This document shows, one piece after another, positions 1 to 64,000 of a DNA stretch of 64,000 nt. How positions within the stretch are numbered: position 1 is the first letter of the stretch; each line of letters starts with the position of its first letter. The notes under the pieces are model-generated. The model saw only the letters and a list, made by a program, of their open reading frames with translations, had not been told where the DNA came from and made no database searches. Where the stretch lies: the NCBI RefSeq assembly GCF_054482595.1, contig NZ_CM137008.1, one strand, 5' to 3'. The translations under genes were made by a program, and so were the position numbers.

Positions 1-177
1 ATTACGCAAAATCACCGTGATATTGTTCATGCCGGGAATGGCTTCAACCACATTCGGCATATCCACCAGACGCTGCGCCAGTCGCCAGATCCGTTTCTGG
101 CTAGCCAGCGTCACCGGCGGTTCCAGTTCCAGCACTACCGCCGTTTCACCTATCAGATAACAACGCGCTCGTTGCAC
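1..177 (-). CDS. pxpB: 5-oxoprolinase subunit B (PxpB/YbgJ), N-terminal 59 codons; gene runs off the window start
   Basis: Minus-strand translation from GTG at 175-177 gives (M)[58 protein letters not shown], recognised as the PxpB N-terminus; sits directly downstream of ybgI as in K-12. Not in the ORF track because it is truncated by the window edge. Confidence 0.75.
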
Positions 178-199
178 TTTCGATCCCTCTGATTATTCG

Positions 200-943
200 T
201 TATGCAGGATTAGGAATATCAATAAAGGTCACATCAAGATCGGTATTTTCATTCAGCCACTCGCTCAATGCGCGAATACCACCACGTTCAGTGGCATGGT
301 GACCTGCAGCATAAAAATGCAATCCCTGCTCGCGGGCTGAATGAATGGTCTGTTCAGAAACTTCGCCAGTAATAAAAGCATCCACGCCAAAACGCGCGGC
401 GCTATCGATAAAACTTTGCCCGCCGCCCGTGCACCAGGCGACGCGCTGGACCACCTCAGGTCCGGTATCGCCACACCATAACGGCTTACGTCCCAGACGC
501 GCTTCAATCCAGGAAGCCAGCTCCAGTCCCGGTACAGGCATGGTCAGTTCGCCCCACGGCACCAACGGCTCAATTTCGCCCATGACCGTAATCCCCAGTA
601 ACGCCGCCAGCTGTGCGTTATTGCCCAGCTCAGGATGTGCGTCAAGCGGCAAATGCCAGCCATACAGGTTGATATCATTCGCCAGCAACGTTTTTAAACG
701 GTTACGCTTCATGCCGCGAATGACCGGAGATTCGCCTTTCCAGAAGTAGCCATGATGCACAATGACCGCATCCGCGCCCAGACGCACTGCCTCATCGAGC
801 AAAGCCTGGCTGGCAGTGACACCGGTAACAATTTTTTGCACCGTCTCTTTGCCTTCCACCTGCAAACCATTCGGCGCGTAATCACTAATCGCCGCGCTGT
901 TCAGTTTTTCGTTAATCAGTTGTTCCAGTTCGGTGTTTTTCAT
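200..943 (-). CDS. ybgI: Nif3-family metal-binding protein YbgI (GTP cyclohydrolase 1 type 2 homolog)
   Basis: 247-aa ORF, sequence recognised as E. coli YbgI; divergent from dtpD. Confidence 0.93.
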   Translation of the reverse strand: MKNTELEQLINEKLNSAAISDYAPNGLQVEGKETVQKIVTGVTASQALLDEAVRLGADAVIVHHGYFWKGESPVIRGMKRNRLKTLLANDINLYGWHLPLDAHPELGNNAQLAALLGITVMGEIEPLVPWGELTMPVPGLELASWIEARLGRKPLWCGDTGPEVVQRVAWCTGGGQSFIDSAARFGVDAFITGEVSEQTIHSAREQGLHFYAAGHHATERGGIRALSEWLNENTDLDVTFIDIPNPA

Positions 944-1030
944 CTTCGCGCCTTCCGTATTCTGATAGCTACACCGTTAACATAGCGTTACCTCGCCTGT
1001 TCGTCGATAGCCAATCTTTTGACATATTAA

Positions 1031-2695
<1,665 letters not shown>

Positions 2696-2710
2696 CAGGC
2701 CAGCACCGAT

Positions 2711-2816
2711 GCCTGATGCGACGCTTGACGCGTCTTATCAGGCCTACGTATTTCCTGCAATTTATTGAATTTGCAAAAATTTGTAGGCTGGATAAGGCGT
2801 TCACGCCGCATCCGGC
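2711..2816. repeat. REP/BIME element (two inverted REP copies) between convergent dtpD and phr
   Basis: gcctgatgcgacgcttgacgcgtcttatcaggcctac ... gtaggctggataaggcgttcacgccgcatccggc; matches the E. coli REP consensus. Confidence 0.8.
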
Positions 2817-2844
2817 ATCTGGGCTCGATTGCCTGACGCGTCTG

Positions 2845-4263
2845 TTATTTCCCCTTCCGCGCCGCCTCATACGCTGCCAACGTTTGTACTCTCGCCTCTT
2901 TGTGCTCGACTATCGGTTGCGGATAATCCAGCTTCACACCTGCTTTCTCAGCCCACTTCCACGGCTCATGCACCGATTTCCCCGGTACATTGCGCAGTTC
3001 CGGTAGCCACTGGCGGATAAACTCGCCTTCGCGGTCAAATTTCTCGCCCTGGGTTGTCGGGTTGAAAATACGAAAATACGGCGCTGCATCAGTACCCGTA
3101 GAAGCCGCCCACTGCCAGCCACCGTTATTGGCTGCCGAATCACCATCAATCAGCTGCGACATGAAATATCGCTCGCCTTCGCGCCAGTTGATCAACAAAT
3201 CTTTCACCAGAAAACTGGCTGTAATCATCCGTAGCCTGTTATGCATCCAGCCAGTGCTGTTAAGCTGACGCATGGCAGCATCGACAATCGGGTATCCCGT
3301 TTTGCCTTCCTGCCAGGCCTGTAAATGTGCGGGATTGCTCTGCCACTGCACACGATCCGTCCAGGCAATAAATGGACGATGTTTACACAACGAGGGGTGA
3401 TACGTTATCAGGTGACGGTAAAACTCGCGCCAGATCAGCTCATTAAGCCAGACACTACCGGCCCCACCGTCCAGCGCCTGCGGCTGTTCCGCCAACAGGC
3501 GATGCAAACACTGGCGAGGTGATAACCCGCCCGTTGCCAGGCTGGCGGACAAACGGCTGGTGCCTTCCACTGCCGGAAAATCTCGTTGTTGCTCATACTC
3601 TCCGGCACCGTTCTGGCAAAACTGGCGTAATTGCGCAATCGCCGCTTTTTCTTCCACCGGGAAATGCGCAGTATCGAAAGACTGACGAGGATAATTTAGC
3701 GTAATGGATGGCGCGGGCTTTATCGATCCGCTACTACGAACTTTTGGTGCAGCGACGCACTCCGGCATCCCTTCCCGCAGCCGTTTCAGCCAGGCATTCT
3801 TAAAAGGCGTAAAGACTTTGTACATCTCGTGATTGCCAGTCATCACCGCCCCCGGCGGCAGGATCACGCTGTCATCAAATCCTTCACACACCACGTTACG
3901 CAGCGCTCTTTCAACGTCCACATCCCGCGCCCGCTCATTCACCTCATACTGATAGTTATAAAAAAGATGAGTAACGCTGTTTTCCGCGCACACCTGTTTA
4001 ACTAATTCGACGCTGGCGACAAAGTCATCCACTTCACGGAACAATAAAGGAATACCTTTTTCCGCCAGCGCGATTTGTAGCCCGTTCAGTTGAGCATTGA
4101 TAAGTTCAGCCTGACGCGGCGACATATTATGCGCCGCCCACTGGCGTGGTGTAGCGATATACAACGCCAGCACGCGTGCAGACGAATTGCGGCAGGCGGC
4201 AGCCAGCGCGAGATTATCGTGCAGACGTAAATCCTGGCGAAACCAGACCAGATGGGTAGTCAT
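2845..4263 (-). CDS. phr: Deoxyribodipyrimidine photolyase
   Basis: 472-aa ORF recognised as E. coli photolyase (phrB); start overlaps the ybgA stop by 4 nt. Confidence 0.93.
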   Translation of the reverse strand: MTTHLVWFRQDLRLHDNLALAAACRNSSARVLALYIATPRQWAAHNMSPRQAELINAQLNGLQIALAEKGIPLLFREVDDFVASVELVKQVCAENSVTHLFYNYQYEVNERARDVDVERALRNVVCEGFDDSVILPPGAVMTGNHEMYKVFTPFKNAWLKRLREGMPECVAAPKVRSSGSIKPAPSITLNYPRQSFDTAHFPVEEKAAIAQLRQFCQNGAGEYEQQRDFPAVEGTSRLSASLATGGLSPRQCLHRLLAEQPQALDGGAGSVWLNELIWREFYRHLITYHPSLCKHRPFIAWTDRVQWQSNPAHLQAWQEGKTGYPIVDAAMRQLNSTGWMHNRLRMITASFLVKDLLINWREGERYFMSQLIDGDSAANNGGWQWAASTGTDAAPYFRIFNPTTQGEKFDREGEFIRQWLPELRNVPGKSVHEPWKWAEKAGVKLDYPQPIVEHKEARVQTLAAYEAARKGK

Positions 4264-4769
4264 AAAACTCCTGAATGGCGCAAGTTAATCACACGCGGCC
4301 AAAGTTCGAAATAACGCTGCCCTGAAAGCCAGGCGTCAGGATAAAGCGCCATATAGTGTTTGATACGCATCAGCGGCGCAAGAAGCGGTTGCTCGCCACG
4401 GCGATAACTGTCGATAAGCGCTGCCAGCTGCTGGCGTTCTGTGGAATCAATATGCGGGCGAAAATAACCCTGAACGTGCATCAAAACGTTGGTGTGATCT
4501 CGCGGGTTGGCAGGATGAGAAAGCAAAACAATTACGCGTTGGTAGTACTGGTTGTAATAGTCATCCAGATTTTGCCACCGATGAATATCAGCCACAAACG
4601 GGCCAAGTTTGCGGTATTCCGGCTGGGAATGCGCCAGAAAGACGAGTTTATAGCGGCTGTGATAATCGAGAAGCGCCCCGCGCGTTAAGCCTCGCTCTTT
4701 AAGACGGTGTAACTCCTGCAAAGCAAAAATGCGGATAAGGGTGCTGTCATCAAATCGTTGTAGATTCAT
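4260..4769 (-). CDS. ybgA: DUF1722 protein YbgA, co-transcribed with phr
   Basis: 169-aa ORF recognised as YbgA; 4-nt overlap with the phr start. Confidence 0.9.
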   Translation of the reverse strand: MNLQRFDDSTLIRIFALQELHRLKERGLTRGALLDYHSRYKLVFLAHSQPEYRKLGPFVADIHRWQNLDDYYNQYYQRVIVLLSHPANPRDHTNVLMHVQGYFRPHIDSTERQQLAALIDSYRRGEQPLLAPLMRIKHYMALYPDAWLSGQRYFELWPRVINLRHSGVL

Positions 4770-4942
4770 TACTGCTCCTGAACGGTTTACAGGAGTAAGT
4801 GTAGACGATGGTAAATGAATTTTGTGGGGTTATGCTTTCTTCCCTACCAAGCTGTTATATCCAGTTCAAAAACAATCATTTTACATCATCATCAAAGCAG
4901 CGAATACTTGACCGATTGGTAGTACCGCTGCATATTTCACCA

Positions 4943-5200
4943 TCAATTATATTTTATAATTTGTTGTATTGCTGACTTTATATTGCCAATGACATCCTCA
5001 TCATTAAATTCATTTAATATATTTTTTAGAATAGGATGTAGTTTAATATCACCTAAAATACCTGCCAAAATAATAACTTCATCAAAAATTATGTTTTTTT
5101 GCAGTTCATAAATTATAGCAGTTATAACACGATTATCTTTTCTTTCTGCCAGTCCGCTTATAGCTTCAATTCTGGCACAATCATTCTTATCTGTCAGCAT
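4943..5200 (-). pseudogene. HEAT/ARM-like repeat ORF fragment abutting the ISAs1 element, possible remnant of an Rhs immunity gene
   Basis: 85-aa AT-rich ORF with HEAT-like periodicity (ARIEAISGLAERKDNRVITAIIYELQ...); starts 12 nt below the transposase stop in the same frame; too short to be a complete HEAT-repeat protein. Confidence 0.3.
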
Positions 5201-6490
5201 TCCAGGGCAAGATTACGAAAGCCCGCTCCCCGCAAGGACTGACGCCAGATAGTTTCTGTCCATGGCTGCTTTTCGCATCTTACGTCTTAACCCTGCCTTG
5301 AATACCTTATCATTCGTCAAAATATTAATAGCAATGTGCCGTATCCCTGAAAATAATTCTGCTGCATTTCCTCTTCTTATTTTGCAGTCGTCTTCATTCA
5401 TTACCACGTCCAGACGCCAGTGCAGCTTATTCTCCACGTGCCAGTGGTTTCGGATTGCTGTGGCGAACTTCTCTGCGGTTAAATCAGCAGAACTGATATA
5501 ATATCTGACCGTCATTTCTGGCTCTTTCTTTTGTTCTGCTATTATGGACCGAAAGGAGACTGCCACGCATAATTTCTTCAGCCCTTTCCATTCAAACGTG
5601 AAATCAATAAGTTCATCAGGGACATCGCAAACATTATGAAGACGGATCTCTTCTCTGCCGTGACTCTTTTCACTCATTGCGTAACTGTCATGCTCTGGAT
5701 TATTTAATTCTTTCAGTGGAAATTTTTCCTCAAAGGCTTTATTAAGCCGCCCCTGATTTCCTTTTACAGCGAATAAATAATCACCGCCCTGTTTTTGTAT
5801 CTTCTCTGCGATATCTTTCTGGCAACCCATCGCATCAGTTGTGATAATTTTTCCTTTAATATCCAGCATGTTAAGAAGTTCAGGGATAGCTGTAATCTCA
5901 TTAGATTTCTCATCCGTCTTGATCTGTCCGATGACCAGACTGTGCATTGTTGAGAACGCACTAATGACATGAATCGCTCCCCTGCGGCGACTCTTGTCAT
6001 AAGAGTGCCGGAGCGTTTTTCCATCAATTGCAATGACGTCTTTATCATCTGAAGAATGGCAGTCACGCATCCAGTTAATAAAGCACTCGTGAAATTTTGC
6101 AGGACTGATACAGGATACAACTCTGGCAATGGTATCGTGAACAGGAATACCATTTTCAAAATCACCATATTGCTTCAAAAAATCGAGATGTGTTTCCCCA
6201 AAATCCTCTATATCTTCCCAGCCTTCTGCACCAGAAATAACGGCACAAATAGTCAACAGTAGAATATCCGATAATTTATGCTCCACTTTCCAGGCTTGTC
6301 TGTAATCAGGGATAATAGAAATATGTTCCATCAATTTTTTAAGTTCCATTTTGTTCTCCTTAATTATGTAAGGAGTATTTGATCATGTATAAGCAATAAA
6401 AAACAGCTTCAGGTAATGAGGAATATCTCAATTTTTAAACATAAAATGCGAATTATTTAGTACAAAAAGTGAACTTCTGATGATCTTTCC
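5201..6490 (-). mobile_element. ISAs1-family insertion sequence (E. coli H-repeat/ISEc1-like); boundaries approximate
   Basis: Contains an intact 378-aa ISAs1 transposase ORF; the size expected for an H-repeat is about 1.3 kb. Terminal inverted repeats could not be fixed by eye; only a short shared gcggggag core was seen near both ends. Confidence 0.5.
5213..6349 (-). CDS. ISAs1-family transposase (H repeat-associated protein), full length
   Basis: 378-aa ORF recognised as the H-repeat-associated (YhhI/YdcC-type) transposase family; no frameshift or internal stop. Confidence 0.9.
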
Positions 6491-6987
6491 CTGTGATTGC
6501 TTCCCGTTTCCCGATACGGCGGCGCGGGGAGTCATAAAGGTAAGAAATTTCCAGCAGTACAGCGTCCTATTGTTCACGGCGGTAATGCACCAACCAGTAT
6601 TGGCTATCGTAGTGATAACCGTGTAACCTGCCGCCGCATCGCGTATCTAATGTTCATTCTTTTCCATAAACCGTCCGTACACATTGTGATAGTAAAAATA
6701 CAATACATCTTCGCTGATGCGGTTATTCTGCTGCATGTGGGGAGCGCCGAATACTGCTCCCGGTATGGCCAGTAATTACTATTTAGTACGACGTTAGGGG
6801 GAGTCACTTAATCTCACAGATACTTCAAGTAACAGATGAAAATCGCTCCTGAAATGAAAAAAGAAATTTTTTTGAATGTGTTCCTGTCAAATCAAGTGGT
6901 TTTTTCGTCGATATGTAGAGTCATATTGTACACAAAATTGTTACGAAACACACCTTGGTAAAATATTTGAATCGACTGTACAGTGGA

Positions 6988-7290
6988 TTATTTTGTGTGT
7001 ATTACATTCAACACTTGCCCATCTTTTTTCGCTATTAGTATTGTAAAATTTCCTCCTAAAGTCTTCGGTTGTTTTCCCTCGATTTTCCAACAATTATTGT
7101 CATCTGTAATACTATATGGTTTCTGAAATTCTGCTTTTTCTTTCCCGTATACATATTTAATGTAAACATATGATAATTCCAAAGCCATTTCACGACTATT
7201 TACTAAAATTTCCACTGGATTTTCTTTTCCAAATACTTGTTATGATATTGTAAACAATATCATAATAAGTAATATTAGTGAGTTTCTCAT
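6988..7290 (-). pseudogene. Small secreted-protein gene interrupted by an in-frame TAA at codon 17 (orphan immunity-like remnant?)
   Basis: ATG at 7290-7288 opens MRNSLILLIMILFTIS, then TAA at 7242-7240, then the same frame continues QVFGKENPVEILVNSREMALEL... to the stop at 6988. The ORF-track 75-aa ORF (6988..7215) is the in-frame downstream part, starting at a GTG. Confidence 0.4.
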
Positions 7291-7458
7291 GTTCTACACC
7301 TATCGAATCTCAAAAGCTGTGGGTAAAACATTACATTCAGAATATATGATATTCTTACCATCGGAATCCATTTTTCCAAATCGACCTTCTGGTGTACCTG
7401 GATATCCATTAAGAACATGTTTTTCCGAATGGTTAATTTATTCTCTCAGGAAGATGTT

Positions 7459-8028
7459 TTATTTTTCTTCACTACGAAGCAGTTCATGCTGTATTTTTGT
7501 TAAACATTCGTAAGACTCATCTTTGTTCGGGAGATGTGCTGTCATTCGAGCATAAGTTGGCTTCTCATCTTTAAAATATTTAACCATGATTGAATTATCA
7601 AGGACTGCCAACAACTGAGCTGGATCACTGCTCTTTTTTTGATAGATACCCGCTCTTATATAACTTCTAAACCGATCGCCGAGAAACGCCGTTTTTTCTG
7701 CTGTATTTATCAACTCCTGCAACGTTCCTTTGATGGCATGATTTTCATTAAGGCGTAGTGACCCGACACGAATTAAGAGTCTCGCCCCGCTTGATGTGAA
7801 TTTATTATTTTTACATGTACCCAGTTCTGTTTGCCAATAATACTCACCGATGTCCTCATTCTGATACCATCTCCACATGGCTTTATTATTTAAGACAGGA
7901 AACGCGGAAAAAATAGTACCCTTAGCGAAAATAGTAAAACAATCATGATCTTTAGCTTGTATTTCGCAATCAGCTATAACACCAAAATTAACAAATATCA
8001 TCAGCAAAAAGAACAAAACTCTTTTCAT
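7459..8028 (-). CDS. Putative Rhs immunity protein with N-terminal signal peptide (YbfC-like by length and position)
   Basis: 189-aa ORF whose start overlaps the rhs stop by 4 nt; N-terminus [19 protein letters not shown] resembles a Sec signal peptide; low GC like the rhs 3' end. Confidence 0.6.
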
Positions 8029-8549
8029 TTTCTTATTCCTCTCGATGTTCTCTGTTTCATTTTAGCTAAAATTTCACCCAAATCATCTATCCCTGCTGTT
8101 GCTGGCCCATCGGGTTTATTAATGTCTGGGAATAAATAGGGTTCTGCACAAGTATATCCTGGTGGTAATTGAGTTGTTGGCCAATTTGTCTGTGGCAGGT
8201 AATCACTTGCTGTCTTTGTATCCATCCCTGGATACTGGGGATCATCCTGTGGCGTACAAGTCAGATTTGGTTTTACCCACTTCCTGCAATACAGTGTGTA
8301 GTCGTAAGGGCTTAATGCTCTGAAGAATGTTTTGAAAACATTAGGCGCACTACTGGCCTGGTCAATAGGATATGGCAGTCTTAATTGTTTCGCTATGTCT
8401 GGCAATTTACTTGGATCGGGCGTAGGCGGTTTGTTGGGTCTCGCTCCATATCCGCCATTATTTAAGTGTCCATATTTTGATGCCAGTCCCATTGAATCTA
8501 TATACTGAACCGGATTCAACGGATACTGATAAAAATTCCATCCCCCCTT
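8025..8549 (-). other. Rhs C-terminal toxin domain (174 aa after DPIGL), family not recognised
   Basis: Sharp drop in GC below 8550; residues [43 protein letters not shown]...[17 protein letters not shown]...[11 protein letters not shown]...; three Cys and Pro-rich stretches. Confidence 0.6.
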
Positions 8550-11500
8550 CAGTCCAATCGGATCCTGAGTGATATACCTCCCCTGCAGCGGGTCATAATA
8601 GCGGTGGCGGTTGTAATACAGGCCGGACTCCTCATCATACTGCTGACCCGGCAGGCGGATGAGCTGCTGCAGCTGGTGCGGGTTCTCTTCATTCAGCTGG
8701 TTACCCCATTCATCGTATTCTGCGTACCACGCTGTTGTCCCTTCCGTGCTGATAAGCGCCAGCGGCAGGCCGCGATGGTCGCAGTGGTACAGGTGGATTT
8801 TTCGCGCCGGCGTGTACACCGGGTCCATCTGGTTTTGCATCTGCTTCACCGTCAGGCCGCACGATGCCAGCCAGCGGCGGCTTTCCTCACTCACCCGGTC
8901 AGCCAGGATTTCACTTTCCAGCCGGTCGAGCATCTGCACCAGCACCGGCGGGAACACCACACTGCCACCGTCTTCACCGCCGGACTGCTGAAGGGCATCC
9001 GCCAGGCTGCGGCGCTGCGTTCTGGCCAGTTCACCGGTGGCAGTTTCAACTCTGATGAGTGGTGTGAAGCTCCCCGGCTGATAAATCGTCTGGATGCGGG
9101 TTCTGTCGTTCTGTATCGTGGTCAGGCGGTCGCCATCCCAGCCGTACCAGGTCACTTGCGGTTTCCGTGACAGCGACATCCAGCCCGTCAGGTCCCGTTC
9201 ACGTCGCCATACCCGTTTTGCCACCCTGCGGCCCAGCGGGTCGTAAAGATAGCGGCTTTCGACCAGCGGCTCTGCATATTGTGTCCGCGTGTAGTGCACC
9301 AGCCGGTGCTGACTGTCGTAATGGTACCGGTGGGTGCGCTCATCATCCGTGCGGATAACCCCTTCCGGGATGAGGTCGGTTTTCTCTGTCAGTCTGCCGT
9401 GACGGTCATACCGGTAAAGATAGTGCGCGTCACGGGCGATACGGTTATCCGGCCACATGCTGAGGGTGCTGTCCGGGTGCAGCTCCGGGTCGGGCAGGCG
9501 GTTACCTGCCGGGTCCGTGGCATACGGGATGCGGATATCAAGGTTCGCTGCCGTGGTGTGAACGCCGGTCAGCCTGCCGGAGTCGCTGTAGCTGTAACTC
9601 CGGGTATGGCGCGGGCTGCTGATGCGGATGAGTTCGCCGTTGTCGTTCCAGGTGTAATCGCGGTCAGACTGCAGGCTGTTCAGGTGCTGGCTCTGTAACT
9701 GCCCGGCAGGGGTATAAGCGGTGGTGAGTTCATAATGGCCGAAGCTGCGCAGCGTTTCCCGGTGCAGGCGGTCGCGGGTGAAATCCACCAGCGGTGTGTC
9801 GCCGAGCTTCATGCCTGACAGCCAGCCGCTGCCGTAGGTCAGCCATTCCACGGCGGGCAGGCTGTCCGGTATACAGCGGTTCGCCAGCCCCTGCGCGTTG
9901 TAAGCGTGTCTGGTCTCATGCTGCCAGAGCAGTGCTTCCGTCTGCGGGTGATGCACCGTCTGACGCTCACCGGTCAGGCGGCCTTTCTCATCATACCTGT
10001 AATGCACCGCTACCCGGTGCCCTTCGCTGATATGGCTGATGTCTGTCAGCCAGCCACGTTCGTCATACCGCCACCGCTCTGCGGTTTCACCCTTCACGGT
10101 GCGGTGCGTGAGGCGGTCTGCTTCGTCATAGTGCCAGTGGGTGACCAGACCCTCATCCTCGCTGCGGATAAGTTTGCCGGTCAGGTCGTGGTGATAATGC
10201 TGTGTGCGGCCGTCAAAGCCGGTTTCCTGTATCAGCCGGTCGAGTACATCGTAACGGAAGGTGGTGTGGCTGCCGTTTTCACTGGTCAGGCGGATGACCC
10301 GTCCGGCAGCATCGTATTCCATACTGCGCGTCAGACCGCCCTGCGTGGTACGGATGGCCTTTCCCCACGCATCGTACTGTGTCCCGTTTCTGCTGCCGTC
10401 CGGAGCAATGACGGCGGTCAGGTCACCGGCGGCGTTGTATTCATACCGCATTTCATGGCCCTGCATGTCTTTCACGGCAATTAACCGTCCACGGCTGTCG
10501 TATGCGCGGTACTGACTCAGCCCTTCCTCGCGGTGCACCGCCGTCATCTGCCCGAAACGGTCATGGTCATAACGGGTTACATAACCGGAACAGTCGGTGA
10601 AGCTCAGCAACTGGCCGTAACGGCTCCACGTCATGGTTTTCCGGCTGCCGGTGGCATCGTCCGTTGCGCAGGGTAAGTCACTGTGTGGATTATCATAACG
10701 GTAGCGGGTGATATCGCCGTCAGGGGCGGTTTCCTGAATCAGACGGCCGGATTCATCATATTCCCGGCGCATTTCCAGCCCGTCAGGCCCGGTGGCTGAC
10801 GTTAACTGGCTGTGGTGGTTATAGTAAAATGCCGATGCCCTGCCATCCGGTGTGGTGATGCGCGTGATGAGTCCCGTCACCACATCCGGGCTGTATTCTG
10901 TTGTCCGGCCTGCGGCATCCGTCTGTGCCTTAAGCCTGCCCACCGCATCAAACTGACTCTGCGTGACGCTGCCGTCCGCGTGTTCCTTTTTCACCACCCG
11001 CTTCAGCCCGCCTTCGCCCTGCGTGTGCAGCACTTCACGGCGGTCCAGGCTGTCGGTGATGGTGATGCGGTTTTGCTCATAACAGTAGGTGTAGCTTAAG
11101 CCCGCCGGGTTAAGCTGCTCTGTCACCCGCCCGTCGCTGTCGTAACGGTAACGGATTTCCGGTCGGCCCGTGTGACGGTGCGCCACCATCCGGCCCCGGT
11201 ATTTATCATCGTAAGTAAAGCTGCGCACCTGTGTATTGCTGCGGTCATACACCGCCGCCAGTTCGCCGCGTGGCGTCCAGCCATAGCGCACCAGCGGCGC
11301 GGCTGGCAGGTTGTCCGGGTATTCCGGGTCGTGCGTCAGCCACACGGCAGACAGACGGATGCCGTTGTCCCGGCCATATTCGGTGTAACCCGGCAGGGTA
11401 TCAGGAAAAGCGGACGGTTCCGTCCCGCCGGAAGAGGCCTGCTGCCGGGCTTCTTCTGCCCGCTGCGCCTGCGTGGTCAGTACCAGCCGGAAGTGACGCC

Positions 11501-12224
11501 CGGCACCATCCGTCACGCCGGTGATTTCGCCGCTGAATTCACCGGCGGCTTCGCGGTGGAACGTCTGTGTGCGCCCGAAGCGGTCCACCAGCCCGGTCAG
11601 TACCCGGTACGGCGGCAGCGGCGCAGGCAGCACCTCATCCGCTTCCGGCACCCGCTCACACCAGCCGAGCAGCCACCACGGCCCCTGCGGACTGTTTGTC
11701 GCCAGATAACGATGCGGACTTAAGCGGAGTTCTTCCGGCAGCGCCTGCCAGAGTGCGGCCAGCCGGTGACCTTCATCCAGTTTCGCCACGCCGCCGCGCA
11801 CCAGCCACAGTGACTCGCTGCGGCTGTAACCGTCCTCACCGGGAAACAGGTGCTCAAAATACAGGCTTCTGCCGCCGTTATCACTGAGTATCAGTGTGTT
11901 ATCGCGCAGCTGTAAGCGGATATCCGCAGGCATTTTCCAGCCGGGGCCGAGGCTCCCCACCGGCGCGGGCGTTTTTGTCCGGTAACTGCTGTAGGTGCGG
12001 GAGAGAATGAACGGCAGCGGGGCGGGCAGGGCGATGTCGGTTTCACCGGGAAGGACCTTTGCACCGAGCAGCGGATTGACCGGATGGCCGGACGTCACCC
12101 CGCCGGGGCACACCGAACAGGCCACGCCGGTGGGGGCACCAATACGTACCCCGGCTGAACCCTGGACAATGCTACCGCCATACTGCGTCATGTCGCCCTG
12201 ACGCGCCGCCGGTTTTCCGCTCAT
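8025..12224 (-). CDS. rhsC: Rhs family protein (RhsC by position next to ybfA-kdp) with variable C-terminal toxin domain
   Basis: 1399-aa ORF; N-terminal region with CSVCPGG motif, long YD-repeat core, and DPIGL core-end motif encoded at 8550-8564, followed by a 174-aa C-terminal domain. Confidence 0.9.
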
Positions 12225-12417
12225 CTGCTCATCCTTGTATTATCGGGTTATTTGTCCGCTGACAGGCAAAACCCTACAGATTTATAAGAAAGCCTTAAGT
12301 GAGATATCCGTCAGATAGAAACAATTAGGAAAATATTTATATATATTTCATGAATATATGTTTCGATTGGTATAACGGTGTCTAAATATTCCTCTGAACA
12401 TCTTCCTGATACAAAAA

Positions 12418-12447
12418 ACCGCCAGCGTTTCCGCTGGCGGTTTTCAA
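12418..12447 (-). terminator. Rho-independent terminator downstream of ybfA
   Basis: Minus strand reads ccgccagcg gaaa cgctggcgg followed by a T6 run. Confidence 0.7.
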
Positions 12448-12466
12448 TGTATTCAGAACTCAGCAA

Positions 12467-12673
12467 TCAATAAAAATCACCGGTTGCCTTTTCGGCCTGA
12501 TCCATCCACACCGGTTTATCGCTGGTTTTCGACCAGACGCGATGCAGGTAGCTGTAAAAGCGGGCGCGGTCTTTCCAGAAAAGCATGAAAGGCAGCGCCA
12601 GAACGCCCGCTGCAACCGCATAAGTACGGCGTAAAAAGATAAGCCATGCTGGATATTCTCTGTAGAGTTCCAT
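12467..12673 (-). CDS. ybfA: Small membrane protein YbfA (DUF2517)
   Basis: 68-aa ORF recognised as YbfA; divergent from the kdp operon. Confidence 0.85.
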
Positions 12674-12881
12674 ACTTTTCTCCCCCTTTTGTATCTACCC
12701 GGTGAATGGCACCGGAAAATGAATTTGTTTATCTGATGAAAATAGTACCGCCTTTTGTGTAATTTTACTACTCATCCGACCACTTATTTTTGCTTATTGA
12801 TGGTTTATTTACATTCACCCTGTAATTAAGTTACACAAAAGTTAAATTAATACTAAACATTAGTTAAATCATGGCTTTTGC

Positions 12882-12908
12882 CATTTTTATACTTTTTTTA
12901 CACCCCGT
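12882..12908 (+). promoter_or_regulatory. KdpE operator / kdpFABC promoter region
   Basis: catttttatactttttttacaccccg, the T-rich KdpE-binding sequence, about 80 nt upstream of kdpF. Confidence 0.6.
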
Positions 12909-12984
12909 CCGCAGATTTTTGCGAAATCTTTGCAGCCAGAATTCTACCCTTCCGGTATCACTTTTAGGCCACTGGAGGTGCACT

Positions 12985-13074
12985 GTGAGTGCAGGCGTGA
13001 TAACCGGCGTATTGCTGGTGTTTTTATTACTGGGTTATCTGGTTTATGCCCTGATCAATGCGGAGGCGTTCTGA
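12985..13074 (+). CDS. kdpF: K+-transporting ATPase subunit F
   Basis: GTG start after ggagg; encodes (M)[28 protein letters not shown] (29 aa); its stop overlaps the kdpA ATG. Confidence 0.85.
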
Positions 13075-14747
13075 TGGCTGCGCAAGGGTTCTTACTGATC
13101 GCCACGTTTTTACTGGTGTTAATGGTGCTGGCGCGTCCTTTAGGCAGCGGGCTGGCGCGGCTGATTAATGACATTCCTCTTCCAGGTACAGCGGGCGTTG
13201 AACGCGTACTCTTTAGCGCGCTTGGCGTCTCTGACCGTGAGATGAACTGGAAGCAGTATCTCTCAGCCATTCTTGGCCTGAATATGCTGGGGCTGGCGGT
13301 GCTGTTTTTTATGTTGCTCGGTCAGAACTATCTGCCGCTTAATCCGCAACAACTGCCGGGGCTGTCGTGGGATCTGGCGCTGAATACCGCCGTCAGCTTT
13401 GTCACCAATACCAACTGGCAAGCTTACAGCGGTGAAACCACGTTGAGCTATTTCAGCCAGATGGCGGGTTTAACGGTGCAAAACTTTCTTTCTGCCGCCA
13501 GCGGGATTGCGGTGATTTTTGCCCTCATCCGCGCGTTTACCCGCCAGAGCATGAGCACACTCGGGAATGCCTGGGTCGATCTGCTACGCATCACGTTATG
13601 GGTGCTAGTCCCTGTGGCGTTGTTGATCGCACTGTTTTTTATTCAACAAGGTGCGCTGCAAAACTTTCTGCCCTATCAGGCAGTGAATACCGTTGAAGGA
13701 GCGCAACAGCTGTTACCCATGGGGCCAGTAGCTTCTCAGGAAGCGATCAAGATGCTCGGTACTAACGGCGGTGGCTTCTTTAATGCCAACTCGTCGCATC
13801 CGTTTGAAAACCCAACCGCACTGACCAACTTCGTGCAGATGCTGGCGATCTTCTTGATCCCAACAGCGCTGTGCTTTGCCTTTGGTGAAGTGACGGGCGA
13901 TCGCCGCCAGGGGCGCATGTTGCTGTGGGCGATGTCAGTGATTTTTGTCATCTGCGTAGGCGTGGTGATGTGGGCAGAAGTTCAGGGTAATCCTCATCTG
14001 CTGGCGCTCGGCGCAGACAGCAGCATCAATATGGAAGGTAAAGAGAGCCGTTTCGGCGTGCTGGTCAGTAGCCTGTTTGCGGTCGTGACTACGGCGGCGT
14101 CCTGTGGCGCGGTGATTGCGATGCATGATTCGTTTACCGCTCTCGGTGGCATGGTGCCGATGTGGCTGATGCAAATTGGTGAAGTGGTATTCGGCGGTGT
14201 CGGTTCTGGTCTTTACGGCATGATGCTGTTTGTCCTGCTGGCGGTGTTTATTGCCGGGCTGATGATTGGTCGTACACCGGAATATCTGGGTAAAAAAATC
14301 GACGTACGTGAGATGAAACTGACTGCACTGGCGATTCTGGTCACCCCGACGCTGGTGCTGATGGGCGCGGCGCTGGCAATGATGACCGACGCCGGACGTA
14401 GCGCCATGCTCAACCCTGGCCCGCATGGTTTTAGCGAAGTGCTGTACGCCGTGTCATCCGCCGCTAACAACAACGGCAGCGCCTTTGCCGGATTAAGCGC
14501 CAACTCTCCGTTCTGGAACTGTTTACTGGCGTTCTGCATGTTTGTCGGTCGCTTCGGGGTGATTATCCCGGTGATGGCAATTGCCGGTTCGCTGGTGAGT
14601 AAAAAGAGCCAACCCGCCAGCTCCGGCACGCTGCCAACGCACGGCCCGCTGTTTGTTGGCCTGTTAATCGGCACCGTGTTGCTGGTTGGCGCACTGACCT
14701 TTATCCCTGCCCTGGCGCTTGGTCCGGTGGCGGAATATCTCTCCTGA
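13074..14747 (+). CDS. kdpA: K+-transporting ATPase subunit A
   Basis: 557-aa protein starting [12 protein letters not shown]; the ORF-track 605-aa version is an upstream in-frame extension. Confidence 0.93.
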
Positions 14748-14769
14748 TGATATTGAGTGAGCACTGAAT

Positions 14770-16818
14770 ATGAGTCGTAAACAACTGGCGCTATTCGAAC
14801 CAACACTTGTCGTTCAGGCGCTGAAAGAAGCGGTGAAAAAATTAAACCCGCAGGCGCAATGGCGCAATCCGGTGATGTTTATCGTCTGGATCGGCAGTCT
14901 GCTGACCACCTGTATTAGCATCGCGATGGCAAGCGGTGCGATGCCCGGCAATGCGCTGTTTAGCGCGGCCATTAGCGGTTGGCTGTGGATCACCGTACTG
15001 TTCGCTAATTTCGCCGAGGCGCTGGCAGAAGGCCGCAGTAAAGCGCAGGCCAACAGTCTGAAAGGGGTGAAAAAAACTGCTTTTGCTCGCAAGCTGCGCG
15101 AACCGAAATATGGCGCTGTGGCAGACAAAGTTCCTGCCGATCAACTGCGTAAAGGTGACATCGTGCTGGTAGAAGCTGGCGATATTATCCCCTGCGATGG
15201 TGAAGTCATTGAAGGCGGCGCATCGGTCGATGAAAGCGCCATCACCGGGGAATCGGCACCGGTGATCCGTGAATCCGGTGGCGATTTTGCCTCCGTCACT
15301 GGCGGCACGCGTATTCTTTCTGACTGGCTGGTGATTGAGTGTAGCGTTAACCCCGGCGAGACATTTCTGGATCGGATGATCGCGATGGTGGAAGGCGCAC
15401 AGCGACGTAAAACGCCGAACGAGATTGCCCTGACCATCCTGCTGATTGCCCTGACTATCGTCTTTTTACTGGCAACCGCCACGCTGTGGCCGTTTTCTGC
15501 GTGGGGCGGTAATGCAGTCAGTGTAACGGTACTGGTGGCGCTGCTGGTCTGTCTGATCCCAACCACTATTGGCGGCCTGTTGTCAGCGATCGGCGTCGCC
15601 GGGATGAGTCGGATGCTGGGCGCGAATGTGATTGCCACCAGCGGACGTGCAGTTGAAGCGGCAGGTGACGTTGACGTTCTGCTGCTGGATAAAACCGGCA
15701 CCATCACACTCGGTAACCGTCAGGCATCGGAGTTTATCCCTGCGCAGGGCGTGGATGAAAAAACGCTGGCTGACGCCGCACAACTGGCTTCGCTGGCTGA
15801 TGAAACGCCGGAAGGCCGCAGTATTGTGATCCTCACCAAGCAGCGTTTTAACCTGCGCGAGCGCGATGTGCAGTCGCTCCATGCCACCTTTGTACCGTTT
15901 ACTGCGCAAAGCCGGATGAGCGGGATCAACATCGACAACCGCATGATCCGTAAAGGTTCTGTCGATGCCATTCGCCGCCATGTTGAGGCTAACGGTGGTC
16001 ACTTCCCTGCCGATGTTGATCAAAAAGTCGATCAGGTTGCGCGTCAGGGGGCCACGCCGCTGGTGGTGGTGGAAGGTTCTCGTGTGCTGGGCGTTATTGC
16101 GCTGAAAGATATCGTTAAAGGCGGCATTAAAGAACGCTTCGCGCAACTGCGCCAAATGGGCATTAAAACGGTGATGATTACCGGCGATAACCGTCTGACT
16201 GCCGCCGCGATAGCTGCAGAAGCGGGCGTCGATGATTTCCTCGCCGAAGCGACACCGGAGGCCAAGCTGGCATTGATTCGTCAGTATCAGGCGGAAGGTC
16301 GTTTGGTAGCGATGACCGGCGACGGCACCAACGATGCTCCGGCGCTGGCGCAAGCAGATGTCGCGGTGGCGATGAACTCCGGTACTCAGGCGGCGAAAGA
16401 AGCGGGCAATATGGTGGATCTCGACTCTAACCCGACCAAGTTGATCGAGGTGGTGCACATTGGCAAACAGATGCTGATGACCCGTGGCTCGCTGACCACC
16501 TTCAGCATTGCCAACGATGTGGCGAAATACTTCGCCATTATTCCGGCGGCGTTCGCGGCAACGTATCCGCAGTTAAATGCGCTGAACATCATGCGCCTGC
16601 ATTCGCCCGACTCCGCCATTCTCTGTGCGGTCATTTTCAACGCCTTGATTATCGTCTTTTTGATTCCCCTGGCGTTAAAAGGTGTGAGTTATAAACCGCT
16701 TACCGCTTCTGCCATGTTGCGCCGTAAGTTATGGATTTACGGTCTGGGTGGGCTGCTGGTGCCGTTTATTGGTATCAAAATCATTGATTTACTGCTGACC
16801 GTTTGCGGTCTGGTGTGA
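14770..16818 (+). CDS. kdpB: K+-transporting P-type ATPase subunit B
   Basis: 682 aa with P-type ATPase motifs (DKTGTIT, TGDN, GDGTND). Confidence 0.95.
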
Positions 16819-16826
16819 GGTTTACC

Positions 16827-17399
16827 ATGCGTGGATTACGTCCGGCGTTATCGACATTTATCTTTCTGTTATTGATTACTGGCGGCGTTTACCCGCTGCT
16901 GACCACCGCGCTGGGGCAATGGTGGTTTCCCTGGCAGGCCAACGGTTCGTTGATCCGTGAAGGTGATACGGTGCGCGGTTCGGCATTAATCGGGCAGAAT
17001 TTTACCGACAACGGCTATTTTCAGGGTCGCCCGTCGGCAACGGCAGAAATGCCCTATAATCCACAGGCTTCTGGCGGGAGCAATCTGGCAGTCAGTAACC
17101 CGGAGCTGGATAAACAGATAGCCGCACGCGTTGCCGCATTACGGGCCGCTAACCCGGATGCCAGCACGAGCGTTCCGGTTGAACTGGTGACGGCATCGGC
17201 AAGCGGGCTGGACAATAACATCACCCCACAAGCGGCGGCCTGGCAGATCCCACGCGTAGCGAAAGCGCGTAATCTCAGCGTTGAACAGCTCACGCAACTG
17301 ATCGCAAAATACAGCCAACAACCACTGGTGAAATATATCGGCCAGCCGGTCGTCAACATTGTCGAACTCAATCTGGCGCTGGATAAACTTGATGAATAA
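16827..17399 (+). CDS. kdpC: K+-transporting ATPase subunit C
   Basis: 190 aa from the ATG at 16827 ([16 protein letters not shown]...); the ORF-track start at 16803 is an extension overlapping kdpB. Confidence 0.9.
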
Positions 17400-20076
17400 C
17401 GAACCCTTACGTCCCGACCCCGATCGTCTGCTGGAACAAACTGCCGCGCCGCATCGGGGGAAGCTGAAAGTTTTCTTCGGTGCCTGTGCAGGCGTCGGGA
17501 AGACCTGGGCGATGCTGGCGGAAGCCCAGCGACTGCGGGCGCAAGGGCTGGATATTGTGGTTGGCGTGGTAGAAACCCACGGGCGGAAAGATACCGCCGC
17601 AATGCTGGAAGGGCTGGCTGTTCTGCCGCCAAAACGCCTGGCGTACCGTGGGCGGCACATCAGCGAGTTTGATCTCGATGCTGCCCTCGCCCGCCGTCCG
17701 GCGCTGATCTTAATGGACGAACTGGCGCACAGTAATGCGCCAGGTTCTCGTCATCCTAAACGCTGGCAGGATATCGAAGAACTGCTGGAAGCTGGCATTG
17801 ATGTTTTCACAACCGTCAACGTTCAGCATCTGGAAAGTCTGAATGATGTGGTCAGCGGCGTCACCGGAATTCAGGTACGGGAAACCGTGCCCGATCCTTT
17901 TTTCGATGCCGCCGACGACGTGGTGCTGGTGGACTTGCCCCCGGACGATCTGCGCCAGCGGCTGAAAGAAGGCAAAGTCTATATTGCCGGGCAGGCGGAG
18001 CGCGCCATTGAACATTTTTTCCGCAAAGGCAATCTGATCGCCCTGCGCGAACTGGCACTGCGCCGTACTGCCGATCGCGTTGATGAGCAAATGCGCGCCT
18101 GGCGGGGGCATCCTGGCGAAGAGAAAGTCTGGCACACGCGCGACGCGATCCTTTTATGCATCGGCCATAACACCGGCAGTGAGAAACTGGTCCGCGCGGC
18201 GGCGCGGCTGGCGGCGCGGCTGGGTAGCGTCTGGCACGCGGTGTATGTTGAAACCCCTGCCCTGCATCGCTTACCGGAGAAAAAACGTCGGGCAATTCTC
18301 AGCGCCTTACGTCTGGCGCAGGAGCTGGGCGCGGAGACGGCAACACTTTCTGATCCAGCGGAAGAGAAAGCGGTAGTGCGTTATGCCCGTGAACATAATC
18401 TCGGCAAGATTATTCTCGGTCGCCCAGCCTCGCGCCGCTGGTGGCGTCGGGAAACGTTTGCTGACCGACTGGCGCGCATCGCCCCCGATCTCGATCAGGT
18501 GCTGGTCGCGCTTGATGAACCACCCGCCCGCACGATTAACAACGCGCCGGATAGCCGCTCTTTTAAAGACAAGTGGCGGGTACAGATTCAGGGATGCGTG
18601 GTTGCCGCCGCGTTATGCGCCGTTATCACCTTAATTGCCATGCAGTGGCTGATGGCGTTTGATGCCGCCAACCTGGTGATGCTGTATCTACTTGGCGTGG
18701 TGGTGGTGGCGCTATTTTATGGACGCTGGCCTTCGGTGGTTGCTACCGTCATTAATGTGGTGAGTTTCGATCTCTTTTTTATCGCCCCACGCGGCACGCT
18801 CGCCGTCTCTGATGTGCAATATCTGCTGACCTTCGCGGTGATGTTAACCGTCGGGCTGGTGATCGGGAACCTTACTGCGGGTGTGCGTTATCAGGCACGG
18901 GTAGCCCGTTACCGCGAGCAACGCACACGGCACTTATATGAAATGTCGAAAGCTCTGGCGGTGGGCCGCAGTCCGCAGGACATCGCCGCCACCAGCGAAC
19001 AATTTATTGCCTCCACGTTTCATGCCCGCAGTCAGGTGTTGTTGCCCGATGACAACGGTAAATTGCAGCCGTTAACACATCCGCAAGGAATGACGCCGTG
19101 GGACGATGCCATCGCGCAGTGGAGTTTTGATAAAGGCCTGCCTGCGGGTGCGGGCACCGACACGTTACCCGGCGTGCCGTACCAGATTTTGCCGTTAAAA
19201 AGCGGTGAGAAAACCTACGGGTTGGTGGTGGTGGAACCGGGGAATCTGCGCCAGTTGATGATCCCGGAACAGCAGCGCCTGCTGGAGACGTTTACGCTGT
19301 TAGTCGCCAATGCGCTTGAGCGGCTGACGCTGACCGCCAGCGAAGAACAGGCGCGGATGGCAAGCGAACGTGAACAGATCCGCAACGCCCTGCTGGCGGC
19401 GCTTTCGCATGATTTACGCACTCCGCTCACGGTGTTGTTCGGTCAGGCAGAAATCTTAACGCTCGATCTGGCAAGCGAAGGATCACCCCACGCCCGCCAG
19501 GCCAGCGAGATTCGTCAGCATGTGCTGAACACTACCCGACTGGTGAATAATCTACTGGATATGGCGCGAATTCAGTCCGGCGGCTTTAATTTGAAGAAAG
19601 AGTGGTTAACGCTGGAAGAAGTAGTCGGCAGCGCGCTGCAAATGCTGGAACCGGGTTTATCGTCGCCCATCAATCTTTCTCTGCCAGAACCGCTGACCTT
19701 AATCCACGTTGACGGGCCACTCTTTGAACGGGTGCTGATTAATTTGCTGGAGAACGCAGTGAAATATGCGGGTGTGCAGGCCGAAATTGGTATCGATGCC
19801 CACGTTGAGGGCGAAAATCTACAACTGGATGTCTGGGATAACGGCCCCGGACTTCCGCAAGGCCAGGAGCAGTCGATTTTTGATAAGTTTGCTCGTGGGA
19901 ATAAAGAGTCGGCAGTCCCGGGTGTAGGGCTTGGGCTGGCAATTTGTCGGGCGATTGTGGATGTACACGGCGGCACCATTACCGCGTTCAACCGACCGGA
20001 AGGTGGTGCCTGTTTTCGTGTTACACTTCCCCAGCAAACCGCTCCTGAACTTGAAGAATTTCATGAGGATATGTGA
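17392..20076 (+). CDS. kdpD: Sensor histidine kinase KdpD
   Basis: 894 aa from [16 protein letters not shown]; ATG at 17392 overlaps the kdpC stop; histidine kinase H-box (LSHDLRTPL) and ATPase domain present. Confidence 0.93.
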
Positions 20077-20750
20077 CAAACGTTCTGATTGTTGAAGATG
20101 AACAGGCTATTCGTCGCTTTCTGCGCACGGCGCTGGAGGGCGACGGGATGCGCGTCTATGAGGCCGAAACGCTGCAACGCGGCTTGCTGGAGGCGGCTAC
20201 CCGTAAGCCAGATTTGATTATTCTCGATCTTGGCCTGCCCGATGGTGATGGGATTGAGTTTATCCGCGACCTGCGCCAGTGGAGCGCGGTGCCGGTGATT
20301 GTGCTTTCCGCACGCAGCGAAGAGAGCGACAAAATCGCCGCGCTGGATGCCGGAGCGGATGATTATCTAAGTAAGCCGTTTGGCATTGGCGAATTGCAGG
20401 CCCGTCTGCGCGTCGCTTTACGCCGCCACTCCGCCACCGCCGCGCCCGATCCGCTGGTGAAATTCTCCGATGTTACCGTCGATTTAGCCGCCCGCGTGAT
20501 TCACCGGGGTGAGGAAGAGGTGCATCTCACGCCGATTGAGTTTCGCCTGCTGGCAGTGCTGCTCAACAACGCCGGAAAAGTGCTCACCCAGCGCCAACTC
20601 CTTAACCAGGTGTGGGGGCCAAACGCGGTCGAACACAGTCATTATTTGCGTATTTATATGGGACATCTGCGACAAAAACTGGAGCAAGACCCGGCCCGGC
20701 CTCGCCATTTTATTACTGAAACTGGGATTGGTTATCGGTTTATGCTTTAG
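20073..20750 (+). CDS. kdpE: Response regulator KdpE (OmpR family)
   Basis: 225 aa; GTG start overlapping the kdpD stop (GTGA); receiver domain plus winged-helix C-terminus. Confidence 0.93.
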   Translation: MTNVLIVEDEQAIRRFLRTALEGDGMRVYEAETLQRGLLEAATRKPDLIILDLGLPDGDGIEFIRDLRQWSAVPVIVLSARSEESDKIAALDAGADDYLSKPFGIGELQARLRVALRRHSATAAPDPLVKFSDVTVDLAARVIHRGEEEVHLTPIEFRLLAVLLNNAGKVLTQRQLLNQVWGPNAVEHSHYLRIYMGHLRQKLEQDPARPRHFITETGIGYRFML

Positions 20751-20760
20751 GGGCTGAATT

Positions 20761-20858
<98 letters not shown>

Positions 20859-20868
20859 AGTCATAAGT

Positions 20869-20901
20869 AAAAAAGGGCGATCTTGCGACCGCCCTTTTTT
20901 T
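20869..20901. terminator. Bidirectional rho-independent terminator (kdpE / pgm)
   Basis: aaaaaa-gggcg-atcttgcgac-cgccc-ttttttt: A-run, stem-loop, T-run. Confidence 0.7.
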
Positions 20902-20912
20902 ATTTAATGTGT

Positions 20913-22553
20913 TTACGCGTTTTTCAGAACTTCGCTAACAATCTCAACCGCTTCTTTCTCAATCTGCTTGCGATGTTCTTCACCGAGGAAGCTTTCGCAG
21001 TAGATCTTATATGCGTCTTCCGTGCCTGACGGACGCGCGGCGAACCAGCCGTTGTCAGTCATCACTTTCAGACCGCCAATAGAAGCACCGTTGCCCGGAG
21101 CAGCAGTCAGGCGCGCGGTGATCGGGTCACCAGCCAGGGTGCTGGCGCTCACCATTTCCGGAGACAGCTTAGACAGCGCCGCTTTTTGTGCGGAAGTCGC
21201 AGCTGCCTGCAAACGGTTGTAGCTCGGCGCACCAAAGCGTTTTGCCAGTTCGTTGTAGTGTTCCTGCGGGTTCTTACCGGTGACAGCGGTGATTTCCGCC
21301 GCCAGCAGACACATGATGATGCCGTCTTTGTCGGTGGACCACGGCGTGCCGTCGAAACGCAGGAAGGAAGCCCCTGCGCTCTCTTCGCCGCCAAAGCCGA
21401 AGCTGCCGTCGAACAGACCATCAACAAACCATTTGAAACCTACCGGGACTTCTACCAGTTTACGGCCCAAGTCGTTGACCACACGGTCGATCATCGCAGA
21501 AGAAACCAGCGTTTTACCAACGGCAACATCTTTGCCCCACTGCGGACGATGCTGGAACAGGTAGTTGATTGCCACCGCCAGGTAGTGGTTCGGATTCATC
21601 AAACCTGCCGGAGTGACGATACCGTGACGGTCATAATCCGGGTCGTTAGCAAACGCCAGATCGAACTTATCACGCAGTGCCAGCAGGCCCGCCATCGCAC
21701 ACTCGGAGGAGCAGTCCATACGGATCGCGCCGTCTTTATCAAGGTGCATAAAGCGGAAGGTTTGATCGACCTGATCGTTAACGATGGTCAGGTTGAGGTT
21801 GTAATACTCGCCAATACGCTTCCAGTATTCGATACCGGAACCGCCCAGCGGATCAACGCCAAGCGTCAGGCCCGCTTTCTGAATCGCCGCCATATCAACG
21901 ATATCGGCCAGCCCTTCCACGAACGGCTGCACCAGATCCTGCTCTTTCACATGACCGGATGCCATCGCTTCGTCGAGGGAGATACGCTTCACGCCTTTCA
22001 GGCCATCGGCCAGCAGTGCGTTGGCACGATCTTCCACCACTTTAGTGACGTTGGTATCAGCCGGGCCACCATTTGGCGGATTGTACTTGATACCACCATC
22101 TTCCGGCGGGTTATGGGACGGTGTAATCACGATACCGTCTGCCAGCGGGCCACCTTTTTTATTGTGAACCAGGATGGCATTGGAAACGGCAGGCGTCGGG
22201 GTGAAGCCATTGTTTTCCTGCACAATAACATCTACGCCGTTCGCTGCCAGCACTTCCAGAACGGAAATAAATGCAGGTTCGGACAGGGCGTGAGTATCTT
22301 TACCCACATAGCAAGGGCCAGTGATGCCGTTTTTCGCACGTTCTTCAGCAATTGCCTGAGCGATCGCCAGAATGTGCGGCTCGTTAAAGCTGTGGCGCGC
22401 TGCACTGCCACGGTGACCGGAAGTACCGAATTTCACCGCGTGCTCCGCATTCCCTGCTTCTGGTTTCAGTACATAATATTGCGCCGTCAGTTGGGCGACG
22501 TTAATCAAATCACTCTGTTGTGCAGGTTGGCCTGCACGATTGTGGATTGCCAT
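20913..22553 (-). CDS. pgm: Phosphoglucomutase
   Basis: 546 aa from [12 protein letters not shown] (ATG at 22553); contains the active-site TSGHRG motif; the ORF-track start at 22604 is an extension. Confidence 0.93.
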
Positions 22554-22578
22554 TGCTTTGTCCTTTGTCTGCAACGTT

Positions 22579-23124
22579 TTAGATAGTTCCGCAAACCTTC
22601 TCAATCAATTCCGCCGGGAATTGCATCGACTGCATGATGTGTTCGATCATGCTGCATTTACGGCCGGTGTTGGTGTTGGTGATCACCCAATACGGCGTGC
22701 CTGGCACATGTTTCGGCTTGGTCTGATTACCATTTTTCAGCAGCGTTTGTTCATCTGCCGCAAAGTAAACGCGTGTACGACCGTGCAACGATTCCGTTGC
22801 TTCGGCAAACGCCTGGGCGTCAAGAGAATATAGTGTAGACAACAGCAGCATAAAGCGATTGACCGCTCGCTTTTGCTCTGCGTATTCATCCGAAAGCAGA
22901 AGTTCACGCATTGCGCGAACCTTGTCTTTAATCGTTTTGACCGGCTTCGCTTCGACGATAGCAGGTGACGCAACGCGAACCTCTTTCGTCACCGGAGCAG
23001 CAGGCTGTGATGCGGCGGAAAATTTCAACATACGCCGTAAAATGTCGGATGCGCTCTCGCCGATATGCTTAGTGTGGCTGGCAATATAGCTGTAGAGTTC
23101 ATCATCAACTTCAATCGTTTTCAT
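22579..23124 (-). CDS. seqA: Replication initiation negative regulator SeqA
   Basis: 181 aa from [17 protein letters not shown] (ATG at 23124); the ORF-track 226-aa version is an extension. Confidence 0.93.
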
Positions 23125-23308
23125 CTTAATCCAGTGCAGTGTCTTAGCTGAATACAAGTCGCCAGGAGTATATGAATAAATCCCGGCAGCGGATAGCGTC
23201 AAGCCTGGCTTGCAGAAAAACTCGGAATAAACCTTATTTGTTGCAGCCCTGTGGCACAATGGTCAACATAATACCCTAACCCGACAACGCGAAAAAAAGA
23301 ACTTTGCC

Positions 23309-24073
23309 ATGAAATTGAATATCCGCGCGCAAACTGCACAAAACCAGCACAATAATTCTCCCATCGTTCTTGTCCATGGTCTGTTTGGCAGCCTCGACAA
23401 CCTTGGCGTACTGGCTCGCGATCTGGTAAACGATCACAATATCATCCAGGTTGATATGCGTAACCACGGTCTTTCACCGAGAGATCCGGTAATGAATTAC
23501 CCGACGATGGCGCAGGATCTTGTTGATACCCTGGATGCACTGCAGATCGACAAAGCAACATTTATCGGTCACTCCATGGGCGGTAAAGCGGTAATGGCAC
23601 TTACTGCACTGGCCCCCGATCGCATCGATAAACTGGTGGCGATCGATATCGCACCGGTCGACTATCACGTACGCCGTCATGATGAGATTTTCTCGGCTAT
23701 CAACGCGGTCAGTGAATCGGACGCACAAACTCGCCAGCAAGCAGCAGCAATAATGCGCCAGCATCTTAATGAAGAAGGGGTGATTCAGTTTCTGTTGAAA
23801 TCTTTTGTTGACGGGGAGTGGCGCTTTAACGTGCCGGTATTGTGGGATCAGTATCCGCATATTGTGGGTTGGGAGAAAATCCCGGCATGGGATCACCCTG
23901 CCCTGTTTATCCCTGGTGGTAATTCTCCGTATGTTAGCGAGCAGTACCGTGATGATTTACTGGCACAATTTCCACAGGCACGGGCGCATGTGATTGCAGG
24001 CGCGGGTCACTGGGTCCATGCTGAAAAACCGGATGCGGTATTACGCGCTATCCGTCGCTATCTCAATGATTAA
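23309..24073 (+). CDS. ybfF: Alpha/beta hydrolase esterase YbfF
   Basis: 254 aa with GHSMGG lipase/esterase motif; recognised as YbfF. Confidence 0.9.
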   Translation: MKLNIRAQTAQNQHNNSPIVLVHGLFGSLDNLGVLARDLVNDHNIIQVDMRNHGLSPRDPVMNYPTMAQDLVDTLDALQIDKATFIGHSMGGKAVMALTALAPDRIDKLVAIDIAPVDYHVRRHDEIFSAINAVSESDAQTRQQAAAIMRQHLNEEGVIQFLLKSFVDGEWRFNVPVLWDQYPHIVGWEKIPAWDHPALFIPGGNSPYVSEQYRDDLLAQFPQARAHVIAGAGHWVHAEKPDAVLRAIRRYLND

Positions 24074-24076
24074 CGC

Positions 24077-24096
24077 AACTGATTAAAAACCCAGCG
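24077..24096 (+). promoter_or_regulatory. Candidate LexA box upstream of ybfE
   Basis: aaCTGattaaaaacCCAGcg has the CTG-N10-CAG spacing of an SOS box; ybfE is known as LexA-regulated. Confidence 0.35.
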
Positions 24097-24212
24097 TCCG
24101 CGTCGCTTTCCGCGCGTGGGCGTTGGCGTGACTCATCGCGCTGATGTATTATGGCGCGCTATCCATCCGGGCAGAGGCCTGGCTGATTGTTTCCCCCGAA
24201 GTCACCAAGATC

Positions 24213-24506
24213 ATGGCCAAAGAACAAACGGACCGTACGACATTAGATCTGTTCGCGCACGAGCGTCGACCGGGACGACCGAAAACAAATCCGCTTTCGC
24301 GCGATGAACAGCTGCGTATTAATAAACGCAACCAACTAAAACGCGACAAAGTACGTGGCCTTAAGCGTGTCGAACTGAAGCTGAACGCGGAAGCTGTCGA
24401 GGCGCTGAACGAGCTGGCGGAATCGCGCAATATGAGCCGTAGCGAACTGATCGAAGAGATGTTAATGCAGCAACTGGCGGCGCTGCGTAGTCAGGGCATC
24501 GTTTAA
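24213..24506 (+). CDS. ybfE: LexA-regulated protein YbfE
   Basis: 97 aa from [24 protein letters not shown] (ATG at 24213); the ORF-track 120-aa version is an extension. Confidence 0.85.
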
Positions 24507-24645
24507 ATTTCCACTTTCATGTAGCACAGTGTGCAGTCCTGCTCGTTTGCTGATTCCGCAAGACTGCCTGTTCTGCTATGATTGCCTTTATCCGTGGGCA
24601 ATTTTCCACCCCCATTTCAATAAGTTTCAAGAGGTTATTTCACTC

Positions 24646-25176
24646 ATGGCTATCACTGGCATCTTTTTCGGCAGCGACACCGGTAATACCGAAAATATCG
24701 CAAAAATGATTCAAAAACAGCTTGGTAAAGACGTTGCCGATGTCCATGACATTGCAAAAAGCAGCAAAGAAGATCTGGAAGCTTATGACATTCTGCTGCT
24801 GGGCATCCCAACCTGGTATTACGGCGAAGCGCAGTGTGACTGGGATGACTTCTTCCCGACTCTCGAAGAGATTGATTTCAATGGCAAACTGGTTGCGCTG
24901 TTTGGTTGTGGTGACCAGGAAGATTACGCCGAATATTTCTGCGACGCATTGGGCACCATCCGCGACATCATTGAACCGCGCGGTGCAACCATCGTTGGTC
25001 ACTGGCCAACTGCGGGCTATCATTTCGAAGCATCAAAAGGTCTGGCAGATGACGACCACTTTGTCGGTCTGGCTATCGACGAAGACCGTCAGCCGGAACT
25101 GACCGCTGAACGTGTAGAAAAATGGGTTAAACAGATTTCTGAAGAGTTGCATCTCGACGAAATTCTCAATGCCTGA
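24646..25176 (+). CDS. fldA: Flavodoxin 1
   Basis: 176 aa from [20 protein letters not shown] (ATG at 24646). Confidence 0.93.
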
Positions 25177-25381
25177 TGTGATGCGGCGTAGACTCATGTC
25201 TACGCCGTATTAATAGATAATGCCAATCAAAATAATTGCTACAAATTTGTAACTTTTGCTGTTGTACCTGTACAATGTCCCGGTGTTCAAGTGGCCTTGC
25301 CGTTGTAAATGTAAGCTGTGCCACGTTTTTATTAACAATATTTGCCAGGGACTTGTGGTTTTCATTTAGGCGTGGCAATTC

Positions 25382-25400
25382 TATAATGATACGCATTATC
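25382..25400 (+). promoter_or_regulatory. Fur box in the fur/uof promoter (autoregulation)
   Basis: tATAATGATAcgCATTATC matches the GATAATGATAATCATTATC consensus at 15 of 19 positions and overlaps a TATAAT -10. Confidence 0.6.
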
Positions 25401-25472
25401 TCAAGAGCAAATTCTGTCACTTCTTCTAATGAAGTGAACCGCTTAGTAACAGGACAGATTCCGCATGACTGA
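25386..25472 (+). CDS. uof: Upstream-of-fur leader peptide Uof (28 aa)
   Basis: ATG at 25386 encodes MIRIISRANSVTSSNEVNRLVTGQIPHD; its stop (25470-25472) overlaps the fur start. Confidence 0.7.
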   Translation: MIRIISRANSVTSSNEVNRLVTGQIPHD

Positions 25473-25911
25473 TAACAATACCGCCCTAAAGAAAGCTGGC
25501 CTGAAAGTAACGCTTCCACGTTTAAAAATCCTGGAAGTTCTTCAGGAGCCGGACAACCATCACGTCAGTGCGGAAGATTTATACAAACGTCTGATCGATA
25601 TGGGTGAAGAAATTGGTCTGGCTACGGTATATCGCGTACTGAACCAGTTTGACGACGCTGGTATCGTCACCCGCCACAATTTTGAAGGCGGTAAATCCGT
25701 ATTTGAACTGACACAGCAACATCACCACGATCACCTGATCTGCCTCGACTGCGGCAAGGTTATCGAATTTAGTGATGATTCCATCGAAGCGCGTCAGCGT
25801 GAAATTGCCGCAAAACATGGCATTCGCCTGACTAACCACAGTCTCTATCTTTACGGTCACTGTGCCGAAGGCGATTGCCGCGAAGATGAGCACGCGCACG
25901 AAGGCAAATAA
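25465..25911 (+). CDS. fur: Ferric uptake regulator Fur
   Basis: 148 aa, MTDNNTALKKAGLKVTLPRLKILEVLQ...; His-rich C-terminus. Confidence 0.95.
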   Translation: MTDNNTALKKAGLKVTLPRLKILEVLQEPDNHHVSAEDLYKRLIDMGEEIGLATVYRVLNQFDDAGIVTRHNFEGGKSVFELTQQHHHDHLICLDCGKVIEFSDDSIEARQREIAAKHGIRLTNHSLYLYGHCAEGDCREDEHAHEGK

Positions 25912-25929
25912 GCCAGTCTGAACGAGAAA

Positions 25930-25955
25930 AGCCAACCTGCGGGTTGGCTTTTTTA
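25930..25955 (+). terminator. Rho-independent terminator after fur
   Basis: gccaacc tgcg ggttggc followed by tttttt. Confidence 0.75.
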
Positions 25956-25994
25956 TGCAAGGGAAATAAGAAAAGCGAGAGTTACAGCTCTCAC

Positions 25995-26321
25995 TTATTT
26001 GTTATTACTGCGAATTTCCTGCCAGACCTTATCACAATCGGCTTTCACCGCCTGATCATTTCCGGTTTGCGTTGCACGCAGACACTGCTGATAATCCAGT
26101 ACGCGGACACTTTCCTGGTCGGCAAACTGCTGATGTTGTTTCTCTTTCTTCAGCACGTTTAACACGCTCTGGCAGGCTTCAATTTTTTCCGGCGAACCTT
26201 GTGCGGTGTTGATACAGGCGCTGTATGCCTCTTTCAGACGGCTGTCTTCCTGTGGCGCGGTTGATTGCGCACAAGCTACCAGCCCCGATGCCATCATGGC
26301 GATGAGAATCAGTTTTTTCAT
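25995..26321 (-). CDS. chiQ: Lipoprotein ChiQ (YbfN)
   Basis: 108 aa with lipobox LVAC after the signal sequence; located downstream of chiP. Confidence 0.88.
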   Translation of the reverse strand: MKKLILIAMMASGLVACAQSTAPQEDSRLKEAYSACINTAQGSPEKIEACQSVLNVLKKEKQHQQFADQESVRVLDYQQCLRATQTGNDQAVKADCDKVWQEIRSNNK

Positions 26322-26370
26322 AGCAAATTCCTCAAACGTGCGGCAGGCACAAAACCTGCCGCGTCGGGCA

Positions 26371-27777
26371 TCAGAAGATGGTGAATGGTGCGATTACCAT
26401 AAATTTCACGTCACGCTCATCCTGGAAGATGTTGCCGTAACCACCGCCCCAGCTTGGGATGTCGGAGTGGTTGTCGTATTCGGTGAAGTGCAGTTTGAAC
26501 ATCGTGCCTTTGGCGCGACCGTCCTGAATGGTGTAGACCGCATCCAGGCTGTAGGCAGACTCTTCAATAGTCCGGTTTTTGTCGTAGTACGCATCCGGAT
26601 TGCTCTGCCAGGTCGCAGGTTTAGCATCCCATGCGTAAACGTAGGAAGCGCCGATGGCGAAGCCTGGAAGATTCCAGTTTTTCAGGTCATACATCGCACC
26701 GAAGAAGACCGCTTTTTCGCCGTTGGCGTTGAAGTCAGAACGGTTATCCCACCAGATATCCAGGCGACCGTTCGAAGAAGCGTAGGTTGGAGTCATACGT
26801 TGCAGGAAGTATCCCTGCTGACCGTCAGCTTTAACCCAGGTGCCTTCGAGACGCAAATCCACTACGTCAGCCGCCCGGTAACCAAAGGTCAACGCTTGCA
26901 GCCAGGCGGTGCCGTCATAAAGATCGTTGACGCTGCGATCGTCAACTTTATCGCGGGTACCGTAGAACTGGTAGCTGGTGGTTAACGGGCTACCGGCGAT
27001 ATCAAATTTGTAGCTGGCTTTGGCAAAATATTGATCGATATACCCTTCTGCCTGACCAAATGCCGCTTCCAGTACGAAGTTATTTTTGAAGTCGTATTTC
27101 GCCCCAAGGGAGTGCAGATAATCAACTTTGGTGGTTTTATCGTTCTGATAAAACTCATCCATTTCCAGATGCCACGGTGCTTTGTATTCGTTGGTCCACA
27201 TGTAGGAGAAACTCAACGCACCAGCATCGCCGTAATCAAAATTCGCTCCGGCTTCCGCACCCTGATAAGTACCCGGCATAAAGCTCCAGTGAGGCGCTAA
27301 CAGCGTCTGACCGGTTGGCTGACTATAACCTGCCCTCGCCCAAACCGGACCGTATTTAAATTTGGCCGCAGCTTTATACAGGCTTATACCGCTTTTGTCG
27401 CCGGACCAGTCTTCGTCATAGGCTTTATTACTTTTTGAAAACGCGATTTCGTTCGGGTGAGAGCTGTCGCCGTTTTCCGCCATTTCAATCGCCGTAAACG
27501 CAGCAATATCAAGGCCGAACATATCAGCAGCATAACCGGACTGAAAATCGAGGTTGGCATTCCAGGTGGAGTGAGAAAGGTTGGTTTTGTATTTGTCGCC
27601 GTCGGTAACATCTTTACGGTCGCGTTCACGCTGCCAGTAATATATACCGCCGGTTAAGGTTGAATCGTCGATGAATCCTTCGGCGCGAGCCTCCGGCATT
27701 GCCATAAAGCCCGACATTGCTGTAACACCGGCGATAGCCAGCGCCAGCGTACTACGTTTGCCACTAAACGTACGCAT
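26371..27777 (-). CDS. chiP: Chitoporin ChiP (YbfM), outer-membrane porin
   Basis: 468 aa, signal peptide, beta-barrel-like sequence ending in Phe; recognised as ChiP. Confidence 0.92.
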
Positions 27778-28132
27778 GGGTTAATCCTCTTTGACGTATA
27801 AATTGCTGCACCAAAGGTGAACAGCGAAAAAAAATAAAAATTAAAAAAGTAGCGTTGAGAAAAGTCTCGCTGACTACAGGAACAGACTATTTTTCGCGAC
27901 GCGAATTATCAATCTCTTTCTGTAACCAGAATGTAAGAACATGAGCAACCGCACATATTTTGATGATTTTTGTTACAAGGCTTAAGTTTGCGGTTGAAAG
28001 GCTTGCAGAAGAATAAAAGCGTGAAATTCCAGCAAGATGAAAGCGGTTACATTTTATTTAATTATGTTTTGTGATTTTAAATTTATTTTATGGATAAATT
28101 GCGAAGCGGAATTAATTCGTGAAGAAAAGCAG

Positions 28133-28162
28133 AAAAAAACGCCGCAGACCGCGGCGTTTGGG
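28133..28162 (-). terminator. Rho-independent terminator downstream of glnS
   Basis: Minus strand: acgccgc ggtct gcggcgt followed by a T7 run. Confidence 0.6.
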
Positions 28163-28180
28163 ATTGTTTGCATGTCTCTT

Positions 28181-28341
28181 GCCGGATGCGGCGTGAACGC
28201 CTTATCCGGCCTACAAAAGCACGCAAACTCAATATATTGCAGAGATCATGTAGGCCTGATAAGCGTAGCGCATCAGGCAATTTAGCGTTTGAAACTGTTT
28301 GTCTGTTCCTTGCCGGATGCGACGTAAACGCCCCATCCGGC
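28181..28341. repeat. REP/BIME cluster (three REP copies) between chiP upstream region and glnS
   Basis: gccggatgcggcgtgaacgccttatccggcctac, caggcctgataagcgtagcgcatcagg, gccggatgcgacgtaaacgccccatccggc. Confidence 0.8.
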
Positions 28342-28357
28342 ATAGCGAAACTTAAAA

Positions 28358-30022
28358 TTACTCGCCTACTTTCGCCCAGGTATCACGCAGCCCAACGGTG
28401 CGGTTAAATACCGGTTTTTCCGCCGTAGAATGGCGGCTATCGAGGCAGAAGTAACCTTCACGCTCAAACTGGAATGCTTTACCCGCTACCGCATCTTTCA
28501 GCGACGGTTCAGCAAAGCCCTGTTTGATCACCAGCGATTCCGGGTTAATCACCGACAGGAAATCATCCGCAGCACCTGGGTTAGGCACGCTGAACAGACG
28601 ATCATACAAACGGATTTCAACCGGCAGCGCATGTGCCGCGCTCACCCAGTGAATAACGCCTTTGACTTTACGACCATCAGCCGGATCTTTGCTTAAGGTG
28701 TCGGCGTCATAAGTACAGAAGATGGTGGTGATATTACCTTCGGCATCTTTCTCGACGCGTTCTGCCTTAATCACATAAGCATTACGCAGACGCACTTCTT
28801 TACCGAGCACCAGACGTTTGTACTGCTTGTTAGCTTCTTCGCGGAAATCGGCGCGATCGATCCAAATCTCACCGCTAAACGGCACCTGACGGCTGCCCAT
28901 TTCCGGTTTGTTCGGATGGTTCGGCATGGTAACCATTTCGCCTTCGCCCTGATAGTTTTCGATAACCAGTTTCACCGGATCGATAACCGCCATTGCGCGC
29001 GGCGCATTTTCGTTGAGATCTTCACGGATGCAGGATTCCAGCGACGCCATCTCAATGGTGTTGTCCTGCTTGGTCACGCCGATGCGTTTGCAGAACTCAC
29101 GAATAGAAGCCGCAGTGTAACCACGACGACGCAGACCGGAAATGGTCGGCATACGCGGGTCATCCCAGCCTTCAACGTGCTTATCGGTCACCAGCAGGTT
29201 CAGCTTACGCTTGGACATCACAGTGTATTCCAGATTCAGGCGCGAGAACTCATACTGGCGCGGGTGAACAGGAATGGTGATGTTGTCCAGTACCCAGTCG
29301 TACAGACGACGGTTGTCCTGGAACTCCAGCGTACACAGAGAGTGCGTAATACCTTCCAGCGCATCGCTGATGCAATGGGTGAAGTCGTACATCGGGTAGA
29401 TGCACCACTTGTTGCCAGTCTGGTGGTGTTCAGCAAATTTAATGCGGTACAGCACCGGATCGCGCATCACGATAAACGGTGAAGCCATGTCGATTTTCGC
29501 ACGCAGGCAGGCTTTACCTTCTTCAAAACCGCCGGTACGCATTTTCTCGAACAGCGCCAGGTTCTCTTCAACGCTACGGTCGCGGTACGGGCTGTTTTTA
29601 CCAGGCTGCGTCAGGGTGCCGCGGTATTCGCGGATCTGTTCCGGCGTCAGTTCATCAACGTACGCCAGGCCTTTATTGATCAGTTCGATCGCATAGGCGT
29701 GGAGCTGATCAAAATAATCGGAGGAGTAACGGACGTTACCAGACCAGTGAAAACCTAACCACTCAACGTCGTTTTTGATCGAATCGACATACTCGATATC
29801 TTCTTTTACCGGGTTAGTGTCGTCGAAACGCAGGTTGCACTGGCCTTTATAGTCCTGGGCGATCCCGAAGTTCAGGCAGATAGATTTCGCATGGCCAATA
29901 TGCAGATAGCCATTCGGCTCCGGCGGGAAACGGGTGTGTACTGTGGTGTGCTTACCACTGGCCAGATCTTCATCGATGATCTGACGGATAAAGTTAGTCG
30001 GGCGGGCTTCTGCCTCACTCAT
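28358..30022 (-). CDS. glnS: Glutaminyl-tRNA synthetase
   Basis: 554 aa with class I HIGH motif (HIGHAKS) and MSK (VMSKR) motif. Confidence 0.95.
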
Positions 30023-30183
30023 CGTGGATTCCTCAAAGCGTAAACAACGTATAACGGCGTATGATCTTATAAGCGGGACAGGCTGACAACTGTTAGTTAG
30101 TGAAAATCGAAAATCTCACTGAGATTATGGGGATGATTGATGAAAAAAAAAGCGGCAGAGAAGATCTCCACCGCTTGTCATTG

Positions 30184-30215
30184 TTGGATGCGACGCTCAA
30201 GCGTCGCATCAGGCA
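30184..30215. repeat. REP-like palindrome downstream of nagE
   Basis: ggatgcgacgctcaagcgtcgcatc, a perfect hairpin of REP type. Confidence 0.55.
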
Positions 30216-30224
30216 TAAAGCAGA

Positions 30225-32171
30225 TTACTTTTTGATTTCATACAGCGGTGTTTGACCCGCCACAACATGGCCCTGAGCTTTAATGATCAAGCCACTGAAA
30301 TCGTCGATATTACTGCAAACCACTGGGCTAATCATCGAGCGGGCGTTAGCGTTCAGGTAATCCAGATCCATTTCCAGAATCGGTTGTCCTGCGCTTACCT
30401 GCGCGCCCTCTTCCACCAGACGTTTAAAGCCTTTACCTTCCAGCGCTACGGTGTCGATACCCATATGGACGACGATCTCCGCACCTTTTTCGGTTTCCAG
30501 ACAGAACGCGTGGTTGGTGTTGAAGATTTTCACGATTGTCCCTGCGGCTGGTGATACGACGATTTTATCTGTCGGTTTCACCGCCACACCGTCACCCACC
30601 GCTTTGCTGGCGAATGCTTCGTCAGGAACCTGATCCAGTGCCACGACATCACCGGTAATCGGCGATACCAGCTCCGCGATAGATACCGCGTTTGGTACAG
30701 CCTGCGGTTTTGCTACAGGAGCGGTAGTTGCCGGAGCAGTTTCAGCAGAGGCAGCTGCTACCGGACCGCGGGCAACGACTTTCTTCATCGCATCGCCGAT
30801 GGATTCTGCTTTCGCGCCAACAATCACCTGAATAGTCTGTTTGTTCAGTTTTACTACCCCAGAAGCCCCCAGACGTTTACACATCGTATCGTTAACGCGG
30901 GCAGAGTCAGCCACGGTAAGGCGCAGACGGGTGATACAGGCGTCAATTGCTTTCAGGTTGTCAGTGCCGCCAACCGCAGCAATATAGTTGGTCGCCAGTT
31001 GATTGAGGCCTTCTTCAGTGTTGCTGTTGGCTTCTTCAGTAACGATCTCGTCTTCTTTATCTTCACGACCCGGCGTTTTCAGGTTGAACATGCGGATAAC
31101 CAAACTGAACACCACGAAGTAGATAGCGAAGAAGACAACACCCATAACCAGCAGCATCCAGACGTTCTGGCTGGCGGCCGGCAGGTTATACATCAACGCG
31201 TAGTCGATAGCCCCCGCAGAGAAAGAGAAGCCGGCATGGATACCCAGCAGCGTTGCCACAAACAGGCTGATACCGGTCAGCAGTGCGTGCAGGAGGTACA
31301 GCAGCGGAGCAAGGAACATGAACAGGAATTCCAGCGGCTCAGTCACACCGGTCAGGAACGCAGTAACAGCAACAGAAAGCAGCATCCCGCCAACCATCGG
31401 ACGACGCTCTTTCGGTGCTGCGAAGTACATCGCCAGCGCCGCACCCGGCAGGCCGAACATCATGATCGGGAAGAAGCCGGACATGAACATCCCCGCGGTG
31501 CCGTCACCAGCGTAGAAACGGTTGATGTCGCCGTGGAAAACCGTACCCGCCGCGTTGGTGAATTCACCAATCTGGAACCAGGCGATGGTGTTCAGCACCT
31601 GATGCAGACCGGTTGGGATCAGCAGACGGTTGATGAAACCAAAGATACCGGAACCCAGCGCGCCCGCAGAAACGATCCACTCGCCGCCTGCATGGATAGC
31701 GTGCTGTACCGGCGGCCAGACGTAACCAAAAATGGCCGCCAGCACCAGACAGAAGAAGCCGGTGGCGATCGGCACAAAGCGTTTGCCGCCGAAGAAGCTC
31801 AGGAAGTCCGGCAGTTTAATATCGGACCAACGGTTATAGGCTGCGCCACCAACCAGACCGGTAATGATACCCGCCAGTACACCCATGTTAATTTCTGGGT
31901 TGATGGTCACCATCGCTTTGGTTAACACAAAGTAACCTACCGCACCCGCCAGCGCCGCCGCACCTGCGCTGTCTTTCGACCAGCTGGATGCCACACCGAT
32001 GGCGAAGATTAATGCGAGGTTATCAAAAATCGCACCGCCCGCCTGGGCAATAAACGCAACGTTAAGTAAATCTGGCTGACCGAATCGCAGCAACAGTGCC
32101 GCCACCGGCAGCACCGCGATAGGGAGCTGTAACGCCCTACCGAGTCGCTGGAAAAAACCTAAAATATTCAT
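30225..32171 (-). CDS. nagE: PTS N-acetylglucosamine-specific EIICBA component
   Basis: 648 aa; EIIC membrane domain plus EIIB and EIIA domains. Confidence 0.95.
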   Translation of the reverse strand: MNILGFFQRLGRALQLPIAVLPVAALLLRFGQPDLLNVAFIAQAGGAIFDNLALIFAIGVASSWSKDSAGAAALAGAVGYFVLTKAMVTINPEINMGVLAGIITGLVGGAAYNRWSDIKLPDFLSFFGGKRFVPIATGFFCLVLAAIFGYVWPPVQHAIHAGGEWIVSAGALGSGIFGFINRLLIPTGLHQVLNTIAWFQIGEFTNAAGTVFHGDINRFYAGDGTAGMFMSGFFPIMMFGLPGAALAMYFAAPKERRPMVGGMLLSVAVTAFLTGVTEPLEFLFMFLAPLLYLLHALLTGISLFVATLLGIHAGFSFSAGAIDYALMYNLPAASQNVWMLLVMGVVFFAIYFVVFSLVIRMFNLKTPGREDKEDEIVTEEANSNTEEGLNQLATNYIAAVGGTDNLKAIDACITRLRLTVADSARVNDTMCKRLGASGVVKLNKQTIQVIVGAKAESIGDAMKKVVARGPVAAASAETAPATTAPVAKPQAVPNAVSIAELVSPITGDVVALDQVPDEAFASKAVGDGVAVKPTDKIVVSPAAGTIVKIFNTNHAFCLETEKGAEIVVHMGIDTVALEGKGFKRLVEEGAQVSAGQPILEMDLDYLNANARSMISPVVCSNIDDFSGLIIKAQGHVVAGQTPLYEIKK

Positions 32172-32290
32172 CTTATTCCCCCTACGAGAACCCTATTTGG
32201 CTCGTTTAAAGCCGTATTTTTATTGTGCTGCAAATTGTACTGCCGATGTTCTGTAATCAGATTGTTAGATCATCTGCCACAGAGTGTGTG

Positions 32291-32316
32291 AAAATTTAAT
32301 TCGTATCGCAAATTAA
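32291..32316. promoter_or_regulatory. NagC operator-like palindrome in the nagE-nagB divergent control region
   Basis: aaatttaattcgtatcgcaaattaaa, a near-palindrome centred between the divergent nag promoters. Confidence 0.45.
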
Positions 32317-32327
32317 ACGCGTGTCTT

Positions 32328-32343
32328 TTGTGAGTTTTGTCAC
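32328..32343. promoter_or_regulatory. CRP binding site in the nagE-nagB intergenic region
   Basis: TGTGAgttttgTCACc matches the TGTGA-N6-TCACA consensus. Confidence 0.6.
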
Positions 32344-32503
32344 CAAATATCGTTATCATTACTCCCTTTTACTGGCTAAACCAGAAAACTTATTTTATCA
32401 TTCAAAAAATCAGGTCGGATTGACGCCTGTCTGCGCAAATCCAGGTTACGCTTAAAGATGCCTAATCCGCCAACGGCTTACATTTTACTTATTGAGGTGA
32501 ATA

Positions 32504-34512
<2,009 letters not shown>

Positions 34513-34520
34513 GAGAAAGT

Positions 34521-35741
34521 ATGACACCAGGCGGACAAGCTCAGATAGGTAATGTTGATCTCGTAAAACAGCTTAACAGCGCGGCGGTTTATCGCCTGAT
34601 TGACCAGTACGGGCCAATCTCGCGGATTCAGATTGCCGAGCAAAGCCAGCTTGCCCCCGCCAGCGTAACCAAAATTACGCGTCAGCTTATCGAACGCGGG
34701 CTGATCAAAGAAGTTGATCAGCAGGCCTCCACCGGGGGCCGCCGCGCTATCTCCATCGTCACCGAAACCCGCAATTTCCACGCAATCGGCGTACGGCTTG
34801 GTCGTCACGACGCCACCATCACCCTGTTTGATCTCAGCAGCAAAGTGCTGGCAGAAGAACATTACCCGCTACCGGAACGTACCCAGCAAACGCTGGAACA
34901 TGCCCTGTTGAATGCCATTGCTCAGTTTATTGATAGCTACCAGCGCAAACTGCGCGAGCTGATCGCGATTTCGGTGATCCTGCCAGGGCTTGTTGACCCG
35001 GACAGCGGCAAAATTCATTACATGCCGCATATTCAGGTAGAAAACTGGGGGCTGGTAGAAGCACTGGAAGAACGTTTTAAAGTGACCTGTTTCGTTGGTC
35101 ACGATATCCGTAGTCTGGCGCTGGCGGAGCACTACTTCGGTGCAAGTCAGGATTGCGAAGACTCCATTCTGGTGCGTGTCCATCGCGGAACCGGGGCCGG
35201 GATTATCTCTAACGGGCGCATTTTTATTGGCCGCAACGGCAACGTCGGTGAAATTGGCCATATTCAGGTCGAACCGCTGGGTGAACGCTGCCACTGCGGC
35301 AACTTTGGCTGCCTGGAAACTATCGCTGCCAACGCCGCTATTGAACAACGGGTGTTGAATCTGTTAAAGCAGGGCTACCAGAGCCGCGTGCCGCTGGACG
35401 ACTGCACCATCAAAACTATCTGCAAAGCCGCGAACAAAGGCGATAGCCTGGCCTCGGAAGTGATTGAGTATGTCGGTCGTCATCTGGGCAAAACCATCGC
35501 CATTGCTATCAACTTATTTAATCCGCAAAAAATTGTTATTGCCGGTGAAATCACCGAAGCCGATAAAGTGCTGCTCCCTGCTATTGAAAGCTGCATTAAT
35601 ACCCAGGCGCTGAAGGCGTTTCGCACTAATCTGCCGGTGGTACGTTCTGAGCTGGATCACCGCTCGGCAATCGGCGCTTTTGCGCTGGTAAAACGCGCCA
35701 TGCTCAACGGTATTTTGCTCCAGCATTTGCTGGAAAATTAA
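34521..35741 (+). CDS. nagC: NagC transcriptional regulator (ROK family)
   Basis: 406 aa; N-terminal HTH, ROK Zn motif (CHCGNFGCLE). Confidence 0.95.
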   Translation: MTPGGQAQIGNVDLVKQLNSAAVYRLIDQYGPISRIQIAEQSQLAPASVTKITRQLIERGLIKEVDQQASTGGRRAISIVTETRNFHAIGVRLGRHDATITLFDLSSKVLAEEHYPLPERTQQTLEHALLNAIAQFIDSYQRKLRELIAISVILPGLVDPDSGKIHYMPHIQVENWGLVEALEERFKVTCFVGHDIRSLALAEHYFGASQDCEDSILVRVHRGTGAGIISNGRIFIGRNGNVGEIGHIQVEPLGERCHCGNFGCLETIAANAAIEQRVLNLLKQGYQSRVPLDDCTIKTICKAANKGDSLASEVIEYVGRHLGKTIAIAINLFNPQKIVIAGEITEADKVLLPAIESCINTQALKAFRTNLPVVRSELDHRSAIGAFALVKRAMLNGILLQHLLEN

Positions 35742-35788
35742 TGTGCTTTTATAGTGGCGCTTATTGTTGTCAATATTCTGGGTAGTCC

Positions 35789-36541
35789 ATGACCATTAAA
35801 AATGTAATTTGCGATATCGACGGCGTGCTGATGCACGATAACGTCGCCGTACCGGGTGCAGCGGAATTTTTGCACGGGATTATGGATAAAGGCCTGCCGC
35901 TGGTGTTGCTGACCAACTATCCTTCGCAGACCGGGCAAGATCTGGCGAACCGCTTTGCCACTGCCGGTGTCGATGTGCCGGATAGCGTGTTTTATACCTC
36001 TGCGATGGCGACTGCCGATTTCCTGCGTCGCCAGGAAGGCAAGAAAGCGTATGTGGTGGGCGAAGGCGCACTGATTCATGAACTGTACAAAGCCGGTTTC
36101 ACTATTACCGATGTGAACCCTGATTTTGTGATTGTTGGCGAAACGCGTTCCTACAACTGGGACATGATGCATAAAGCGGCCTATTTCGTCGCTAACGGTG
36201 CACGCTTTATCGCCACCAACCCGGACACCCACGGGCGCGGTTTTTATCCCGCTTGTGGCGCGTTGTGTGCAGGGATTGAGAAAATCTCCGGGCGCAAACC
36301 GTTCTATGTTGGTAAGCCCAGCCCGTGGATCATCCGCGCGGCATTAAACAAAATGCAGGCGCATTCGGAAGAAACGGTGATTGTCGGCGATAACTTGCGC
36401 ACCGACATTCTGGCGGGCTTCCAGGCGGGTCTGGAGACGATTCTGGTGCTTTCTGGTGTTTCATCGCTCGACGATATCGACAGTATGCCGTTCCGCCCAA
36501 GCTGGATTTACCCGTCGGTCGCTGAAATCGACGTTATCTGA
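35789..36541 (+). CDS. nagD: UMP phosphatase NagD/UmpH (HAD superfamily)
   Basis: 250 aa; DIDGVL HAD motif I. Confidence 0.93.
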   Translation: MTIKNVICDIDGVLMHDNVAVPGAAEFLHGIMDKGLPLVLLTNYPSQTGQDLANRFATAGVDVPDSVFYTSAMATADFLRRQEGKKAYVVGEGALIHELYKAGFTITDVNPDFVIVGETRSYNWDMMHKAAYFVANGARFIATNPDTHGRGFYPACGALCAGIEKISGRKPFYVGKPSPWIIRAALNKMQAHSEETVIVGDNLRTDILAGFQAGLETILVLSGVSSLDDIDSMPFRPSWIYPSVAEIDVI

Positions 36542-36797
36542 ATAGCAACCACGTCTCAGGGCGTGGTTTCTTATTTTTACCCATCATTAAAATCATCCCA
36601 TTCAATAAAACTCGCCAAAAATTATCGATCCATCAATAAATACATCACCACACCCTCCCCTTTTTCACAAATCAGCAATCACCATTACGTTTTTTATTTT
36701 TGCACTGCCAAATCGCTTGCGCACGGTGCTGCTTTGCGGCATTTTTTTAAACAAGCAAACACAACAAGCAACAAATACCAGGTTAACGGAGAAGGTT

Positions 36798-38462
36798 ATG
36801 TGTTCAATTTTTGGCGTATTCGATATCAAAACAGACGCAGTTGAGCTGCGTAAGAAAGCACTCGAGCTGTCACGCCTGATGCGTCATCGTGGCCCGGACT
36901 GGTCCGGTATTTATGCCAGCGATAACGCCATTCTCGCCCACGAACGTCTGTCAATTGTTGACGTTAACGCGGGGGCGCAACCTCTCTACAACCAACAAAA
37001 AACTCATGTGCTGGCGGTAAACGGTGAAATCTACAACCACCAGGCACTGCGCGCCGAATATGGCGATCGTTATCAGTTCCAGACCGGATCTGACTGCGAA
37101 GTGATCCTCGCGCTGTATCAGGAAAAAGGGCCGGAATTTCTCGACGACTTGCAGGGCATGTTTGCCTTTGCCCTGTACGACAGCGAAAAAGATGCATATC
37201 TGATTGGTCGCGACCATCTGGGGATCATCCCACTGTATATGGGCTATGACGAGCACGGTCAGCTGTATGTGGCCTCAGAAATGAAAGCCCTGGTGCCAGT
37301 TTGCCGCACGATTAAAGAGTTCCCGGCGGGGAGCTATTTGTGGAGTCAGGACGGCGAAATCCGTTCTTATTATCATCGCGACTGGTTCGACTTTGATGCA
37401 GTGAAAGATAACGTGACCGACAAAAACGAGCTGCGTCAGGCACTGGAAGATTCCGTTAAAAGCCATCTGATGTCTGACGTTCCTTACGGTGTGCTGCTCT
37501 CGGGTGGTCTGGATTCCTCAATTATTTCCGCGATCACCAAGAAATACGCCGCCCGTCGCGTGGAAGATCAGGAACGCTCTGAAGCCTGGTGGCCGCAATT
37601 ACACTCCTTTGCTGTAGGTCTGCCGGGTTCACCGGATCTGAAAGCAGCCCAGGAAGTGGCAAACCATCTGGGCACGGTGCATCACGAAATTCACTTCACT
37701 GTACAGGAAGGTCTGGATGCCATCCGCGACGTGATTTACCACATCGAAACCTATGATGTGACAACTATTCGCGCTTCAACACCGATGTATTTAATGTCGC
37801 GTAAGATCAAGGCAATGGGCATTAAAATGGTGCTGTCCGGTGAAGGTTCTGATGAAGTGTTTGGCGGTTATCTTTACTTCCACAAAGCACCGAATGCCAA
37901 AGAACTGCATGAAGAGACGGTGCGTAAACTGCTGGCCCTGCATATGTATGACTGCGCGCGCGCCAACAAAGCGATGTCAGCCTGGGGCGTGGAAGCACGC
38001 GTTCCGTTCCTCGACAAAAAATTCCTTGATGTGGCGATGCGCATTAACCCGCAGGATAAAATGTGCGGTAACGGCAAAATAGAAAAACACATCCTGCGTG
38101 AATGTTTTGAGTCATACCTGCCCGCAAGCGTGGCCTGGCGGCAGAAAGAGCAGTTCTCCGATGGCGTCGGTTACAGTTGGATCGACACCCTGAAAGAAGT
38201 GGCGGCGCAGCAGGTTTCTGATCAGCAACTGGAAACTGCCCGCTTCCGCTTCCCGTACAACACGCCAACCTCAAAAGAAGCGTATCTGTACCGGGAGATC
38301 TTTGAAGAACTGTTCCCGCTTCCGAGCGCCGCTGAGTGCGTGCCTGGCGGTCCTTCCGTCGCGTGTTCTTCCGCTAAAGCGATTGAGTGGGATGAGGCGT
38401 TCAAGAAAATGGACGATCCGTCTGGTCGTGCGGTTGGCGTTCACCAGTCGGCGTATAAGTAA
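36798..38462 (+). CDS. asnB: Asparagine synthetase B (glutamine-hydrolysing)
   Basis: 554 aa from MCSIFGVF (N-terminal Cys nucleophile after Met); ATG at 36798 preceded by ggaga; SGGLDSS PP-loop present. The ORF-track start at 36717 is an extension. Confidence 0.95.
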   Translation: MCSIFGVFDIKTDAVELRKKALELSRLMRHRGPDWSGIYASDNAILAHERLSIVDVNAGAQPLYNQQKTHVLAVNGEIYNHQALRAEYGDRYQFQTGSDCEVILALYQEKGPEFLDDLQGMFAFALYDSEKDAYLIGRDHLGIIPLYMGYDEHGQLYVASEMKALVPVCRTIKEFPAGSYLWSQDGEIRSYYHRDWFDFDAVKDNVTDKNELRQALEDSVKSHLMSDVPYGVLLSGGLDSSIISAITKKYAARRVEDQERSEAWWPQLHSFAVGLPGSPDLKAAQEVANHLGTVHHEIHFTVQEGLDAIRDVIYHIETYDVTTIRASTPMYLMSRKIKAMGIKMVLSGEGSDEVFGGYLYFHKAPNAKELHEETVRKLLALHMYDCARANKAMSAWGVEARVPFLDKKFLDVAMRINPQDKMCGNGKIEKHILRECFESYLPASVAWRQKEQFSDGVGYSWIDTLKEVAAQQVSDQQLETARFRFPYNTPTSKEAYLYREIFEELFPLPSAAECVPGGPSVACSSAKAIEWDEAFKKMDDPSGRAVGVHQSAYK

Positions 38463-38472
38463 GAAATGCGAA

Positions 38473-38505
38473 ACAGCCCCGGTGAAATCCGGGGCTGTTT
38501 CAGTT
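38473..38505 (+). terminator. Terminator after asnB
   Basis: acagccccgg tgaaat ccggggctgt followed by a T-rich tail. Confidence 0.6.
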
Positions 38506-38773
38506 ATTGAGGTGCTTGTTAATTCTGATATGCAGTAAGGAAATGTTCCGGGTTTGCCACATCACTGTTTGACAACTCATCACTGTAGGCCAGTATTTCA
38601 TAGATTAATTTCCCACCACTATTGTTGAATTCCGAATTTCATCCTGTACGACAAAAGAATGGCTGTAGGGTGGGGAAAAAACACAAAGTAAACAATAATT
38701 GACGAATATAGCGCCACGCTGTTCGCAACCTAACCAAACAGTCACTTTCGAGCAATTTTCCTTGAAAAAGAGG

Positions 38774-38802
38774 TTGACGCTGCAAGGCTCTATACGCATA
38801 AT
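38774..38802 (+). promoter_or_regulatory. Sigma-70 promoter of the tRNA operon with GC-rich discriminator
   Basis: TTGACG, 17-nt spacer, CATAAT, then gcgccccgc; about 40 nt upstream of the first tRNA. Confidence 0.6.
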
Positions 38803-38842
38803 GCGCCCCGCAACGCCGATAAGGTATCGCGAAAAAAAAGAT

Positions 38843-38919
38843 GGCTACGTAGCTCAGTTGGTTAGAGCACATCACTCATAATGATGGGGTCACAGGTTCG
38901 AATCCCGTCGTAGCCACCA
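38843..38919 (+). tRNA. metT: tRNA-Met (elongator, anticodon CAU)
   Basis: ggctacgtagctcagttggttagagcacatcactCATaatgatggggtcacaggttcgaatcccgtcgtagccacca; cloverleaf, CCA end. Confidence 0.93.
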
Positions 38920-38927
38920 TCTTTTTT

Positions 38928-39012
38928 GCGGGAGTGGCGAAATTGGTAGACGCACCAGATTTAGGTTCTGGCGCCGCAAGGTGTGCGAGTTCAAGTCTCG
39001 CCTCCCGCACCA
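38928..39012 (+). tRNA. leuW: tRNA-Leu (anticodon UAG), long variable arm
   Basis: gcgggagtggcgaaattggtagacgcaccagattTAGgttctgg...ctcccgcacca. Confidence 0.9.
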
Positions 39013-39035
39013 TTCACCAGAAAGCGTTGTACGGA

Positions 39036-39110
39036 TGGGGTATCGCCAAGCGGTAAGGCACCGGTTTTTGATACCGGCATTCCCTGGTTCGAATCCAGGT
39101 ACCCCAGCCA
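39036..39110 (+). tRNA. glnU: tRNA-Gln (anticodon UUG)
   Basis: tggggtatcgccaagcggtaaggcaccggtttTTGataccgg...accccagcca. Confidence 0.9.
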
Positions 39111-39144
39111 TCTTCTTCGAGTAAGCGGTTCACCGCCCGGTTAT

Positions 39145-39219
39145 TGGGGTATCGCCAAGCGGTAAGGCACCGGTTTTTGATACCGGCATTCCCTGGTTCG
39201 AATCCAGGTACCCCAGCCA
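39145..39219 (+). tRNA. glnW: tRNA-Gln (anticodon UUG), duplicate copy
   Basis: Same sequence as the preceding tRNA-Gln(UUG). Confidence 0.9.
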
Positions 39220-39234
39220 TCGAAGAAACAATCT

Positions 39235-39311
39235 GGCTACGTAGCTCAGTTGGTTAGAGCACATCACTCATAATGATGGGGTCACAGGTTCGAATCCCGT
39301 CGTAGCCACCA
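39235..39311 (+). tRNA. metU: tRNA-Met (elongator, CAU), duplicate copy
   Basis: Identical to the metT copy. Confidence 0.9.
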
Positions 39312-39359
39312 AATTCTGAATGTGTCGAATACGTTCGGCAAATTCAAAAACCAATTTGT

Positions 39360-39434
39360 TGGGGTATCGCCAAGCGGTAAGGCACCGGATTCTGATTCCG
39401 GCATTCCGAGGTTCGAATCCTCGTACCCCAGCCA
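39360..39434 (+). tRNA. glnV: tRNA-Gln (anticodon CUG, wild-type)
   Basis: ...caccggattCTGattccgg...; anticodon CUG, so not a supE allele. Confidence 0.9.
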
Positions 39435-39471
39435 ATTTATTCAAGACGCTTACATCGTAAGTGCGCCCAGT

Positions 39472-39546
39472 TGGGGTATCGCCAAGCGGTAAGGCACCGG
39501 ATTCTGATTCCGGCATTCCGAGGTTCGAATCCTCGTACCCCAGCCA
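39472..39546 (+). tRNA. glnX: tRNA-Gln (anticodon CUG), duplicate copy
   Basis: Same sequence as the glnV copy. Confidence 0.9.
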
Positions 39547-39553
39547 CATTAAA

Positions 39554-39584
39554 AAAGCTCGCTTCGGCGAGCTTTTTGCTTTTC
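39554..39584 (+). terminator. Rho-independent terminator of the tRNA operon
   Basis: aaagctcgc ttcg gcgagcttt followed by ttgctttt. Confidence 0.75.
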
Positions 39585-39596
39585 TGCGTTCATTCA

Positions 39597-39690
39597 ATGT
39601 CGAATGCGATGTTGACACGTCTTATCCTTCAATGTCGGATGCGACGCTGCCGCGTCTTATCCGACCTACGGTTGGCACGCATCCGGCAAT
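39597..39690. repeat. REP/BIME cluster between the tRNA operon and ubiF
   Basis: ttcaatgtcgaatgcgatgttgacacgtcttatcc / ttcaatgtcggatgcgacgctgccgcgtcttatccgacctac / gcatccggcaatg. Confidence 0.7.
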
Positions 39691-39699
39691 GTTGTAAGG

Positions 39700-40875
39700 C
39701 TACAACCCTAACGCATATTTCAGCGCCTGACGTTTCAACACGCCAGCACGCTCCGCCGCCATCAAACCAAGATTACGCACAAAACGCAGCGGCGGCAGAT
39801 TATTACTGAATCCGGCATAAAACAGATCCATACCACTTTGCATAATGAAGTTATCCGCCATGCGCCGCATCTGGTAACGCTTGAGGACAGGATAACTGGC
39901 CCACGCTTCACCGTAGCTGCGGGCATTCACCAGAACATCAATCAGGGCATCGACATCACGATAACCAAGATTCACCCCCTGCCCCGCCAGCGGATGGATG
40001 GTATGCGCGGCATCGCCCACCAGCGCAAGCCCCGGCTGCACATACTGCAACGCATGTCGGCGCGTCAGCGGAAACGCACCAGCGGCAAGCGGTGTAACGT
40101 AACCCAGACGCGACGGGAAATGCTTCGCGATTTCCGCCTGGAGTTGCGCCATATTCATATTCTGCAACTGGCGAATACGCGCCGGAGAGTCATACCACAC
40201 CAGCGATGCCCAGTTATCAAACAACGGCAGAAACGCACGCGGTCCGTCCGGGGTAAATTGCTGCCAGGTGCTGTCGCCGGGATCGTTCTCACACTGTACG
40301 CTAATCAACATACACGACTGCGCATACTGCCAGGCATGAACGCCAATTCCCGCCATCTGCCGCACCTGCGAATTTGCGCCGTCGGCACCAATCACCAGTT
40401 TCGCGCGGATCGTTTCACCGCCCTTCAGTTCCAGCTCCTGAAGATCATTATGGCGATGCAGCGCAATCAGCGAGCCTGGCACACGTAACGTTACTTTCGG
40501 ATGCGCTTCCAGCGCCTGCCACAACGCCTGTTGCAGGACGGTGTTTTCCACCATATAGCCAAGCAGCGGCAGCTTAAGTTCAGCGGCGTCAAACACCACA
40601 TGCGCCGTTTCCCACTCCCACGTTTCCAGTCTGCGGTAAGGATGGCAACGCATAGCCTGTACTGCATCCCAGACCCCTAACCCTTTAAGCAATGATACCG
40701 AAGCCGCGCTGATCGCTGAGATCCGCACATCCGGCTGGCTGTCAGCGACAAACGGTGCAGGTTCTGCGTGCTCGATCACCGTTACCGAAAATCCGTGCTG
40801 TGCCAGCCCCAGCGCCAGTGCGCCGCCGACCATTCCTCCGCCGACAATGGCAATTTCCGTTGGTTGATTTGTCAT
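39700..40875 (-). CDS. ubiF: 2-octaprenyl-3-methyl-6-methoxy-1,4-benzoquinol hydroxylase (FAD monooxygenase)
   Basis: 391 aa from the ATG at 40875 (MTNQPTEIAIVGGGMVGG, FAD-binding GxGxxG); the ORF-track start two codons upstream is a TTG. Confidence 0.9.
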   Translation of the reverse strand: MTNQPTEIAIVGGGMVGGALALGLAQHGFSVTVIEHAEPAPFVADSQPDVRISAISAASVSLLKGLGVWDAVQAMRCHPYRRLETWEWETAHVVFDAAELKLPLLGYMVENTVLQQALWQALEAHPKVTLRVPGSLIALHRHNDLQELELKGGETIRAKLVIGADGANSQVRQMAGIGVHAWQYAQSCMLISVQCENDPGDSTWQQFTPDGPRAFLPLFDNWASLVWYDSPARIRQLQNMNMAQLQAEIAKHFPSRLGYVTPLAAGAFPLTRRHALQYVQPGLALVGDAAHTIHPLAGQGVNLGYRDVDALIDVLVNARSYGEAWASYPVLKRYQMRRMADNFIMQSGMDLFYAGFSNNLPPLRFVRNLGLMAAERAGVLKRQALKYALGL

Positions 40876-41020
40876 GGTCAATCATCCTGTTAGCAATATG
40901 CTTTAAGTTTACAGGATTTTTACCCCTAAGGGCTGATAACGCTCATACTGGTCACAACGGCAGCAAAGCATTACACTATGCGCCCTGCATTCCTGGCTAC
41001 TATTTCGCAAGAGCAAGTCG

Positions 41021-42445
41021 ATGACCAAAAAACTCCATATTAAAACCTGGGGCTGTCAGATGAACGAGTACGATTCATCGAAGATGGCCGATCTGCTGGA
41101 TGCCACCCACGGCTATCAACTGACCGACGTGGCGGAAGAAGCGGATGTGCTGCTGCTGAACACCTGCTCAATCCGCGAGAAGGCTCAGGAAAAAGTCTTC
41201 CATCAGTTGGGTCGCTGGAAACTGTTAAAAGAGAAGAATCCAGACCTGATTATCGGCGTCGGTGGCTGCGTGGCATCGCAAGAAGGCGAGCACATTCGCC
41301 AGCGCGCCCACTATGTCGATATTATTTTTGGGCCGCAAACGCTGCACCGTCTGCCGGAGATGATCAACTCCGTGCGCGGCGACCGCAGCCCGGTTGTAGA
41401 TATCAGCTTCCCGGAAATCGAGAAGTTTGACCGTCTACCGGAACCGCGCGCCGAAGGGCCGACCGCGTTTGTCTCCATCATGGAAGGCTGCAATAAATAT
41501 TGTACCTACTGCGTGGTGCCTTACACCCGTGGTGAAGAGGTAAGCCGTCCGTCTGACGATATTCTGTTTGAGATTGCCCAGCTTGCTGCTCAGGGCGTGC
41601 GTGAAGTCAACCTGCTCGGTCAGAACGTGAACGCCTGGCGTGGTGAAAACTACGACGGCACCACCGGATCGTTTGCCGATCTGCTGCGTCTGGTTGCTGC
41701 GATCGACGGGATCGATCGTATTCGCTTTACCACCAGCCATCCGATCGAATTCACCGACGATATCATCGAAGTGTACCGCGACACGCCTGAGCTGGTGAGC
41801 TTCCTGCATCTGCCGGTACAAAGCGGTTCCGATCGCATTCTGAACCTGATGGGCCGTACTCACACGGCGCTGGAGTACAAAGCGATCATCCGTAAACTGC
41901 GTGCGGCGCGTCCGGATATTCAGATCAGTTCTGACTTCATTGTTGGCTTCCCTGGCGAAACCACCGAAGACTTCGAGAAAACGATGAAGCTGATTGCCGA
42001 CGTCAATTTCGACATGAGCTACAGCTTTATCTTCTCTGCACGTCCGGGGACGCCCGCCGCCGATATGGTGGATGATGTTCCGGAAGAAGAGAAGAAGCAG
42101 CGTCTGTATATTCTGCAAGAGCGCATTAATCAGCAAGCGATGGCGTGGAGCCGCCGGATGCTCGGCACCACCCAGCGTATTCTGGTAGAAGGTACATCGC
42201 GTAAGAGCATCATGGAGCTTTCCGGGCGTACGGAAAATAACCGCGTGGTCAACTTCGAAGGCACGCCGGATATGATCGGTAAATTCGTCGATGTAGAAAT
42301 TACCGACGTCTACCCGAACTCTCTGCGCGGTAAAGTGGTGCGAACTGAAGATGAAATGGGTCTGCGCATGGCAGAAACACCGGAGTCGGTGATTGCCCGC
42401 ACCCGCAAAGAAAACGACCTTGGCGTGGGTTATTATCAGCCGTAA
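41021..42445 (+). CDS. miaB: tRNA-i6A37 methylthiotransferase MiaB (radical SAM)
   Basis: 474 aa; CNKYCTYC radical-SAM cysteine motif. Confidence 0.95.
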
Positions 42446-42597
42446 TTCTCAGGCCTGCCGTTCCGGTGGGCCTTGTTTTTTCTCTCTTTATCCCCATCAT
42501 TATCGCAATGCTTGCGCCTTTTTCCTGTGGCGTGAATAATTTCCTTATAGGCCGGTGAATGTTCAGCTTCCGGCGGCATACAGATAAGAGGAACGGT

Positions 42598-43638
42598 TTG
42601 AACATAGACACTCGCGAAATCACCCTGGAGCCAGCAGACAACGCGCGTCTGTTGAGCCTGTGCGGCCCGTTTGATGACAACATCAAGCAGCTCGAACGCC
42701 GTCTCGGCATCGAGATCAATCGCCGCGATAACCACTTTAAACTGACCGGCCGTCCGATTTGCGTCACCGCTGCGGCAGACATTCTGCGTAGCCTGTATGT
42801 CGATACAGCCCCGATGCGCGGTCAGATTCAGGATATCGAACCGGAACAGATCCACCTTGCGATTAAAGAAGCGCGAGTACTGGAGCAAAGTGCGGAGAGC
42901 GTGCCGGAGTACGGCAAAGCGGTCAATATCAAAACCAAACGCGGCGTAATTAAGCCGCGCACGCCAAACCAGGCGCAGTACATCGCCAATATTCTCGACC
43001 ATGACATTACCTTCGGCGTTGGCCCGGCGGGTACGGGTAAAACCTACCTGGCAGTGGCTGCGGCAGTTGATGCCCTGGAGCGTCAGGAGATTCGCCGTAT
43101 TCTGCTGACTCGTCCGGCGGTCGAAGCCGGTGAGAAACTGGGCTTCCTGCCTGGCGATTTAAGCCAGAAAGTAGACCCGTATCTGCGCCCGCTGTACGAC
43201 GCGCTGTTTGAAATGCTGGGCTTTGAGAAAGTTGAGAAACTGATTGAGCGCAACGTTATTGAAGTCGCGCCGCTGGCCTATATGCGTGGTCGTACGCTGA
43301 ACGACGCGTTTATCATTCTCGATGAGAGCCAGAACACCACCATCGAACAGATGAAGATGTTCCTGACCCGTATCGGTTTTAACTCAAAAGCGGTTATCAC
43401 CGGCGACGTCACACAGATCGACCTGCCGCGTAATACTAAATCAGGCTTACGTCACGCCATCGAAGTGCTGGCCGATGTCGAAGAGATCAGCTTTAACTTC
43501 TTCCACAGCGAAGACGTGGTTCGTCACCCTGTGGTGGCGCGTATCGTTAACGCCTATGAAGCCTGGGAAGAAGCCGAACAAAAACGAAAAGCGGCGCTGG
43601 CGGCAGAACGCAAGCGCGAAGAACAGGAACAAAAATGA
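42598..43638 (+). CDS. ybeZ: PhoH-like ATPase YbeZ
   Basis: 346 aa from a TTG at 42598 preceded by aagaggaa; Walker A GPAGTGKT. The ORF-track ATG at 42559 would give 359 aa; the start is ambiguous. Confidence 0.85.
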
Positions 43639-44102
43639 GTCAGGTGATCCTCGATTTACAACTGGCATGTGAAGATAATTCCGGGTTACCGGAAGAGAGC
43701 CAGTTTCAAACATGGCTGAATGCGGTGATCCCGCAGTTTCAGGAAGAATCGGAAGTGACTATTCGCGTGGTCGATACCGCCGAAAGCCACAGTCTGAATC
43801 TGACCTATCGCGGTAAGGATAAGCCGACCAACGTGCTCTCCTTCCCGTTTGAAGTGCCGCCTGGCATGGAAATGTCGCTACTGGGCGATCTGGTTATCTG
43901 CCGTCAGGTGGTTGAGAAGGAAGCTCAGGAGCAAGGCAAACCACTGGAGGCGCACTGGGCGCATATGGTGGTGCACGGCAGTCTGCATTTGTTAGGTTAC
44001 GATCACATCGAAGATGACGAAGCAGAAGAAATGGAAGCCCTCGAAACAGAGATTATGCTTGCTCTGGGCTATGAGGATCCGTACATTGCCGAGAAAGAAT
44101 AA
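43635..44102 (+). CDS. ybeY: Endoribonuclease YbeY (16S rRNA maturation)
   Basis: 155 aa; HxxxH...H metal motif ([11 protein letters not shown]); start overlaps the ybeZ stop (ATGA). Confidence 0.93.
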
Positions 44103-44191
44103 TTTGCCAGGCATTTGACTGGCAGACGTCCCCGCCGTTGGTGATTAACGACGGCGTTTTGATTAACTAACATGAGAACCCATACGACGCC

Positions 44192-45070
44192 ATGAGCGAC
44201 GACAATTCACACAGTAGTGACACGATAAGCAACAAGAAGGGATTTTTCTCCCTGTTACTCAGCCAACTTTTCCACGGTGAACCGAAAAACCGTGACGAAC
44301 TGCTGGCGCTGATCCGTGATTCCGGGCAGAACGACCTTATCGACGAAGATACGCGCGATATGCTCGAAGGGGTGATGGACATCGCAGACCAACGCGTTCG
44401 CGACATCATGATCCCCCGCTCCCAGATGATTACCCTGAAACGCAACCAGACGCTGGACGAATGCCTTGATGTCATCATCGAGTCCGCCCACTCACGTTTC
44501 CCGGTGATTAGCGAAGACAAAGATCACATTGAAGGGATTCTGATGGCGAAAGACTTGCTGCCGTTTATGCGCAGCGATGCTGAAGCCTTCAGCATGGACA
44601 AAGTGTTACGTCAGGCGGTTGTCGTTCCTGAAAGTAAGCGCGTAGACCGGATGCTGAAAGAGTTTCGCTCTCAGCGTTACCACATGGCGATCGTTATTGA
44701 CGAATTCGGTGGGGTTTCCGGTCTGGTGACCATTGAAGACATCCTGGAACTAATTGTTGGTGAGATTGAAGACGAGTATGACGAAGAAGATGATATCGAC
44801 TTCCGTCAGCTGAGTCGTCATACCTGGACCGTGCGCGCACTGGCTTCCATTGAAGACTTCAACGAAGCGTTCGGCACCCACTTTAGCGATGAAGAGGTTG
44901 ACACTATCGGTGGTCTGGTGATGCAGGCATTTGGGCATCTTCCGGCGCGTGGCGAAACTATCGACATCGACGGTTACCAGTTCAAAGTGGCGATGGCCGA
45001 CAGTCGGCGTATTATTCAGGTTCATGTCAAAATCCCGGATGACTCACCCCAGCCGAAGCTGGATGAATAA
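44192..45070 (+). CDS. corC: CorC/YbeX magnesium/cobalt efflux-associated protein (CBS-pair plus CorC_HlyC domains)
   Basis: 292 aa recognised as YbeX/CorC. Confidence 0.92.
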
Positions 45071-45094
45071 AACCGAAACTGGATAGATAACTAC

Positions 45095-46633
45095 ATGGCT
45101 TTTGCCTCATTAATTGAACGCCAGCGCATTCGCCTGCTGCTGGCGTTATTATTCGGTGCCTGCGGAACGCTGGCCTTCTCTCCTTACGATGTCTGGCCTG
45201 CGGCGATTATTTCGCTGATGGGGCTTCAGGCGTTGACCTTTAACCGCCGTCCACTCCAGTCTGCCGCTATTGGCTTTTGCTGGGGATTTGGCCTCTTTGG
45301 CAGCGGTATTAACTGGGTCTATGTCAGCATCGCGACCTTTGGCGGGATGCCTGGCCCGGTTAACATCTTCCTGGTGGTGCTGCTGGCGGCGTATTTGTCG
45401 CTGTATACCGGACTGTTTGCTGGCGTGCTGTCGCGTCTGTGGCCGAAAACCACCTGGCTGCGCGTGGCGATTGCCGCCCCTGCTCTCTGGCAAGTGACCG
45501 AGTTTCTGCGTGGTTGGGTACTGACCGGCTTCCCGTGGTTACAGTTCGGCTATAGCCAGATTGATGGCCCGTTAAAAGGGCTGGCACCAATAATGGGCGT
45601 GGAAGCCATTAACTTCCTGCTGATGATGGTTAGCGGCCTGCTGGCACTGGCGTTAGTCAAACGCAACTGGCGTCCGCTGGTGGTGGCCGTCGTGCTGTTT
45701 GCCCTTCCCTTCCCGCTGCGTTACATCCAATGGTTTACCCCGCAACCGGAGAAAACCATTCAGGTTTCGATGGTTCAGGGCGATATTCCGCAATCACTGA
45801 AATGGGATGGAGATCAGCTTCTTAATACGCTGAAGATTTACTACAACGCAACGGCACCGCTGATGGGCAAATCATCGTTGATTATCTGGCCGGAGTCGGC
45901 GATAACCGATCTGGAAATTAATCAGCAACCGTTCCTCAAAGCACTGGACGGTGAGTTGCGCGATAAAGGGAGTACGCTGGTAACCGGGATTGTCGACGCG
46001 CGCCTCAATAAGCAGAACCGCTACGATACCTACAACACCATTATCACGCTGGGTAAAGGTGCACCGTACAGCTACGAATCAGCCGATCGCTATAACAAAA
46101 ACCATCTGGTGCCGTTTGGCGAGTTTGTCCCGCTGGAGTCGATTCTGCGTCCGTTAGCACCGTTCTTTGATCTGCCGATGTCGTCGTTCAGCCGTGGGCC
46201 ATATATCCAGCCGCCGCTGTCAGTAAACGGTATTGAGCTTACTGCGGCTATTTGCTACGAGATCATTCTCGGCGAGCAAGTGCGCGATAACTTCCGCCCG
46301 GATACCGACTATCTGCTGACTATCTCCAACGATGCGTGGTTTGGTAAGTCTATTGGTCCATGGCAGCACTTCCAGATGGCGCGAATGCGTGCGCTGGAGC
46401 TGGCGCGCCCACTGTTGCGCAGCACCAACAACGGCATTACGGCGGTGATTGGCCCGCAGGGTGAGATTCAGGCGATGATCCCGCAGTTCACCCGCGAGGT
46501 GTTAACCACTAACGTGACGCCGACCACCGGACTCACACCATACGCACGTACCGGCAACTGGCCGCTGTGGGTGCTGACGGCACTGTTTGGTTTTGCTGCT
46601 GTGTTGATGAGTCTGCGTCAGCGACGTAAATAA
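45095..46633 (+). CDS. lnt: Apolipoprotein N-acyltransferase
   Basis: 512 aa; N-terminal transmembrane region plus C-terminal nitrilase-like domain. Confidence 0.93.
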
Positions 46634-47029
46634 TCCCTTCTTATCGTGCCGGAATACATCCCATATTTCGGCACGCTCACCGGATGCGGCATCAGTGCAT
46701 TATCCGGATAACAATATTCTCCTATCCAACTTTGGCACATCTATTGCTTTGTTATACAAGGCAAAGCTTTAACCAGCATCAGTACAACCCGGTTGCACCG
46801 CAGCAATCCACCGGTAGCACCAAAAGAGTGCATTTTAAGAATTTTGCTTCGGAATGGTGCGGTGCACCTCGCAAAAACAAACAATAAAACATCAATATCT
46901 TTACATTTAACCAAACTAAATGTTACCTAACAGTCACAACACTGCACAATAAAGTTGCAGACGATAACAACACAAACACTCACAACGAGTATCCATGCGT
47001 TCTTAACGCAGAAGATAAAGGAGTTGGAT

Positions 47030-47938
47030 ATGCAATTACGTAAACCTGCCACAGCAATCCTGGCCCTGGCGCTTTCCGCAGGACTGGCACAGGCAGATGA
47101 CGCCGCCCCGGTAGCGGGCAGTACGCTGGACAAAATCGCCAAAAACGGCGTGATTGTCGTCGGTCACCGTGAATCTTCAGTACCTTTCTCTTATTACGAC
47201 AATCAGCAAAAAGTGGTGGGTTACTCGCAGGATTACTCCAACGCCATTGTTGAAGCAGTGAAAAAGAAACTCAACAAACCGGACTTGCAGGTGAAACTGA
47301 TTCCGATCACCTCACAAAACCGTATTCCTCTTCTGCAAAACGGCACTTTCGATTTTGAATGTGGTTCTACCACCAACAACGTCGAACGCCAAAAACAGGC
47401 GGCTTTCTCTGACACTATTTTCGTGGTCGGTACGCGCCTGTTGACCAAAAAGGGCGGCGATATCAAAGATTTTGCCGACCTGAAAGGCAAAGCCGTAGTC
47501 GTCACTTCCGGCACTACCTCTGAAGTTTTGCTCAACAAACTGAATGAAGAGCAAAAAATGAATATGCGCATCATCAGCGCCAAAGATCACGGTGACTCTT
47601 TCCGTACCCTGGAAAGCGGTCGTGCCGTTGCCTTTATGATGGATGATGCTCTGCTGGCCGGTGAACGTGCGAAAGCGAAGAAACCAGACAACTGGGATAT
47701 CGTCGGCAAGCCGCAGTCTCAGGAAGCCTATGGTTGCATGTTGCGTAAAGACGATCCGCAGTTCAAAAAGCTGATGGATGACACTATCGCTCAGGTGCAG
47801 ACCTCCGGTGAAGCGGAAAAATGGTTTGATAAATGGTTCAAAAATCCCATTCCGCCGAAAAACCTGAACATGAATTTCGAACTGTCAGACGAAATGAAAG
47901 CACTGTTCAAAGAACCGAATGACAAAGCACTGAACTAA
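47030..47938 (+). CDS. gltI: Glutamate/aspartate ABC transporter periplasmic binding protein
   Basis: 302 aa from MQLRKPATAILALALSAGLAQA (signal peptide); ATG at 47030. Confidence 0.93.
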   Translation: MQLRKPATAILALALSAGLAQADDAAPVAGSTLDKIAKNGVIVVGHRESSVPFSYYDNQQKVVGYSQDYSNAIVEAVKKKLNKPDLQVKLIPITSQNRIPLLQNGTFDFECGSTTNNVERQKQAAFSDTIFVVGTRLLTKKGGDIKDFADLKGKAVVVTSGTTSEVLLNKLNEEQKMNMRIISAKDHGDSFRTLESGRAVAFMMDDALLAGERAKAKKPDNWDIVGKPQSQEAYGCMLRKDDPQFKKLMDDTIAQVQTSGEAEKWFDKWFKNPIPPKNLNMNFELSDEMKALFKEPNDKALN

Positions 47939-47941
47939 TTA

Positions 47942-48095
47942 CAAGAACCAGGGGCGGAAATTCTAGCCCTCTCGATTGTTACGTAGCACGGACAGACTAT
48001 ACGCCTGATGGTCGTTCCCCATCGGGCCTGAAAACCGCAATACGCTGGGTAACAATCTTCGAGGGTAGCAGTTAACGCTGCTACCCTCTTTTTTC
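47942..48095 (+). ncRNA. sroC: SroC small RNA region (gltI-gltJ intergenic spacer) with 3' terminator hairpin
   Basis: 169-nt spacer ending in gagggtagcag ttaac gctgctaccctc followed by tttttt (48061-48095); the position matches where SroC is processed from the gltIJKL mRNA. Confidence 0.5.
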
Positions 48096-48107
48096 TGGAG
48101 TAGATTT

Positions 48108-48848
48108 ATGTCTATAGACTGGAACTGGGGTATTTTTTTACAACAAGCCCCGTTCGGCAACACCACCTATCTTGGTTGGATCTGGAGTGGTTTTCAGGTG
48201 ACGATCGCTTTGTCGATCTGCGCCTGGATTATCGCTTTCCTCGTCGGTTCATTTTTCGGCATTTTACGTACCGTTCCAAACCGTTTTCTCTCCGGTCTGG
48301 GTACGTTGTATGTCGAACTGTTCCGCAACGTGCCGTTGATTGTGCAATTCTTTACCTGGTATCTGGTGATCCCGGAGCTGTTGCCGGAGAAAATCGGCAT
48401 GTGGTTTAAGGCCGAGCTGGATCCCAATATTCAGTTTTTCCTTTCATCCATGCTCTGCCTGGGGCTGTTTACCGCCGCCCGTGTTTGCGAACAGGTACGC
48501 GCCGCGATTCAGTCGCTGCCGCGCGGGCAAAAAAATGCCGCGCTGGCTATGGGTCTGACGCTGCCGCAGGCTTACCGCTACGTACTGCTGCCTAATGCTT
48601 ATCGCGTTATCGTCCCGCCGATGACCTCAGAGATGATGAACCTGGTGAAAAACTCCGCCATCGCCTCGACCATCGGTCTGGTAGATATGGCAGCGCAGGC
48701 AGGTAAATTGCTCGACTACTCGGCTCACGCCTGGGAGTCGTTTACCGCCATTACGCTGGCGTATGTATTGATTAACGCTTTTATCATGCTGGTGATGACG
48801 CTGGTTGAACGTAAAGTTCGCCTGCCCGGCAACATGGGGGGCAAATAA
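48108..48848 (+). CDS. gltJ: Glutamate/aspartate ABC transporter permease
   Basis: 246 aa, polytopic membrane protein. Confidence 0.93.
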
Positions 48849-49522
48849 TGTACGAGTTTGACTGGAGTTCCATTGTTCCTTCCCTGCCATATCTGCTCGA
48901 CGGGCTGGTGATCACGCTGAAAATCACCGTCACGGCAGTCGTGATTGGTATTTTGTGGGGCACCATGCTGGCGGTGATGCGCTTGTCCAGCTTTGCGCCC
49001 GTAGCGTGGTTTGCCAAAGCCTACGTTAACGTATTCCGCTCGATTCCTTTAGTTATGGTTTTGCTGTGGTTTTACCTGATCGTGCCGGGTTTTCTGCAAA
49101 ACGTGCTGGGATTATCACCAAAAAATGATATCCGTTTAATTTCGGCGATGGTGGCGTTTTCGATGTTTGAAGCGGCCTACTATTCAGAGATTATCCGTGC
49201 CGGTATTCAAAGTATTTCTCGTGGTCAGTCGAGCGCCGCGCTGGCGTTGGGAATGACTCACTGGCAGACGATGAAACTGATTATTCTGCCGCAGGCGTTC
49301 CGCGCGATGGTGCCGCTGCTGCTCACTCAGGGCATCGTACTGTTCCAGGATACCTCGCTGGTGTATGTGTTATCTCTGGCCGATTTCTTCCGTACCGCCT
49401 CAACCATTGGTGAGCGTGATGGCACGCAGGTTGAGATGATCCTGTTTGCCGGATTTGTTTATTTCGTTATTAGCCTTAGCGCGTCGTTGTTGGTCAGCTA
49501 CTTGAAAAGAAGGACAGCATAA
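48848..49522 (+). CDS. gltK: Glutamate/aspartate ABC transporter permease
   Basis: 224 aa, polytopic membrane protein; start overlaps the gltJ stop. Confidence 0.93.
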
Positions 49523-50247
49523 TGATTACCCTGAAAAATGTTTCAAAATGGTATGGTCACTTTCAGGTGCTGACCGACTGCTCAACCGAAGTGAAAAAAG
49601 GCGAAGTGGTGGTGGTTTGCGGCCCGTCTGGTTCCGGCAAATCAACGCTGATTAAAACCGTCAACGGCCTCGAACCAGTGCAGCAAGGTGAAATCACCGT
49701 CGATGGTATCGTGGTTAACGACAAGAAAACCGATCTGGCAAAGCTGCGTTCTCGCGTCGGGATGGTATTCCAACATTTCGAGCTGTTCCCTCATCTGTCG
49801 ATTATCGAAAACCTGACCCTGGCGCAGGTGAAAGTGCTTAAACGCGATAAAGCACCGGCTCGTGAAAAAGCATTGAAATTGCTGGAGCGCGTGGGACTTT
49901 CCGCACATGCCAATAAATTTCCGGCGCAGCTTTCCGGCGGCCAGCAGCAGCGTGTGGCAATTGCTCGCGCATTGTGTATGGATCCTATTGCGATGCTGTT
50001 CGACGAACCCACATCGGCACTAGACCCGGAGATGATCAACGAAGTACTGGACGTGATGGTGGAACTGGCGAACGAGGGGATGACCATGATGGTGGTGACC
50101 CACGAAATGGGCTTTGCCCGTAAAGTGGCGAATCGGGTGATCTTTATGGATGAGGGTAAAATTGTTGAAGACTCGCCGAAAGATGCGTTCTTCGATGATC
50201 CGAAATCGGACCGCGCAAAAGACTTCCTCGCGAAAATCCTGCATTAA
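49522..50247 (+). CDS. gltL: Glutamate/aspartate ABC transporter ATP-binding protein
   Basis: 241 aa; Walker [10 protein letters not shown] and ABC signature LSGGQQQR. Confidence 0.95.
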
Positions 50248-50364
50248 TCACTCTGGCGCGCATACCCAATTGCGCGCCATCTCACGCTTTATCGTTTCGC
50301 CCCTCGTATCTGTTACATCCTGGCGTTACCCTTGTCGCAAAGAAGCACACAACAAGGAGCAACA

Positions 50365-51300
50365 ATGGCACTGCCAATTCTGTTAGATTGCGACCCAGGT
50401 CATGATGACGCTATCGCAATAGTTCTCGCCCTCGCCTCACCAGAGCTTGATGTCAAAGCAATTACGTCTTCCGCCGGAAACCAGACACCAGAAAAAACCT
50501 TACGCAATGTTCTGCGTATGCTGACCTTGCTTAATCGCACCGATATTCCGGTGGCAGGCGGCGCGGTAAAACCGTTAATGCGTGAGTTGATTATCGCGGA
50601 CAATGTGCACGGCGAAAGCGGTCTCGACGGCCCGGCATTACCGGAACCGACGTTTGCACCGCAAAAGTGTACGGCGGTGGAGCTGATGGCGAAAACGCTA
50701 CGTGAAAGTGCGGAACCTGTCACCATTGTTTCTACCGGACCGCAAACTAACGTTGCTTTGCTGCTCAATAGCCATCCGGAACTGCATAGCAAAATTGCCC
50801 GTATCGTGATTATGGGCGGCGCAATGGGGCTGGGTAACTGGACGCCTGCGGCTGAATTTAATATTTACGTTGACCCGGAAGCGGCAGAAATTGTCTTCCA
50901 GTCAGGGATCCCGGTGGTGATGGCCGGTCTGGATGTTACTCACAAAGCGCAAATCCACGTTGAGGACACCGAGCGTTTCCGCGCGATTGGTAACCCGGTT
51001 TCAACCATTGTTGCCGAACTGCTGGATTTCTTCCTCGAATATCATAAAGACGAAAAATGGGGCTTTGTCGGCGCACCGCTGCATGACCCATGCACCATCG
51101 CCTGGCTGTTGAAACCCGAGTTGTTTACCACTGTTGAGCGCTGGGTTGGCGTGGAAACACAGGGGAAATATACCCAGGGGATGACGGTTGTTGATTATTA
51201 TTATCTGACTGGCAATAAACCGAATGCCACTGTAATGGTCGATGTTGATCGTCAGGGCTTTGTTGATTTACTGGCTGATCGTCTGAAATTTTACGCTTAA
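50365..51300 (+). CDS. rihA: Pyrimidine-specific ribonucleoside hydrolase RihA
   Basis: 311 aa from [16 protein letters not shown] (nucleoside hydrolase DxDxxxDD motif); ATG at 50365. Confidence 0.93.
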
Positions 51301-51384
51301 CACACGTCATTGATTAAGATCACCACGCGTTACCTGGGTGGTCTTAATCTGTTTATCTCTTTTTTTTTTCAAGATATAAATGCA

Positions 51385-53055
51385 ATGGATAATGCAGAAC
51401 TCGCCATTGGTATCGATCTCGGTACTACCAATAGTTTAATTGCCGTCTGGAAAGACGGTGCCGCGCAATTAATTCCAAATAAGTTCGGTGAATATTTAAC
51501 ACCATCCATAATTAGCATGGATGAAAATAATCATATTTTAGTCGGAAAACCGGCTGTATCACGGCGTACTTCGCATCCGGATAAAACGGCAGCGTTATTT
51601 AAACGTGCAATGGGCAGTAATACCAACTGGCAGTTAGGCAGCGACACATTTAACGCGCCAGAACTGTCCTCTTTGGTATTACGCTCATTAAAAGAAGATG
51701 CCGAAGAATTTCTGCAACGTCCGATTAAAGATGTGGTGATCTCTGTTCCGGCTTATTTCAGCGATGAACAACGCAAGCATACCCGTTTAGCAGCGGAGTT
51801 AGCCGGTTTAAATGCGGTACGCTTAATTAATGAACCCACAGCAGCTGCGATGGCGTATGGCCTGCATACCCAACAAAATACCCGTTCGCTGGTGTTTGAT
51901 CTCGGTGGCGGCACGTTTGACGTTACGGTGCTTGAGTACGCCACGCCGGTGATTGAAGTTCACGCCTCCGCTGGCGACAACTTCCTCGGTGGCGAAGATT
52001 TTACCCATATGCTGGTCGATGAGGTTTTAAAACGCGCGGATGTCGCCAGGACCACGCTTAACGAGAGTGAACTGGCAGCCTTGTATGCCTGTGTGGAAGC
52101 GGCAAAATGTAGCAATCAATCGCCAATGCACATTCGCTGGCAGTACCAGGATGAAACGCGGGAATGCGAATTTTACGAGAACGAACTGGAAGATTTGTGG
52201 TTGCCGCTGCTCAATCGCTTGCGAGTGCCGATTGAACAGGCGTTGCGCGATGCGCGTCTGAAGCCGAGTCAAATCGACAGTCTGGTGCTGGTTGGCGGCG
52301 CGTCACAAATGCCGCTGGTGCAGCGAATCGCCGTGCGTCTGTTTGGCAAATTACCGTATCAAAGTTACGATCCGAGCACCATTGTCGCGCTGGGCGCAGC
52401 AATCCAGGCAGCCTGCCGCTTACGCAGTGAAGATATTGAAGAAGTGATCCTCACTGATATTTGCCCTTACTCGTTGGGCGTTGAGGTTAACCGCCAGGGC
52501 GTTTCCGGCATTTTCTCGCCGATTATTGAACGAAACACCACTGTGCCCGTGTCGCGTGTAGAAACTTATTCAACCATGCACCCGGAACAGGATTCAATTA
52601 CGGTTAACGTCTATCAGGGAGAAAACCACAAAGTTAAAAACAACATTCTGGTGGAATCCTTCGATGTGCCGTTGAAGAGAACCGGGGCTTATCAGTCGAT
52701 TGATATTCGCTTTAGTTATGATATCAACGGTTTGCTTGAAGTTGACGTGCTTCTGGAAGACGGCAGCGTTAAGTCCAGAGTGATTAACCACAGCCCGGTA
52801 ACATTGAGCGCGCAGCAGATTGAAGAGAGTCGGACGCGGTTATCCGCATTGAAAATTTATCCGCGCGATATGCTCATCAACCGCACCTTTAAGGCCAAAC
52901 TGGAAGAGTTGTGGGCGCGGGCGCTGGGTGACGAGCGAGAAGAGATTGGCCGGGTGATCACCGATTTTGATGCGGCGCTGCAGTCAAACGATATGGCCCG
53001 CGTCGATGAGGTCAGGCGGCGGGCGAGCGTTTATTTAGCCATTGAGATCCCATAA
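51385..53055 (+). CDS. hscC: Hsp70-family chaperone HscC
   Basis: 556 aa from MDNAELAIGIDLGTTNS (Hsp70 N-terminal signature); ATG at 51385. Confidence 0.93.
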   Translation: MDNAELAIGIDLGTTNSLIAVWKDGAAQLIPNKFGEYLTPSIISMDENNHILVGKPAVSRRTSHPDKTAALFKRAMGSNTNWQLGSDTFNAPELSSLVLRSLKEDAEEFLQRPIKDVVISVPAYFSDEQRKHTRLAAELAGLNAVRLINEPTAAAMAYGLHTQQNTRSLVFDLGGGTFDVTVLEYATPVIEVHASAGDNFLGGEDFTHMLVDEVLKRADVARTTLNESELAALYACVEAAKCSNQSPMHIRWQYQDETRECEFYENELEDLWLPLLNRLRVPIEQALRDARLKPSQIDSLVLVGGASQMPLVQRIAVRLFGKLPYQSYDPSTIVALGAAIQAACRLRSEDIEEVILTDICPYSLGVEVNRQGVSGIFSPIIERNTTVPVSRVETYSTMHPEQDSITVNVYQGENHKVKNNILVESFDVPLKRTGAYQSIDIRFSYDINGLLEVDVLLEDGSVKSRVINHSPVTLSAQQIEESRTRLSALKIYPRDMLINRTFKAKLEELWARALGDEREEIGRVITDFDAALQSNDMARVDEVRRRASVYLAIEIP

Positions 53056-53061
53056 TCACGG

Positions 53062-53096
53062 CTGCCGGATGCGGCGTAAATGCTGCATCCGGCATC
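53062..53096. repeat. REP palindrome between hscC and djlC
   Basis: gccggatgcggcgtaaatgctgcatccggc. Confidence 0.7.
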
Positions 53097-53114
53097 GGCG
53101 CAAAAAACACATCG

Positions 53115-54566
53115 TCAACTAAACAACATCGCGATTTTGCCGAGAGCATAACCTATCACCAGCACCGTTAAGCTGATTTTGATAATGCTGATAATGCTCT
53201 GTGGTTTTTCATCCTCATCATTTTTTTCTTCATGGTTTTCAGGTGTTGGCTCATCGACATCTTCATCCTCCGGCTCGAGTTTTACTTTCGTCAACAGCAT
53301 CCGGGTGATAATGGCCTCTAATGGATGAGCATCTCCTCCTTCCAGCCTTGTATTGAGACGGGCCAGCATCTCTTGTTTCGGAAACGCTTCAAGTACTACC
53401 TGTTCCGCTACCCGATACAAATCCAGTAACGGTGAATCTTCTTCTGTCTCGCTACCGACTCTCGATTTCCACCACGCCCATGCTTTGCGTTTGAAGAATA
53501 ACGACTCAATAAACGATTGACCTAACGGCGATAGTTTTCCGTTATGTAAAATTTCCGCCCATAACAGACGCGTCCGGGCGCTCTCACCAGGAACATATTT
53601 CAACGGTTTACCTTGCGCATCTACCATGCTCCGCGCTTCGATAACCATCACTAATAACGCGAAATAATCCGGGCAATGTTGTGCGCTCCACTGCAACAAC
53701 AAATTATCGGCTTGTGTAGATGGGTAACTTTCCCAGTACGCGCAGAGATCGGCAAGCAGGCTTTCCCCCTCGCCGCAGTACAAACGTTGTGCACACTGGT
53801 AATACCGGGCATCTTCGCTTTCTGGTTTTTCCGTTTGCCACTGTTGGGCAACAGGAATGAGTTCCGCCATACCTGTTTGCACCGAGCTGTACCAGCGCAA
53901 CAGTTTGCGATGCAACTTCGCATCATCAGGAATTAACCACGGACCTGCCATCGCCAAAAACGCAGTGACATAGTCAGGATGGTAACGACAGCAACGTTCC
54001 AGCGCGAAGTAATACTCAACAGTCTGGTTCTGCAACGCAATGGGATATTCCAGAAGGCTAAGGAAATCGAAACAATCACCAGCCTGAATGGCCTCAAGAA
54101 AAGCCTCCCTTTCTTCCTCATCCATTCCTACGCTGTCATTAAACGAATGCCAGTTCAAACGCTCTGCCAGCAAAGAAGCACAATTTAATGAAAGATATCG
54201 CGCTTCTTTAGCGATTGCACACAGCGGCCAGCGTAATTGATCGACATCCTCCATGTTCCAGGTATTTAATTGCTGAATAAATTTCTGCCAGGCGGAAGGC
54301 TGAAAACGATCACTTTCTGAATCCAGTAATGTCCTGAATGCACGTAGTATTTCATGTTCAGCGGCGGCATCTTTTTCTTCATCATCTGCTTCCTCGACAG
54401 GATTTACCGCCAGTCGCAGCGCCTCTTCATAGGCCTGGCGTAATGCTTTAAACCCCTGCGGATCGGTTTCGGGATGACATAACGGTAAGCGAGCAAGATA
54501 AGCCTGGCGGATAATGTCTATTTGCGTCGTGCTTTCAATTTCGAGGATTTGCCAACATGTTTTCAT
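53115..54566 (-). CDS. djlC: J-domain membrane co-chaperone DjlC (YbeV)
   Basis: 483 aa; N-terminal J-domain with HPE variant of the HPD motif ([11 protein letters not shown]), C-terminal transmembrane segment; start overlaps the ybeU stop. Confidence 0.9.
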
Positions 54567-55270
54567 AGGTCGCTCACATCCTTAAGCGTTACCGGGCATT
54601 CAGGCTGGACAGTTAATGGTTGCCAGGGAAGCGTGGCATAGAAACGATCGCTTCCCGCAGCCAGCTCTTCGAACATCCGACTCCCGGCGCTATCGTATTT
54701 GTACAGGGTTAGCGCCTCGCGTGGCGAAGCGTTGTCTTCGCATTGAGAAGATTGCCAGTAGAGACGCCCTAGTGAATAGGCGGAAAAATAGTGCATCCAG
54801 CTGTGATAGTAATGGTGAGCTCGTACATAGACGCGCGATTGCAGCCATAAACTCTCGTCTTCCGTCAGCCACTTGTTGAGCACACCAACCCGTGATAAAA
54901 AACCCATCCGCACATAATCCCAGGCTTTGATTCCCCCTTCCCCACAGCACATAGCGGTTTGGGCAACGAACTGGGTATAAATCAACCCTCTCTCCGAGCC
55001 ACCAGCAATTAATGCTTTCCACTCTTCAGGGGAAGAGCGATGCCATGTCAGATATAAGCCAGCTAAATCATTGGCATGACCATCATCAGTCATCTGATAA
55101 ATAGTCTGAATTAAATCATCACGATTATTTATTCCCCAGGATGATGAGAGATCGAATTCTTTTATCCCGGTATACATTTTTGGCGAGTCATGCGCGGGTT
55201 TGCAACCCTGATTAAGTATTTCCATGGGCGCAGAAAGCGCAAAAAGAAGATATTGTTCTTCCTTATTCAT
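54563..55270 (-). CDS. ybeU: DUF1266 protein YbeU
   Basis: 235 aa, paralog of YbeR; translationally coupled to djlC. Confidence 0.88.
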
Positions 55271-55371
55271 TTGTTAATAATCCCTTAAGTGCATTAACTG
55301 ACTACTTTTTTATTATTGATGAGTATAAACTTGACGCTTTCAAAATAAAAAGAAAATCGAAGCATTCACAC

Positions 55372-55926
55372 ATGAATAAAAAATTAATGTATATATTCGC
55401 AATTTTTATAGTTGCAGCAATTACCTGTATTAGCCAACCCAAGAAAACGACGTTGCGTGATAAAGCCATGGTGAATTATGCCTTTGATTATTTAAGCTCA
55501 CCGGGCAGTCTTCCATTCACCACGGCAGCCACGGAGCTTTCCGCGATTCATGGTCACTCAACGTCGCAATATCGCCTTGGAGAATTTTATCTTCATGGTA
55601 GCGACGGTAAACCACTGGATTATACACAGGCGAGATACTGGTATGAGCAATCAGCGGAACAGGAAAATCCACGCGCGCAAAGTAAACTGGGGTGGATCTA
55701 CCTCAAAGGTCTGGGGGTCAAACCCGACACCCGTAAAGCAATTCTCTGGTATAAGGAAGCAGCTGAACAAGGGTATGCTCATGCTCAATATACTTTAGGT
55801 TTGATCTACAGAAATGGCTCAGGTATTAATGTTAACCATTATGAATCTCAAAAATGGTTAAAACTGGCCGCCAAACAACATTACAAAAATGCGGAAAGAT
55901 TACTTGCCGGGCTTCCCGCACATTAA
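55372..55926 (+). CDS. ybeT: Sel1-repeat protein YbeT
   Basis: 184 aa; N-terminal hydrophobic segment then Sel1-like repeats ([15 protein letters not shown]..., [15 protein letters not shown]...). Confidence 0.88.
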
Positions 55927-55935
55927 CGTCGAATG

Positions 55936-57363
55936 TCACCCGAACAGATGGAGTATTTTCCCTATCAAACCAGCAAAGATAAAAATATAGAAAATAATTT
56001 TAATGATGCCCAGACAGCCTGGCCCACCATCGTCAACGGGCATTGGCTGCGGTTGCGGCTCCGGTTCAACAGTTTGCTTCTCGGTAAAATTCGCCGCCTG
56101 AATTAATAATCGACGAATAATTAATGCTTCCAGTGGACAACGATTTTCTGCATCAAGACGGCTTACGATCGGCATTAATGATTCTTCTGTTGGTTGGCTG
56201 GCCTGCACTAATTGTTTGGCAACTAAATATAATGGCCATAAGGGATGTTCTGTATCACGCGTGAGTGAGATCCGCGGCTTACGTCCTTTGTGCAAAACCA
56301 TCTCGACCAGAGAACGCCCCAGCGCAGAGAGTTTTTCATCACTGAGTATTTCGTATAAATGAAAACGCGTACGAGCGCTGTCACCAGGGACATAAAGTAG
56401 CGGTTTTCCCTGATCGTTAACCAGTTCACGAGCTTCAATCATCATCACCACTAACGGGTAATAATCGACCCGATGCTGACGGCACCATTGCAATATTAAA
56501 GCATCCGCCTGGGTGGAGGGATACTCGCGCCAGTAGTCACAAAGTTCTGCCAGCAAGCTTTCGCCTTCTCCACAATAGACGCGTTGTGCGTATTCATAAT
56601 AACGCGCATCTTCATTATCAGATTCAGCTTCCCGCCACGACCGGGCGTAATCCAGGAGTTCGGGAATTCCCAGGCGACCTGCGCTATACCAGCGGAGTAA
56701 ATTTCCGTGCAGTTTTGCATCATCGGGGATAATCACTGCGCGATGTTGCGCTAAATACAATGTCAGCCATTCTGGATGCGATGACCAAATCCGAGCGAAC
56801 ATTTGGTAAAAATCGATGGTGTCATTTTGCACGGCAACGGGCAGATGCAGAATGGTCTGGAAGTTAAAAACATTCCCCTTCGCAATGGCATATAAAAAGG
56901 ATTCCAGTTCTTCTTCGTCTATTTCCCCGGTATTTTCCTCCTGTAACCACCGCAATCTTTCTGCTAATAACACCACGCACTCGAAGGATAAATGGGCAGT
57001 GTTCATGGCTATTGTGCACAGCGACCAGCGTAATTCATCAATCTCATCCATCGAGCAATAATTTAATTGCTGAATGAATCGCTGCCAGGCGGAGGGCAGA
57101 AAACGTTCACTATCAGAGGCAAGTAACGCACTAAAGGCGAGCAGAATTTCATGTTCTGCTACCTCATATTCTTCTGGTTGCCAAACAGATTTAGCAGGCG
57201 ACTGCGCAATCCGGAGCGCTTCCTCATACGCCTGACGAAGTTGTTTAAAACCCTGCGGATCGGTTTCTGGATGAAAGGACGGTAACAGCGCCAGATAAGC
57301 GCGGCGGATAATATCGACGTCAGTCGTTTCCTCTATGTTGAGGATCTTCCAGCAATTTTTCAT
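55936..57363 (-). CDS. djlB: J-domain membrane co-chaperone DjlB (YbeS)
   Basis: 475 aa, paralog of DjlC ([11 protein letters not shown]); C-terminal transmembrane segment; start overlaps the ybeR stop. Confidence 0.9.
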
Positions 57364-58067
57364 AGGTCGCTCATATCCTTAAGCGTTTCCGGGCATGTGG
57401 GGTAGTCAGCCAGTGGTTGCCAGGGTAAGGTCGCGTAATATGCATCGTCACTGGCAAATAATTGATAAAACATATCATTGCCGGAATCGTCGTATTCTTT
57501 ACGCGCTAAGAATTCACGTAATAAAGGCAGATTATCATCTTCGGGAGACTGCCAATATTGCCGACCAAAGGTATAACCGGCAAAGTATTGCCGCCAGTTA
57601 CTATAATAACGTAGAGCCCGTAGATGAATACGCGACTGGATCCATAGACTTTCTTCTTCACTCAACCAGTTATTAAGTACGCCCATTCGACTTAAAAAAC
57701 CCATCCGGACATAATCCCATGCTTTAATTCCTCCCTCACCACAGCATTCGGCTGTGCTGGCGACAAATTGCGCATAAGCCTGACCTTGCTCATTTAATTC
57801 AGCAAGATAGTCACGCCATTCACATGGAGAATAACGAAACCAGCGGTGATAAAACCCTGCCAACCGCGCGGCATGACCGTTATCGATCATTCGGTGAATT
57901 GTGCGCAGCAGGTCATCACGGTCATCAATTCCCCAGGAGGAAGAAAGGTCAAAAAAGCATGTACCTAAATACATTTTGGGGGATGAATGCGAAGGTAAAC
58001 AGCATTCATTGCGTATTTCCATCGGAGTGGAAAGTGCAAACAATATTTTTTGCGACTCCATGTCCAT
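57360..58067 (-). CDS. ybeR: DUF1266 protein YbeR
   Basis: 235 aa, paralog of YbeU. Confidence 0.88.
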
Positions 58068-58230
58068 ATAATTTATCCTTAAACATTCATTTAATGAATG
58101 TAAACTACATTACGAGGCTCATTTATTTATACTTTTCTGACACAACATAATACGCATAAAATAAGACTTACGCAAAAACGGAACACATAAAAATATAATA
58201 TGCTTTATCTGCAACCATAAGGAAATGATA

Positions 58231-59208
58231 ATGATTTTTACGTCAAGTTGCTGCGATAATTTGTCAATAGATGAGATTATCGAACGTGCTGAACAAGGCG
58301 ATAGTGAGGCTCAATATATTGTTGGGTTTTATTATAATCGCGATAGCGCAATTGACTCTCCGGACGACGAAAAGGCCTTTTACTGGCTGAAGCTGGCCGC
58401 TGAGCAAGGTCATTGTGAAGCACAGTATTCCTTAGGGCAAAAGTATACCGAGGATAAAAGCCGTCATAAAGATAATGAGCAAGCCATCTTCTGGCTGAAA
58501 AAAGCTGCCCTACAAGGCCATACTTTCGCTTCCAACGCCCTTGGCTGGATACTGGATCGTGGAGAAGACCCCAACTATAAAGAAGCGGTTGCCTGGTATC
58601 AGATAGCCGCGGAGAGCGGAATGTCTTATGCGCAAAATAATCTTGGGTGGATGTACAGAAATGGCAACGGAGTCGCACAAGACTATACGCTGGCATTTTT
58701 CTGGTACAAACAAGCTGCATTACAAGGCCATAGTGACGCGCAAAACAATCTGGCCGATCTTTATGAAGACGGAAAAGGCGTTGCTCAAAACGAGACACTC
58801 GCCGCATTCTGGTATTTGAAAAGCGCACAGCAGGGTAATCGGCACGCCCAGTTTCAAATTGCATGGGATTATAACGCTGGCGAAGGGGTGGACCAGGACT
58901 ATAAGCAAGCGATGTACTGGTATCTGAAGGCTGCCGCTCAGGGGAGCGTCGGCGCTTACGTCAACATCGGTTATATGTATAAACACGGACAAGGCGTTGA
59001 GAAAGATTATCAGGCTGCCTTTGAATGGTTTACGAAAGCCGCTGAATGCAATGACGCCACTGCCTGGTATAACCTGGCCATTATGTATCACTACGGAGAA
59101 GGAAGACCTGTCGATCTCCGACAGGCTCTCGACCTGTATCGTAAAGTTCAGTCATCCGGAACCAGAGATGTCAGTCAGGAAATTCGTGAGACTGAAGATT
59201 TACTGTAG
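58231..59208 (+). CDS. ybeQ: Sel1-repeat protein YbeQ
   Basis: 325 aa from the second ATG (MIFTSSCC...), which has better spacing to aagga; at least seven Sel1-like repeats. Confidence 0.88.
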   Translation: MIFTSSCCDNLSIDEIIERAEQGDSEAQYIVGFYYNRDSAIDSPDDEKAFYWLKLAAEQGHCEAQYSLGQKYTEDKSRHKDNEQAIFWLKKAALQGHTFASNALGWILDRGEDPNYKEAVAWYQIAAESGMSYAQNNLGWMYRNGNGVAQDYTLAFFWYKQAALQGHSDAQNNLADLYEDGKGVAQNETLAAFWYLKSAQQGNRHAQFQIAWDYNAGEGVDQDYKQAMYWYLKAAAQGSVGAYVNIGYMYKHGQGVEKDYQAAFEWFTKAAECNDATAWYNLAIMYHYGEGRPVDLRQALDLYRKVQSSGTRDVSQEIRETEDLL

Positions 59209-59277
59209 AGATAAAAACAAGGGCCGGGGAATTTCATTCGGCCCATATTCTCTTTATTGCTGTGCGAAATCAGACTA

Positions 59278-59760
59278 TTACGGCTCGAACGGGCGTCTCT
59301 GGAACTGATCATGACCACATTTCGGGCATAGCGTCAGCACTTCCGGTGTGTAGATCGGGAGATGGAAGTGACATTTCTCGCAGACCAGATTTCCCAGCCC
59401 GACCACTTCTCCGCTGTGATAAACCCCATGATGATTGAGGTCCTGGAAAACTTCGCGCCATTCAAGCTGCGTTTTATCGGTGATATCTGCCAGCTCCTGC
59501 CACAAGCTTTCTTTAATCACCCGCATAAAGACGCTGTCAGATTCTTCTTTCAGGCTCTCTTCATAGCTCATGGCGAACTCTTCCAGGTCACGTCTGACAG
59601 CTCGCGTCAGCTCATCGACCTCGGTTCGCGTTAACTCCCCTGTTTTTATTACGCGCTCGCGCGCCTGTTCCACCAGTGCGTCGATATCACGTTCGCCATT
59701 GCGCAGGCGTTCGCTCAGTGACGCAACCAGTTCACGGTAATATTGAGCAACCTTGTTCAT
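59278..59760 (-). CDS. ybeL: Zinc-ribbon protein YbeL (DUF1451)
   Basis: 160 aa; C-terminal CEKCHFH...CPKCGH zinc ribbon. Confidence 0.9.
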   Translation of the reverse strand: MNKVAQYYRELVASLSERLRNGERDIDALVEQARERVIKTGELTRTEVDELTRAVRRDLEEFAMSYEESLKEESDSVFMRVIKESLWQELADITDKTQLEWREVFQDLNHHGVYHSGEVVGLGNLVCEKCHFHLPIYTPEVLTLCPKCGHDQFQRRPFEP

Positions 59761-59995
59761 CGTTTCATCTCCCGGGTCGTTAACTGACTATAATAATAGA
59801 CGTTCTTTGTTCCTTGCTTTGCTAATACGCCCACAAACTCTGTAAATTAATGTATGAATAATCCGGGCATCATTTCAACGTCGAGTGCGCGAAAGGCTGT
59901 TTTGACGCGGACGTTTGGGCTATGCTATGCGGATCTGAAAAACCACCTCTAACGCTACTTTTGTAGCCGTAATGAAAACAGGACCACTGGCTGCC

Positions 59996-62578
59996 ATGCA
60001 AGAGCAATACCGCCCGGAAGAGATAGAATCCAAAGTACAGCTTCATTGGGATGAGAAGCGCACATTTGAAGTAACCGAAGACGAGAGCAAAGAGAAGTAT
60101 TACTGCCTGTCTATGCTTCCCTATCCTTCTGGTCGACTACACATGGGCCACGTACGTAACTACACCATCGGTGACGTGATCGCCCGTTACCAGCGCATGC
60201 TGGGCAAAAACGTTCTGCAGCCGATCGGCTGGGACGCGTTTGGTCTGCCTGCGGAAGGCGCGGCGGTGAAAAACAACACCGCTCCGGCACCGTGGACGTA
60301 CGACAACATCGCGTATATGAAAAACCAGCTCAAAATGCTGGGCTTTGGTTATGACTGGAGCCGCGAGCTGGCAACCTGTACGCCGGAATACTACCGTTGG
60401 GAACAGAAATTCTTCACCGAGCTGTATAAAAAAGGCCTGGTATATAAGAAGACTTCTGCGGTCAACTGGTGCCCGAACGACCAGACCGTACTGGCGAACG
60501 AACAAGTTATCGACGGCTGCTGCTGGCGCTGCGATACCAAAGTTGAACGTAAAGAGATCCCGCAGTGGTTTATCAAAATCACTGCTTACGCTGACGAGCT
60601 GCTCAACGATCTGGATAAACTGGATCACTGGCCAGACACCGTTAAAACCATGCAGCGTAACTGGATCGGTCGTTCCGAAGGCGTGGAAATCACCTTCAAC
60701 GTTAACGACTATGACAACACGCTGACCGTTTACACTACCCGCCCGGACACCTTTATGGGTTGTACCTACCTGGCGGTAGCTGCGGGTCATCCGCTGGCGC
60801 AGAAAGCGGCAGAAAATAATCCTGAACTGGCGGCCTTTATTGACGAATGCCGTAACACCAAAGTTGCCGAAGCTGAAATGGCGACGATGGAGAAAAAAGG
60901 CGTCGATACTGGCTTTAAAGCTGTTCACCCATTAACGGGCGAAGAAATTCCCGTTTGGGCAGCAAACTTCGTATTGATGGAGTACGGCACGGGCGCAGTT
61001 ATGGCGGTTCCGGGTCACGACCAGCGCGACTACGAGTTTGCCTCTAAATACGGCCTGAACATCAAACCGGTTATCCTGGCAGCTGACGGCTCTGAGCCAG
61101 ATCTTTCTCAACAAGCCCTGACTGAAAAAGGCGTGCTGTTCAACTCTGGCGAGTTCAACGGTCTTGACCATGAAGCGGCCTTCAACGCCATCGCCGATAA
61201 ACTGACTGCGATGGGCGTTGGCGAGCGTAAAGTGAACTACCGCCTGCGCGACTGGGGTGTTTCCCGTCAGCGTTACTGGGGCGCGCCGATTCCGATGGTG
61301 ACGCTGGAAGACGGTACCGTAATGCCGACCCCGGACGACCAGCTGCCGGTGATCCTGCCGGAAGATGTGGTAATGGACGGCATTACCAGCCCGATTAAAG
61401 CAGATCCGGAGTGGGCGAAAACTACCGTTAACGGTATGCCAGCACTGCGTGAAACCGACACTTTCGACACCTTTATGGAGTCCTCCTGGTACTATGCGCG
61501 CTACACTTGCCCGCAGTACAAAGAAGGTATGCTGGATTCCGAAGCGGCTAACTACTGGCTGCCGGTGGATATCTACATTGGTGGTATCGAACACGCCATT
61601 ATGCACCTGCTCTACTTCCGCTTCTTCCACAAACTGATGCGTGATGCAGGCATGGTGAACTCTGACGAACCAGCGAAACAGTTGCTGTGTCAGGGTATGG
61701 TGCTGGCAGATGCCTTCTACTATGTTGGCGAAAACGGCGAACGTAACTGGGTTTCCCCGGTTGATGCTATCGTTGAACGTGACGAGAAAGGCCGTATCGT
61801 GAAAGTGAAAGATGCGGCAGGCCATGAACTGGTTTATACCGGCATGAGCAAAATGTCCAAGTCGAAGAACAACGGTATCGACCCGCAGGTGATGGTTGAA
61901 CGTTACGGCGCGGACACCGTTCGTCTGTTTATGATGTTTGCTTCTCCGGCTGATATGACTCTCGAATGGCAGGAGTCCGGCGTGGAAGGGGCTAACCGCT
62001 TCCTGAAACGTGTCTGGAAACTGGTGTACGAGCATACTGCGAAAGGTGATGTTGCGGCACTGAACGTTGATGCACTGACTGAAGATCAGAAAGCGCTGCG
62101 TCGCGATGTGCATAAAACTATCGCTAAAGTGACCGATGATATCGGCCGTCGTCAGACCTTCAACACCGCAATTGCGGCGATTATGGAGCTGATGAACAAA
62201 CTGGCGAAAGCACCGACCGATGGCGAGCAGGATCGCGCTCTGATGCAGGAAGCACTGCTGGCCGTTGTCCGTATGCTTAACCCGTTCACCCCGCACATTT
62301 GCTTCACGCTGTGGCAGGAACTGAAAGGCGAAGGCGATATCGACAACGCGCCGTGGCCGGTTGCTGACGAAAAAGCGATGGTGGAAGACTCCACGCTGGT
62401 CGTGGTGCAGGTTAACGGTAAAGTCCGTGCCAAAATCACCGTTCCGGTGGACGCAACGGAAGAACAGGTTCGCGAACGTGCTGGCCAGGAACATCTGGTA
62501 GCAAAATATCTTGATGGCGTTACTGTACGTAAAGTGATTTACGTACCAGGTAAACTCCTCAATCTGGTCGTTGGCTAA
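59996..62578 (+). CDS. leuS: Leucyl-tRNA synthetase
   Basis: 860 aa from [11 protein letters not shown] (ATG at 59996); HMGH and KMSKS motifs. Confidence 0.95.
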
Positions 62579-62592
62579 GCGCGGGAGGAAGC

Positions 62593-63174
62593 GTGCGATA
62601 TCTGGCAACATTGTTGTTATCTCTGGCGGTGTTAATCACCGCCGGGTGTGGCTGGCATCTGCGTGACACCACGCAGGTTCCTTCCACTATGAAGGTCATG
62701 ATCCTGGACTCAGGCGATCCGAACGGGCCATTAAGCCGTGCGGTGCGTAACCAGTTACGTCTGAATGGTGTCGAGTTGCTTGATAAAGAAACCACGCGTA
62801 AGGACGTTCCATCCCTGCGTTTGGGTAAAGTGAGCATCGCGAAAGATACCGCATCGGTATTCCGTAACGGTCAAACAGCAGAGTATCAGATGATCATGAC
62901 GGTGAATGCGACCGTGTTGATCCCCGGCCGTGATATCTACCCGATTAGCGCCAAAGTCTTCCGTTCGTTCTTTGATAACCCGCAAATGGCGTTAGCGAAA
63001 GATAACGAACAAGACATGATCGTAAAAGAGATGTACGACCGTGCTGCCGAACAGCTGATTCGTAAGCTGCCAAGCATCCGTGCTGCGGATATTCGTTCCG
63101 ACGAAGAACAGACGTCGACCACAACGGATACTCCGGCAACGCCTGCACGCGTCTCCACCACGCTGGGTAACTGA
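62593..63174 (+). CDS. lptE: LPS assembly lipoprotein LptE (RlpB)
   Basis: 193 aa; GTG start; lipobox LITAGC. Confidence 0.92.
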
Positions 63175-64000
63175 TGATTCGGTTGTACCCGGAACAACTC
63201 CGCGCGCAGCTCAATGAAGGGCTGCGCGCGGCGTATCTTTTACTTGGTAACGATCCTCTGTTATTGCAGGAAAGCCAGGACGCTGTTCGTCAGGTAGCTG
63301 CGGCACAAGGATTCGAAGAACACCACACTTTTTCCATTGATCCCAACACTGACTGGAATGCGATCTTTTCGTTATGCCAGGCTATGAGTCTGTTTGCCAG
63401 TCGACAAACGCTATTGCTGTTGTTACCAGAAAACGGACCGAATGCGGCGATCAATGAACAACTTCTCACACTCACCGGACTTCTGCATGACGACCTGCTG
63501 TTGATCGTCCGCGGTAATAAATTAAGCAAAGCGCAAGAAAATGCCGCCTGGTTTACTGCTCTTGCGAATCGCAGCGTGCAGGTGACCTGTCAGACACCGG
63601 AGCAGGCTCAGCTTCCCCGCTGGGTTGCTGCGCGCGCAAAACAACTCAACTTAGAACTGGATGACGCTGCAAATCAGGTGCTCTGCTACTGTTATGAAGG
63701 TAACCTGCTGGCGCTGGCCCAGGCACTGGAGCGTTTATCGCTGCTCTGGCCAGACGGCAAACTGACATTACCGCGCGTTGAACAGGCGGTGAATGATGCC
63801 GCGCATTTCACCCCTTTTCATTGGGTTGATGCTTTGTTGATGGGAAAAAGTAAGCGCGCGTTGCATATTCTTCAGCAACTGCGTCTGGAAGGCAGCGAGC
63901 CGGTTATTTTGTTGCGCACATTACAACGTGAACTGTTGTTACTGGTTAACCTGAAACGCCAGTCTGCCCATACGCCACTGCGTGCGTTGTTTGATAAGCA
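63174..64000 (+). CDS. holA: DNA polymerase III delta subunit, 5' portion; gene runs off the window end
   Basis: ATG at 63174 overlaps the lptE stop (TGATG); translation [39 protein letters not shown]...; no stop within the window. Confidence 0.9.
   Translation, partial: MIRLYPEQLRAQLNEGLRAAYLLLGNDPLLLQESQDAVRQVAAAQGFEEHHTFSIDPNTDWNAIFSLCQAMSLFASRQTLLLLLPENGPNAAINEQLLTLTGLLHDDLLLIVRGNKLSKAQENAAWFTALANRSVQVTCQTPEQAQLPRWVAARAKQLNLELDDAANQVLCYCYEGNLLALAQALERLSLLWPDGKLTLPRVEQAVNDAAHFTPFHWVDALLMGKSKRALHILQQLRLEGSEPVILLRTLQRELLLLVNLKRQSAHTPLRALFDK

Follow-up and report, generated by a model that had tools for sequence, protein, structure and literature searches.

The locus examined here raises a simple question: what is the short, AT-rich open reading frame (ORF) that stands between an insertion sequence (IS) and the gene ybgA, beside an Rhs element of an E. 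coli chromosome? The surrounding stretch of 64,000 nucleotides (64 kb) is referred to as the window. A sequence-only reading of the window had taken the ORF for the HEAT-like 3' remnant of an Rhs immunity gene truncated by the IS, and for the outer edge of the Rhs element.

Location and annotation of the ORF

The ORF occupies 4943..5200 on the minus strand, with an ATG start and 85 codons plus a stop, and its GC content is 27%, compared with 51% across the whole window. RefSeq/PGAP names its product (WP_000954499.1) a 'hypothetical protein'. The ORF listing, the raw sequence and the GC content agree with the earlier description of an AT-rich, 85-aa ORF that begins 12 nt past the transposase stop in a common frame: the TAA of the ISEc1 transposase is at 5215-5213, the ORF ATG is at 5200-5198, the intervening nucleotides are 5212-5201, and both ORFs share one minus-strand frame. 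The accompanying wording, "fused in-frame", is too strong, as the TAA stop stands between the two. Because of this stop the shared frame has no structural meaning, and the match, which has odds of 1 in 3, is coincidental.

Ten of the 12 spacer nucleotides (5203-5212) belong to the terminal inverted repeat of the IS, while the remaining two (5201-5202) belong to the native gene, and the ATG sits 3 nt outside the IS. In longer relatives, the first methionine of the ORF is an internal residue ('...FIRMLTDKND...'). The ATG is thus an internal Met codon of the parent protein and not a start codon made by the IS, and the ORF has stayed open only because an internal Met chances to fall at the breakpoint.

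Boundaries of the ISEc1 element

The neighbouring element is ISEc1 (H-rpt, ISAs1 family), which covers 5203..6493 on the minus strand (1291 bp) and encodes an intact 378-aa transposase (6349->5213, minus strand; NF033564 transpos_ISAs1, E=4e-125; Pfam DDE_Tnp_1 and DDE_Tnp_1_assoc). The sequence-only reading had left the exact inverted repeats to be mapped. At 5203-5213 the repeat is CAGGGCAAGAT, and at 6483-6493 it is ATCTTTCCCTG, an imperfect complement of the first; each is 11 bp long, 10/11 positions match, and the two place the ORF outside the IS terminal sequence. The same limits emerge from other ISEc1 copies in about 5,250 E. coli genomes, in which the alignment ends at 5199-5203 on the ORF side and at 6493-6499 on the far side, and from IS-free copies of the left flank, which begin at 6494. 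No target-site duplication is present at this ISEc1 copy; the flanks at 5192-5202 ('tgtcagcattc') and 6494-6504 ('tgattgcttcc') differ. The left flank shares only a 4-nt 'ATCA' with the stretch of the parent that lies immediately upstream of the breakpoint, a match that we judged compatible with chance.

Similarity to YibA and the HEAT-repeat fold

Pfam returned 0 families at E<=1 for the 89-aa in-frame translation of the fragment, and the HEAT assignment was therefore drawn from homology to YibA, from NCBIfam and from longer relatives. In a PDB sequence search, the sole significant match to the ORF was 1oyz_A (YibA; E=1.2e-17, residues 200-272 of 280), and BLASTP against K-12 YibA gave 49% identity over 71 aa (YibA residues 200-270, E=1e-20). 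The NCBIfam model NF007244/PRK09687 matched over positions 202-283 of its 285 (E=1.1e-25), at a score of 90.5 bits, below the equivalog cut-off of 275 bits. The ORF was aligned with YibA and with four further homologues (P0002, P0003, P0009 and P0010, described below). By these alignments, the ORF is assigned as a fragment of a YibA/Imm-HEAT family member and not as a complete member, since it spans 85 of about 285 positions.

The best of five AlphaFold models of the ORF (mean pLDDT 84, pTM 0.71) predicts five helices arranged as antiparallel HEAT-like helical-hairpin repeats, of which 2.5 hairpins are left in the stub; the four remaining models were poor (pLDDT 53-61). With Foldseek, the top PDB match to the best model was 1OYZ, with a query-normalised TM-score of 0.78, followed by alphaRep, QueG, deoxyhypusine hydroxylase and the HEAT-like repeats of CpcE/F. 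The HEAT-like character that had been proposed from the letters alone is thus borne out by the K-12 YibA, 1oyz_A and NF007244 matches together with the model. A 2026 paper retrieved under 'YibA' proved to be a study of YbiA (NADAR) and is unrelated to the ORF.

K-12 YibA (b3594; PDB 1OYZ; annotated 'putative lyase' in NF007244/PRK09687) is encoded downstream of rhsA. It shares with the ORF its protein family, its HEAT-like helical-hairpin fold and its genomic role as the gene that follows an Ntox34-type Rhs C-terminus. Unlike YibA, the ORF covers no more than the final ~30% of the protein and comes from a divergent allele; moreover, it lies at the RhsC locus beside ybgA and not at the RhsA locus, and its cognate toxin is missing from the window.

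The parent gene and its relatives

Longer homologues were found by protein search, including P0002 (143 aa, 95% identical to the ORF), P0003 (145 aa, 87%) and two proteins of 148 aa, all of which bear precomputed HEAT/HEAT_2 domains. A parent of ~287 aa was reconstructed across frameshifts by stitching frames of two IS-free contigs, L005 and L003. This reconstruction and YibA align collinearly over 266 of the 280 YibA residues, with 37% identity (E=2e-56), and Pfam HEAT_2 (PF13646) matches the reconstruction at 1.1e-13. Its relatives include P0009, a 232-aa protein of Escherichia sp. E4742 (85% identical), and P0010, an intact 286-aa Salmonella protein that is 51% identical over 99% of the length and 54% identical to the 85-aa fragment. 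The search for a longer parent, and the view of the ORF as the 3' remnant of a longer gene, are therefore answered by P0002, P0003, P0009, the reconstructed parent and the intact Salmonella protein. We conclude that the ORF very probably corresponds to codons about 203-287, the last ~30% of a ~287-codon YibA-family Imm-HEAT immunity gene.

A fully intact copy of the allele found in the window was not recovered in our searches, which were not exhaustive; the word-indexed search with the 287-aa parent, for example, returned two matches at E<=1e-10 and missed K-12 YibA. Across 5,426 complete E. coli genomes, blastn in distant mode detected the truncated copy alone and no longer parent. The relatives themselves carry lesions. 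The HEAT gene is frameshifted in its N-terminal third in L005 and in the E4742 locus (L011), while that of L003 is interrupted by an early stop codon and shows a gap of 10 nt. The E. coli variants P0004-P0006 have lost 8 codons, shifted frame or kept a shortened ORF. With damage in every relative examined, these sequences indicate that the parent was probably a decaying orphan before the truncation.

Association with Rhs toxin/immunity modules

The immunity-gene interpretation rests on YibA and its partner. The C-terminal toxin region of K-12 RhsA (RhsA-CT) is a Pfam Ntox34 domain (E=1.4e-43). According to a statement in Poole et al. 2011 (PMC3150448), which cites Hill and colleagues, yibA neutralises the growth inhibition caused by RhsA-CT, and Ntox34 is paired with Imm-HEAT as its immunity partner in Zhang et al. 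2012 (PMC3482391). Taken together, these points support the proposal that the parent of the ORF was an immunity gene.

The same arrangement is seen in a Salmonella enterica locus with the order VgrG-Rhs-HEAT, in which the Rhs C-terminus is a Pfam Ntox34 domain and the P0010 gene follows 6 nt after. Among the relatives found, this Rhs(Ntox34)/P0010 pair is the closest that is both intact and full-length, and it has the canonical toxin-then-immunity order. It belongs to another genus, is intact and is joined to a complete VgrG-Rhs effector; the copy in the window is an orphan and has been cut short. In the IS-free contigs L003, L005 and L007, a 28-codon remnant upstream of the HEAT gene shares 54% identity with the RhsA-CT tail (E about 6e-6). 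In the window, ISEc1 lies directly upstream of the ORF, and tblastn with RhsA-CT detected no Ntox34 sequence in the window.

Locus layout and the outer edge of the Rhs element

The backbone genes ybgI, dtpD, phr and ybgA fill 200-4769 of the window, and the Rhs element of the RhsC locus then follows. The first conserved backbone gene past the element is ybgA (DUF1722; 4260..4769, minus strand; PF08349, E=1e-34; also named in RefSeq). Positions 4833..4942 (minus strand) hold the 3' flank of the HEAT gene, which is AT-rich and forms the distal tail of the accessory region of the Rhs element; its limit is set by the K-12 homology endpoint at 4832. Beyond the left end of the IS lies an orphan, degenerate piece of rhs core (6494..6650, minus strand; '...HGYHYDSQYWLVHYRREQ*DAVLLEISYLYDSPRRRIGKREAI'), which was recognised by comparing a three-frame translation with the main Rhs sequence; it abuts the IS end and is unrelated to the HEAT gene. 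Next to it, on the rhs side of the IS, a neighbouring cassette contains an orphan Imm-NTF2-2 immunity gene (6988..7215, minus strand; PF15631, E=9e-21; RefSeq 'NTF2 fold immunity protein'). Further on, ybfC (8028->7459) and the rhs core gene (12224->8025) lie on the minus strand.

In a set of relatives comprising metagenomic/SRA contigs (L003/L004, L005-L009 and L016) and the Escherichia sp. E4742 locus, the HEAT gene occupies the same site as in the window without the IS and is the last gene before ybgA-phr. Because the HEAT gene of these relatives adjoins ybgA and is preceded by an Ntox34 tail remnant, we consider that the cassette at the distal end of the Escherichia RhsC-locus element was ancestrally an orphan Ntox34/Imm-HEAT module against ybgA. 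The position of the HEAT gene in the IS-free relatives and the start of K-12 backbone homology at 4832 also support the view that the ORF marks the outer edge of the Rhs element.

Genomes differ in how much of this tail they retain. In K-12, homology to the region upstream of ybgA stops at window position 4832, with the last H-rpt copy of K-12 just beyond, while in O157:H7 the right end of the IS abuts window position 4908 and the HEAT 3' flank is kept up to there. A sample of 60 genomes, spread across 5,421 matching genomes, gave four endpoint classes upstream of ybgA: about 4807, 4829-4832 (the majority of the sample), 4907-4908, and full-length (5202), the class to which the 35 window-type genomes belong. 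Among these classes, the window type keeps the most ancestral tail. The locus is the same as K-12 RhsC (ybfO-ybfC-ybfQ-ybfL-ybfD), with a main rhs gene, orphan cassettes, H-rpt copies and ybgA. The window differs in having one intact ISEc1, where K-12 has three defective tandem H-rpt copies, and in keeping 370 bp (4833-5202) lost from K-12.

Breakpoint and the missing 5' part

The breakpoint was defined by junction comparison. The homology of the IS-free loci L003, L005-L008, L011 and L016 runs from within phr/ybgA to 5202 and ends there. The junction reads '...TCATTTATCA|GAATGCTGAC' in L016, L011 and L005 and 'IS...CCCTG|GAATGCTGAC' in the window. The native part of the parent gene stops at the IS with the two nucleotides 5201..5202 (minus strand), which are the 'GA' left from the AGA codon for the Arg before the Met. 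In tblastn with the 287-aa parent, only residues 203-287 match the 64-kb window, and the first 202 codons have no counterpart anywhere in it. Beyond the left end of the IS, the DNA is non-HEAT and begins with the degenerate rhs core fragment, after which comes the Imm-NTF2-2 gene.

The sequence-only reading had attributed the truncation to the insertion of the IS. This holds: homology ends at 5202 and the IS starts at 5203. It needs one refinement, as the event was no simple insertion, given that both the 5' codons and a target-site duplication are absent. The truncation would instead have arisen by insertion plus deletion, or by recombination between IS copies. The predicted intermediate, an ISEc1 copy within an otherwise continuous HEAT gene and flanked by a target duplication, was not found. 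Nor did we see one left junction combined with varied right junctions, the pattern of nested right-end deletions from one fixed IS; the contiguous left junction of the IS occurs in 29 genomes only, essentially the same small carrier group. Because the nested-deletion pattern was not seen, the deletion mechanism is something we infer.

Distribution and sequence constraint

By blastn, the fragment is carried by 35 of 5,426 complete E. coli genomes and is lacking in 99.4% of them. In the 35 carriers, which include O157:H16 Santai (NZ_CP007592) and XH990 (NZ_CP019359), it is always a single copy at this locus, at least 99.4% identical, with the ORF intact. No Shine-Dalgarno sequence lies at a usable distance from the ORF ATG ('CCCTGGAATG'), and the only GGA directly abuts the ATG. 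No terminator of the ORF, and no promoter in its native upstream DNA, was found. The ORF region differs from L005 by 11 nonsynonymous and 8 synonymous changes and from E4742 by 8 nonsynonymous and 0 synonymous changes. The pN/pS of about 0.36 against L005 is weakly compatible with residual constraint, 85 codons being too few to decide. Most probably the ORF has no function and survives as a relic, a marker of the distal edge of the RhsC-locus element; our confidence in its lack of function is somewhat lower than our confidence in its origin.

Alternative explanations

Two alternatives concern where the ORF came from. It could be a passenger or terminal sequence of the IS, or a chance ORF, as suggested by its position next to the transposase, the shared frame and the ease with which short ORFs arise in AT-rich DNA on some frames. 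The thousands of E. coli ISEc1 copies that end at 5199-5203 without 4943-5198, the confinement of the fragment to one locus, and the YibA homology refute this, and the homology (E=1e-17 to 1e-25) in itself rules out a chance ORF; we give the idea practically no credence. Alternatively, ISEc1 might simply have split an intact gene, with the 5' part now across the IS, which would agree with a breakpoint that falls exactly at the IS end. From 6494 on, the far flank is non-HEAT, the only parent residues in the window are 203-287, and the flanking 11-mers differ. A simple split is excluded because 202 codons are missing from the window and no target-site duplication is present, so this history, refuted for the window, has a negligible probability as well.

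The other alternative concerns what the ORF now does. The 85-aa product could be made and work as a mini-protein, either as a truncated orphan immunity protein or as a decoy, with its translation coupled to the ISEc1 transposase ORF. An ORF intact in 35/35 carriers fits this idea, as does the compact five-helix unit of the best model; the near-identity of the copies and, weakly, the pN/pS value (from a tiny sample) count against a mere relic. An ATG 12 nt past the transposase stop also makes re-initiation conceivable. It is possible for an immunity gene without its toxin partner to be expressed and to protect (Poole et al. 2011). Against the mini-protein stand the loss of 70% of the alpha-solenoid, the missing Shine-Dalgarno sequence, the low quality of the other four AlphaFold models, the stops or indels in the homologous region of L003 and P0004-P0006, the frameshifts already present in the parent of relatives, the rarity of the fragment among complete E. 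coli genomes, and a window that encodes no Ntox34 toxin. We therefore regard a working mini-protein as very unlikely. Less probable again is its most specific form, in which the stub, translated by re-initiation after the transposase stop, keeps enough of the toxin-binding surface for partial protection against Ntox34-type Rhs toxins; if true, the IS would have made a transposase-coupled mini-immunity gene.

Proposed history and significance

The reading that we favour, and hold with high confidence, is that of a non-functional Ntox34/Imm-HEAT relic, cut at the end of ISEc1, whose 5' part was lost in a rearrangement. The ancestor would have carried an Ntox34/Imm-HEAT module as the last cassette before ybgA in the RhsC-locus element. 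Decay of the module would have come first, with the toxin reduced to a tail of ~28 codons and the immunity gene frameshifted. An ISEc1 (H-rpt) copy would then have arrived, with its right end at HEAT codon 202/203, in the lineage of the window. All DNA from the orphan rhs fragment upstream, which now starts at 6494, to codon 202/203 would have been lost, either because the IS deleted the DNA next to it or because two copies of ISEc1 recombined. In an E4742-like arrangement, the lost interval would be about 2 kb by estimate.

The ORF is thus the remnant of a divergent YibA/Imm-HEAT member in a well-described Rhs setting and reveals nothing mechanistically new. IS-associated erosion of orphan toxin/immunity cassettes has already been described for Rhs and CDI loci. 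As at the distal ends of other E. coli Rhs elements, with their 'silent cassettes' of orphan rhs-CT/rhsI, AT-rich accessory DNA erodes here beside an IS. The ORF matters little beyond its annotation and its use as a landmark. The label 'hypothetical protein' of WP_000954499.1 should give way to that of a pseudogene, namely a fragment of an Rhs immunity gene of the YibA HEAT-repeat family. As a landmark, the ORF indicates that most E. coli lineages lost the ancestral cassette beside H-rpt/ISEc1, at differing endpoints, and its locus illustrates the IS-associated erosion of orphan toxin/immunity cassettes.

Endpoints upstream of ybgA and decay of the HEAT fragment

Across E. coli complete genomes, homology to window positions 4770-5202, upstream of ybgA, was found to stop at four discrete positions according to lineage. 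These endpoints lie at about 4807, at 4829-4832 (the K-12 type, which forms the majority in the sample), at 4907/4908 in O157:H7, where the right end of ISEc1 abuts, and at 5202, the window type, present in 35 genomes. The four endpoints may represent a stepwise erosion associated with the insertion sequence (IS).

The HEAT fragment was compared with its counterpart in Escherichia sp. E4742 (window 4946-5200 against positions 8442-8696 of the E4742 locus, L011), as was the neighbouring ybgA (window 4260-4769 against L011 8873-9382). In the HEAT fragment the differences comprise 8 nonsynonymous changes and no synonymous ones (pS=0), whereas ybgA showed pS=0.22 and pN=0.03; by this sequence comparison the two seem to have unlike divergence histories, with counts too small for a test. 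A mosaic or recombination boundary, or else relaxed or diversifying selection, would be the candidate causes of this contrast. Decayed forms of the same HEAT stub were observed in other E. coli assemblies as three protein variants (P0004, P0005 and P0006): one has lost 8 codons in frame between short direct repeats ('AIIYELQKNIIFDE' to 'AIIFDE'), another is frameshifted and encodes 93 aa, and the remaining one is a 55-aa form.

Left junction of the IS

The left end of the IS (junction 6493/6494) adjoins a degenerate orphan rhs core fragment containing an in-frame stop (window 6494-6650). In O157:H7 and strain CT01, the orphan rhs sequence breaks at the identical nucleotide; beyond this shared breakpoint, these strains carry a 482-bp DUF6258 immunity cassette, whereas the window carries the IS. 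Among E. coli complete genomes, the window-type left junction is limited to 29 genomes, a distribution that fails to establish a single fixed IS.

In the minus-strand reading, the left flank ends in '...GCAATCA' immediately before the IS (junction at window 6493), and the parent HEAT gene reads '...TTTATCA' immediately before the breakpoint (junction at window 5203; position 252 of the IS-free relative locus L016, position 8440 of L011). The resulting 4-nt match, 'ATCA', could be due to chance or to a weak ISEc1 target preference.

Main rhs gene and related cassette arrays

The main rhs gene and ybfC region (window 7420-12224, minus strand) was compared with the K-12 locus (L002). The C-terminal region borne by the window's main rhs, and the immunity gene ybfC that goes with it, make up in K-12 the orphan ybfO-ybfC module lying downstream. 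The match between window 7420-9530 and K-12 7149-9259 is 97.7%, and the K-12 rhsC core matches window 8487-12300 at 96.4%. In this comparison, the RhsC-CT and ybfB of K-12 were absent from the window. Judged from these alignments, the main rhs of the window looks like a gene onto which an orphan cassette was "loaded" via recombination inside the core.

Positions 1-8700 of the E4742 locus encompass the same locus with a fuller cassette array, in the order Rhs, DUF6258, pentapeptide-repeat protein, Imm-NTF2-2, orphan Rhs (311 aa), a 149-aa protein, an Ntox34 tail remnant, the HEAT gene and ybgA. Attempts to reconstruct how the RhsC locus of E. coli evolved would have a helpful point of reference in this array.

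Follow-up and report, generated by a model that had tools for sequence, protein, structure and literature searches.

A complete ISEc1 (H-repeat) copy at the distal edge of an RhsC element: intact structure and mixed evidence on mobility

Results and Discussion

The stretch of DNA analysed here (64,000 nucleotides; hereafter the window) contains a single copy of ISEc1, the "H-repeat" of the ISAs1 family, which is complete, spans 1,291 bp at positions 5203-6493 and lies on the minus strand. We consider it highly probable (roughly 0.85) that this complete copy arrived by Tn5-type DDE cut-and-paste transposition, that DNA on its left side was removed later, and that the element is structurally competent while its present rate of transposition is very low or nil. 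The evidence on mobility is mixed, in that past activity is supported and recent transposition is opposed. ISEc1 is an already known element and an intact copy of it is ordinary; the discovery value is accordingly small, since the H-repeat has been described for decades, the exact protein is in RefSeq and intact copies are near-universal in E. coli. What the analysis adds to the annotation is the exact limits of ISEc1 and its inverted repeats, together with the recognition of an adjoining 85-aa "hypothetical protein" as what is left of a yibA-like HEAT gene that the IS has cut. It also provides a modest lead, as breakpoints at the IS termini in several strains, one clean end-anchored deletion and purifying selection make the activity of the H-repeat a testable question.

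Limits, identity and locus of the element

The edges at 5203 and 6493 were defined as the exact positions at which homology stops in comparisons with copies in five different flank contexts. The copies compared were those at RhsB/yhhI, RhsE/ydcC and RhsC/ybfL of K-12, those of BL21, O157 Sakai and strain F9792, and several others. Between these edges, the window element is 98.0% identical to a repeat_region of O157 Sakai that is annotated as "ISEc1 Family: ISAs1" and is likewise 1,291 bp long. The first-pass annotation had assigned the element to 5201-6490; an element is indeed located there, but the assigned limits differ by 2-3 bp from those given by the homology stops. The 1,290 bp marked in that annotation are 100% identical in nine complete E. 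coli genomes (one of them strain XH990), and the RefSeq name of the product in these identical genomes is "ISAs1-like element ISEc1 family transposase" (WP_040234609.1).

Members of the ISAs1 family carry a single ORF in an element of about 1.2-1.5 kb, with terminal inverted repeats beginning with CAGGG. The window element, with one ORF in 1,291 bp, belongs to this family and to ISEc1, as judged from the full-length match to the family model, the DDE triad, the CAGGG ends, the size and the near-identity to annotated copies. Its transposase matches the equivalog of the family, which includes ISAs1 of Aeromonas salmonicida, IS1358 of Vibrio cholerae and IS1548 of Streptococcus agalactiae, from end to end. 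The closest known counterparts, H-rptB (yhhI) and H-rptE (ydcC) of K-12 and ISEc1 of O157:H7 Sakai, have the same length of 1,291 bp, the same termini and the same 378-aa ORF starting at element position 145. Nucleotide identity to these counterparts is 97.8-98.1%, with 4-7 amino-acid differences, so that the distinctions are only at the level of alleles. Like the window copy, each of them lies distally in an Rhs element and lacks a target duplication.

At this locus, ISEc1 forms the distal edge of the RhsC element, beyond the core, the tip and the orphan modules. The gene order is rhsC, ybfC, an orphan NTF2 immunity gene, a core fragment, the IS, a HEAT remnant and ybgA. On the minus strand, rhsC (8025-12224) and its immunity gene ybfC (7459-8028) occupy 7459-12224, and the orphan NTF2-fold immunity gene, which was recognised by Pfam Imm-NTF2-2 (E 9e-21) and by the RefSeq annotation in an identical genome, is found at 6988-7215, between ybfC and the IS. 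The neighbouring genes are ybgI, dtpD, phrB and ybgA on one side, and ybfC, rhsC, ybfA and kdp on the other.

Terminal inverted repeats

Alignment of ISEc1 copies identified terminal inverted repeats at both ends. The left one (IRL) is found at 6474-6493 on the minus strand, upstream of the transposase gene, and has the sequence CAGGGAAAGATCATCAGAAG. The right one (IRR), at 5203-5221 on the plus strand, has the inward-facing sequence CAGGGCAAGATTACGAAAG and overlaps the stop codon of the transposase gene (5213-5215). Both ends begin with CAGGG. IRL and IRR are identical at 11 of 13 positions without gaps and at about 15 of 20 when one gap is allowed; as the ends had been defined independently, the 11/13 match has a chance probability of about 1e-5. 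Clean terminal repeats had not been recognised by eye in the first-pass annotation, yet they are present, albeit short and imperfect. That annotation had also named missing or mutated terminal repeats as an argument against an intact element. Here, both repeats are present and of the consensus type rather than mutated, because the first 13 nucleotides of IRL are invariant in 10 of 10 aligned copies and the last 13 of IRR are nearly so.

The transposase gene and protein

The transposase gene is located at 5213-6349 on the minus strand and, according to the ORF listing, comprises 378 codons from an ATG start with no internal stop. The earlier description of a full-length ORF without a frameshift is thus borne out, the uninterrupted frame also matching the ISAs1-family profile over its entire length. 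Residues 8-94 correspond to Pfam DDE_Tnp_1_assoc (E 7e-34) and residues 102-343 to Pfam DDE_Tnp_1 (E 5e-31), and the NCBIfam equivalog NF033564, "ISAs1 family transposase", is matched at profile positions 1-314 of 314 with a score of 417 bits (cut-off 70). When 1.84 billion representative proteins were searched, 30,620 relatives were obtained at E <= 1e-3.

Conservation was assessed in an alignment of 55 sequences, consisting of the window protein and 54 full-length relatives with 35-54% identity. Eighteen columns of this alignment are invariant, including those of D109 (AIDGK), D172 (TTDAMGCQ) and E306, which constitute the DDE triad. Substitution of catalytic residues, which the first-pass annotation had listed as a second argument against a functional element, is therefore not seen, all three residues being intact. 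The window protein carries the consensus residue at 48 of the 49 columns conserved at >=90%, the sole departure being L332, where Asn is found in 50 of the 55 sequences (91%). We considered L332 as an inactivating change and rejected it, since four other family members also lack this Asn. To judge from these comparisons, nothing in the sequence speaks against catalytic competence, and the protein is a putatively active transposase.

A search of the PDB by sequence with the transposase returned nothing significant. The AlphaFold2 model (pLDDT 93.7, pTM 0.91) has Tn5 transposase as its best PDB fold match (1MUH, E 1.2e-9, TM 0.52), and the top matches are Tn5 structures. In the model, D109 is placed on a beta strand, D172 just past a strand and E306 on a long helix, with a beta-rich insertion between D172 and E306 as in Tn5. 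The fold is thus predicted to be Tn5-like, with an RNase-H-like DDE core. The Tn5/IS50 transposase (IS4 superfamily, 1MUH) has this core in common with the window transposase, as well as the insertion rich in beta structure that separates the second Asp from the Glu and typifies the superfamily; in contrast, sequence identity between the two is only 9%, and the DDE_Tnp_1_assoc domain at the N-terminus of the window protein is unlike the domain with which Tn5 binds DNA. By analogy with Tn5, we infer that ISEc1 would transpose through a hairpin mechanism.

It could be supposed that no real element is present and that the feature is a chance ORF or a mis-assembled repeat. This supposition has practically no chance of being correct, as it is contradicted by the full-length family HMM matches, by the 100% identity in nine independent complete genomes and by the confident Tn5-like model, and it was ruled out on these grounds.

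The right end marks an insertion in a HEAT-repeat gene

The right end of ISEc1 adjoins the C-terminal remnant of a yibA-like HEAT-repeat gene, which is cut by the IS. The remnant lies at 4908-5202 on the minus strand, matches NCBIfam PRK09687 at profile positions 202-283 of 285, and is annotated by RefSeq as a hypothetical protein of 85 aa (ORF 4943-5200). In four metagenome or read-archive (Logan) contigs (L019, L020, L022 and L024), an uninterrupted HEAT gene of 143-145 aa is located directly upstream of ybgA-phr, with no IS. These contigs align to the window up to exactly position 5202 and then continue into the rest of the HEAT gene (...CATTTATCA|GAATGCTGACAG), and the K-12-type yibA gene, which is about 70% identical, likewise runs contiguously across the breakpoint. 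Because the HEAT gene is uninterrupted in contigs whose match stops at 5202, and because yibA spans the same point, the right junction is a real insertion breakpoint. A breakpoint of such precision, in a gene that is intact elsewhere, implies that ISEc1 did transpose at some time. The original event would have been an insertion into the yibA-like HEAT gene by Tn5-type DDE cut-and-paste transposition.

The joined flanks (300 + 300 bp) were compared with 5,426 complete E. coli genomes, in which no site covered both halves and no empty site was found. The only half-site recovered was the uninterrupted right flank in the Logan contigs. At high identity, none of the complete E. coli genomes contains the remaining part of the interrupted HEAT gene, and the original target duplication is consequently unrecoverable.

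The left end and strain differences at the IS termini

Instead of the other half of the HEAT gene, the left end of ISEc1 abuts a degenerate Rhs core fragment (...HGYHYDSQYWLVHY..YLYDSPRRRIGKREAI) that occupies 6494-6652 on the minus strand and ends with ...YLYDSPRRRIGKREAI| at the IS terminus; it was identified by translation and by comparison with the RhsC core motif. About 40 of the 5,426 complete genomes have this combination of Rhs core fragment, IS and HEAT remnant, in which the flank on one side bears no sequence relationship to that on the other. Complete E. coli genomes contain neither the joined flanks nor the missing half of the HEAT gene, and the window copy lacks a target duplication; the insertion must therefore have been followed by one or more events of deletion or recombination. 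The DNA on the left side would have been lost either by an adjacent deletion, mediated by the transposase and anchored at the IS end, or by homologous recombination involving two copies of the H-repeat at the locus. Tn5 is known to produce adjacent deletions.

Comparison of the RhsC locus in Sakai, BL21 and K-12 with the window revealed strain differences that break exactly at the IS termini. The left terminus is followed by 6494 in the window, by a DUF6258 module in Sakai and by an Rhs core fragment ending AEYDEWGN in BL21. The right terminus adjoins 5202 in the window; the adjoining position corresponds to 4907 in Sakai and, for a partial copy in K-12 and BL21, to approximately 4832. In addition, four genomes, JX21CE8 among them, have the architecture of the window on either side but lack 219 bp of it (6494-6712). 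This deletion begins exactly at the left terminal base of the IS, with no microhomology and no sign of a second copy, and is the footprint expected of a transposase-mediated adjacent deletion.

For older events, recombination between two H-repeat copies explains the absent duplications equally well. Two or three tandem H-repeat copies are found at the RhsC locus in K-12 and BL21, and the left junction of the window coincides with a BL21 junction at which the same core fragment meets another module. Two-copy recombination is favoured here because the left junction of the window already exists in BL21. For the same reason, a simple series of nested deletions leading from BL21 through Sakai to the window, which we had considered, is not secure. 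The suggestion in the first-pass annotation that the element could drive rearrangement of the adjacent modules holds in part: the strain breaks at the IS termini and the 219-bp end-anchored deletion agree with it, but where the main toxin tip is swapped in comparison with K-12, the explanation lies in homology between Rhs cores and not in the IS.

Copies in other genomes

ISEc1 is carried by 5,342 of the 5,426 complete E. coli genomes (98%), at a median of five places per genome (range 1 to 17), and a near-full-length copy is present in 4,936. The K-12 RhsC locus contains ybfQ (an "inactive transposase"), ybfL (a pseudogene) and ybfD (a 253-aa partial ORF), and comparison of the annotation confirmed the earlier statement that the H-repeat is degraded at this position in K-12. 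An intact copy is nothing unusual, in view of the number of genomes with a near-full-length copy and of the two intact copies, yhhI and ydcC, elsewhere in K-12. The RhsC locus itself differs among strains: there are three degraded copies in K-12, one copy with a disrupted frame (annotated "internal stop") and one deleted copy in BL21, and a copy with a premature stop in Sakai, compared with the single intact copy of the window.

Nucleotide identity among the K-12 copies, and between these and the window copy, is 95-98%, that is, the copies differ by 2-5%, in which respect they do not resemble IS that were active recently. Comparison of the window copy with nine others for mosaic structure showed patchy differences, from which parental copies were not identified. 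In the identical genome XH990, ISEc1 occupies two further places, neither of which corresponds to the RhsB or RhsE site of K-12. ISEc1 is situated beside Rhs tips in most of the contexts examined and also occurs away from Rhs loci, the O169 O-antigen cluster being one instance.

Only 25 of 72,556 plasmid records match ISEc1. Three of these were inspected and were discarded as evidence of mobility, as they proved to be chromosomal segments (ansP-nhoA; nrfB/nfrA) or to contain Rhs fragments; several of the other matches are Mb-sized "plasmids".

Past and present mobility

Other ISAs1-family members are reported to transpose and to generate target duplications of 8-10 bp. In contrast to these relatives, no target-site duplication was found in any of about 13 ISEc1 copies examined, among them those of the window, of RhsB, RhsE and RhsC in K-12, of BL21, Sakai and strain 144, of the three "plasmid" records and of the O169 O-antigen cluster. 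In the window, where the flanks are unrelated, any duplication would have been lost through later rearrangement. An IS census of another E. coli genome likewise listed non-matching flanks at all its ISEc1 copies (PMC6963479), and transposition of the H-rpt was described as unobserved in the E. coli W genome paper (PMC3032704).

The marks of a currently active IS are therefore absent in our comparisons: there are no identical copies at multiple sites, no full empty site and no target duplications, and the plasmid occurrences are rare and chromosomal in appearance. The statement in the first-pass annotation that the copy could still be mobile is accordingly supported with respect to structure, the ends, the ORF and the catalytic residues being intact, but not with respect to signs of recent movement, considering the missing duplications and empty site, the divergence of 2-5% between copies and the nature of the plasmid matches.

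These observations raise the possibility that ISEc1 is an inert relic that no longer transposes, and that the missing duplications and variable junctions reflect host recombination between H-repeats together with ordinary deletions, in which the transposase is uninvolved. Such a relic would account for the lack of a target duplication in every copy examined, for the 2-5% divergence of paralogous copies and for a literature without observed transposition (PMC3032704); the tandem H-repeats at the RhsC locus in K-12 (and BL21) are ready substrates for recombination, and the left junction shared with BL21 fits a two-copy ancestor resolved in this way. L332, in place of an Asn conserved in 50 of 55 family members, points in the same direction, although four other members lacking the Asn weaken this point. 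The precise insertion breakpoint at the right end, however, requires transposition at some time, and the 219-bp deletion ends at the terminal base of the IS with neither microhomology nor sign of a second copy. A strong synonymous bias (described below) and invariant termini are, moreover, not expected of dead DNA. Taking both sides into account, we regard an inert relic as somewhat unlikely, and prefer the reading of a structurally competent element that transposes at a very low rate or not at all at present.

Selection and decay of the transposase gene

Compared with intact paralogues, the window copy gives dN/dS ratios of 0.06-0.19. Eight same-locus copies with the same right junction differ at 31 synonymous, 12 non-synonymous, 5 non-coding and 2 indel sites, and the ratio of 31 to 12 departs from a neutral 1:3 ratio with a binomial P of about 1e-10. 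In two strains, differences at 9-10 nucleotides leave the encoded protein (WP_040234609.1) unchanged. The synonymous differences among the same-locus copies are partly clustered at element positions 612-777, a pattern that resembles a conversion tract and may have been imported from paralogues by gene conversion; this possible import weakens the argument for selection in place. Broken copies also exist, as the copy of JX21CE8 is frameshifted and those of Sakai, BL21 and the K-12 RhsC locus are disrupted. Overall, the substitution pattern points to purifying selection on the transposase, part of whose signal may have been acquired through gene conversion.

Selection on copies fixed at one locus could alternatively indicate a domesticated transposase, which the host would keep for a role linked to Rhs, for example the trimming or reshuffling of orphan toxin/immunity modules, rather than for its spread. 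The presence of ISEc1 in 98% of complete E. coli genomes, its position adjoining Rhs tips in most contexts examined and the deletions anchored at its termini are compatible with domestication. Nevertheless, degraded copies occur at many loci (K-12 RhsC, BL21, Sakai and JX21CE8), between 1 and 17 places are occupied in a genome, some copies reside outside Rhs loci as in the O169 O-antigen cluster, the ordinary ends of an IS are retained, and gene conversion between paralogues can mimic selection in place. Domestication is therefore very unlikely in our judgement, and an IS that retains its structural competence remains the preferred reading.

A further proposal combines selection with the breaks at the termini: the ISEc1 transposase would be kept functional by selection, and the termini would anchor one-sided deletions that progressively trim the orphan toxin/immunity modules at the distal end of Rhs. 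We consider this proposal quite doubtful at present; if it were true, the H-repeat would be an active shaper of Rhs loci even though its ordinary transposition has never been seen.

Expression signals in the leader

A promoter scan yielded no promoter above background, with 13 promoter-like sites against 8.7 +/- 2.8 expected. One candidate with its -10 element in a hairpin loop was dropped, because its transcription start would fall inside the Shine-Dalgarno sequence. No Rfam model matched the window between 4500 and 8100. Folding and shuffling identified a stem-loop with a 7-bp stem (CUCCUUA/UAAGGAG) in the leader at 6356-6375 on the minus strand, in which the Shine-Dalgarno sequence AAGGAG is paired (-8 kcal/mol, z -2.8; equally good folds in 2 of 200 shuffles). 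Two substitutions within the stem in other ISEc1 copies keep the pairing via wobble. By analogy with IS10 and IS50, this stem could sequester the Shine-Dalgarno sequence and thereby keep read-through transcripts untranslated.

Sequence variation within ISEc1

Comparison of the ISEc1 copies revealed two sequence types directly inside the 13-bp core of the left terminal inverted repeat, at element positions 14-25 (window 6469-6480). The TCAGAAGTTCAC type is carried by the window copy, the K-12 RhsB and RhsE copies and the BL21 copy, and the CGTAACGCTACT type by K-12 ybfL, comparison locus L008 and strain 144, with a near variant in locus L009. Outside these positions, the leader is nearly identical between both types. 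A second block of variation lies at element positions 612-777 (window 5717-5882), where eight synonymous differences within approximately 170 bp distinguish the window copy from the other copies at the RhsC locus, five of which separate it from all but one of the seven other strains. Such clustering of synonymous changes suggests a gene-conversion tract derived from another H-repeat copy.

In the transposase, codon 332 (window 5354-5356) encodes leucine in ISEc1, while 50 of 55 ISAs1-family members have asparagine at this column, within the motif AAEN. Because asparagine is also absent from this column in four further members of the family, the leucine is probably tolerated.

ISEc1 copies and Rhs sites in other genomes

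The O169 O-antigen cluster of E. coli F9792 (positions 4002-6022 of locus L012) carries an intact ISEc1 between wzx and cpsG, sharing 98.8% identity with the window copy. This copy is inserted at position 758 of an older, approximately 88% identical ISAs1-family element, and a truncated helix-turn-helix gene lies on its other flank. As at the other copies examined, there is no target duplication.

The Rhs sites of E. coli XH990, which is identical to the window over 4200-8100, were read at loci L025 and L027. The site corresponding to K-12 RhsB (yhhJ to nikR) is occupied by hicAB and a PTS island in place of an Rhs element, and the RhsE site carries a complete vgrG-rhs-immunity set without an H-repeat; examination of these two sites did not place the two remaining ISEc1 matches of XH990.

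Modular composition of the RhsC region

Base composition is strongly mosaic over window positions 4908-8024, with GC contents of 29% in the HEAT remnant, 40% in the IS and 37% in the orphan and immunity region, compared with 60% in rhsC and 53% in ybgA-phr. This pattern is consistent with modules of differing origin. At the left end of the IS, a degenerate Rhs core fragment (6494-6652, minus strand), in which an in-frame stop separates HGYHYDSQYWLVHYRREQ from DAVLLEISYLYDSPRRRIGKREAI, terminates at the element. This core fragment also stops at the identical base in BL21, Sakai and strain 144, where it is joined to a DUF6258 module rather than to the IS, so that two different partners share one breakpoint.

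Comparison of window positions 7420-12600 with the K-12 locus (L002) showed that the main toxin tip of the window rhsC corresponds to a module found only as an orphan in K-12 (the ybfO fragment and ybfC), and that the window lacks approximately 830 bp which in K-12 comprise the primary tip of RhsC together with ybfB, the immunity gene of that tip. A difference of this type is expected from recombination between a core and an orphan core fragment, without involvement of the IS.

The orphan NTF2-fold immunity gene (6988-7215, minus strand; Pfam Imm-NTF2-2) is related to the K-12 yhhH family. Since its annotated length ranges from 59 to 100 aa across orthologous loci, the 75-aa window version may be truncated at its start. 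Between this gene and ybfC lies an imperfect, AT-rich palindrome of 38 bp (7234-7271, containing TTGTTATGATATTGTAAACAATATCATAATAAG), which came to light because BLAST aligned the segment with itself in inverted orientation in several strains.

Follow-up and report, generated by a model that had tools for sequence, protein, structure and literature searches.

The locus examined here raises the question of what the C-terminal tip of a full-length Rhs protein of E. coli does and in which compartment of the target cell it does so. The Rhs gene (8025..12224, minus strand; 1399 aa) lies within a stretch of 64,000 nucleotides from contig NZ_CM137008.1 of the NCBI RefSeq assembly GCF_054482595.1, which is referred to as the window. 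The reading favored here, to which we assign a probability of roughly 70%, is that the last 152 residues represent the toxin of the YbfO/YbfC toxin-immunity pair, that this toxin acts in the periplasm, and that it is joined here to a full-length Rhs protein. The argument draws on the following features:

8484..12224, minus strand: RhsC-type core, aa 1-1247, delimited by NCBIfam and Pfam matches
8550..8564, minus strand: first motif DPIGL, aa 1221-1225, located in the sequence and followed by 174 residues
8484..8498, minus strand: second motif DSMGL, aa 1243-1247, where both NCBIfam core models stop
8376..8483, minus strand: Pro-rich linker, tip aa 1-36 (ASKYGH...QLRL), predicted to be disordered and variable
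8118..8375, minus strand: conserved toxin core, tip aa ~37-122, one helix and three strands in about 85 residues
8028..8117, minus strand: C-terminal tail, tip aa ~123-152, with an acidic cap (A-G-I-D-D), an amphipathic helix and a polybasic end (...R-G-I-R-K)
7459..8028, minus strand: ybfC, 189 aa, putative cognate immunity gene, annotated by PGAP as 'protein YbfC' and overlapping the rhs stop codon

From the N- to the C-terminus, the RhsC-type core consists of a PAAR remnant with DUF6531, a YD-repeat shell and the Rhs-associated core, which contains the aspartyl-protease plug. The NCBIfam model RHS_core (NF041261) scores 2637 bits over aa 1-1247, well above its cut-off of 2000 bits, and TIGR03696 (Rhs_assc_core) covers aa 1170-1247 with 80 bits. 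Nine YD-repeat stretches are found in the Rhs ORF, and Pfam recognizes DUF6531 (aa 46-123) and, weakly, part of a PAAR motif near the N-terminus (aa 2-20, E=0.2). The Rhs-associated core ends with the sequence DPIGL-(17 aa)-DSMGL. In the characterized protein Rhs1, two such motifs also lie 17 residues apart; the second one holds the catalytic Asp and cleavage occurs after it (PMC8636562). By analogy, Asp1243 is predicted to be the catalytic residue and autocleavage is predicted to follow Leu1247, which would release a toxin comprising aa 1248-1399 (152 aa, nt 8028-8483). The first-pass annotation had let the core end at DPIGL. Its ORF of 1399 aa, the position of this motif at 8550-8564 and the 174 residues beyond it are borne out by translation, but the boundary was set 22 residues too early. 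A toxin of 152 rather than 174 residues is predicted because the core models end at aa 1247 and cleavage follows the second motif (PMC8636562).

The base composition changes close to this boundary. While the Rhs core has a G+C content of 0.616 (GC3 0.72), that of the tip is 0.430 (GC3 0.33) and that of ybfC 0.368; in segments of 90 nt, the values fall from 0.58-0.61 at 8570-8600 to 0.44-0.49 at 8480-8510. This drop (rounded, from 0.62 to 0.43) agrees with the earlier description of a compositionally distinct, AT-rich and exchangeable tip that is foreign to the core.

The tip differs by a single amino acid from that of K-12 ybfO (the rhsO orphan, b0703), and ybfC differs by 12 nt from its K-12 counterpart (b0704). 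The locus is shared with K-12 and lies between kdpFABC/ybfA and H-repeat/IS elements. In K-12, the tip is found on a 5'-truncated orphan fragment downstream of rhsC-ybfB that is annotated as a pseudogene, whereas in the window it belongs to a full-length, translatable RhsC. As far as about aa 1236, every block of 50 aa matches K-12 RhsC with an identity of at least 88%; after aa 1250, the identity falls from more than 84% to 14-28%. This arrangement is what recombination between the core repeats of rhsC and ybfO would produce. The term 'unrecognised', which the first-pass annotation had used for the domain, is thus appropriate for its function but not for its sequence, which has long been catalogued as K-12 ybfO/ybfC. 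What is known is the sequence, as the silent K-12 pair; what is new is sequence-based evidence for an envelope target, provided by an immunity protein with a predicted signal peptide.

Of 5426 complete E. coli genomes, 3570 carry the tip and ybfC at an identity of at least 95%, among them K-12, B, W and O157:H7. A sample of 59 carrier genomes contained the tip on a full-length Rhs protein in 19 cases, and it is intact in this form in O157:H7. The remaining 40, about two thirds of the sample, had the orphan fragment, which may be unexpressed. Matches in a plasmid collection were confined to mis-binned pieces of E. coli chromosomes. The module could be regarded as a decaying relic, mostly an orphan pseudogene carried in the rhsC locus, considering the pseudogene annotation of K-12 ybfO, the predominance of orphan fragments and the frameshifts in some relatives (the immunity gene of locus L015, and the homologs P0016 and P0020). 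This explanation is improbable in view of 3244 genomes in which the identity of the tip reaches at least 99%, of its intact state on full-length Rhs proteins in about one third of the sampled carriers, and of toxin and immunity genes that are still paired and intact in distant lineages. Orphan Rhs tips reportedly serve as a reservoir from which the main gene acquires new tips by recombination, and the window shows the fused state.

In agreement with the first-pass annotation, sequence and fold searches assigned the tip to no nuclease, deaminase or other toxin family. Pfam gave no match at E<=10 for the tip and for each of 20 family members except for one chance hit (0.056), NCBIfam matches were confined to the core part of the Rhs protein, and neither PHROGs nor PADLOC contained a family for the tip or for YbfC. 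Pfam and NCBIfam likewise yielded no family for YbfC. Searches of the PDB with sequences and profiles returned nothing below E=1. Structure modeling and a fold search, proposed earlier as a check, yielded no recognized fold, no structural match with known function and no confident match to a toxin family. Homologs were collected with a word-indexed search of 5.8 billion proteins and a full HMMER scan of 1.84 billion representatives. Both led to only about 30 relatives, all of them Rhs C-termini, and the family was not extended by profile iteration. One candidate relative, P0101, was dropped as a repeat-protein false positive. The literature search returned no functional paper on ybfO/ybfC, the motif of the tip is absent from the supplements of the Salmonella T6SS effector catalogue, and no match to the tip was established in the polymorphic-toxin discovery paper. 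An in-silico paper contains a threading guess for the tip of EHEC RhsC (VipE, TM 0.57); this guess is of low confidence, may concern a different tip and was not accepted.

More information comes from the adjacent gene. The reading frames of rhs and ybfC share 4 nt (ATGA), which hold the stop codon of the former and the start codon of the latter. Pairing was analyzed in the window and eight other loci with toxin cores that are about 33% to 75% identical to the window tip. A homolog of YbfC is encoded directly after the toxin homolog in 8/8 of these other loci, and the overlap of stop and start codons is found in seven of the nine loci, including the window. YbfC has a predicted signal peptide of 19 residues preceding the residues DC, with a Kyte-Doolittle value of 2.8 for a 15-mer. 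The mature protein of about 170 aa has four Cys residues and is predicted to form a β-sandwich (AF2 pLDDT 85-93), and its best Foldseek match is a UniProt homolog named 'Periplasmic protein [Salmonella enterica]'. Signal peptides, called in the sequence from a basic n-region, a hydrophobic h-region and an AXA-like cleavage site, are present at the N-terminus in 10/10 YbfC-family sequences from the nine loci, down to a toxin identity of about 35%. For the window copy, classification as a lipoprotein was ruled out by the Asp at residue -1.

The toxin most likely acts on the cell envelope or in the periplasm, because export to the periplasm is predicted for the immunity protein that accompanies it. 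A cell-envelope target had already been proposed from the Cys and Pro content of the tip; the conclusion is supported by the predicted Sec-type signal peptides of YbfC and all toxin-adjacent homologs, while composition alone is a weak argument for it. Characterized Rhs tips of Enterobacteriaceae are mostly nucleases or other cytoplasmic toxins. The tip might accordingly be a cytoplasm-acting toxin such as an unrecognized nuclease, with a signal peptide of YbfC that is incidental or with a YbfC that is not the immunity protein. One database record lists a homolog as 'putative deoxyribonuclease RhsC', under a name that goes back to the core. We consider a cytoplasmic target very improbable, given that the signal peptide is retained in each of the ten YbfC-family sequences examined, over toxin identities of about 35-100%, that mature YbfC and the toxin have conserved Cys residues suited to an oxidizing compartment, and that the searches revealed neither a nuclease motif nor a match to a nuclease family.

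The organization of the tip itself narrows down its possible activity. The 152 residues include three Cys, one His and 22 Pro (14.5% compared to 5.5% in the core). The three Cys and Pro-rich stretches of the earlier description are thus confirmed, and all three Cys are kept across the family. The linker has a pLDDT below 50 over most of its length when the tip is modeled alone, and it aligns poorly and with many gaps among homologs. The toxin core contains the conserved residues Cys66, Cys76 and Cys112, of which Cys112 is invariant, together with W69 and the motifs SPYDY, DYxP, LPxGYxC and FP(D/E)L. Conserved positions of the tip are occupied by Cys, Pro, Trp, Gly, Phe and two Asp, with the acidic residues D94 and D134 conserved in the homolog alignment. 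No conserved His is found in the alignment of the toxin family; the sole His of the tip is residue 6, in the variable linker. In AF2 models of moderate confidence, the pLDDT of the toxin core increases from about 75 for the tip alone to 80-89 when it is co-modeled with YbfC, a gain that could result from trimming or from changes in the MSA rather than from the partner.

The majority of known periplasmic T6SS effectors are enzymes. The tip could accordingly be a thiol enzyme with a new minimal fold, in which one conserved Cys serves as the nucleophile for an attack on the cell wall or on lipoproteins, as a peptidoglycan amidase/peptidase or an acyl-transferase. The odd number of Cys residues, the invariant Cys112, the conserved D94 and D134 and a periplasmic immunity protein as for Tae/Tlde-type effectors are all consistent with this possibility. 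It is nevertheless unlikely, as a conserved His or another obvious general base is missing, none of the 20 toxin-family members matches NlpC/P60, CHAP, YkuD or any other Pfam family, the fold search gave no match, and the conserved core has just about 85 residues.

A different activity might reside in the C-terminal tail. The net charge of the last ten residues is +3 to +6 and is at least +4 in 19 of 20 homologs. At the penultimate position, 18 of 20 homologs have Arg, and the chain ends with Lys in 17 and with Arg in three. The tail helix is predicted with low confidence. In most members, its best 18-residue hydrophobic moment is 0.55-0.79 at a mean hydrophobicity of about 0. An amphipathic, polybasic helix of this kind could disrupt the inner or outer membrane from the periplasm, with the core as a scaffold, and the conserved charge of +4 to +6 at the end of the tail would suit such a role. 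Tse5 provides a precedent for a membrane-acting Rhs tip (PMC10684867). Damage to membranes is nonetheless a doubtful explanation, since the tip has neither a hydrophobic helix nor a glycine-zipper segment (maximum Kyte-Doolittle mean of a 19-mer 0.14), conservation is strongest in the Cys-containing core and not in the helix, and YbfC is predicted to be a soluble β-sandwich and not a membrane protein.

Taken together, the conservation pattern, in which a conserved His and a hydrophobic segment are both missing, argues against both a Cys-His amidase/peptidase and a classical pore-former. Our best guess is that a compact, disulfide-stabilized domain binds and blocks an envelope component, or modifies it by a new chemistry, while the basic tail anchors it on an anionic surface; the odd number of Cys residues may leave room for a catalytic thiol. 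The most speculative reading, which we regard as extremely improbable, describes the tip as the first of a new class of periplasmic effectors, non-enzymatic and disulfide-locked, with a terminal Arg-Lys that mimics the ...Tyr-Arg-Lys of Braun's lipoprotein, so that L,D-transpeptidases of the target cell would tether it or be titrated by it. The toxin would then be attached covalently to peptidoglycan or would occupy L,D-transpeptidases, and the link between outer membrane and cell wall would be weakened. This reading is derived only from the conserved basic C-terminus and the periplasmic location, and the three homologs ending in Arg argue against a universal Lys-dependent mechanism.

For the favored reading, a periplasm-acting YbfO-type toxin on a full-length Rhs protein, the following sequence of events is proposed. 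The Rhs shell would enclose the tip, and the whole protein would be carried into the periplasm of a neighboring cell on a type VI secretion spike. This delivery step is deduced from knowledge of the family and from the VgrG, DUF2169 and PAAR genes that adjoin the toxin homologs in loci L004, L005 and L015. To our knowledge, rhsA-D loci of the K-12 type have no linkage to vgrG, and no T6SS genes are found near rhs within the window, so the delivery route is an assumption in this case. The aspartyl-protease plug would then cut after DSMGL (aa 1247), as judged from the motif, and free a 152-aa fragment composed of the disordered Pro-rich linker, a small α/β core with the three conserved Cys and the amphipathic polybasic tail. 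In the periplasm, these Cys would probably become oxidized. A precedent exists in periplasm-acting T6SS effectors that need DsbA of the target cell (PMC5792426). The fragment would act in the periplasm or at the periplasmic face of the membrane or the wall, which is supported by the predicted Sec-export of the immunity protein in every member examined. In sibling cells, YbfC, as a periplasmic, disulfide-bonded β-sandwich, would bind the toxin and thereby confer protection; the co-model provides a weak hint at this binding.

Although about two thirds of the complete E. coli genomes carry the pair, it has no assigned activity, family or fold, and Rhs tips that act in the periplasm have received far less attention than those that are nucleases. 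A small domain that contains Cys but neither a conserved His nor a hydrophobic helix falls outside the usual classes of amidases, lipases and pore-formers, and solving the tip could uncover a new envelope target or a new chemistry. With both states of the tip in one species, silent downstream of rhsC or fused onto rhsC, a convenient natural system for toxin switching is available. The presence of ybfC in common laboratory hosts (K-12, BL21, W and J53) could hide toxicity in standard assays.

Known systems share individual traits with the window tip. Tae/Tlde effectors with NlpC/P60-like and YkuD-like domains are also small, periplasm-acting and Cys-containing and have immunity proteins bearing signal peptides, but their Cys-His catalytic pair and their folds are absent from the window tip. 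The Serratia effectors Ssp2 and Ssp4 (PMC5792426) show periplasmic action and periplasmic immunity, as predicted for the window tip, and have conserved Cys residues that could be oxidized after delivery; Ssp2, an amidase of the Tae4 family, and the pore-former Ssp4 are, however, delivered as cargo effectors and not as Rhs tips, and they have no relation to the window tip in sequence or fold. Tse5 of Pseudomonas aeruginosa (PMC10684867) is likewise an Rhs-encapsulated tip aimed at the envelope. Tse5-CT is reported to be targeted to the membrane as a pore-forming toxin, whereas the window tip has no hydrophobic segment and an immunity protein that is predicted to be soluble. The tips of Photorhabdus Rhs1/Tre23 and Aeromonas TseI (PMC8636562, PMC7170923) act in the cytoplasm, one as an ADP-ribosyltransferase and the other as a nuclease, and their immunity proteins are cytoplasmic as well, in contrast to the window tip with its predicted Sec-exported immunity protein and no assignable fold; vgrG or eagR, furthermore, do not adjoin the window rhs. 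In their overall architecture, both systems nevertheless correspond to the window protein: a YD-repeat shell is combined with an Rhs-associated core whose two DPxGL-type motifs are spaced by 17 residues, the C-terminal toxin is variable, and an immunity gene lies downstream.

The window comes from an E. coli chromosome, and its genes run in the order kdpFABC-ybfA-rhs-ybfC; the 189-aa gene downstream of rhs was identified as ybfC. The corresponding order in K-12 MG1655 is rhsC-ybfB-ybfO(pseudogene)-ybfC. In blocks of 50 aa, the Rhs protein of the window is at least 88% identical to K-12 RhsC up to about aa 1236, but only 14-28% thereafter. Over the last 1434 nt of rhs there are 28 differences from K-12 ybfO; the encoded tip departs from the ybfO tip in one residue, and ybfC from its K-12 counterpart at 12 nt. 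Thus, the K-12 'orphan' tip is carried here on full-length RhsC. The rhs gene has the following features:

8025-12224, minus strand: rhs ORF, encoding 1399 aa
8550-8564, minus strand: DPIGL motif (aa 1221-1225), with 174 residues C-terminal to it
aa 1243-1247, minus strand: second motif, DSMGL, exactly 17 residues after DPIGL
8028-8483, minus strand: predicted released toxin (aa 1248-1399), 152 aa, by analogy with Rhs1

The length of the ORF, the position of DPIGL and the 174 residues beyond it agree with the first-pass annotation. Its description of an AT-rich, compositionally distinct tip with an abrupt GC drop also holds, with a G+C of 0.616 (GC3 0.72) in the Rhs core versus 0.430 (GC3 0.33) in the tip; the drop lies between about 8600 and 8480 in 90-nt windows, and ybfC, the next gene, has a G+C of 0.368. 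The 152-aa tip contains the three cysteines that had been reported, 22 prolines and one histidine, and its proline content of 14.5% compared with 5.5% in the core bears out the proposed Pro-richness. A distinct C-terminal domain is present, but its start had been placed directly after DPIGL, which is 22 residues too early: matches to the NCBIfam models RHS_core (2637 bits) and Rhs_assc_core both stop at aa 1247. In Photorhabdus Rhs1, such motifs likewise occur as a pair 17 residues apart, and C-terminal autocleavage follows the second motif, which contains the catalytic Asp (PMC8636562). By this analogy, the toxin freed from the window Rhs would comprise aa 1248-1399. Because identity to RhsC collapses after about aa 1236, the exchange point lies between the two motifs.

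Compared with the K-12 locus (L012, 2584-8654), the window gene (8025-12224) joins the K-12 RhsC core to the K-12 ybfO tip, and the window lacks the rhsC tip of K-12, ybfB and the ybfO 5' end. The fused state is what recombination of the rhsC core with the core fragment of ybfO would give, 'arming' the orphan tip. Such orphan-to-main tip switching was reportedly described in Salmonella by Koskiniemi et al. in 2014. Of 5426 complete E. coli genomes, 3570 contained the tip DNA at a threshold of at least 95% identity. Evenly spread sampling yielded 59 full-length hits: the tip belonged to a full-length 'RHS element core protein' in 19, including O157:H7, and to an orphan fragment in 40, including K-12, BL21, W and J53. 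Both states thus coexist in the species, with a ratio of about 1:2 in this sample. The laboratory strains J53, W, BL21 and K-12 (genomes H38, H42, H49 and locus L012) carry ybfC, so chromosomal immunity could mask toxicity of the tip in standard assays there. The own RhsC tip of K-12 (last ~150 aa), which is without characterisation, is very Cys-rich (>10 Cys) and has the 108-aa YbfB as partner; it may also work outside the cytoplasm.

Three further features are located in or near the rhs island:

6988-7215, minus strand: 75-aa ORF, annotated as 'NTF2 fold immunity protein' in an identical locus
5213-6349, minus strand: 378-aa transposase of the ISAs1 family (ISEc1, 'H-repeat'), forming the distal part of the island
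4943-5200, minus strand: 85-aa ORF matching NCBIfam PRK09687 'putative lyase' at positions 202-283 of 285 only

The 75-aa ORF has neither an NCBIfam match nor an adjoining toxin gene; presumably it is a leftover orphan immunity gene of the rhsC island. The 85-aa ORF beside the IS element looks like a truncated gene fragment, the last third of PRK09687. At the distal island end, K-12 has other H-repeat remnants (ybfQ, ybfL, ybfD).

In agreement with the earlier statement that the tip is not assignable to a known nuclease or deaminase family, neither the tip nor any of 20 family members matched Pfam even at E<=10, apart from one chance hit at 0.056. The NCBIfam match of the tip was confined to leftover core residues, and no match was found in PHROGs, PADLOC or, by sequence or profile search, the PDB. 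YbfC was likewise without match in NCBIfam, PDB and Pfam, and a literature search revealed no published function for either protein. An in-silico EHEC study gives a weak threading guess for its RhsC tip, which may not be the same tip; the guess was not accepted. Exhaustive searches yielded about 30 relatives, with close ones (66-99% identity) in Escherichia, Salmonella and Phytobacter and distant ones (25-46%) in metagenomes and other genomes; Foldseek added an Rhs fragment of Paracidovorax (40% identical). The domain is restricted to Rhs tips, since the Rhs core end is present in every relative that extends N-terminally. The family alignment is organised as follows (tip numbering):

Residues 1 to ~36: variable linker
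Conserved core: S-P-Y-D-Y, Cys66, Trp69, Cys76, D94-Y-x-P97, L-P107-x-G109-Y-x-C112, F118-P-(D/E)-L
Tail: A130-G-I-D-D134, followed by a helix and a basic end

No His is conserved in the alignment; together with the lack of NlpC/P60, CHAP or YkuD matches, this speaks against a Cys-His wall hydrolase of the usual kind. No hydrophobic segment was found (maximum Kyte-Doolittle 19-mer 0.14), and without hydrophobic helices a pore-former is disfavoured. Because features of both are absent, the tip is preferably regarded as a compact, disulfide-stabilised domain that would act on an envelope component by binding or modifying it in a novel manner. The main rival is that the conserved cysteines belong to a thiol enzyme with a novel minimal fold.

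The basic end (8028-8057, minus strand) is a conserved polybasic decapeptide ending with Arg-Lys, which is unusual for Rhs tips. The net charge of the last ten residues is +3 to +6, and +4 or more in 19/20 members; Arg is penultimate in 18/20 and Lys last in 17/20. A less favoured alternative to the disulfide-stabilised domain is that the amphipathic basic tail perturbs membranes. More speculatively, the terminal Arg-Lys could be a mimic of the Tyr-Arg-Lys terminus of Braun's lipoprotein that engages L,D-transpeptidases, a reading weakened by three homologues in which Arg, not Lys, is the last residue.

The compartment is indicated by the immunity protein. In each of eight other loci examined with toxin homologues (L002, L004, L007, L008, L009, L011, L013, L014), a YbfC homologue of 188-207 aa is encoded directly 3' of the toxin gene, and stop and start codons overlap in 7/9 loci, window included. 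Locus L008 has two tandem YbfC-like copies, and in all ten resulting immunity sequences the N-terminus has a basic n-region, then a hydrophobic stretch, then an AXA-like site (e.g., VIA|DC, ALA|CE, SIA|CE, ASA|MT, AFA|ER, LYA|EV). A Cys close to each terminus is retained in the mature proteins. As the export signal is kept across this divergence, neutralisation, and with it toxin action, would have to take place in the periplasm; this is the strongest support here for periplasmic action, and it favours the cell-envelope target of the first-pass annotation independently of Cys and Pro content. In L008 (1-5976), the YbfO-like tip preceding the tandem genes is an orphan, and the tip of the upstream main Rhs is rich in Gly/Ala and glycine-zipper-like; next to it is encoded, downstream, a protein of 188 aa that contains hydrophobic stretches. 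In L013 (1294-2489, Salmonella enterica subsp. salamae), another orphan Rhs tip with many Cys and a faint phospholipase-A2 match directly follows the YbfO/YbfC-like pair and precedes an ankyrin-repeat protein.

For structure prediction, tip residues 36-152 were fused to mature YbfC via a 30-residue Gly/Ser linker, with 9 truly paired and 24 unpaired rows in the MSA. In this fusion the pLDDT of the toxin core rose to 80-89, a weak hint of a real toxin-YbfC complex. For YbfC, the model gave an all-beta sandwich plus two short helices (pLDDT 85-93). Apart from YbfC relatives, Foldseek against AFDB50 retrieved only uncharacterised proteins. 'Periplasmic protein [Salmonella enterica]' ranked first in the search, and further hits were from Paracidovorax, Delftia, planctomycetes and Lentisphaera.

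Taken together, the sequence shows an Rhs cage architecture with a two-motif protease plug and a foreign tip with a conserved Cys triad and basic tail, followed by an immunity gene that is translationally coupled and encodes a signal peptide. The Rhs protein would be delivered by a T6SS and cleaved after L1247, the tip cysteines would become oxidised in the target periplasm, for which there is a precedent (PMC5792426), and YbfC would neutralise the toxin 1:1. Homologues in L004, L005 and L015 lie beside VgrG, DUF2169 and PAAR-like T6SS genes. In the Rhs of the window, by contrast, DUF6531 is accompanied by no more than a weak PAAR remnant, and no T6SS genes neighbour rhs, so T6SS delivery in this strain is presumed.

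The initial interpretation of the tip was thus essentially right and the finding is real. Nothing in this analysis indicates a system of a categorically new type, and tips without a known function are common among Rhs proteins. The module is the YbfO tip/YbfC pair long catalogued in E. coli, here 'armed' on full-length RhsC; it is notable for being very widespread in this species while functionally blank, with neither family nor fold assigned. Its action is most likely periplasmic, which is unusual among studied Rhs tips.

Follow-up and report, generated by a model that had tools for sequence, protein, structure and literature searches.

The DNA analysed here, referred to as the window in the following (64,000 nucleotides of contig NZ_CM137008.1 from the NCBI RefSeq assembly GCF_054482595.1), contains the rhsC locus of Escherichia coli on its minus strand. 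The explanation that accounts best for the organization of this locus, and to which we assign a probability of roughly two in three, is that of a polymorphic-toxin module in which an exported and disulfide-bonded YbfC protein neutralises a Rhs-borne toxin in the periplasm. It builds on the arrangement of the genes, the orthology of YbfC with its K-12 counterpart, the conservation of the YbfC leader, the covariation of the cysteines assigned to disulfides, and the linkage between the toxin and YbfC, all of which were established by computation.

According to this model, the Rhs protein would carry a polymorphic C-terminal toxin of about 150 amino acids, of a type found in K-12 solely as the orphan fragment ybfO, and ybfC would be translationally coupled to rhs. 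The YbfC protein would be exported via the Sec pathway, cut by signal peptidase I (SPase I) after Ala19, and adopt a soluble, β-rich fold with two disulfides in the periplasm, where it would bind and neutralise toxin molecules stemming from sister cells. Their delivery would presumably proceed via a type VI secretion system (T6SS). The toxin, a soluble and proline-rich segment with three conserved cysteines, may depend on the target cell for its oxidative folding. As it is in the periplasm that protection would be required, this compartment or the cell envelope is the most likely site of toxin action, as judged from the location of the immunity protein.

Architecture of the rhsC locus and comparison with E. 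coli K-12

The rhs open reading frame (8025..12224, minus strand) and its translation specify a protein of 1399 amino acids in which the core of the rhsC locus is joined to a C-terminal toxin of the ybfO type. Residues 1-600 comprise DUF6531 and RHS repeats, and the C-terminal end of the Rhs core is matched by RHS_core and Rhs_assc_core, both of which end at a DPIGL motif (residues 1221-1225; 8550..8564, minus strand) that lies inside the RHS core match and closes the core. The toxin region consists of the 174 amino acids that follow DPIGL (8028..8549, minus strand). Hallmarks of Rhs polymorphic toxins are present in this arrangement: RHS repeats, a core ending in PxxxxDPxGL, a variable tail, and a small coupled gene. 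In the annotation, rhs is listed as 'RHS element core protein' and is placed between ybfA and ybfC.

The small coupled gene is ybfC (7459..8028, minus strand), the candidate immunity gene, whose open reading frame encodes a protein of 189 amino acids, leader included. It carries the RefSeq name 'protein YbfC' and is identical to YbfC of K-12 in 183 of its 189 residues (97%). The TGA stop codon of rhs (8027..8025) and the ATG start codon of ybfC (8028..8026) share the four nucleotides ATGA (8025..8028, minus strand), an overlap that would couple the translation of the two genes, and a Shine-Dalgarno-like GAGAGG (8038..8043, minus strand) is situated nine nucleotides 5' of the ybfC ATG, within the end of rhs. 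A preliminary description of this DNA had already reported an open reading frame of 189 amino acids overlapping the rhs stop codon by four nucleotides; this is borne out by our analysis, to which we add that both genes are located on the minus strand, a point left unstated at the time.

The gene order kdp-ybfA-rhs-ybfC-...-ybgA-phr is common to the window and to K-12. A 2.5-kb stretch around ybfC is 100% identical in nine complete E. coli genomes, among them that of strain XH990, in which the genes follow each other as kdpFABC – ybfA – 'RHS element core protein' – ybfC – 'NTF2 fold immunity protein' – ISEc1 transposase – ybgA – phrB. The K-12 pair ybfO-ybfC (b0703/b0704) has the same sequences as the window and resides at the same locus between ybfA and ybgA, but its context is a different one. 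The order in K-12 is rhsC – ybfB – ybfO – ybfC, and ybfO is an rhs fragment that is annotated as a pseudogene and forms a promoterless orphan downstream of rhsC-ybfB, whereas the ybfO-type tail of the window is part of a full-length core. The preliminary description had stated that ybfC of K-12 follows an orphan rhs fragment rather than the main rhsC; this is correct, since ybfC stands behind ybfO and it is ybfB that comes after the main rhsC.

An alignment with K-12 ybfO/ybfC, proposed in the same description as a means of telling an orphan from a main arrangement, reveals a tail of the ybfO type fused to an rhsC core. In our blastn comparisons, window positions 13500..8487 are colinear with a K-12 segment that starts upstream of rhsC and reaches to where the rhsC core ends, and positions 9530..7420 correspond, with 97.7% DNA identity, to K-12 ybfO and ybfC; the toxin region leaves K-12 rhsC at about position 8487 and is colinear with ybfO. 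Taken together, these two stretches identify the rhs gene of the window as the rhsC core combined with a tail that is present in K-12 only as the orphan ybfO. Neither the K-12-type rhsC tail nor ybfB is present in the window. BL21(DE3) possesses an array in the order rhsC – ybfB – orphan – ybfC – NTF2 immunity gene – further remnants.

The arrangement found in the window looks like the product of recombination between the main and the orphan core sequences, with the reverse event, C-terminal displacement, being a possible alternative. In Salmonella, an orphan rhs tail/immunity pair is reportedly expressed once recombination has fused it to the main rhs core, and the window arrangement, when viewed against those of K-12 and BL21, looks like an event of the same kind. 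The Salmonella case concerns another toxin family and was selected in the laboratory, whereas the window arrangement represents a natural polymorphism.

Several remnants are located downstream of ybfC. Directly after it, positions 7300..7437 (minus strand) hold an open frame of 45 codons (INHSEKHVLNGYPGTPEGRFGKMDSDGKNIIYSECNVLPTAFEIR) with no start codon; its weak similarity to Pfam DUF4329 (E=0.12) is confined to the final part of the model (positions 85-111 of 116), and the frame looks like what is left of the C-terminus of a second orphan toxin that has been deleted. The annotated 'NTF2 fold immunity protein' of 75 amino acids covers only the 3' portion of a longer frame (6988..7290, minus strand) that begins with the signal-peptide-like MRNSLILLIMILFTIS and contains an in-frame stop codon at 7240-7242. 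When rejoined, this protein matches Imm-NTF2-2 (E=2.6e-20), and the frame may represent a second exported immunity gene that is now truncated. The NTF2 region occurs in 844 genomes, including those of BL21(DE3), ATCC 8739 and O157:H7. A short, out-of-frame remnant of an Rhs core (6471..6641, minus strand; …HGYHYDSQYWLVHY…YLYDSPRRRIGK…) adjoins the ISEc1 transposase gene (ISAs1-family, 'H-repeat'; 5213..6349). Window positions 6497..7420 have no K-12 counterpart in our blastn comparison.

Export and fold of YbfC

The N-terminus of YbfC has the n/h/c anatomy of a signal peptide for Sec export and SPase I cleavage, which we predict to comprise residues 1-19 (7972..8028, minus strand). Its n-region (MKR) bears a charge of +2, its hydrophobic core of 16 residues (4-19) has a mean Kyte-Doolittle value of 2.75, and its cleavage site, with Gly at -4, Val at -3 and Ala at -1, is positioned in front of Asp20. 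The -3/-1 rule is kept at the same site in all 17 close homologues that we compared (60-96% identity; Escherichia, Salmonella, Citrobacter, Kluyvera and Pseudocitrobacter). We widened the family to about 20% identity by a profile search among 1.84 billion representative proteins, and 46 of its 54 aligned full-length members passed a strict leader test. Among the other eight, several look like proteins whose leaders fall narrowly below the thresholds, and the N-termini of at least P0106 and P0140 appear to be mis-called.

Collectively, these data argue for the export of YbfC via Sec and for its cleavage by SPase I after Ala19. The preliminary description had proposed a Sec signal peptide with no canonical lipobox, and both parts of this proposal hold: the leader is a conserved trait of the family, and the four residues ending at Cys21 (IADC) form no lipobox, with Asp occupying position -1. 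One YbfC-family member in AFDB bears the name 'Periplasmic protein', and a study of STEC strains calls ybfC a 'putative secreted protein' (PMC6033998); both names presumably stem from automatic annotation.

Our AlphaFold2 model of YbfC (pLDDT 88.4, pTM 0.82) is confident from about residue 21 onward, with pLDDT values of about 52 over residues 1-20 as opposed to >90 across most of the mature domain. The predicted mature protein (7462..7971, minus strand) comprises 170 amino acids (~19.7 kDa), is modelled mostly as β-strand, and would contain two disulfides, C21-C72 and C30-C175. YbfC has no match in Pfam, NCBIfam or PDB sequences, and comparisons with known immunity families (Pfam Imm/SUKH etc.) and with solved structures yielded neither a sequence nor a fold match.

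The assignment of the two disulfides derives from the distribution of the cysteines within the family. C30 is accompanied by C175 in 53 of the 54 members. C21 and C72 occur jointly in 37 members, are jointly missing from the remaining 17, and are never found singly; according to a rough neighbour-joining tree, their joint gains or losses took place in at least three independent events. The paired behaviour of C21 and C72, together with the C30/C175 pair, implies two disulfides and consequently folding of YbfC in an oxidising compartment. The cysteine pattern as a whole points to a soluble periplasmic YbfC protein.

This pattern also bears on the alternative that YbfC faces the periplasm while being tethered to the membrane, either as a lipoprotein acylated on Cys21 or through an uncleaved signal anchor. 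Such a topology is suggested by the position of Cys21, two residues past the predicted cleavage site, and by a loose lipobox fit in six of the 17 close homologues (ISAC, IGAC, MAAC, LASC, IAAC and MASC). The other eleven have no lipobox, however, and all 17 have a well-formed SPase I site one position upstream. In the window protein itself, IADC departs from the lipobox consensus ([LVI][ASTVI][GAS]C), as Asp at -1 breaks it. Furthermore, Cys21 is lost only jointly with Cys72, and the 17 family members that are devoid of C21 retain their leader; the covariation of the two residues marks Cys21 as a disulfide partner and not as a lipidation site. We hold a tethered YbfC to be quite improbable and prefer a soluble protein that is released into the periplasm.

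Some of the distant YbfC-family matches deviate from the single-domain architecture. P0134 (512 aa) and P0139 (491 aa) contain four to six matched stretches each, and the YbfC-family domain of P0125 (358 aa) is located C-terminally; these three proteins may represent tandem or fused immunity domains. Another distant homologue, P0118 (L009 6001..6579), has no adjacent Rhs gene and is found within a run of small same-strand ORFs, including SUFU-like, HEPN_AbiU2 and acetyltransferase genes, that resembles a multi-immunity island.

The toxin tail and its linkage with YbfC

Four loci outside the window contain another five toxin/YbfC modules, and the four-nucleotide overlap recurs in all of them; some of the toxin-tail homologues show no more than 34-45% identity. 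One locus (L003) is a metagenomic orphan array in which the module adjoins VgrG, DUF2169 and PAAR-like genes; at another (L007), a toxin homologue is followed by a YbfC homologue. The module in an Acidovorax genome (L010) was recognised with an hhalign probability of 99.5%, and the fourth locus (L011) contains two consecutive orphan modules. The adjacency of toxin and YbfC is kept while both partners fall to about 30-45% identity with the window pair, and the toxin tail was found in our homology searches solely on Rhs proteins or on fragments. These findings support the view that the rhs tail and YbfC are a cognate toxin–immunity pair, and we infer the immunity function of YbfC from them. The toxin-immunity coupling that the preliminary description had read from the ATGA overlap in the window is thus seen again at all four of these loci, twice in L011.

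The 174-residue toxin region is hydrophilic (GRAVY -0.78), has a pI of 9.0, contains 24 Pro (14%) and 3 Cys, and is devoid of any TM-like segment. Alignments of its family (A4 and A5), which reach homologues at about 27% identity, delineate a conserved core (8124..8312, minus strand) of the form SPYDYTxYCxKW…C…PGxD…DYxP…PxGYxC…FP, in which three cysteines but no histidines are conserved. Pfam returned no match for the window toxin or for any of 23 homologues, and the toxin and its family profile were unmatched beyond the Rhs core in NCBIfam and PDB sequences. An envelope-targeting catalytic domain (amidase, muramidase, lipase or pore-former) was consequently not recognisable in the toxin in searches of Pfam, NCBIfam and PDB, and an AlphaFold2 model calculated on an alignment of 14 sequences was unusable (pLDDT 41.8). 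With neither a recognisable catalytic domain nor a usable model, the toxin has no direct tie to an envelope substrate.

We considered a number of specific activities for the tail. The absence of a conserved His from the toxin family argues against a Cys-His amidase, and the lack of a hydrophobic segment against a pore-former. We also rejected a colicin M-like phosphatase with a DxYDx5HR motif, since Ser takes the place of the first Asp and there is no conservation at the last two positions.

The C-termini of the toxin family end almost invariably in R-x-x-K/R or R-K (window positions 8025..8034 and the homologous modules), and YbfC starts with M-K-R. As the ATGA overlap forces a final A in the last toxin codon, part of this C-terminal conservation may be imposed by the overlap and not by what the toxin does.

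Instead of acting in the periplasm, the toxin might act in the cytoplasm, with YbfC either intercepting it on its way through the periplasm or not being an immunity protein at all, but an accessory or unrelated secreted protein. Searches of Pfam and PDB assign no activity to the toxin, the periplasm is the first stop of T6SS cargo, and the activities that have been assigned to Rhs tails are largely those of nucleases and other cytoplasm-acting enzymes (PMC6730261). A YbfC protein with no role in immunity is difficult to reconcile, however, with its strict adjacency to the toxin over the range of divergence described above, which is maintained even in orphan modules where only the immunity would be useful, and there is no other ORF between rhs and the downstream remnants. 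The three conserved cysteines of the toxin speak likewise against a cytoplasmic site of action. Moreover, exported immunity goes along with a periplasmic target in the known Tae/Tai, Tge/Tgi, Tle/Tli, colicin M/Cmi and pesticin/Pim pairs. We consider a cytoplasm-acting toxin, or a YbfC unrelated to immunity, to be unlikely and favour a toxin that YbfC counteracts at its periplasmic or envelope site of action.

Such a module has partial precedents. [quoted passage not shown] It also provides a precedent for the autoproteolysis of Rhs toxins (PMC10684867), by which the toxin of the window may be released near DPIGL. The two toxins differ in that Tse5-CT is an integral-membrane, pore-forming fragment, whereas the window toxin is hydrophilic and has no TM-like segment; sequence matches between the two are confined to the Rhs core.

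Like YbfC, the immunity proteins of the Tae/Tai, Tge/Tgi, Tle/Tli and Ssp2/Ssp4 systems carry an export signal. The periplasm-acting Serratia effectors Ssp2 and Ssp4 require DsbA of the target cell (PMC5792426), a need that matches the conserved cysteines of the toxin studied here. The Tae, Tge, Tle and Ssp effectors are mostly separate cargo with amidase, muramidase or lipase folds, whereas the window toxin is fused to Rhs and has no match among Pfam or PDB families.

Closest to home, the RhsC tail and YbfB of K-12 show the same organization, in that a small gene closely coupled to the Rhs tail encodes a non-cytoplasmic product. YbfB (108 aa) has three hydrophobic segments and is probably a polytopic inner-membrane protein, in contrast to YbfC with its leader-bearing, soluble and β-rich domain. 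The three long hydrophobic segments encoded by K-12 ybfB (L002 6777..7103) suggest that this same locus harbours an immunity protein embedded in the membrane and a toxin targeting the membrane.

The preliminary description had argued that immunity proteins of Rhs toxins are mostly cytoplasmic, so that an exported one would imply a toxin acting in the periplasm or on the envelope. The leader on which this argument was built is conserved family-wide and supports the periplasmic reading. The implied rarity of a non-cytoplasmic immunity protein next to Rhs does not hold, given the probably polytopic YbfB, the case of Tse5, and the routine practice in the field of calling an effector periplasmic when its immunity gene specifies a signal peptide (PMC10469887).

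Distribution, delivery and biological meaning of the module

Among 5426 complete E. coli genomes, 3517 carry the tail and ybfC as an intact, single-copy module with 95-100% identity. The module is present as an orphan in K-12 and BL21(DE3), and it is also found in O157:H7. The ybfB–ybfO junction of K-12 occurs in 2536 genomes, which leaves about 980 genomes with the module in other arrangements, including its fusion to the main gene; this figure is an estimate, since the core-to-tail junction is identical in the main and orphan arrangements and thus provides no exact count of the former. An in silico study of EHEC treats the pair as RhsC/RhsCI (z0853) and makes no mention of a leader in those of its parts that deal with RhsCI and with signal peptides (PMC7216683). 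The rhsC-specific primer given there is an exact match to window positions 8423-8442, and the product obtained with it from EDL933 (PMC7216683) indicates that this strain carries the same tail. Our survey of the literature on ybfC/ybfO and rhsC found no functional study characterising ybfC or ybfO.

Delivery of the Rhs toxin by a T6SS is likely in principle. The N-terminus of the Rhs protein contains PAARQGD, and its residues 3-20 align with the last 18 positions of PAAR_motif in a weak and partial match (E=0.19). Strain XH990, whose locus is identical to that of the window over the 2.5 kb compared, possesses a T6SS cluster that is situated at aspV and includes Hcp, VgrG and one more Rhs gene (L014; NZ_CP019359.1 3859000-3889000). 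In the annotation of this cluster, tssH has an internal stop codon and the VasL-domain gene (vasL) a frameshift, lesions that may reflect either genuine decay or mistakes in the assembly. Since the toxin of K-12 is an orphan pseudogene, some hosts may make no use of the module.

These observations bear on the question whether the module of this strain is an inactive relic, with intact ORFs that are never deployed and that provide, at most, stand-by immunity against other E. coli cells. In K-12, ybfC has no usable toxin at its side, an orphan arrangement shared by about 2536 genomes; the T6SS genes of XH990 carry the lesions just described; and a promoter/terminator scan around ybfC found signals at chance level only. 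Yet the toxin of the window is in frame with a complete Rhs protein of 1399 amino acids, the module has stayed intact and nearly invariant in about two thirds of the genomes surveyed, and the expression of rhsC and ybfC is listed as higher in HUS-group than in non-HUS-group STEC strains (PMC6033998). We give little credence to the idea of a relic, which in any case concerns deployment and is compatible with the export of YbfC and its role in immunity. An exported immunity protein that counteracts a toxin in the periplasm is the reading that we retain.

With respect to experiments, K-12 and BL21(DE3) both carry ybfC and are thus probably immune, so that a ΔybfC host will be needed for toxicity tests. 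The conceptual gain would be modest, since deducing a periplasmic effector from the export of its immunity protein is already a standard principle.

E. coli Rhs elements were discovered decades ago, yet an activity has been assigned to only a minority of their toxin tails. If the toxin described here is indeed periplasmic, an envelope-targeting activity would join a repertoire whose assigned activities are largely those of nucleases and other cytoplasm-acting enzymes, and the y-gene ybfC would gain a function. More far-reaching, and put forward here tentatively, is the possibility that the ybfO-type tail founds an undescribed family of soluble, proline-rich and cysteine-dependent (possibly dependent on DsbA of the target cell) periplasmic toxins with a new fold and a new envelope target, and that YbfC represents a new β-sandwich class of periplasmic immunity proteins. 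In this event, the pair would be a feature of about two thirds of E. coli genomes and would reach as far as Acidovorax and Delftia.

Follow-up and report, generated by a model that had tools for sequence, protein, structure and literature searches.

Knowledge of the orphan rhsA-D genes of Escherichia coli dates back to the first mapping of Rhs elements. In EHEC/STEC, rhsA, rhsB, rhsC and rhsD lie outside the vgrG islands as 'orphans', and other rhs genes (Z0268 'paar', rhsE, rhsF) stand behind vgrG, either in the T6SS-2 island or on auxiliary islands (PMC7216683). Tse5 of Pseudomonas aeruginosa carries a 47-residue 'PAAR-like' N-fragment and is secreted with VgrG1c (PMC10684867, PMC9637101, PMC7376260); it is cleaved at K47|P48, with residues 30-47 anchored and threaded inside the shell and residues 48-124 forming the N-terminal plug (PMC10684867). 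For natural VgrG-Rhs fusions, three Rhs per spike have been reported (bioRxiv 10.1101/2024.02.26.582050). The window analysed here, the whole 64-kb stretch of DNA, contains an rhs gene that is the classical rhsC element of E. coli, an 'orphan' Rhs toxin locus. Judging from its sequence, this member of the E. coli Rhs polymorphic-toxin family, encoded at the 'orphan' rhsC site of the chromosome, is probably a T6SS spike-mounted effector of the Tse5-like short-N-terminus class.

The rhs gene and its neighbourhood

The locus comprises the following features:

12467..12673, minus strand: ybfA (DUF2517), upstream neighbour (Pfam PF10725, E = 2.9e-34; PGAP)
12225..12466, minus strand: non-coding leader separating ybfA from rhs; the Shine-Dalgarno sequence AAGGA precedes the rhs ATG (direct sequence reading)
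8025..12224, minus strand: rhs gene at the rhsC locus, an intact ORF of 1399 aa (ORF list and translation)
7459..8028, minus strand: ybfC, candidate cognate immunity gene, 189 aa (4-nt overlap with the rhs stop)
7216..7458, minus strand: displaced toxin-tip remnant, possibly a DUF4329 C-terminus (frame 0 of the minus strand)
6988..7215, minus strand: Imm-NTF2-2 orphan immunity gene, 75 aa (Pfam PF15631, E = 9e-21; PGAP 'NTF2 fold immunity protein')
5213..6349, minus strand: ISEc1 transposase (ISAs1 family, 'H-repeat'), closing the Rhs element (Pfam DDE_Tnp_1_assoc and DDE_Tnp_1; PGAP)

The first-pass annotation had drawn the rhs gene from 8025 to 12466. The boundary at 8025 is correct, but the 242 nt of 12225-12466 are non-coding up to ybfA; since an in-frame stop lies five codons 5' of the rhs ATG, the gene does not extend further upstream. 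A terminator hairpin of ybfA occupies about 12410-12443 of the leader. The placement of the gene between ybfA/kdp upstream and immunity and IS genes downstream agrees with the order that we find, with kdpFABCDE and ybfA upstream, then rhs, ybfC, the orphan toxin remnant with its NTF2 immunity gene, and ISEc1. Synteny follows that of the rhsC locus (kdp-ybfA-rhs-...-H-repeat IS-ybgA-phr), and the locus is collinear with 727.5-742.5 kb of K-12, the tip modules excepted. The closest genomes are 99.98% identical across the window, and E. coli XH990 (NZ_CP019359.1, 3296927-3360926) is collinear with all 64 kb at 15 mismatches and 0 gaps.

The features that define an Rhs polymorphic toxin are present: an associated core motif, then a tip that differs in composition, and a candidate immunity gene downstream. 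The NCBIfam RHS_core equivalog spans residues 1-1247 at 2637 bits (cut-off 2000), which establishes the YD/RHS repeat core, and Pfam finds eleven RHS_repeat matches (E = 1.8e-68), DUF6531 and RHS (residues 1143-1179), with Rhs_assc_core at residues 1170-1247. The core is identical to that of K-12 RhsC at 1198/1247 residues (96%) and contains a mosaic patch. Its GC content, 0.58-0.65 over shell and core, drops at the variable end of the protein:

8028..8483, minus strand: variable C-terminal toxin tip, residues 1248-1399 (GC 0.42)

This tip matches that of the K-12 pseudogene ybfO at 151 of 152 residues. We found no Pfam family for it, its homologues occur only in Enterobacteriaceae, and its AF2 model has a pLDDT of 38.7. 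YbfC is identical at 183 of 189 positions to K-12 YbfC, whose gene follows ybfO, and has a signal-peptide-like N-terminus with a predicted cut before DCE. On another contig (L021) a tip homologue is followed by a YbfC homologue of 65% identity, so that the pairing of tip and immunity gene is kept in another taxon. The remnant further downstream, which reads ...NGYPGTPEGRFGKMDSDGKNIIYSECNVLPTAFEIR* in frame 0 of the minus strand, matches DUF4329 weakly (E = 0.11); a Phytobacter locus (L023) has a DUF4329 tip followed by Imm-NTF2-2.

The rhs gene does not lie directly downstream of vgrG or hcp-vgrG. That the window holds no vgrG, hcp or EagR-type chaperone gene near rhs, as had been proposed, is borne out by annotation and by direct tblastn: PGAP lists housekeeping genes only in the collinear stretch of XH990, and 16 T6SS core and accessory proteins plus two VgrGs gave no match better than E = 0.18 against the whole window. 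Unannotated small ORFs around the locus had no Pfam match to DUF1795, PAAR, VgrG or Hcp. The further claim that no adaptor or spike gene adjoins rhs also stands, with ybfA and its terminator upstream and no VgrG or Hcp similarity in the 64 kb. This absence is statistically unremarkable. XH990 has the rhs core at six places and only two copies of vgrG, so most rhs loci in an XH990-like genome are unlinked to vgrG, and the unlinked arrangement is the norm, already described, for E. coli rhsA-D (PMC7216683).

A one-repeat PAAR-like N-terminus

The remainder of the Rhs protein divides into four parts:

12138..12215, minus strand: single PAAR-like repeat, residues 4-29, KPAARQGD...VRIG (sub-threshold PAAR profile matches; alignment to three-repeat relatives)
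12084..12137, minus strand: anchor segment, residues 30-47, containing CSVCPGG (conservation and Tse5 homology)
11856..12089, minus strand: N-terminal plug (DUF6531), residues 46-123 (Pfam PF20148, E = 2.8e-17; homologous to the Tse5 plug)
8484..11855, minus strand: YD-repeat shell and RHS-associated core, residues 124-1247 (eleven RHS_repeat matches; ends DPIGL...IDSMGL)

Residues 4-29 score 16-18 bits against PAAR profiles (Pfam PF05488, cut-off 27) and 17 bits against NCBIfam NF033420 (cut-off 124). Only the last repeat of the PAAR profile is matched, and in relatives with three repeats it is the third that aligns to these residues. A full PAAR domain at the N-terminus was considered and rejected: one repeat, the last third, is present, it falls below the thresholds, and the upstream stop bars a longer N-terminus. 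The string CSVCPGG, which the first-pass annotation had called a PAAR-like Cys-rich motif, does occur at residues 36-42 (12099-12119), but it sits in the anchor, behind the PAAR-like stretch of residues 4-29. Among 44 homologues, R8, D11, G22, V26 and G29 are invariant, as are P48, V49 and P51, and C36 and C39 are nearly so. AF2 models this N-terminus with low confidence (pLDDT <50 over residues 1-50).

The N-fragment of about 47 residues ends at Pro-Val-Asn-Pro and is followed by the DUF6531 plug, as in Tse5. The Tse5 shell chain 8cp6_B begins at P48, which aligns with P48 of the window Rhs, and by this analogy autocleavage is predicted between H47 and P48. Tse5 is also the best PDB relative (E = 5e-126 over the shell), with Tc toxins and teneurin-like proteins among the others. 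At the end of the core, the PxxxxDPxGL motif is represented by DPIGL, with Ser replacing Pro in the last copy. The short form predominates: of 219 Met-starting homologues with a PVNP site, 209 have an N-fragment of 30-59 aa and 7 one of 90-108 aa. Three PAAR repeats are present in 6 of these 7, and the three that were scanned match Pfam PAAR_motif at 66-142 bits.

T6SS and vgrG loci in related genomes

The T6SS content of the source genome is extrapolated from its relatives, the best of which has 15 mismatches over the window, and the inspected part of XH990 amounts to about 360 kb of its 4.88-Mb chromosome. Both XH990 and THO-010 carry hcp-vgrG-rhs plus tssBCEFGJKLHAM at aspV, a T6SS-2-type cluster about 555 kb from the rhsC locus in the closest genomes. 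XH990 has a second island, vgrG-rhs-immunity, at the rhsE locus. The proposal that export depends on T6SS loci elsewhere in the genome is thus supported by the nearest genomes. The search for such loci, in relatives and in parts of XH990, recovered a cluster and a vgrG island but no adaptor gene at either vgrG-rhs site.

The two VgrGs are 90% identical, and each vgrG directly precedes an Rhs paralogue with the N-terminal module of the window Rhs, with no ORF in between at either site (gaps of 76 and 68 nt). In the N-terminal repeat, the Rhs at rhsE shares 27/29 residues with the window Rhs and the aspV-linked one 23/29, and the type of VgrG tail co-varies with the type of Rhs N-terminus in three pairs. 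Among distant short-form relatives, two lie directly behind vgrG (P0142, P0176) and two are orphans (P0155, P0211). In the closest genomes, the candidate carriers of the window Rhs are these two VgrGs. The one at the rhsE locus appears preferable, as the Rhs behind it has nearly the same N-terminal repeat as the window Rhs.

In XH990, tssH (ClpV) has a TAG nonsense codon at position 273; it is also a pseudogene in THO-010 and is intact in Res13-Sevr-PER07-33. In 88COLEC and W619, the DNA of the T6SS cluster scores as perfectly matching that of XH990. Because of this nonsense codon, export is perhaps disabled at present, and delivery in the XH990-like lineage is probably weak or off. The locus could then be no exported weapon in this lineage now, persisting as a store of immunity genes (ybfC, Imm-NTF2-2) and a reservoir for tip recombination, a reading that we consider unlikely but take seriously. 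With ClpV/TssH shortened and Rhs genes usually silent, the toxin would go undelivered, and the codon-273 mutation is common to independent assemblies of the closest genomes. The orphan immunity gene and toxin remnant downstream of rhs, the whole-module displacement by which the tip differs from that of K-12, the mosaic patch in the core, and a leader (12225-12466) in which a consensus scan found no promoter-like site all fit this reading, as does K-12, in which this N-terminus and four to five rhs genes persist despite the lack of a T6SS (PMC6730261). Against it, neither the 1399-codon ORF nor the autocleavage motifs nor the immunity gene is broken, the tssH mutation is a recent event specific to this lineage, as the intact gene of Res13-Sevr-PER07-33 attests, and a consensus promoter scan is weak evidence. 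Moreover, loss of ClpV lowers T6SS firing in other species without eliminating it in every case. We retain T6SS-dependent export as the preferred reading.

Chaperone and adaptor requirement

A TM-like segment was sought in the first 300 residues of Rhs by Kyte-Doolittle hydropathy with a 19-residue window, and none was found (maximum mean 1.03). The prePAAR motif AARxxDxxxH is broken by a Tyr where His is required, and Pfam prePAAR_I has no match to the N-terminus at E up to 10. There is no adjacent DUF1795 (Eag) gene in the window or beside the vgrG-linked XH990 paralogues, nor did the small ORFs of the aspV cluster yield PAAR, DUF1795, DUF4123 or DUF2169. Since the N-terminus has neither a transmembrane segment nor a prePAAR motif, an EagR-type chaperone is not expected for what appears to be the Tse5-like short-N-terminus class.

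Export might still need a dedicated adaptor or chaperone (Eag/DUF1795, DUF4123, DUF2169 or similar), specific for this N-terminus and encoded at a third unlinked site. Many Rhs effectors require Eag chaperones (PMC4524185, PMC7773334, PMC8636562), EHEC eagR adjoins one vgrG-rhs island (PMC7216683), and the inspected part of XH990 covers only about 360 kb. We nevertheless hold this to be very improbable: Eag shields N-terminal transmembrane segments, and the window Rhs has none, nor the prePAAR histidine; paralogues with the same N-terminus, and distant relatives, stand directly behind vgrG with no intervening gene; and the eagR-adjacent rhs belongs to a group phylogenetically distinct from the orphans, according to the portion of PMC7216683 that cites Ma et al. 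2017. T6SS-independent export or display, or action within the producing cell, is hardly credible, for although rhs genes with exactly this N-terminus persist in T6SS-less K-12 (PMC6730261) and YD-repeat toxins of other lineages, such as the Tc toxins and teneurin-like proteins among the PDB relatives, use other routes, the window Rhs has no signal peptide or other secretion-associated N-terminal domain, its N-terminus shares homology with a PAAR repeat and with VgrG-dependent Tse5, and paralogues of the same N-terminal module are vgrG-linked.

Proposed delivery mechanism

As a plausible route for T6SS-dependent export, the 47-residue N-fragment with its one PAAR-type repeat would dock at the tip of a trimer of VgrG encoded at another locus, while residues 30-47 would hold the fragment in the shell via the DUF6531 plug. 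The YD-repeat cocoon would enclose the 152-residue C-terminal tip, to be freed by aspartyl autoproteolysis after IDSMGL, and sibling cells would be shielded by YbfC, a putative immunity protein that is probably periplasmic. Having no transmembrane segment at the N-terminus, Rhs would need no Eag chaperone, and the rhsC locus would lack secretion genes because the VgrG spike and the T6SS machinery are encoded hundreds of kb away. In the literature we found no experiment showing T6SS-dependent delivery for any E. coli rhsA-D-type orphan.

Further points count against this mechanism. The Rhs N-terminus of K-12, a strain devoid of a T6SS (PMC6730261), is identical over residues 1-66, so the module can be retained in the absence of a working system. 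In addition, a single PAAR repeat cannot on its own form the three-fold PAAR cone. It is conceivable, but rather doubtful, that the one-repeat N-terminus, dominant in the Rhs family, docks on VgrG differently from a canonical PAAR. Three Rhs cocoons might then sit on each VgrG trimer, each contributing one repeat of the cone, or spikes might be mixed, with orphan and vgrG-linked Rhs paralogues of near-identical repeats co-assembling or competing. Were this so, orphan loci like rhsC would offer a way to load several different toxins per spike. Which VgrG loads an orphan Rhs, and how one third of a PAAR docks, are recognised questions that this window is not the first to raise. What it contributes is a set of corrections (the gene boundaries, the one-repeat PAAR-like part, CSVCPGG in the anchor, an Eag chaperone not expected), together with near-identical genomes that carry a T6SS, two vgrG-rhs islands of the same module and a ClpV nonsense mutation.

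Comparison with known Rhs systems

The closest counterpart is the K-12 RhsC element (ybfA-rhsC-ybfB-ybfO-ybfC-ybfQ-ybfL-ybfD), which shares the site, synteny, ybfC and the ISAs1/H-repeat element, with a 96% identical core and identical residues 1-66. The tip carried by the main rhs gene of the window survives in K-12 only as the displaced pseudogene ybfO; conversely, the tip of K-12 RhsC and ybfB are absent from the window, which has the Imm-NTF2-2 orphan immunity gene instead. The XH990 cluster repeats the hcp-vgrG-rhs layout of the EHEC/STEC T6SS-2 island, and the XH990-like lineage differs by its tssH nonsense mutation. The N-terminus treated there as a 'PAAR domain' (PMC7216683) is here one repeat only.

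The prePAAR/Eag-dependent Rhs effectors (S. marcescens Rhs1/2, P. protegens RhsA, P. laumondii Rhs1, E. cloacae RhsA) share the cocoon, the logic of N- and C-terminal autocleavage and the N-terminal spike mounting (PMC8636562, PMC8765631, PMC4524185). However, their N-termini of 250-350 residues combine prePAAR, TMD and PAAR and are accompanied by an adjacent DUF1795 gene, whereas the N-fragment of the window Rhs is 47 residues long and has neither a TMD nor the prePAAR histidine, and a chaperone gene is absent. Unlike the unlinked window rhs, the Tse5 gene adjoins its spike gene vgrG1c. The tips of the two proteins are unrelated, Tse5-CT being a pore former, and the N-fragment of Tse5 is without the literal P-A-A-R signature (PMC9637101) that the window Rhs has. 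In its architecture, the window Rhs resembles Tse5 (PA2684; PDB 8cp6), with a 47-residue N-fragment that has no TMD and no Eag chaperone, an aligned Pro48 (PVNPxLGxK) at the cleavage site of Tse5 (PMC10684867) and the predicted one of the window Rhs, a plug of the DUF6531 type inside a YD shell, and the C-terminal protease motif DPxG...DPxG.

Architecture of the rhsC locus

The window is E. coli chromosome with pxp/ybgI at one end and leuS-holA at the other; between them lie the rhsC locus, kdpFABCDE, pgm, nag, the metT-leuW-glnUW-metU-glnVX tRNA cluster and glt. All 64,000 bases are collinear with positions 3296927-3360926 of E. coli XH990 (NZ_CP019359.1), with 15 mismatches and 0 gaps. At 38830-39550, the annotation of the collinear XH990 stretch places a cluster of 7 tRNAs (Met, Leu, Gln, Gln, Met, Gln, Gln) that contains internal repeats. 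Two 100-bp intergenic copies, mutually 87% identical (20759-20857 and 28179-28277; after kdpE and near chiP-glnS), are probably REP/BIME-type repeats. Around the Rhs gene, the following features were located:

12410-12443: GC-rich hairpin with T-run aaaaccgccagcggaaacgctggcggtttttt, immediately after ybfA
8025-12224, minus strand: Rhs gene, intact ORF of 1399 aa
7459-8028: ybfC, downstream of rhs, with a 4-nt overlap with the rhs stop
downstream of ybfC: toxin-tip remnant, 243 bp
downstream of the remnant: Imm-NTF2-2 immunity gene
downstream of the Imm-NTF2-2 gene: ISEc1 transposase, ISAs1 family

The first-pass annotation gave the Rhs span as 8025-12466; its lower end stands, but 12466 is the end of the ybfA intergenic space, and the upper limit of the ORF is 12224. 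An in-frame stop 5 codons 5' of the ATG rules out a hidden longer N-terminus with additional PAAR repeats. The rhs leader holds a Shine-Dalgarno sequence and the hairpin after ybfA, which is likely an intrinsic terminator separating ybfA from rhs; 3' of this hairpin the leader is AT-rich. A promoter/terminator consensus scan of 6300-13000 gave no difference from shuffled sequences. Downstream, the immunity and IS genes described earlier are indeed present, as ybfC, Imm-NTF2-2 and ISEc1. Beside ISEc1, an 85-aa ORF (4943-5200), hypothetical in XH990, has no match in Pfam or PADLOC.

The Rhs N-terminus as a single PAAR repeat

The RHS_core equivalog of NCBIfam covers residues 1-1247 of the protein (2637 bits), within which Pfam finds DUF6531 at 46-123, 11 RHS repeats and the RHS core motif; GC drops from 0.58-0.65 across the core to 0.42 in the variable C-terminal tip. 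Profile matches and alignment show the N-terminus to be a single PAAR repeat rather than a full domain. Only residues 2-29 match PAAR profiles, and solely through the last repeat of the profile, at 16-18 bits, below the cut-offs of 27 and 124 bits. A HMMER search with residues 1-145 against 1.84 billion representatives returned 506 relatives, and N-fragment lengths were counted in 219 Met-starting homologues with a PVNP site, taken from both searches. The N-fragment has 30-59 residues and one repeat in 209 of the 219, and 90-108 residues in 7, six of which have three repeats; the scanned three-repeat forms score 66-142 bits against Pfam PAAR_motif. In an alignment of both kinds, the short forms pair with the third repeat of the long forms and homology is unbroken downstream, with R8, D11, G22, V26, G29, P48, V49 and P51 invariant and C36 and C39 nearly so. 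AlphaFold2 modeling of residues 1-145 from a 44-sequence alignment (mean pLDDT 59; below 50 across residues 1-50) was too poor for a fold search.

The string CSVCPGG, previously described as the protein's own PAAR-like Cys-rich motif, is present as reported, but it occurs in both short and long forms C-terminal to the PAAR part, in the segment equivalent to the anchor of the P. aeruginosa effector Tse5. The proposed motif therefore fuses two distinct elements, and the assignment of this string as PAAR-like falls.

Absence of T6SS genes from the window, and T6SS loci in close genomes

The absence of T6SS delivery genes, noted in the first-pass annotation, is confirmed over the whole window by annotation and tblastn, and near the rhs locus by Pfam. 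For the collinear part of XH990, PGAP lists housekeeping genes only; tblastn of 16 T6SS core/accessory proteins and 2 VgrGs against the window gave a best E of 0.18, the sole PAAR-related signal being the Rhs N-terminus itself; and Pfam scans of small unannotated ORFs near the rhs locus found no DUF1795, PAAR, VgrG or Hcp. An rhs gene without a nearby vgrG is not unusual, as XH990 has the rhs core at 6 places versus 2 vgrG copies, and the literature already covers such orphan genes.

The T6SS loci were read from two close relatives, XH990 and THO-010, each 99.98% identical over the window. The main point of the earlier inference, that export depends on T6SS genes elsewhere, is right, and the close relatives have such genes, with an aspV cluster in both and a second vgrG island in XH990:

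aspV site, XH990, a T6SS-2-type cluster ~555 kb from rhsC: hcp-vgrG-rhs-Sel1, then tssB, tssC, tssE, tssF, tssG, tagH, tssJ, tssK, tssL, tssH, vasI, tssA, tssM, vasL, hcp
aspV cluster, 27592-30330 of the XH990 locus (L004) and 20107-22845 of the THO-010 locus (L005): tssH/clpV pseudogene
rhsE locus, XH990 record 2508011-2514392 (L018 43011-49392), between yncH and pptA: vgrG-rhs-immunity island

The aspV layout equals that described for EHEC (PMC7216683), and THO-010 carries the same cluster. At the rhsE locus, the second vgrG of XH990 leads directly into a 1401-aa Rhs and then a small ORF; this island lacks both hcp and a chaperone. At the aspV and rhsE sites alike, vgrG and rhs are neighbours with no gene in between (gaps of 76 and 68 nt), and the small ORFs of the aspV cluster encode no PAAR, DUF4150, DUF1795, DUF4123 or DUF2169 protein. 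Of the other XH990 sites examined, neither metV nor the entD-cus-ompT region holds a further T6SS or vgrG island.

Both vgrG-linked Rhs proteins share the short N-terminus of the window Rhs, with identities of 27/29 (repeat) and 41/47 (N-fragment) for the rhsE-locus protein and 23/29 and 35/50 for the aspV-linked one. At 90% identity, the two VgrGs diverge chiefly over their final ~25 residues, and in the 3 pairs available the VgrG tail type goes with the Rhs N-terminus type. Together, the N-terminal match and the pairing of tail with N-terminus in these three pairs point to the rhsE-locus VgrG as the better candidate carrier of the window Rhs. Among distant short-form relatives, two (P0142, P0176) lie directly behind vgrG, and for two (P0155, P0211) no vgrG occurs in the 6 kb around the gene.

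State of the aspV cluster

In XH990, the 912-codon tssH (ClpV) is interrupted at codon 273 by a TAG stop (GASVKG*FEKRF). A sequencing error was considered and rejected: THO-010 has the same pseudogene and the aspV cluster DNA of 88COLEC and W619 scored a perfect match to XH990, which makes the stop a genuine mutation of the lineage. Res13-Sevr-PER07-33, whose rhsC locus is arranged in the same way (98.7% identity), has an intact tssH; vasL is flagged as frameshifted in both lineages (XH990, THO-010 and Res13-Sevr-PER07-33). Residues 1-66 of the window Rhs are identical in K-12, which is reported to be without a T6SS (PMC6730261).

Exchange of the toxin module and a mosaic patch in the core

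The K-12 RhsC core is identical to that of the window Rhs at 1198/1247 aa. The window tip (8028-8483) and ybfC were compared with K-12 locus L006, 6721-8720: the tip, in contrast to the core, is that of the displaced K-12 pseudogene ybfO (151/152 aa), followed by ybfC (183/189 against K-12 YbfC), and neither ybfB nor the native RhsC tip of K-12 is present in the window. This is classical displacement of a whole C-terminal module between strains. The orphan Imm-NTF2-2 gene (6988-7458 region) is preceded by a short remnant with weak likeness to the end of DUF4329 (E 0.11). A Phytobacter locus (L023) has these two modules in the reverse order: a DUF4329 tip with Imm-NTF2-2 forms the main module there, and it is the ybfO-type tip that is orphaned.

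Neither the tip nor YbfC matched a family in Pfam, NCBIfam or PADLOC; tip homologues are confined to Enterobacteriaceae, and the AlphaFold2 model of the tip (15 sequences, pLDDT 38.7) was too poor for a fold search. In an unrelated contig, a YbfC homologue follows a tip homologue, which supports YbfC as the candidate cognate immunity protein. Its N-terminus resembles a Sec signal peptide, with DCE right after the presumed cleavage point, a hint that the Cys- and Pro-rich tip may act in the periplasm.

Within the core, a 172-bp patch (9978-10149) contains 8 of the 15 mismatches to XH990 and is 99.1% identical to rhsB/rhsC alleles of other strains versus 97.7% to XH990 rhsC, a pattern suggestive of gene conversion among rhs copies or alleles. 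An origin from the two vgrG-linked paralogues is rejected, since identity there is only 75-81%.

Comparison with known Rhs delivery systems

Eag/DUF1795 chaperones serve prePAAR effectors bearing a TMD (PMC7773334, PMC8636562). No TM-like segment occurs in the first 300 residues of the window Rhs (hydropathy maximum 1.03), and Tyr in place of the defining His breaks the prePAAR motif. A missing Eag chaperone is expected, not puzzling, for the short-N-terminus class. The nearest solved structure is that of Tse5 (PDB 8cp6; E 5e-126), which is cleaved at K47|P48, holds residues 30-47 inside the shell via a plug, and has a 5-kDa N-fragment described as a cryptic PAAR-like element required for secretion with VgrG1c (PMC10684867, PMC9637101, PMC7376260). 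Pro48, the first residue of the Tse5 shell chain, aligns exactly with Pro48 of the window Rhs.

Follow-up and report, generated by a model that had tools for sequence, protein, structure and literature searches.

Start codons and gene junctions of the kdpFABCDE potassium-pump operon, and the longer open reading frames around them

The DNA studied here, hereafter the window, was a stretch of 64,000 nucleotides of E. coli chromosome that differed from E. coli XH990 at 15 bases; the PGAP annotation of XH990 gives all six kdp genes. Positions 12985-20750 of the window contain kdpF, kdpA, kdpB, kdpC, kdpD and kdpE, in that order and on one strand (plus), each gene matching its own family according to PGAP, NCBIfam and comparison with K-12. 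The NCBIfam equivalog matches for KdpF, KdpA, KdpC and KdpD all exceeded the curated cut-offs. This locus is the ordinary, long-known potassium-pump operon of E. coli, whose products are the K+-pumping P-type ATPase KdpFABC and the two-component regulator KdpD/KdpE. The start codon is GTG in kdpF and kdpE and ATG in kdpA, kdpB, kdpC and kdpD. The junction spacings are -1 (F/A), +22 (A/B), +8 (B/C), -8 (C/D) and -4 nt (D/E), negative values denoting overlaps.

The operon of E. coli K-12 MG1655 (b4513, b0698-b0694) shares with the window all six genes, their order, start codons and junction spacings, as well as the gene lengths (90, 1674, 2049, 573, 2685 and 678 nt from kdpF to kdpE). When the starts were compared with the curated K-12 starts, as the initial annotation had proposed, all six were identical in position and codon. 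The kdpF gene was 100% identical to b4513, and the nucleotide sequences of the other five genes were 95.6-97.6% identical to those of K-12, each product differing by 2-8 amino acids. The two loci differed in the kdpE stop codon, which is TGA in the window and TAG in K-12, and in the downstream neighborhood: pgm directly abuts kdpE in the window, and the ybfP..speFL block that lies between them in K-12 is absent.

The initial annotation had claimed that four of the six kdp starts are internal to longer ORFs and would be misplaced by longest-ORF calling. This was found to be the case for kdpF (longest ORF from 12871), kdpA (12930), kdpC (16803) and kdpD (17359), and not for kdpB and kdpE. It could be supposed that at least one of the longer ORFs is real, yielding an extended KdpF of 67 aa, KdpA of 605 aa, KdpC of 198 aa or KdpD of 905 aa as the true product or as an alternative to it, since the extensions are open and have usable start codons in the window and in most Escherichia genomes. 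The evidence on this point was considered gene by gene, together with a comparison of 13 related genomes from six genera, namely E. albertii, E. whittamii, three more Escherichia (~94-95% identical to the window), Salmonella, three Atlantibacter, two Citrobacter, Enterobacter and Klebsiella sp.

Upstream of kdpF, a KdpE binding site is located at 12886-12902 (plus strand), with the half-sites TTTATA (12886-12891) and TTTACA (12897-12902) 5 bp apart. These half-sites match the published ones, for which sequences and positions (-67 to -62 and -56 to -51) have been reported (PMC3264566; bioRxiv 10.1101/256826), and the TTTATA-N5-TTTACA arrangement was kept in 10 of 10 aligned genomes. Because the half-sites sit at these positions, the kdpFABC transcription start would lie at approximately 12953, and the ATG at 12871 and the TTG codons at 12919 and 12930 would therefore not be present on the kdpFABC mRNA. 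Thus, three of the four decoy starts of kdpF and kdpA (two per gene) would be upstream of the transcription start, which argues against the longer ORFs. A weak separate kdpDE promoter within kdpC was reported in older literature. A sigma-70 scan detected no promoter on the plus strand and thus missed the known KdpE-dependent one as well as any kdpDE promoter inside the operon; this negative outcome carries little information, because the kdp promoter is a poor match to the consensus. A search of 12400-21100 against Rfam found no RNA family, and terminator-like sites between the kdp genes were at chance level (9 found versus 9.6 expected). The presence of one kdp mRNA would be consistent with the single promoter and its KdpE site before kdpF, combined with the lack of above-chance terminators.

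The kdpF gene (12985-13074, plus strand) was annotated by PGAP as 29 codons starting with GTG, and the KdpF chain in the solved KdpFABC structures in the PDB also has 29 aa. Its Shine-Dalgarno sequence, GGAGG (12974-12978), is 6 nt 5' of the GTG and forms a duplex with the 16S 3' end at -10.6 kcal/mol; the GGAGGTG at kdpF was invariant in 10 aligned genomes and four added loci. The extension of the ORF (12871-12984, plus strand; ATG 12871, TTG 12919) falls in the promoter region and the 5' leader and is non-coding. It was interrupted by 1-nt indels in Salmonella and Atlantibacter, and its ATG at 12871 reads GTG in one Escherichia genome and AAG in Atlantibacter sp. RC6. The KdpF profile alignment (NCBIfam) began at residue 40 of the 67-aa longest ORF. 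The minimum-energy fold placed the kdpF GTG in the 3-nt loop of a hairpin (12979-12993). This hairpin was rejected as a regulatory element: the fold was no better than those of shuffled sequences (z = -0.81), and the stem was broken in Salmonella, Atlantibacter and Enterobacter. Separately, automated gene calling overlooked this short gene entirely in one Klebsiella assembly.

The kdpF/kdpA junction is TGATG (13072-13076, plus strand), in which the kdpF TGA (13072-13074) and the kdpA ATG (13074-13076) have base 13074 in common. The GTG start of kdpF and the overlap of its stop with the kdpA ATG had both been proposed in the initial annotation, and direct reading, PGAP and the K-12 annotation agreed on them. 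The -1 overlap was kept in 15 of 15 genomes, as TGATG in all except one, which has TAATG. The kdpA gene (13074-14747, plus strand; 557 aa) starts with ATG, and its Shine-Dalgarno sequence, GGAGG at 13062-13066, lies within kdpF (-9.5 kcal/mol). To use the extended start, TTG 12930, the whole of kdpF would have to be read through in another frame. Position 1 of the TIGR00680 profile aligned to residue 49 of the 605-aa longest ORF, and no in-frame start was present upstream of kdpA in Salmonella, Atlantibacter, both Citrobacter species and Enterobacter.

The kdpB gene (14770-16818, plus strand; 682 aa) has an ATG start 22 nt past the kdpA stop, a spacing looser than at the other kdp junctions, and no alternative start upstream in the window. 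The kdpC gene (16827-17399, plus strand; 190 aa) starts with ATG 8 nt past the kdpB stop, and its Shine-Dalgarno sequence, GAGG (16817-16820), overlaps the kdpB TGA (-6.3 kcal/mol). The longest kdpC ORF, from TTG 16803, encodes 198 aa, of which residue 10 was aligned with position 1 of TIGR00681 and residue 9 with position 2 of NF001454. Indels of 2-4 nt 5' of the kdpC ATG break this extension in Atlantibacter.

At the kdpC/kdpD junction, 8 nt (ATGAATAA, 17392-17399, plus strand) belong to both genes. The initial annotation had described the kdpD ATG as overlapping the kdpC stop; this is inaccurate, since the ATG (17392-17394) and the TAA (17397-17399) share no base and are separated by two. 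The kdpD gene (17392-20076, plus strand) encodes 894 aa from ATG, with the longest ORF beginning at TTG 17359. Its Shine-Dalgarno match is weak (-3.1 kcal/mol) and not much better than those of the decoys, and a TTG at 17389, directly 5' of the ATG, shares this weak context, which is in favor of a longer product. However, position 1 of NF007793 aligned to residue 12 of the 905-aa longest ORF, and upstream indels of 16 and 10 nt broke the extension in Salmonella and Atlantibacter.

The kdpD/kdpE junction is GTGA (20073-20076, plus strand), where the GTG start of kdpE overlaps the TGA stop of kdpD. Direct reading, PGAP and K-12 all bore out this overlap, which had been pointed out in the initial annotation. 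The kdpE gene (20073-20750, plus strand; 225 aa) is not within a longer ORF, and it has the Shine-Dalgarno sequence GAGG at 20065-20068 (-6.1 kcal/mol).

Across the 13 related genomes, all six kdp start codons aligned in every genome. In Salmonella, Atlantibacter, Citrobacter and Enterobacter, by contrast, the extensions were either missing or in a different frame: upstream indels of 1, 2, 4, 10 and 16 nt broke them among the related genomes, and the three Atlantibacter genomes had no in-frame start upstream of any of the six genes. In the NCBIfam scan of the longest ORFs, the KdpF, KdpA, KdpC and KdpD profiles began no more than one residue past the annotated start (aligned there with profile position 1 or 2), and the extensions received no family-profile match. 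Shine-Dalgarno matches were much better at the annotated kdpF, kdpA, kdpC and kdpE starts than at the decoys, which had values of +1.0 to -3.1 kcal/mol and no Shine-Dalgarno match. A search of the accessible literature on the E. coli kdp genes found no direct N-terminal protein or ribosome-profiling data and nothing usable on experimental N-termini, start codons or translational coupling. The K-12 layout, conservation, NCBIfam profiles, Shine-Dalgarno matches and the KdpE site agreed that the shorter curated starts are right and that longest-ORF calling is misled here, as had been claimed. The annotated kdp starts are thus well supported as the real ones by sequence comparison, and an extended product of any of the four genes is highly improbable. 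The longer ORFs are due to ATG, GTG and TTG codons that happen to be in frame, either within the preceding gene or in the promoter and leader.

The initial annotation had extended the same problem to ybeZ (TTG), lptE (GTG) and pxpB (GTG). These three genes do have the non-ATG starts found in K-12; a longer ORF is present only for ybeZ. The ybeZ gene (42598-43638, plus strand) overlaps ybeY by 4 nt and starts with TTG after AAGAGGA, with an in-frame ATG at 42559, 13 codons upstream. Its TTG start, the same as in K-12 NP_415193.2, is suggested by the annotation and by the good fit of its Shine-Dalgarno sequence. When the long YbeZ ORF was searched against the PDB and NCBIfam, matches were confined to the C-terminal PhoH ATPase domain and do not discriminate between TTG and ATG, and a literature search on the TTG start found nothing relevant. 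No in-frame start, and hence no longer ORF, exists upstream of lptE (62593-63174, plus strand; GTG after GGGAGGA; stop overlapping the holA ATG by 1 nt) or of the 5' part of pxpB (1-177, minus strand; GTG at 175-177).

Because the kdp cistrons are packed at spacings of -1 to +22 nt, each downstream ribosome-binding site lies within or just past the upstream gene. The F/A, C/D and D/E overlaps and the B/C spacing, with the Shine-Dalgarno sequence over the stop, resemble those of coupled pairs. TGATG junctions of trpE-trpD and trpB-trpA, demonstrated experimentally in trp, and ATGA-type overlaps in many operons are classical cases of translational coupling. The kdpF/kdpA junction has the same TGATG geometry, the kdpD/kdpE junction has the same 4-nt start/stop overlap, although as GTGA instead of ATGA, and the Shine-Dalgarno sequence lies within the upstream gene, as in the trp-type junctions. 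The 8-nt spacing of kdpC/kdpD also occurs in the window at uof-fur (25386-25472 and 25465-25911), where the upstream ORF overlaps the downstream ATG by 8 nt. Uof has been reported to gate fur translation; it is annotated as a short leader peptide, whereas KdpC is a structural subunit. A ribosome ending an upstream kdp gene may re-initiate at the nearby start; alternatively, the terminating ribosome may melt nearby structure, which would allow another ribosome to load downstream. Coupling of either kind would link the output of neighboring subunits (F to A, B to C) and of the sensor with the regulator (D to E).

It could be argued instead that compaction produced the overlaps and GTG starts as neutral side effects that leave expression unaffected, each cistron being initiated independently at its own Shine-Dalgarno sequence, for which the recognizable sites at kdpF, kdpA, kdpC and kdpE speak. 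The C/D spacing was free to vary, being -8 in Escherichia, -4 in Salmonella, -1 in C. koseri, 0 in Enterobacter, +1 in Klebsiella sp., +2 in Atlantibacter and +10 in C. freundii; because of this drift between genera, a tight C/D overlap is not required. The D/E overlap of -4 was kept in 14 of 15 genomes; because kdpE lies 92 nt from kdpD in the exception, Klebsiella sp. R445, where the GTG start is retained, this overlap is not obligatory either. Moreover, the kdp genes were not significantly enriched relative to the rest of the window (one-sided Fisher tests) in overlapping junctions (3/5 versus 9/33, p = 0.17), starts within a longer ORF (4/6 versus 13/49 other genes, p = 0.066) or non-ATG starts (2/6 versus 4/49, p = 0.12); their pattern is real yet typical of the window. 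On the other hand, the F/A and D/E overlaps were kept across six genera despite diverging neighboring leader and spacer sequences, the Escherichia kdpD, nearly devoid of a Shine-Dalgarno match and with its ATG 5 nt before the kdpC stop, has a geometry that favors re-initiation, and experiments have shown coupling at junctions of the same TGATG and ATGA types, in trp and in other operons. Overall, purely neutral compaction appears rather unlikely, and the kdp layout is standard operon compaction, probably accompanied by translational coupling. The gene identities, starts, junction geometry and their conservation were shown directly. Coupling would be the most likely consequence of the packing, although the searchable literature yielded no experiment on coupling at the kdp junctions.

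The GTG starts of kdpF and kdpE may have been selected to restrain initiation and so tune the amounts of the small subunit and the regulator, in which case GTG would not be interchangeable with ATG. All 15 genomes compared, which span six genera, retain both GTG codons. That of kdpE persisted in Klebsiella sp. despite the uncoupling of kdpE from kdpD, and also in Atlantibacter and Enterobacter, although a G-to-A mutation would leave the amino acid of the last kdpD codon (CTG or TTG) unchanged. However, the sample comprised six closely related Enterobacteriaceae genera, over which, by a rough, uncomputed estimate, it would not be unlikely for one transition site to stay unchanged under neutral evolution, and GTG is common anyway, starting approximately 1/7 of E. 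coli genes. Selection of this kind is possible but doubtful.

A further reading, which we regard as improbable, concerns kdpD. Loss of approximately 16 nt from the end of kdpC, specific to Escherichia, would have moved the kdpC stop 5 nt beyond the kdpD ATG and left kdpD nearly without a Shine-Dalgarno match, so that KdpD in Escherichia would be made mainly by ribosomes that end kdpC and re-initiate backwards; the design of the start sites, including the invariant kdpF and kdpE GTG codons, would then tune the stoichiometry of the cluster. If this reading were true, production of the sensor kinase would be tied directly to translation of the pump, giving a translational layer of positive feedback.

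Taken together, it is very probable that the locus is a canonical kdpFABCDE operon with real curated starts, accidental longer ORFs and, most likely, translational coupling. The junctions, the GTG and TTG starts and the probable coupling are textbook biology that is already known, and they open no new question. The significance is confined to a caution for annotation, as longest-ORF calling misplaces starts both in kdp and elsewhere in the window, being wrong for 17 of the 55 starts in total.

The flagged interval, 12985-20750, ran precisely from the kdpF start to the kdpE end; the region is the kdpFABCDE operon itself, and all of the features listed in the initial annotation were already present in the curated K-12 annotation. 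Positions 12500-21500 matched 5,425 of 5,426 complete E. coli genomes by megablast, and no more than 15 positions distinguished the whole 64-kb window from E. coli XH990 (NZ_CP019359.1). The PGAP annotation of XH990 was moved onto the window positions, which gave kdpF at 12985-13074, kdpA at 13074-14747, kdpB at 14770-16818, kdpC at 16827-17399, kdpD at 17392-20076 and kdpE at 20073-20750. Curated K-12 MG1655, against which a check had been proposed, agreed with the window in the lengths, start codons and spacings of all six genes. kdpF was 100% identical to its K-12 counterpart, whereas the other five genes were 95.6-97.6% identical, values that look low for core genes of E. coli. This kdp allele was uncommon, since identity of at least 99% over the 9 kb (12500-21500) was found in only 14 of 5,463 matching records. 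The segment may be recombinant or lineage-specific.

The junctions were read directly. The kdpF GTG start lay 6 nt downstream of GGAGG, and, as had been claimed, the kdpF stop overlapped the kdpA ATG, with TGA and ATG sharing one base in TGATG. A gap of 22 nt separated kdpA from kdpB and one of 8 nt separated kdpB from kdpC, whose GAGG overlapped the kdpB stop. The stated overlap between the kdpD ATG and the kdpC stop was not literally correct: the ATG is at 17392-17394 and the TAA at 17397-17399, and it is the genes that overlap, by 8 nt (ATGAATAA). The claimed overlap of the kdpE GTG with the kdpD stop was present as GTGA. Naive ORF calling indeed misplaced four of the six starts, the frames of kdpF, kdpA, kdpC and kdpD beginning at 12871, 12930, 16803 and 17359, respectively. 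Elsewhere in the window, the start codons reported for ybeZ (TTG), lptE (GTG) and pxpB (GTG) were right and the same as in K-12, but the longer-ORF problem ascribed to all three applied only to ybeZ, whose longer ORF begins at an ATG 13 codons upstream of the TTG, and not to lptE or pxpB. A fifth GTG start, that of the NTF2-fold immunity gene on the minus strand at 7215, had been missed. The initial annotation was partly confirmed, with two small inaccuracies, and its reading that the curated shorter starts are right and the longest-ORF calls misleading was supported: alignment, further genera, profiles, ribosome-binding sites and the transcript boundary, five independent lines of evidence, agreed that the annotated kdp starts are right.

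A single scan of genome contigs with KdpC returned nine loci, from E. albertii, E. whittamii, three additional Escherichia genomes that share only about 94-95% identity with the window, Salmonella enterica subsp. diarizonae and three Atlantibacter genomes. When the operon was aligned with MAFFT, each of the six start codons lined up in 10 of 10 sequences, and indels of 1, 2, 4, 10 and 16 nt, which would destroy the extended reading frames, were found directly upstream of the starts. Because the three Atlantibacter genomes contained no upstream in-frame ATG, GTG or TTG for any of the six genes, the annotated start there is the first start of the ORF. Four loci added by protein search and contig look-ups (Citrobacter koseri, C. 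freundii, Enterobacter roggenkampii and Klebsiella sp. R445) had the same starts as the window. GTG at kdpF and kdpE and the F/A overlap of -1 were kept in all 15 genomes compared, and the D/E GTGA in 14, the exception being Klebsiella sp. R445, which had a 92-nt spacer and retained the GTG. The C/D spacing was -8 in Escherichia, -4 in Salmonella, -1 in C. koseri, 0 in Enterobacter, +1 in Klebsiella sp., +2 in Atlantibacter and +10 in C. freundii.

In the Logan assembly of Klebsiella sp. R445, the kdpD-kdpE spacer was located at 8266-8357, the kdpD C-terminus differed, and the kdpE GTG was followed by A (GTGA) despite the spacer; kdpF was overlooked by the automated gene call, with GTG...TGATG present at about 1151-1244. 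In E. albertii NBRC 107761, KdpB was 663 rather than 682 aa with unaltered junction spacing, implying that 19 codons were deleted in frame.

When longest-ORF translations of KdpF, KdpA, KdpC and KdpD were scanned against NCBIfam, no profile matched the upstream extensions. Profile position 2 fell on residue 40 of the 67-residue KdpF ORF, and position 1 on residue 49 of 605 for KdpA and residue 12 of 905 for KdpD; for KdpC (198 residues), TIGR00681 position 1 fell on residue 10 and NF001454 position 2 on residue 9. Duplex energies with the 16S rRNA 3' end were -10.6, -9.5, -4.7, -6.3, -3.1 and -6.1 kcal/mol for the kdpF, kdpA, kdpB, kdpC, kdpD and kdpE starts, respectively, and +1.0 to -3.1 kcal/mol for the upstream in-frame decoys. 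The deposited KdpF chain had 29 residues in 14 KdpFABC structures and 27 in 11 others, which does not independently prove the N-terminus.

KdpE half-sites were read at 12886-12891 (TTTATA) and 12897-12902 (TTTACA). Since the published half-site positions are -67..-62 and -56..-51 (bioRxiv 10.1101/256826), +1 is placed near 12953; the KdpE footprint extends from -72 to -50 (PMC3264566). With transcription starting there, ATG 12871, TTG 12919 and TTG 12930 are outside the kdpFABC mRNA. GTG 12978, the sole kdpA-frame decoy left, was inside the kdpF Shine-Dalgarno. The kdpF GTG was predicted to form the 3-nt loop of a hairpin with a perfect 6-bp stem at 12979-12993 (UGCACU-GUG-AGUGCA); this fold was not better than shuffles (z = -0.81), and its stem was disrupted in Salmonella, Atlantibacter and Enterobacter.

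The 55 annotated window genes comprised 49 ATG, 5 GTG and 1 TTG starts; 17 were internal to a longer ORF, and 12 of 38 same-strand junctions overlapped, the overlap being 4 nt at six of them, 1 nt at four and 8 nt at two. By one-sided Fisher tests, kdp compared with the rest of the window gave 4/6 versus 13/49 for genes internal to a longer ORF (p = 0.066), 2/6 versus 4/49 for non-ATG starts (p = 0.12) and 3/5 versus 9/33 for overlapping junctions (p = 0.17). The kdp pattern is real, yet it is the normal look of E. coli operons. The fur leader peptide gene uof overlaps fur by 8 nt (25465-25472), a geometry like that of kdpC/kdpD.

Several neighbouring regions were also noted. kdpE and pgm were directly convergent, with 162 nt between them (20751-20912). 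In this spacer a REP-like palindromic unit lies at about 20760-20795, and a GC-rich hairpin flanked on both sides by T-runs lies at about 20872-20900. At this spot K-12 carries a 5.8-kb block (ybfP, ybfG, ybfI, potE, speF, speFL) that the window lacks; the contiguous junction occurred in only 353 of 5,426 complete E. coli genomes. pgm also directly followed kdpE in C. freundii and Klebsiella sp. R445, and speFL-speF did so instead in C. koseri and Enterobacter. The RHS region adjoining ybfA (4943-12224; RHS core protein, ybfC, NTF2-fold immunity gene, ISEc1 transposase and a small hypothetical gene) differed from K-12 rhsC, where the order is rhsC-ybfB-ybfO-ybfC-ybfQ-ybfL-ybfD. The lnt-gltI interval (46634-47029) lacked the IS5 (IS5D/insH3) found in K-12. 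The paralogous pairs ybeU-djlC and ybeR-djlB (53115-58067) each overlapped by 4 nt, and the 20-nt stretches preceding djlC and djlB were almost identical (cttaaggatgtgagcgacct and cttaaggatatgagcgacct), which suggests a duplicated two-gene module.

The kdp cluster would form a compact polycistronic unit with downstream ribosome-binding sites within or just past the preceding gene, and translational coupling is likely, either through re-initiation after termination or through unmasking of the start site. The geometry and conservation of the kdp junctions were observed directly, and coupling would follow by analogy with junctions such as trpE/D and trpB/A; the searchable literature yielded no test of it in E. 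coli kdp. Coupling appears most plausible at F/A (TGATG) and D/E (GTGA), both conserved across six genera. For the Escherichia C/D pair, in which kdpD is almost devoid of a Shine-Dalgarno match and has its ATG 5 nt ahead of the kdpC stop, coupling is plausible as well. That tight overlap is not obligatory is shown by the varying distance between kdpC and kdpD and by the spacer between kdpD and kdpE in Klebsiella. It is conceivable, though rather unlikely, that kdpD in Escherichia came to rely on kdpC termination for its translation and that selection for dosage accounts for the GTG starts.
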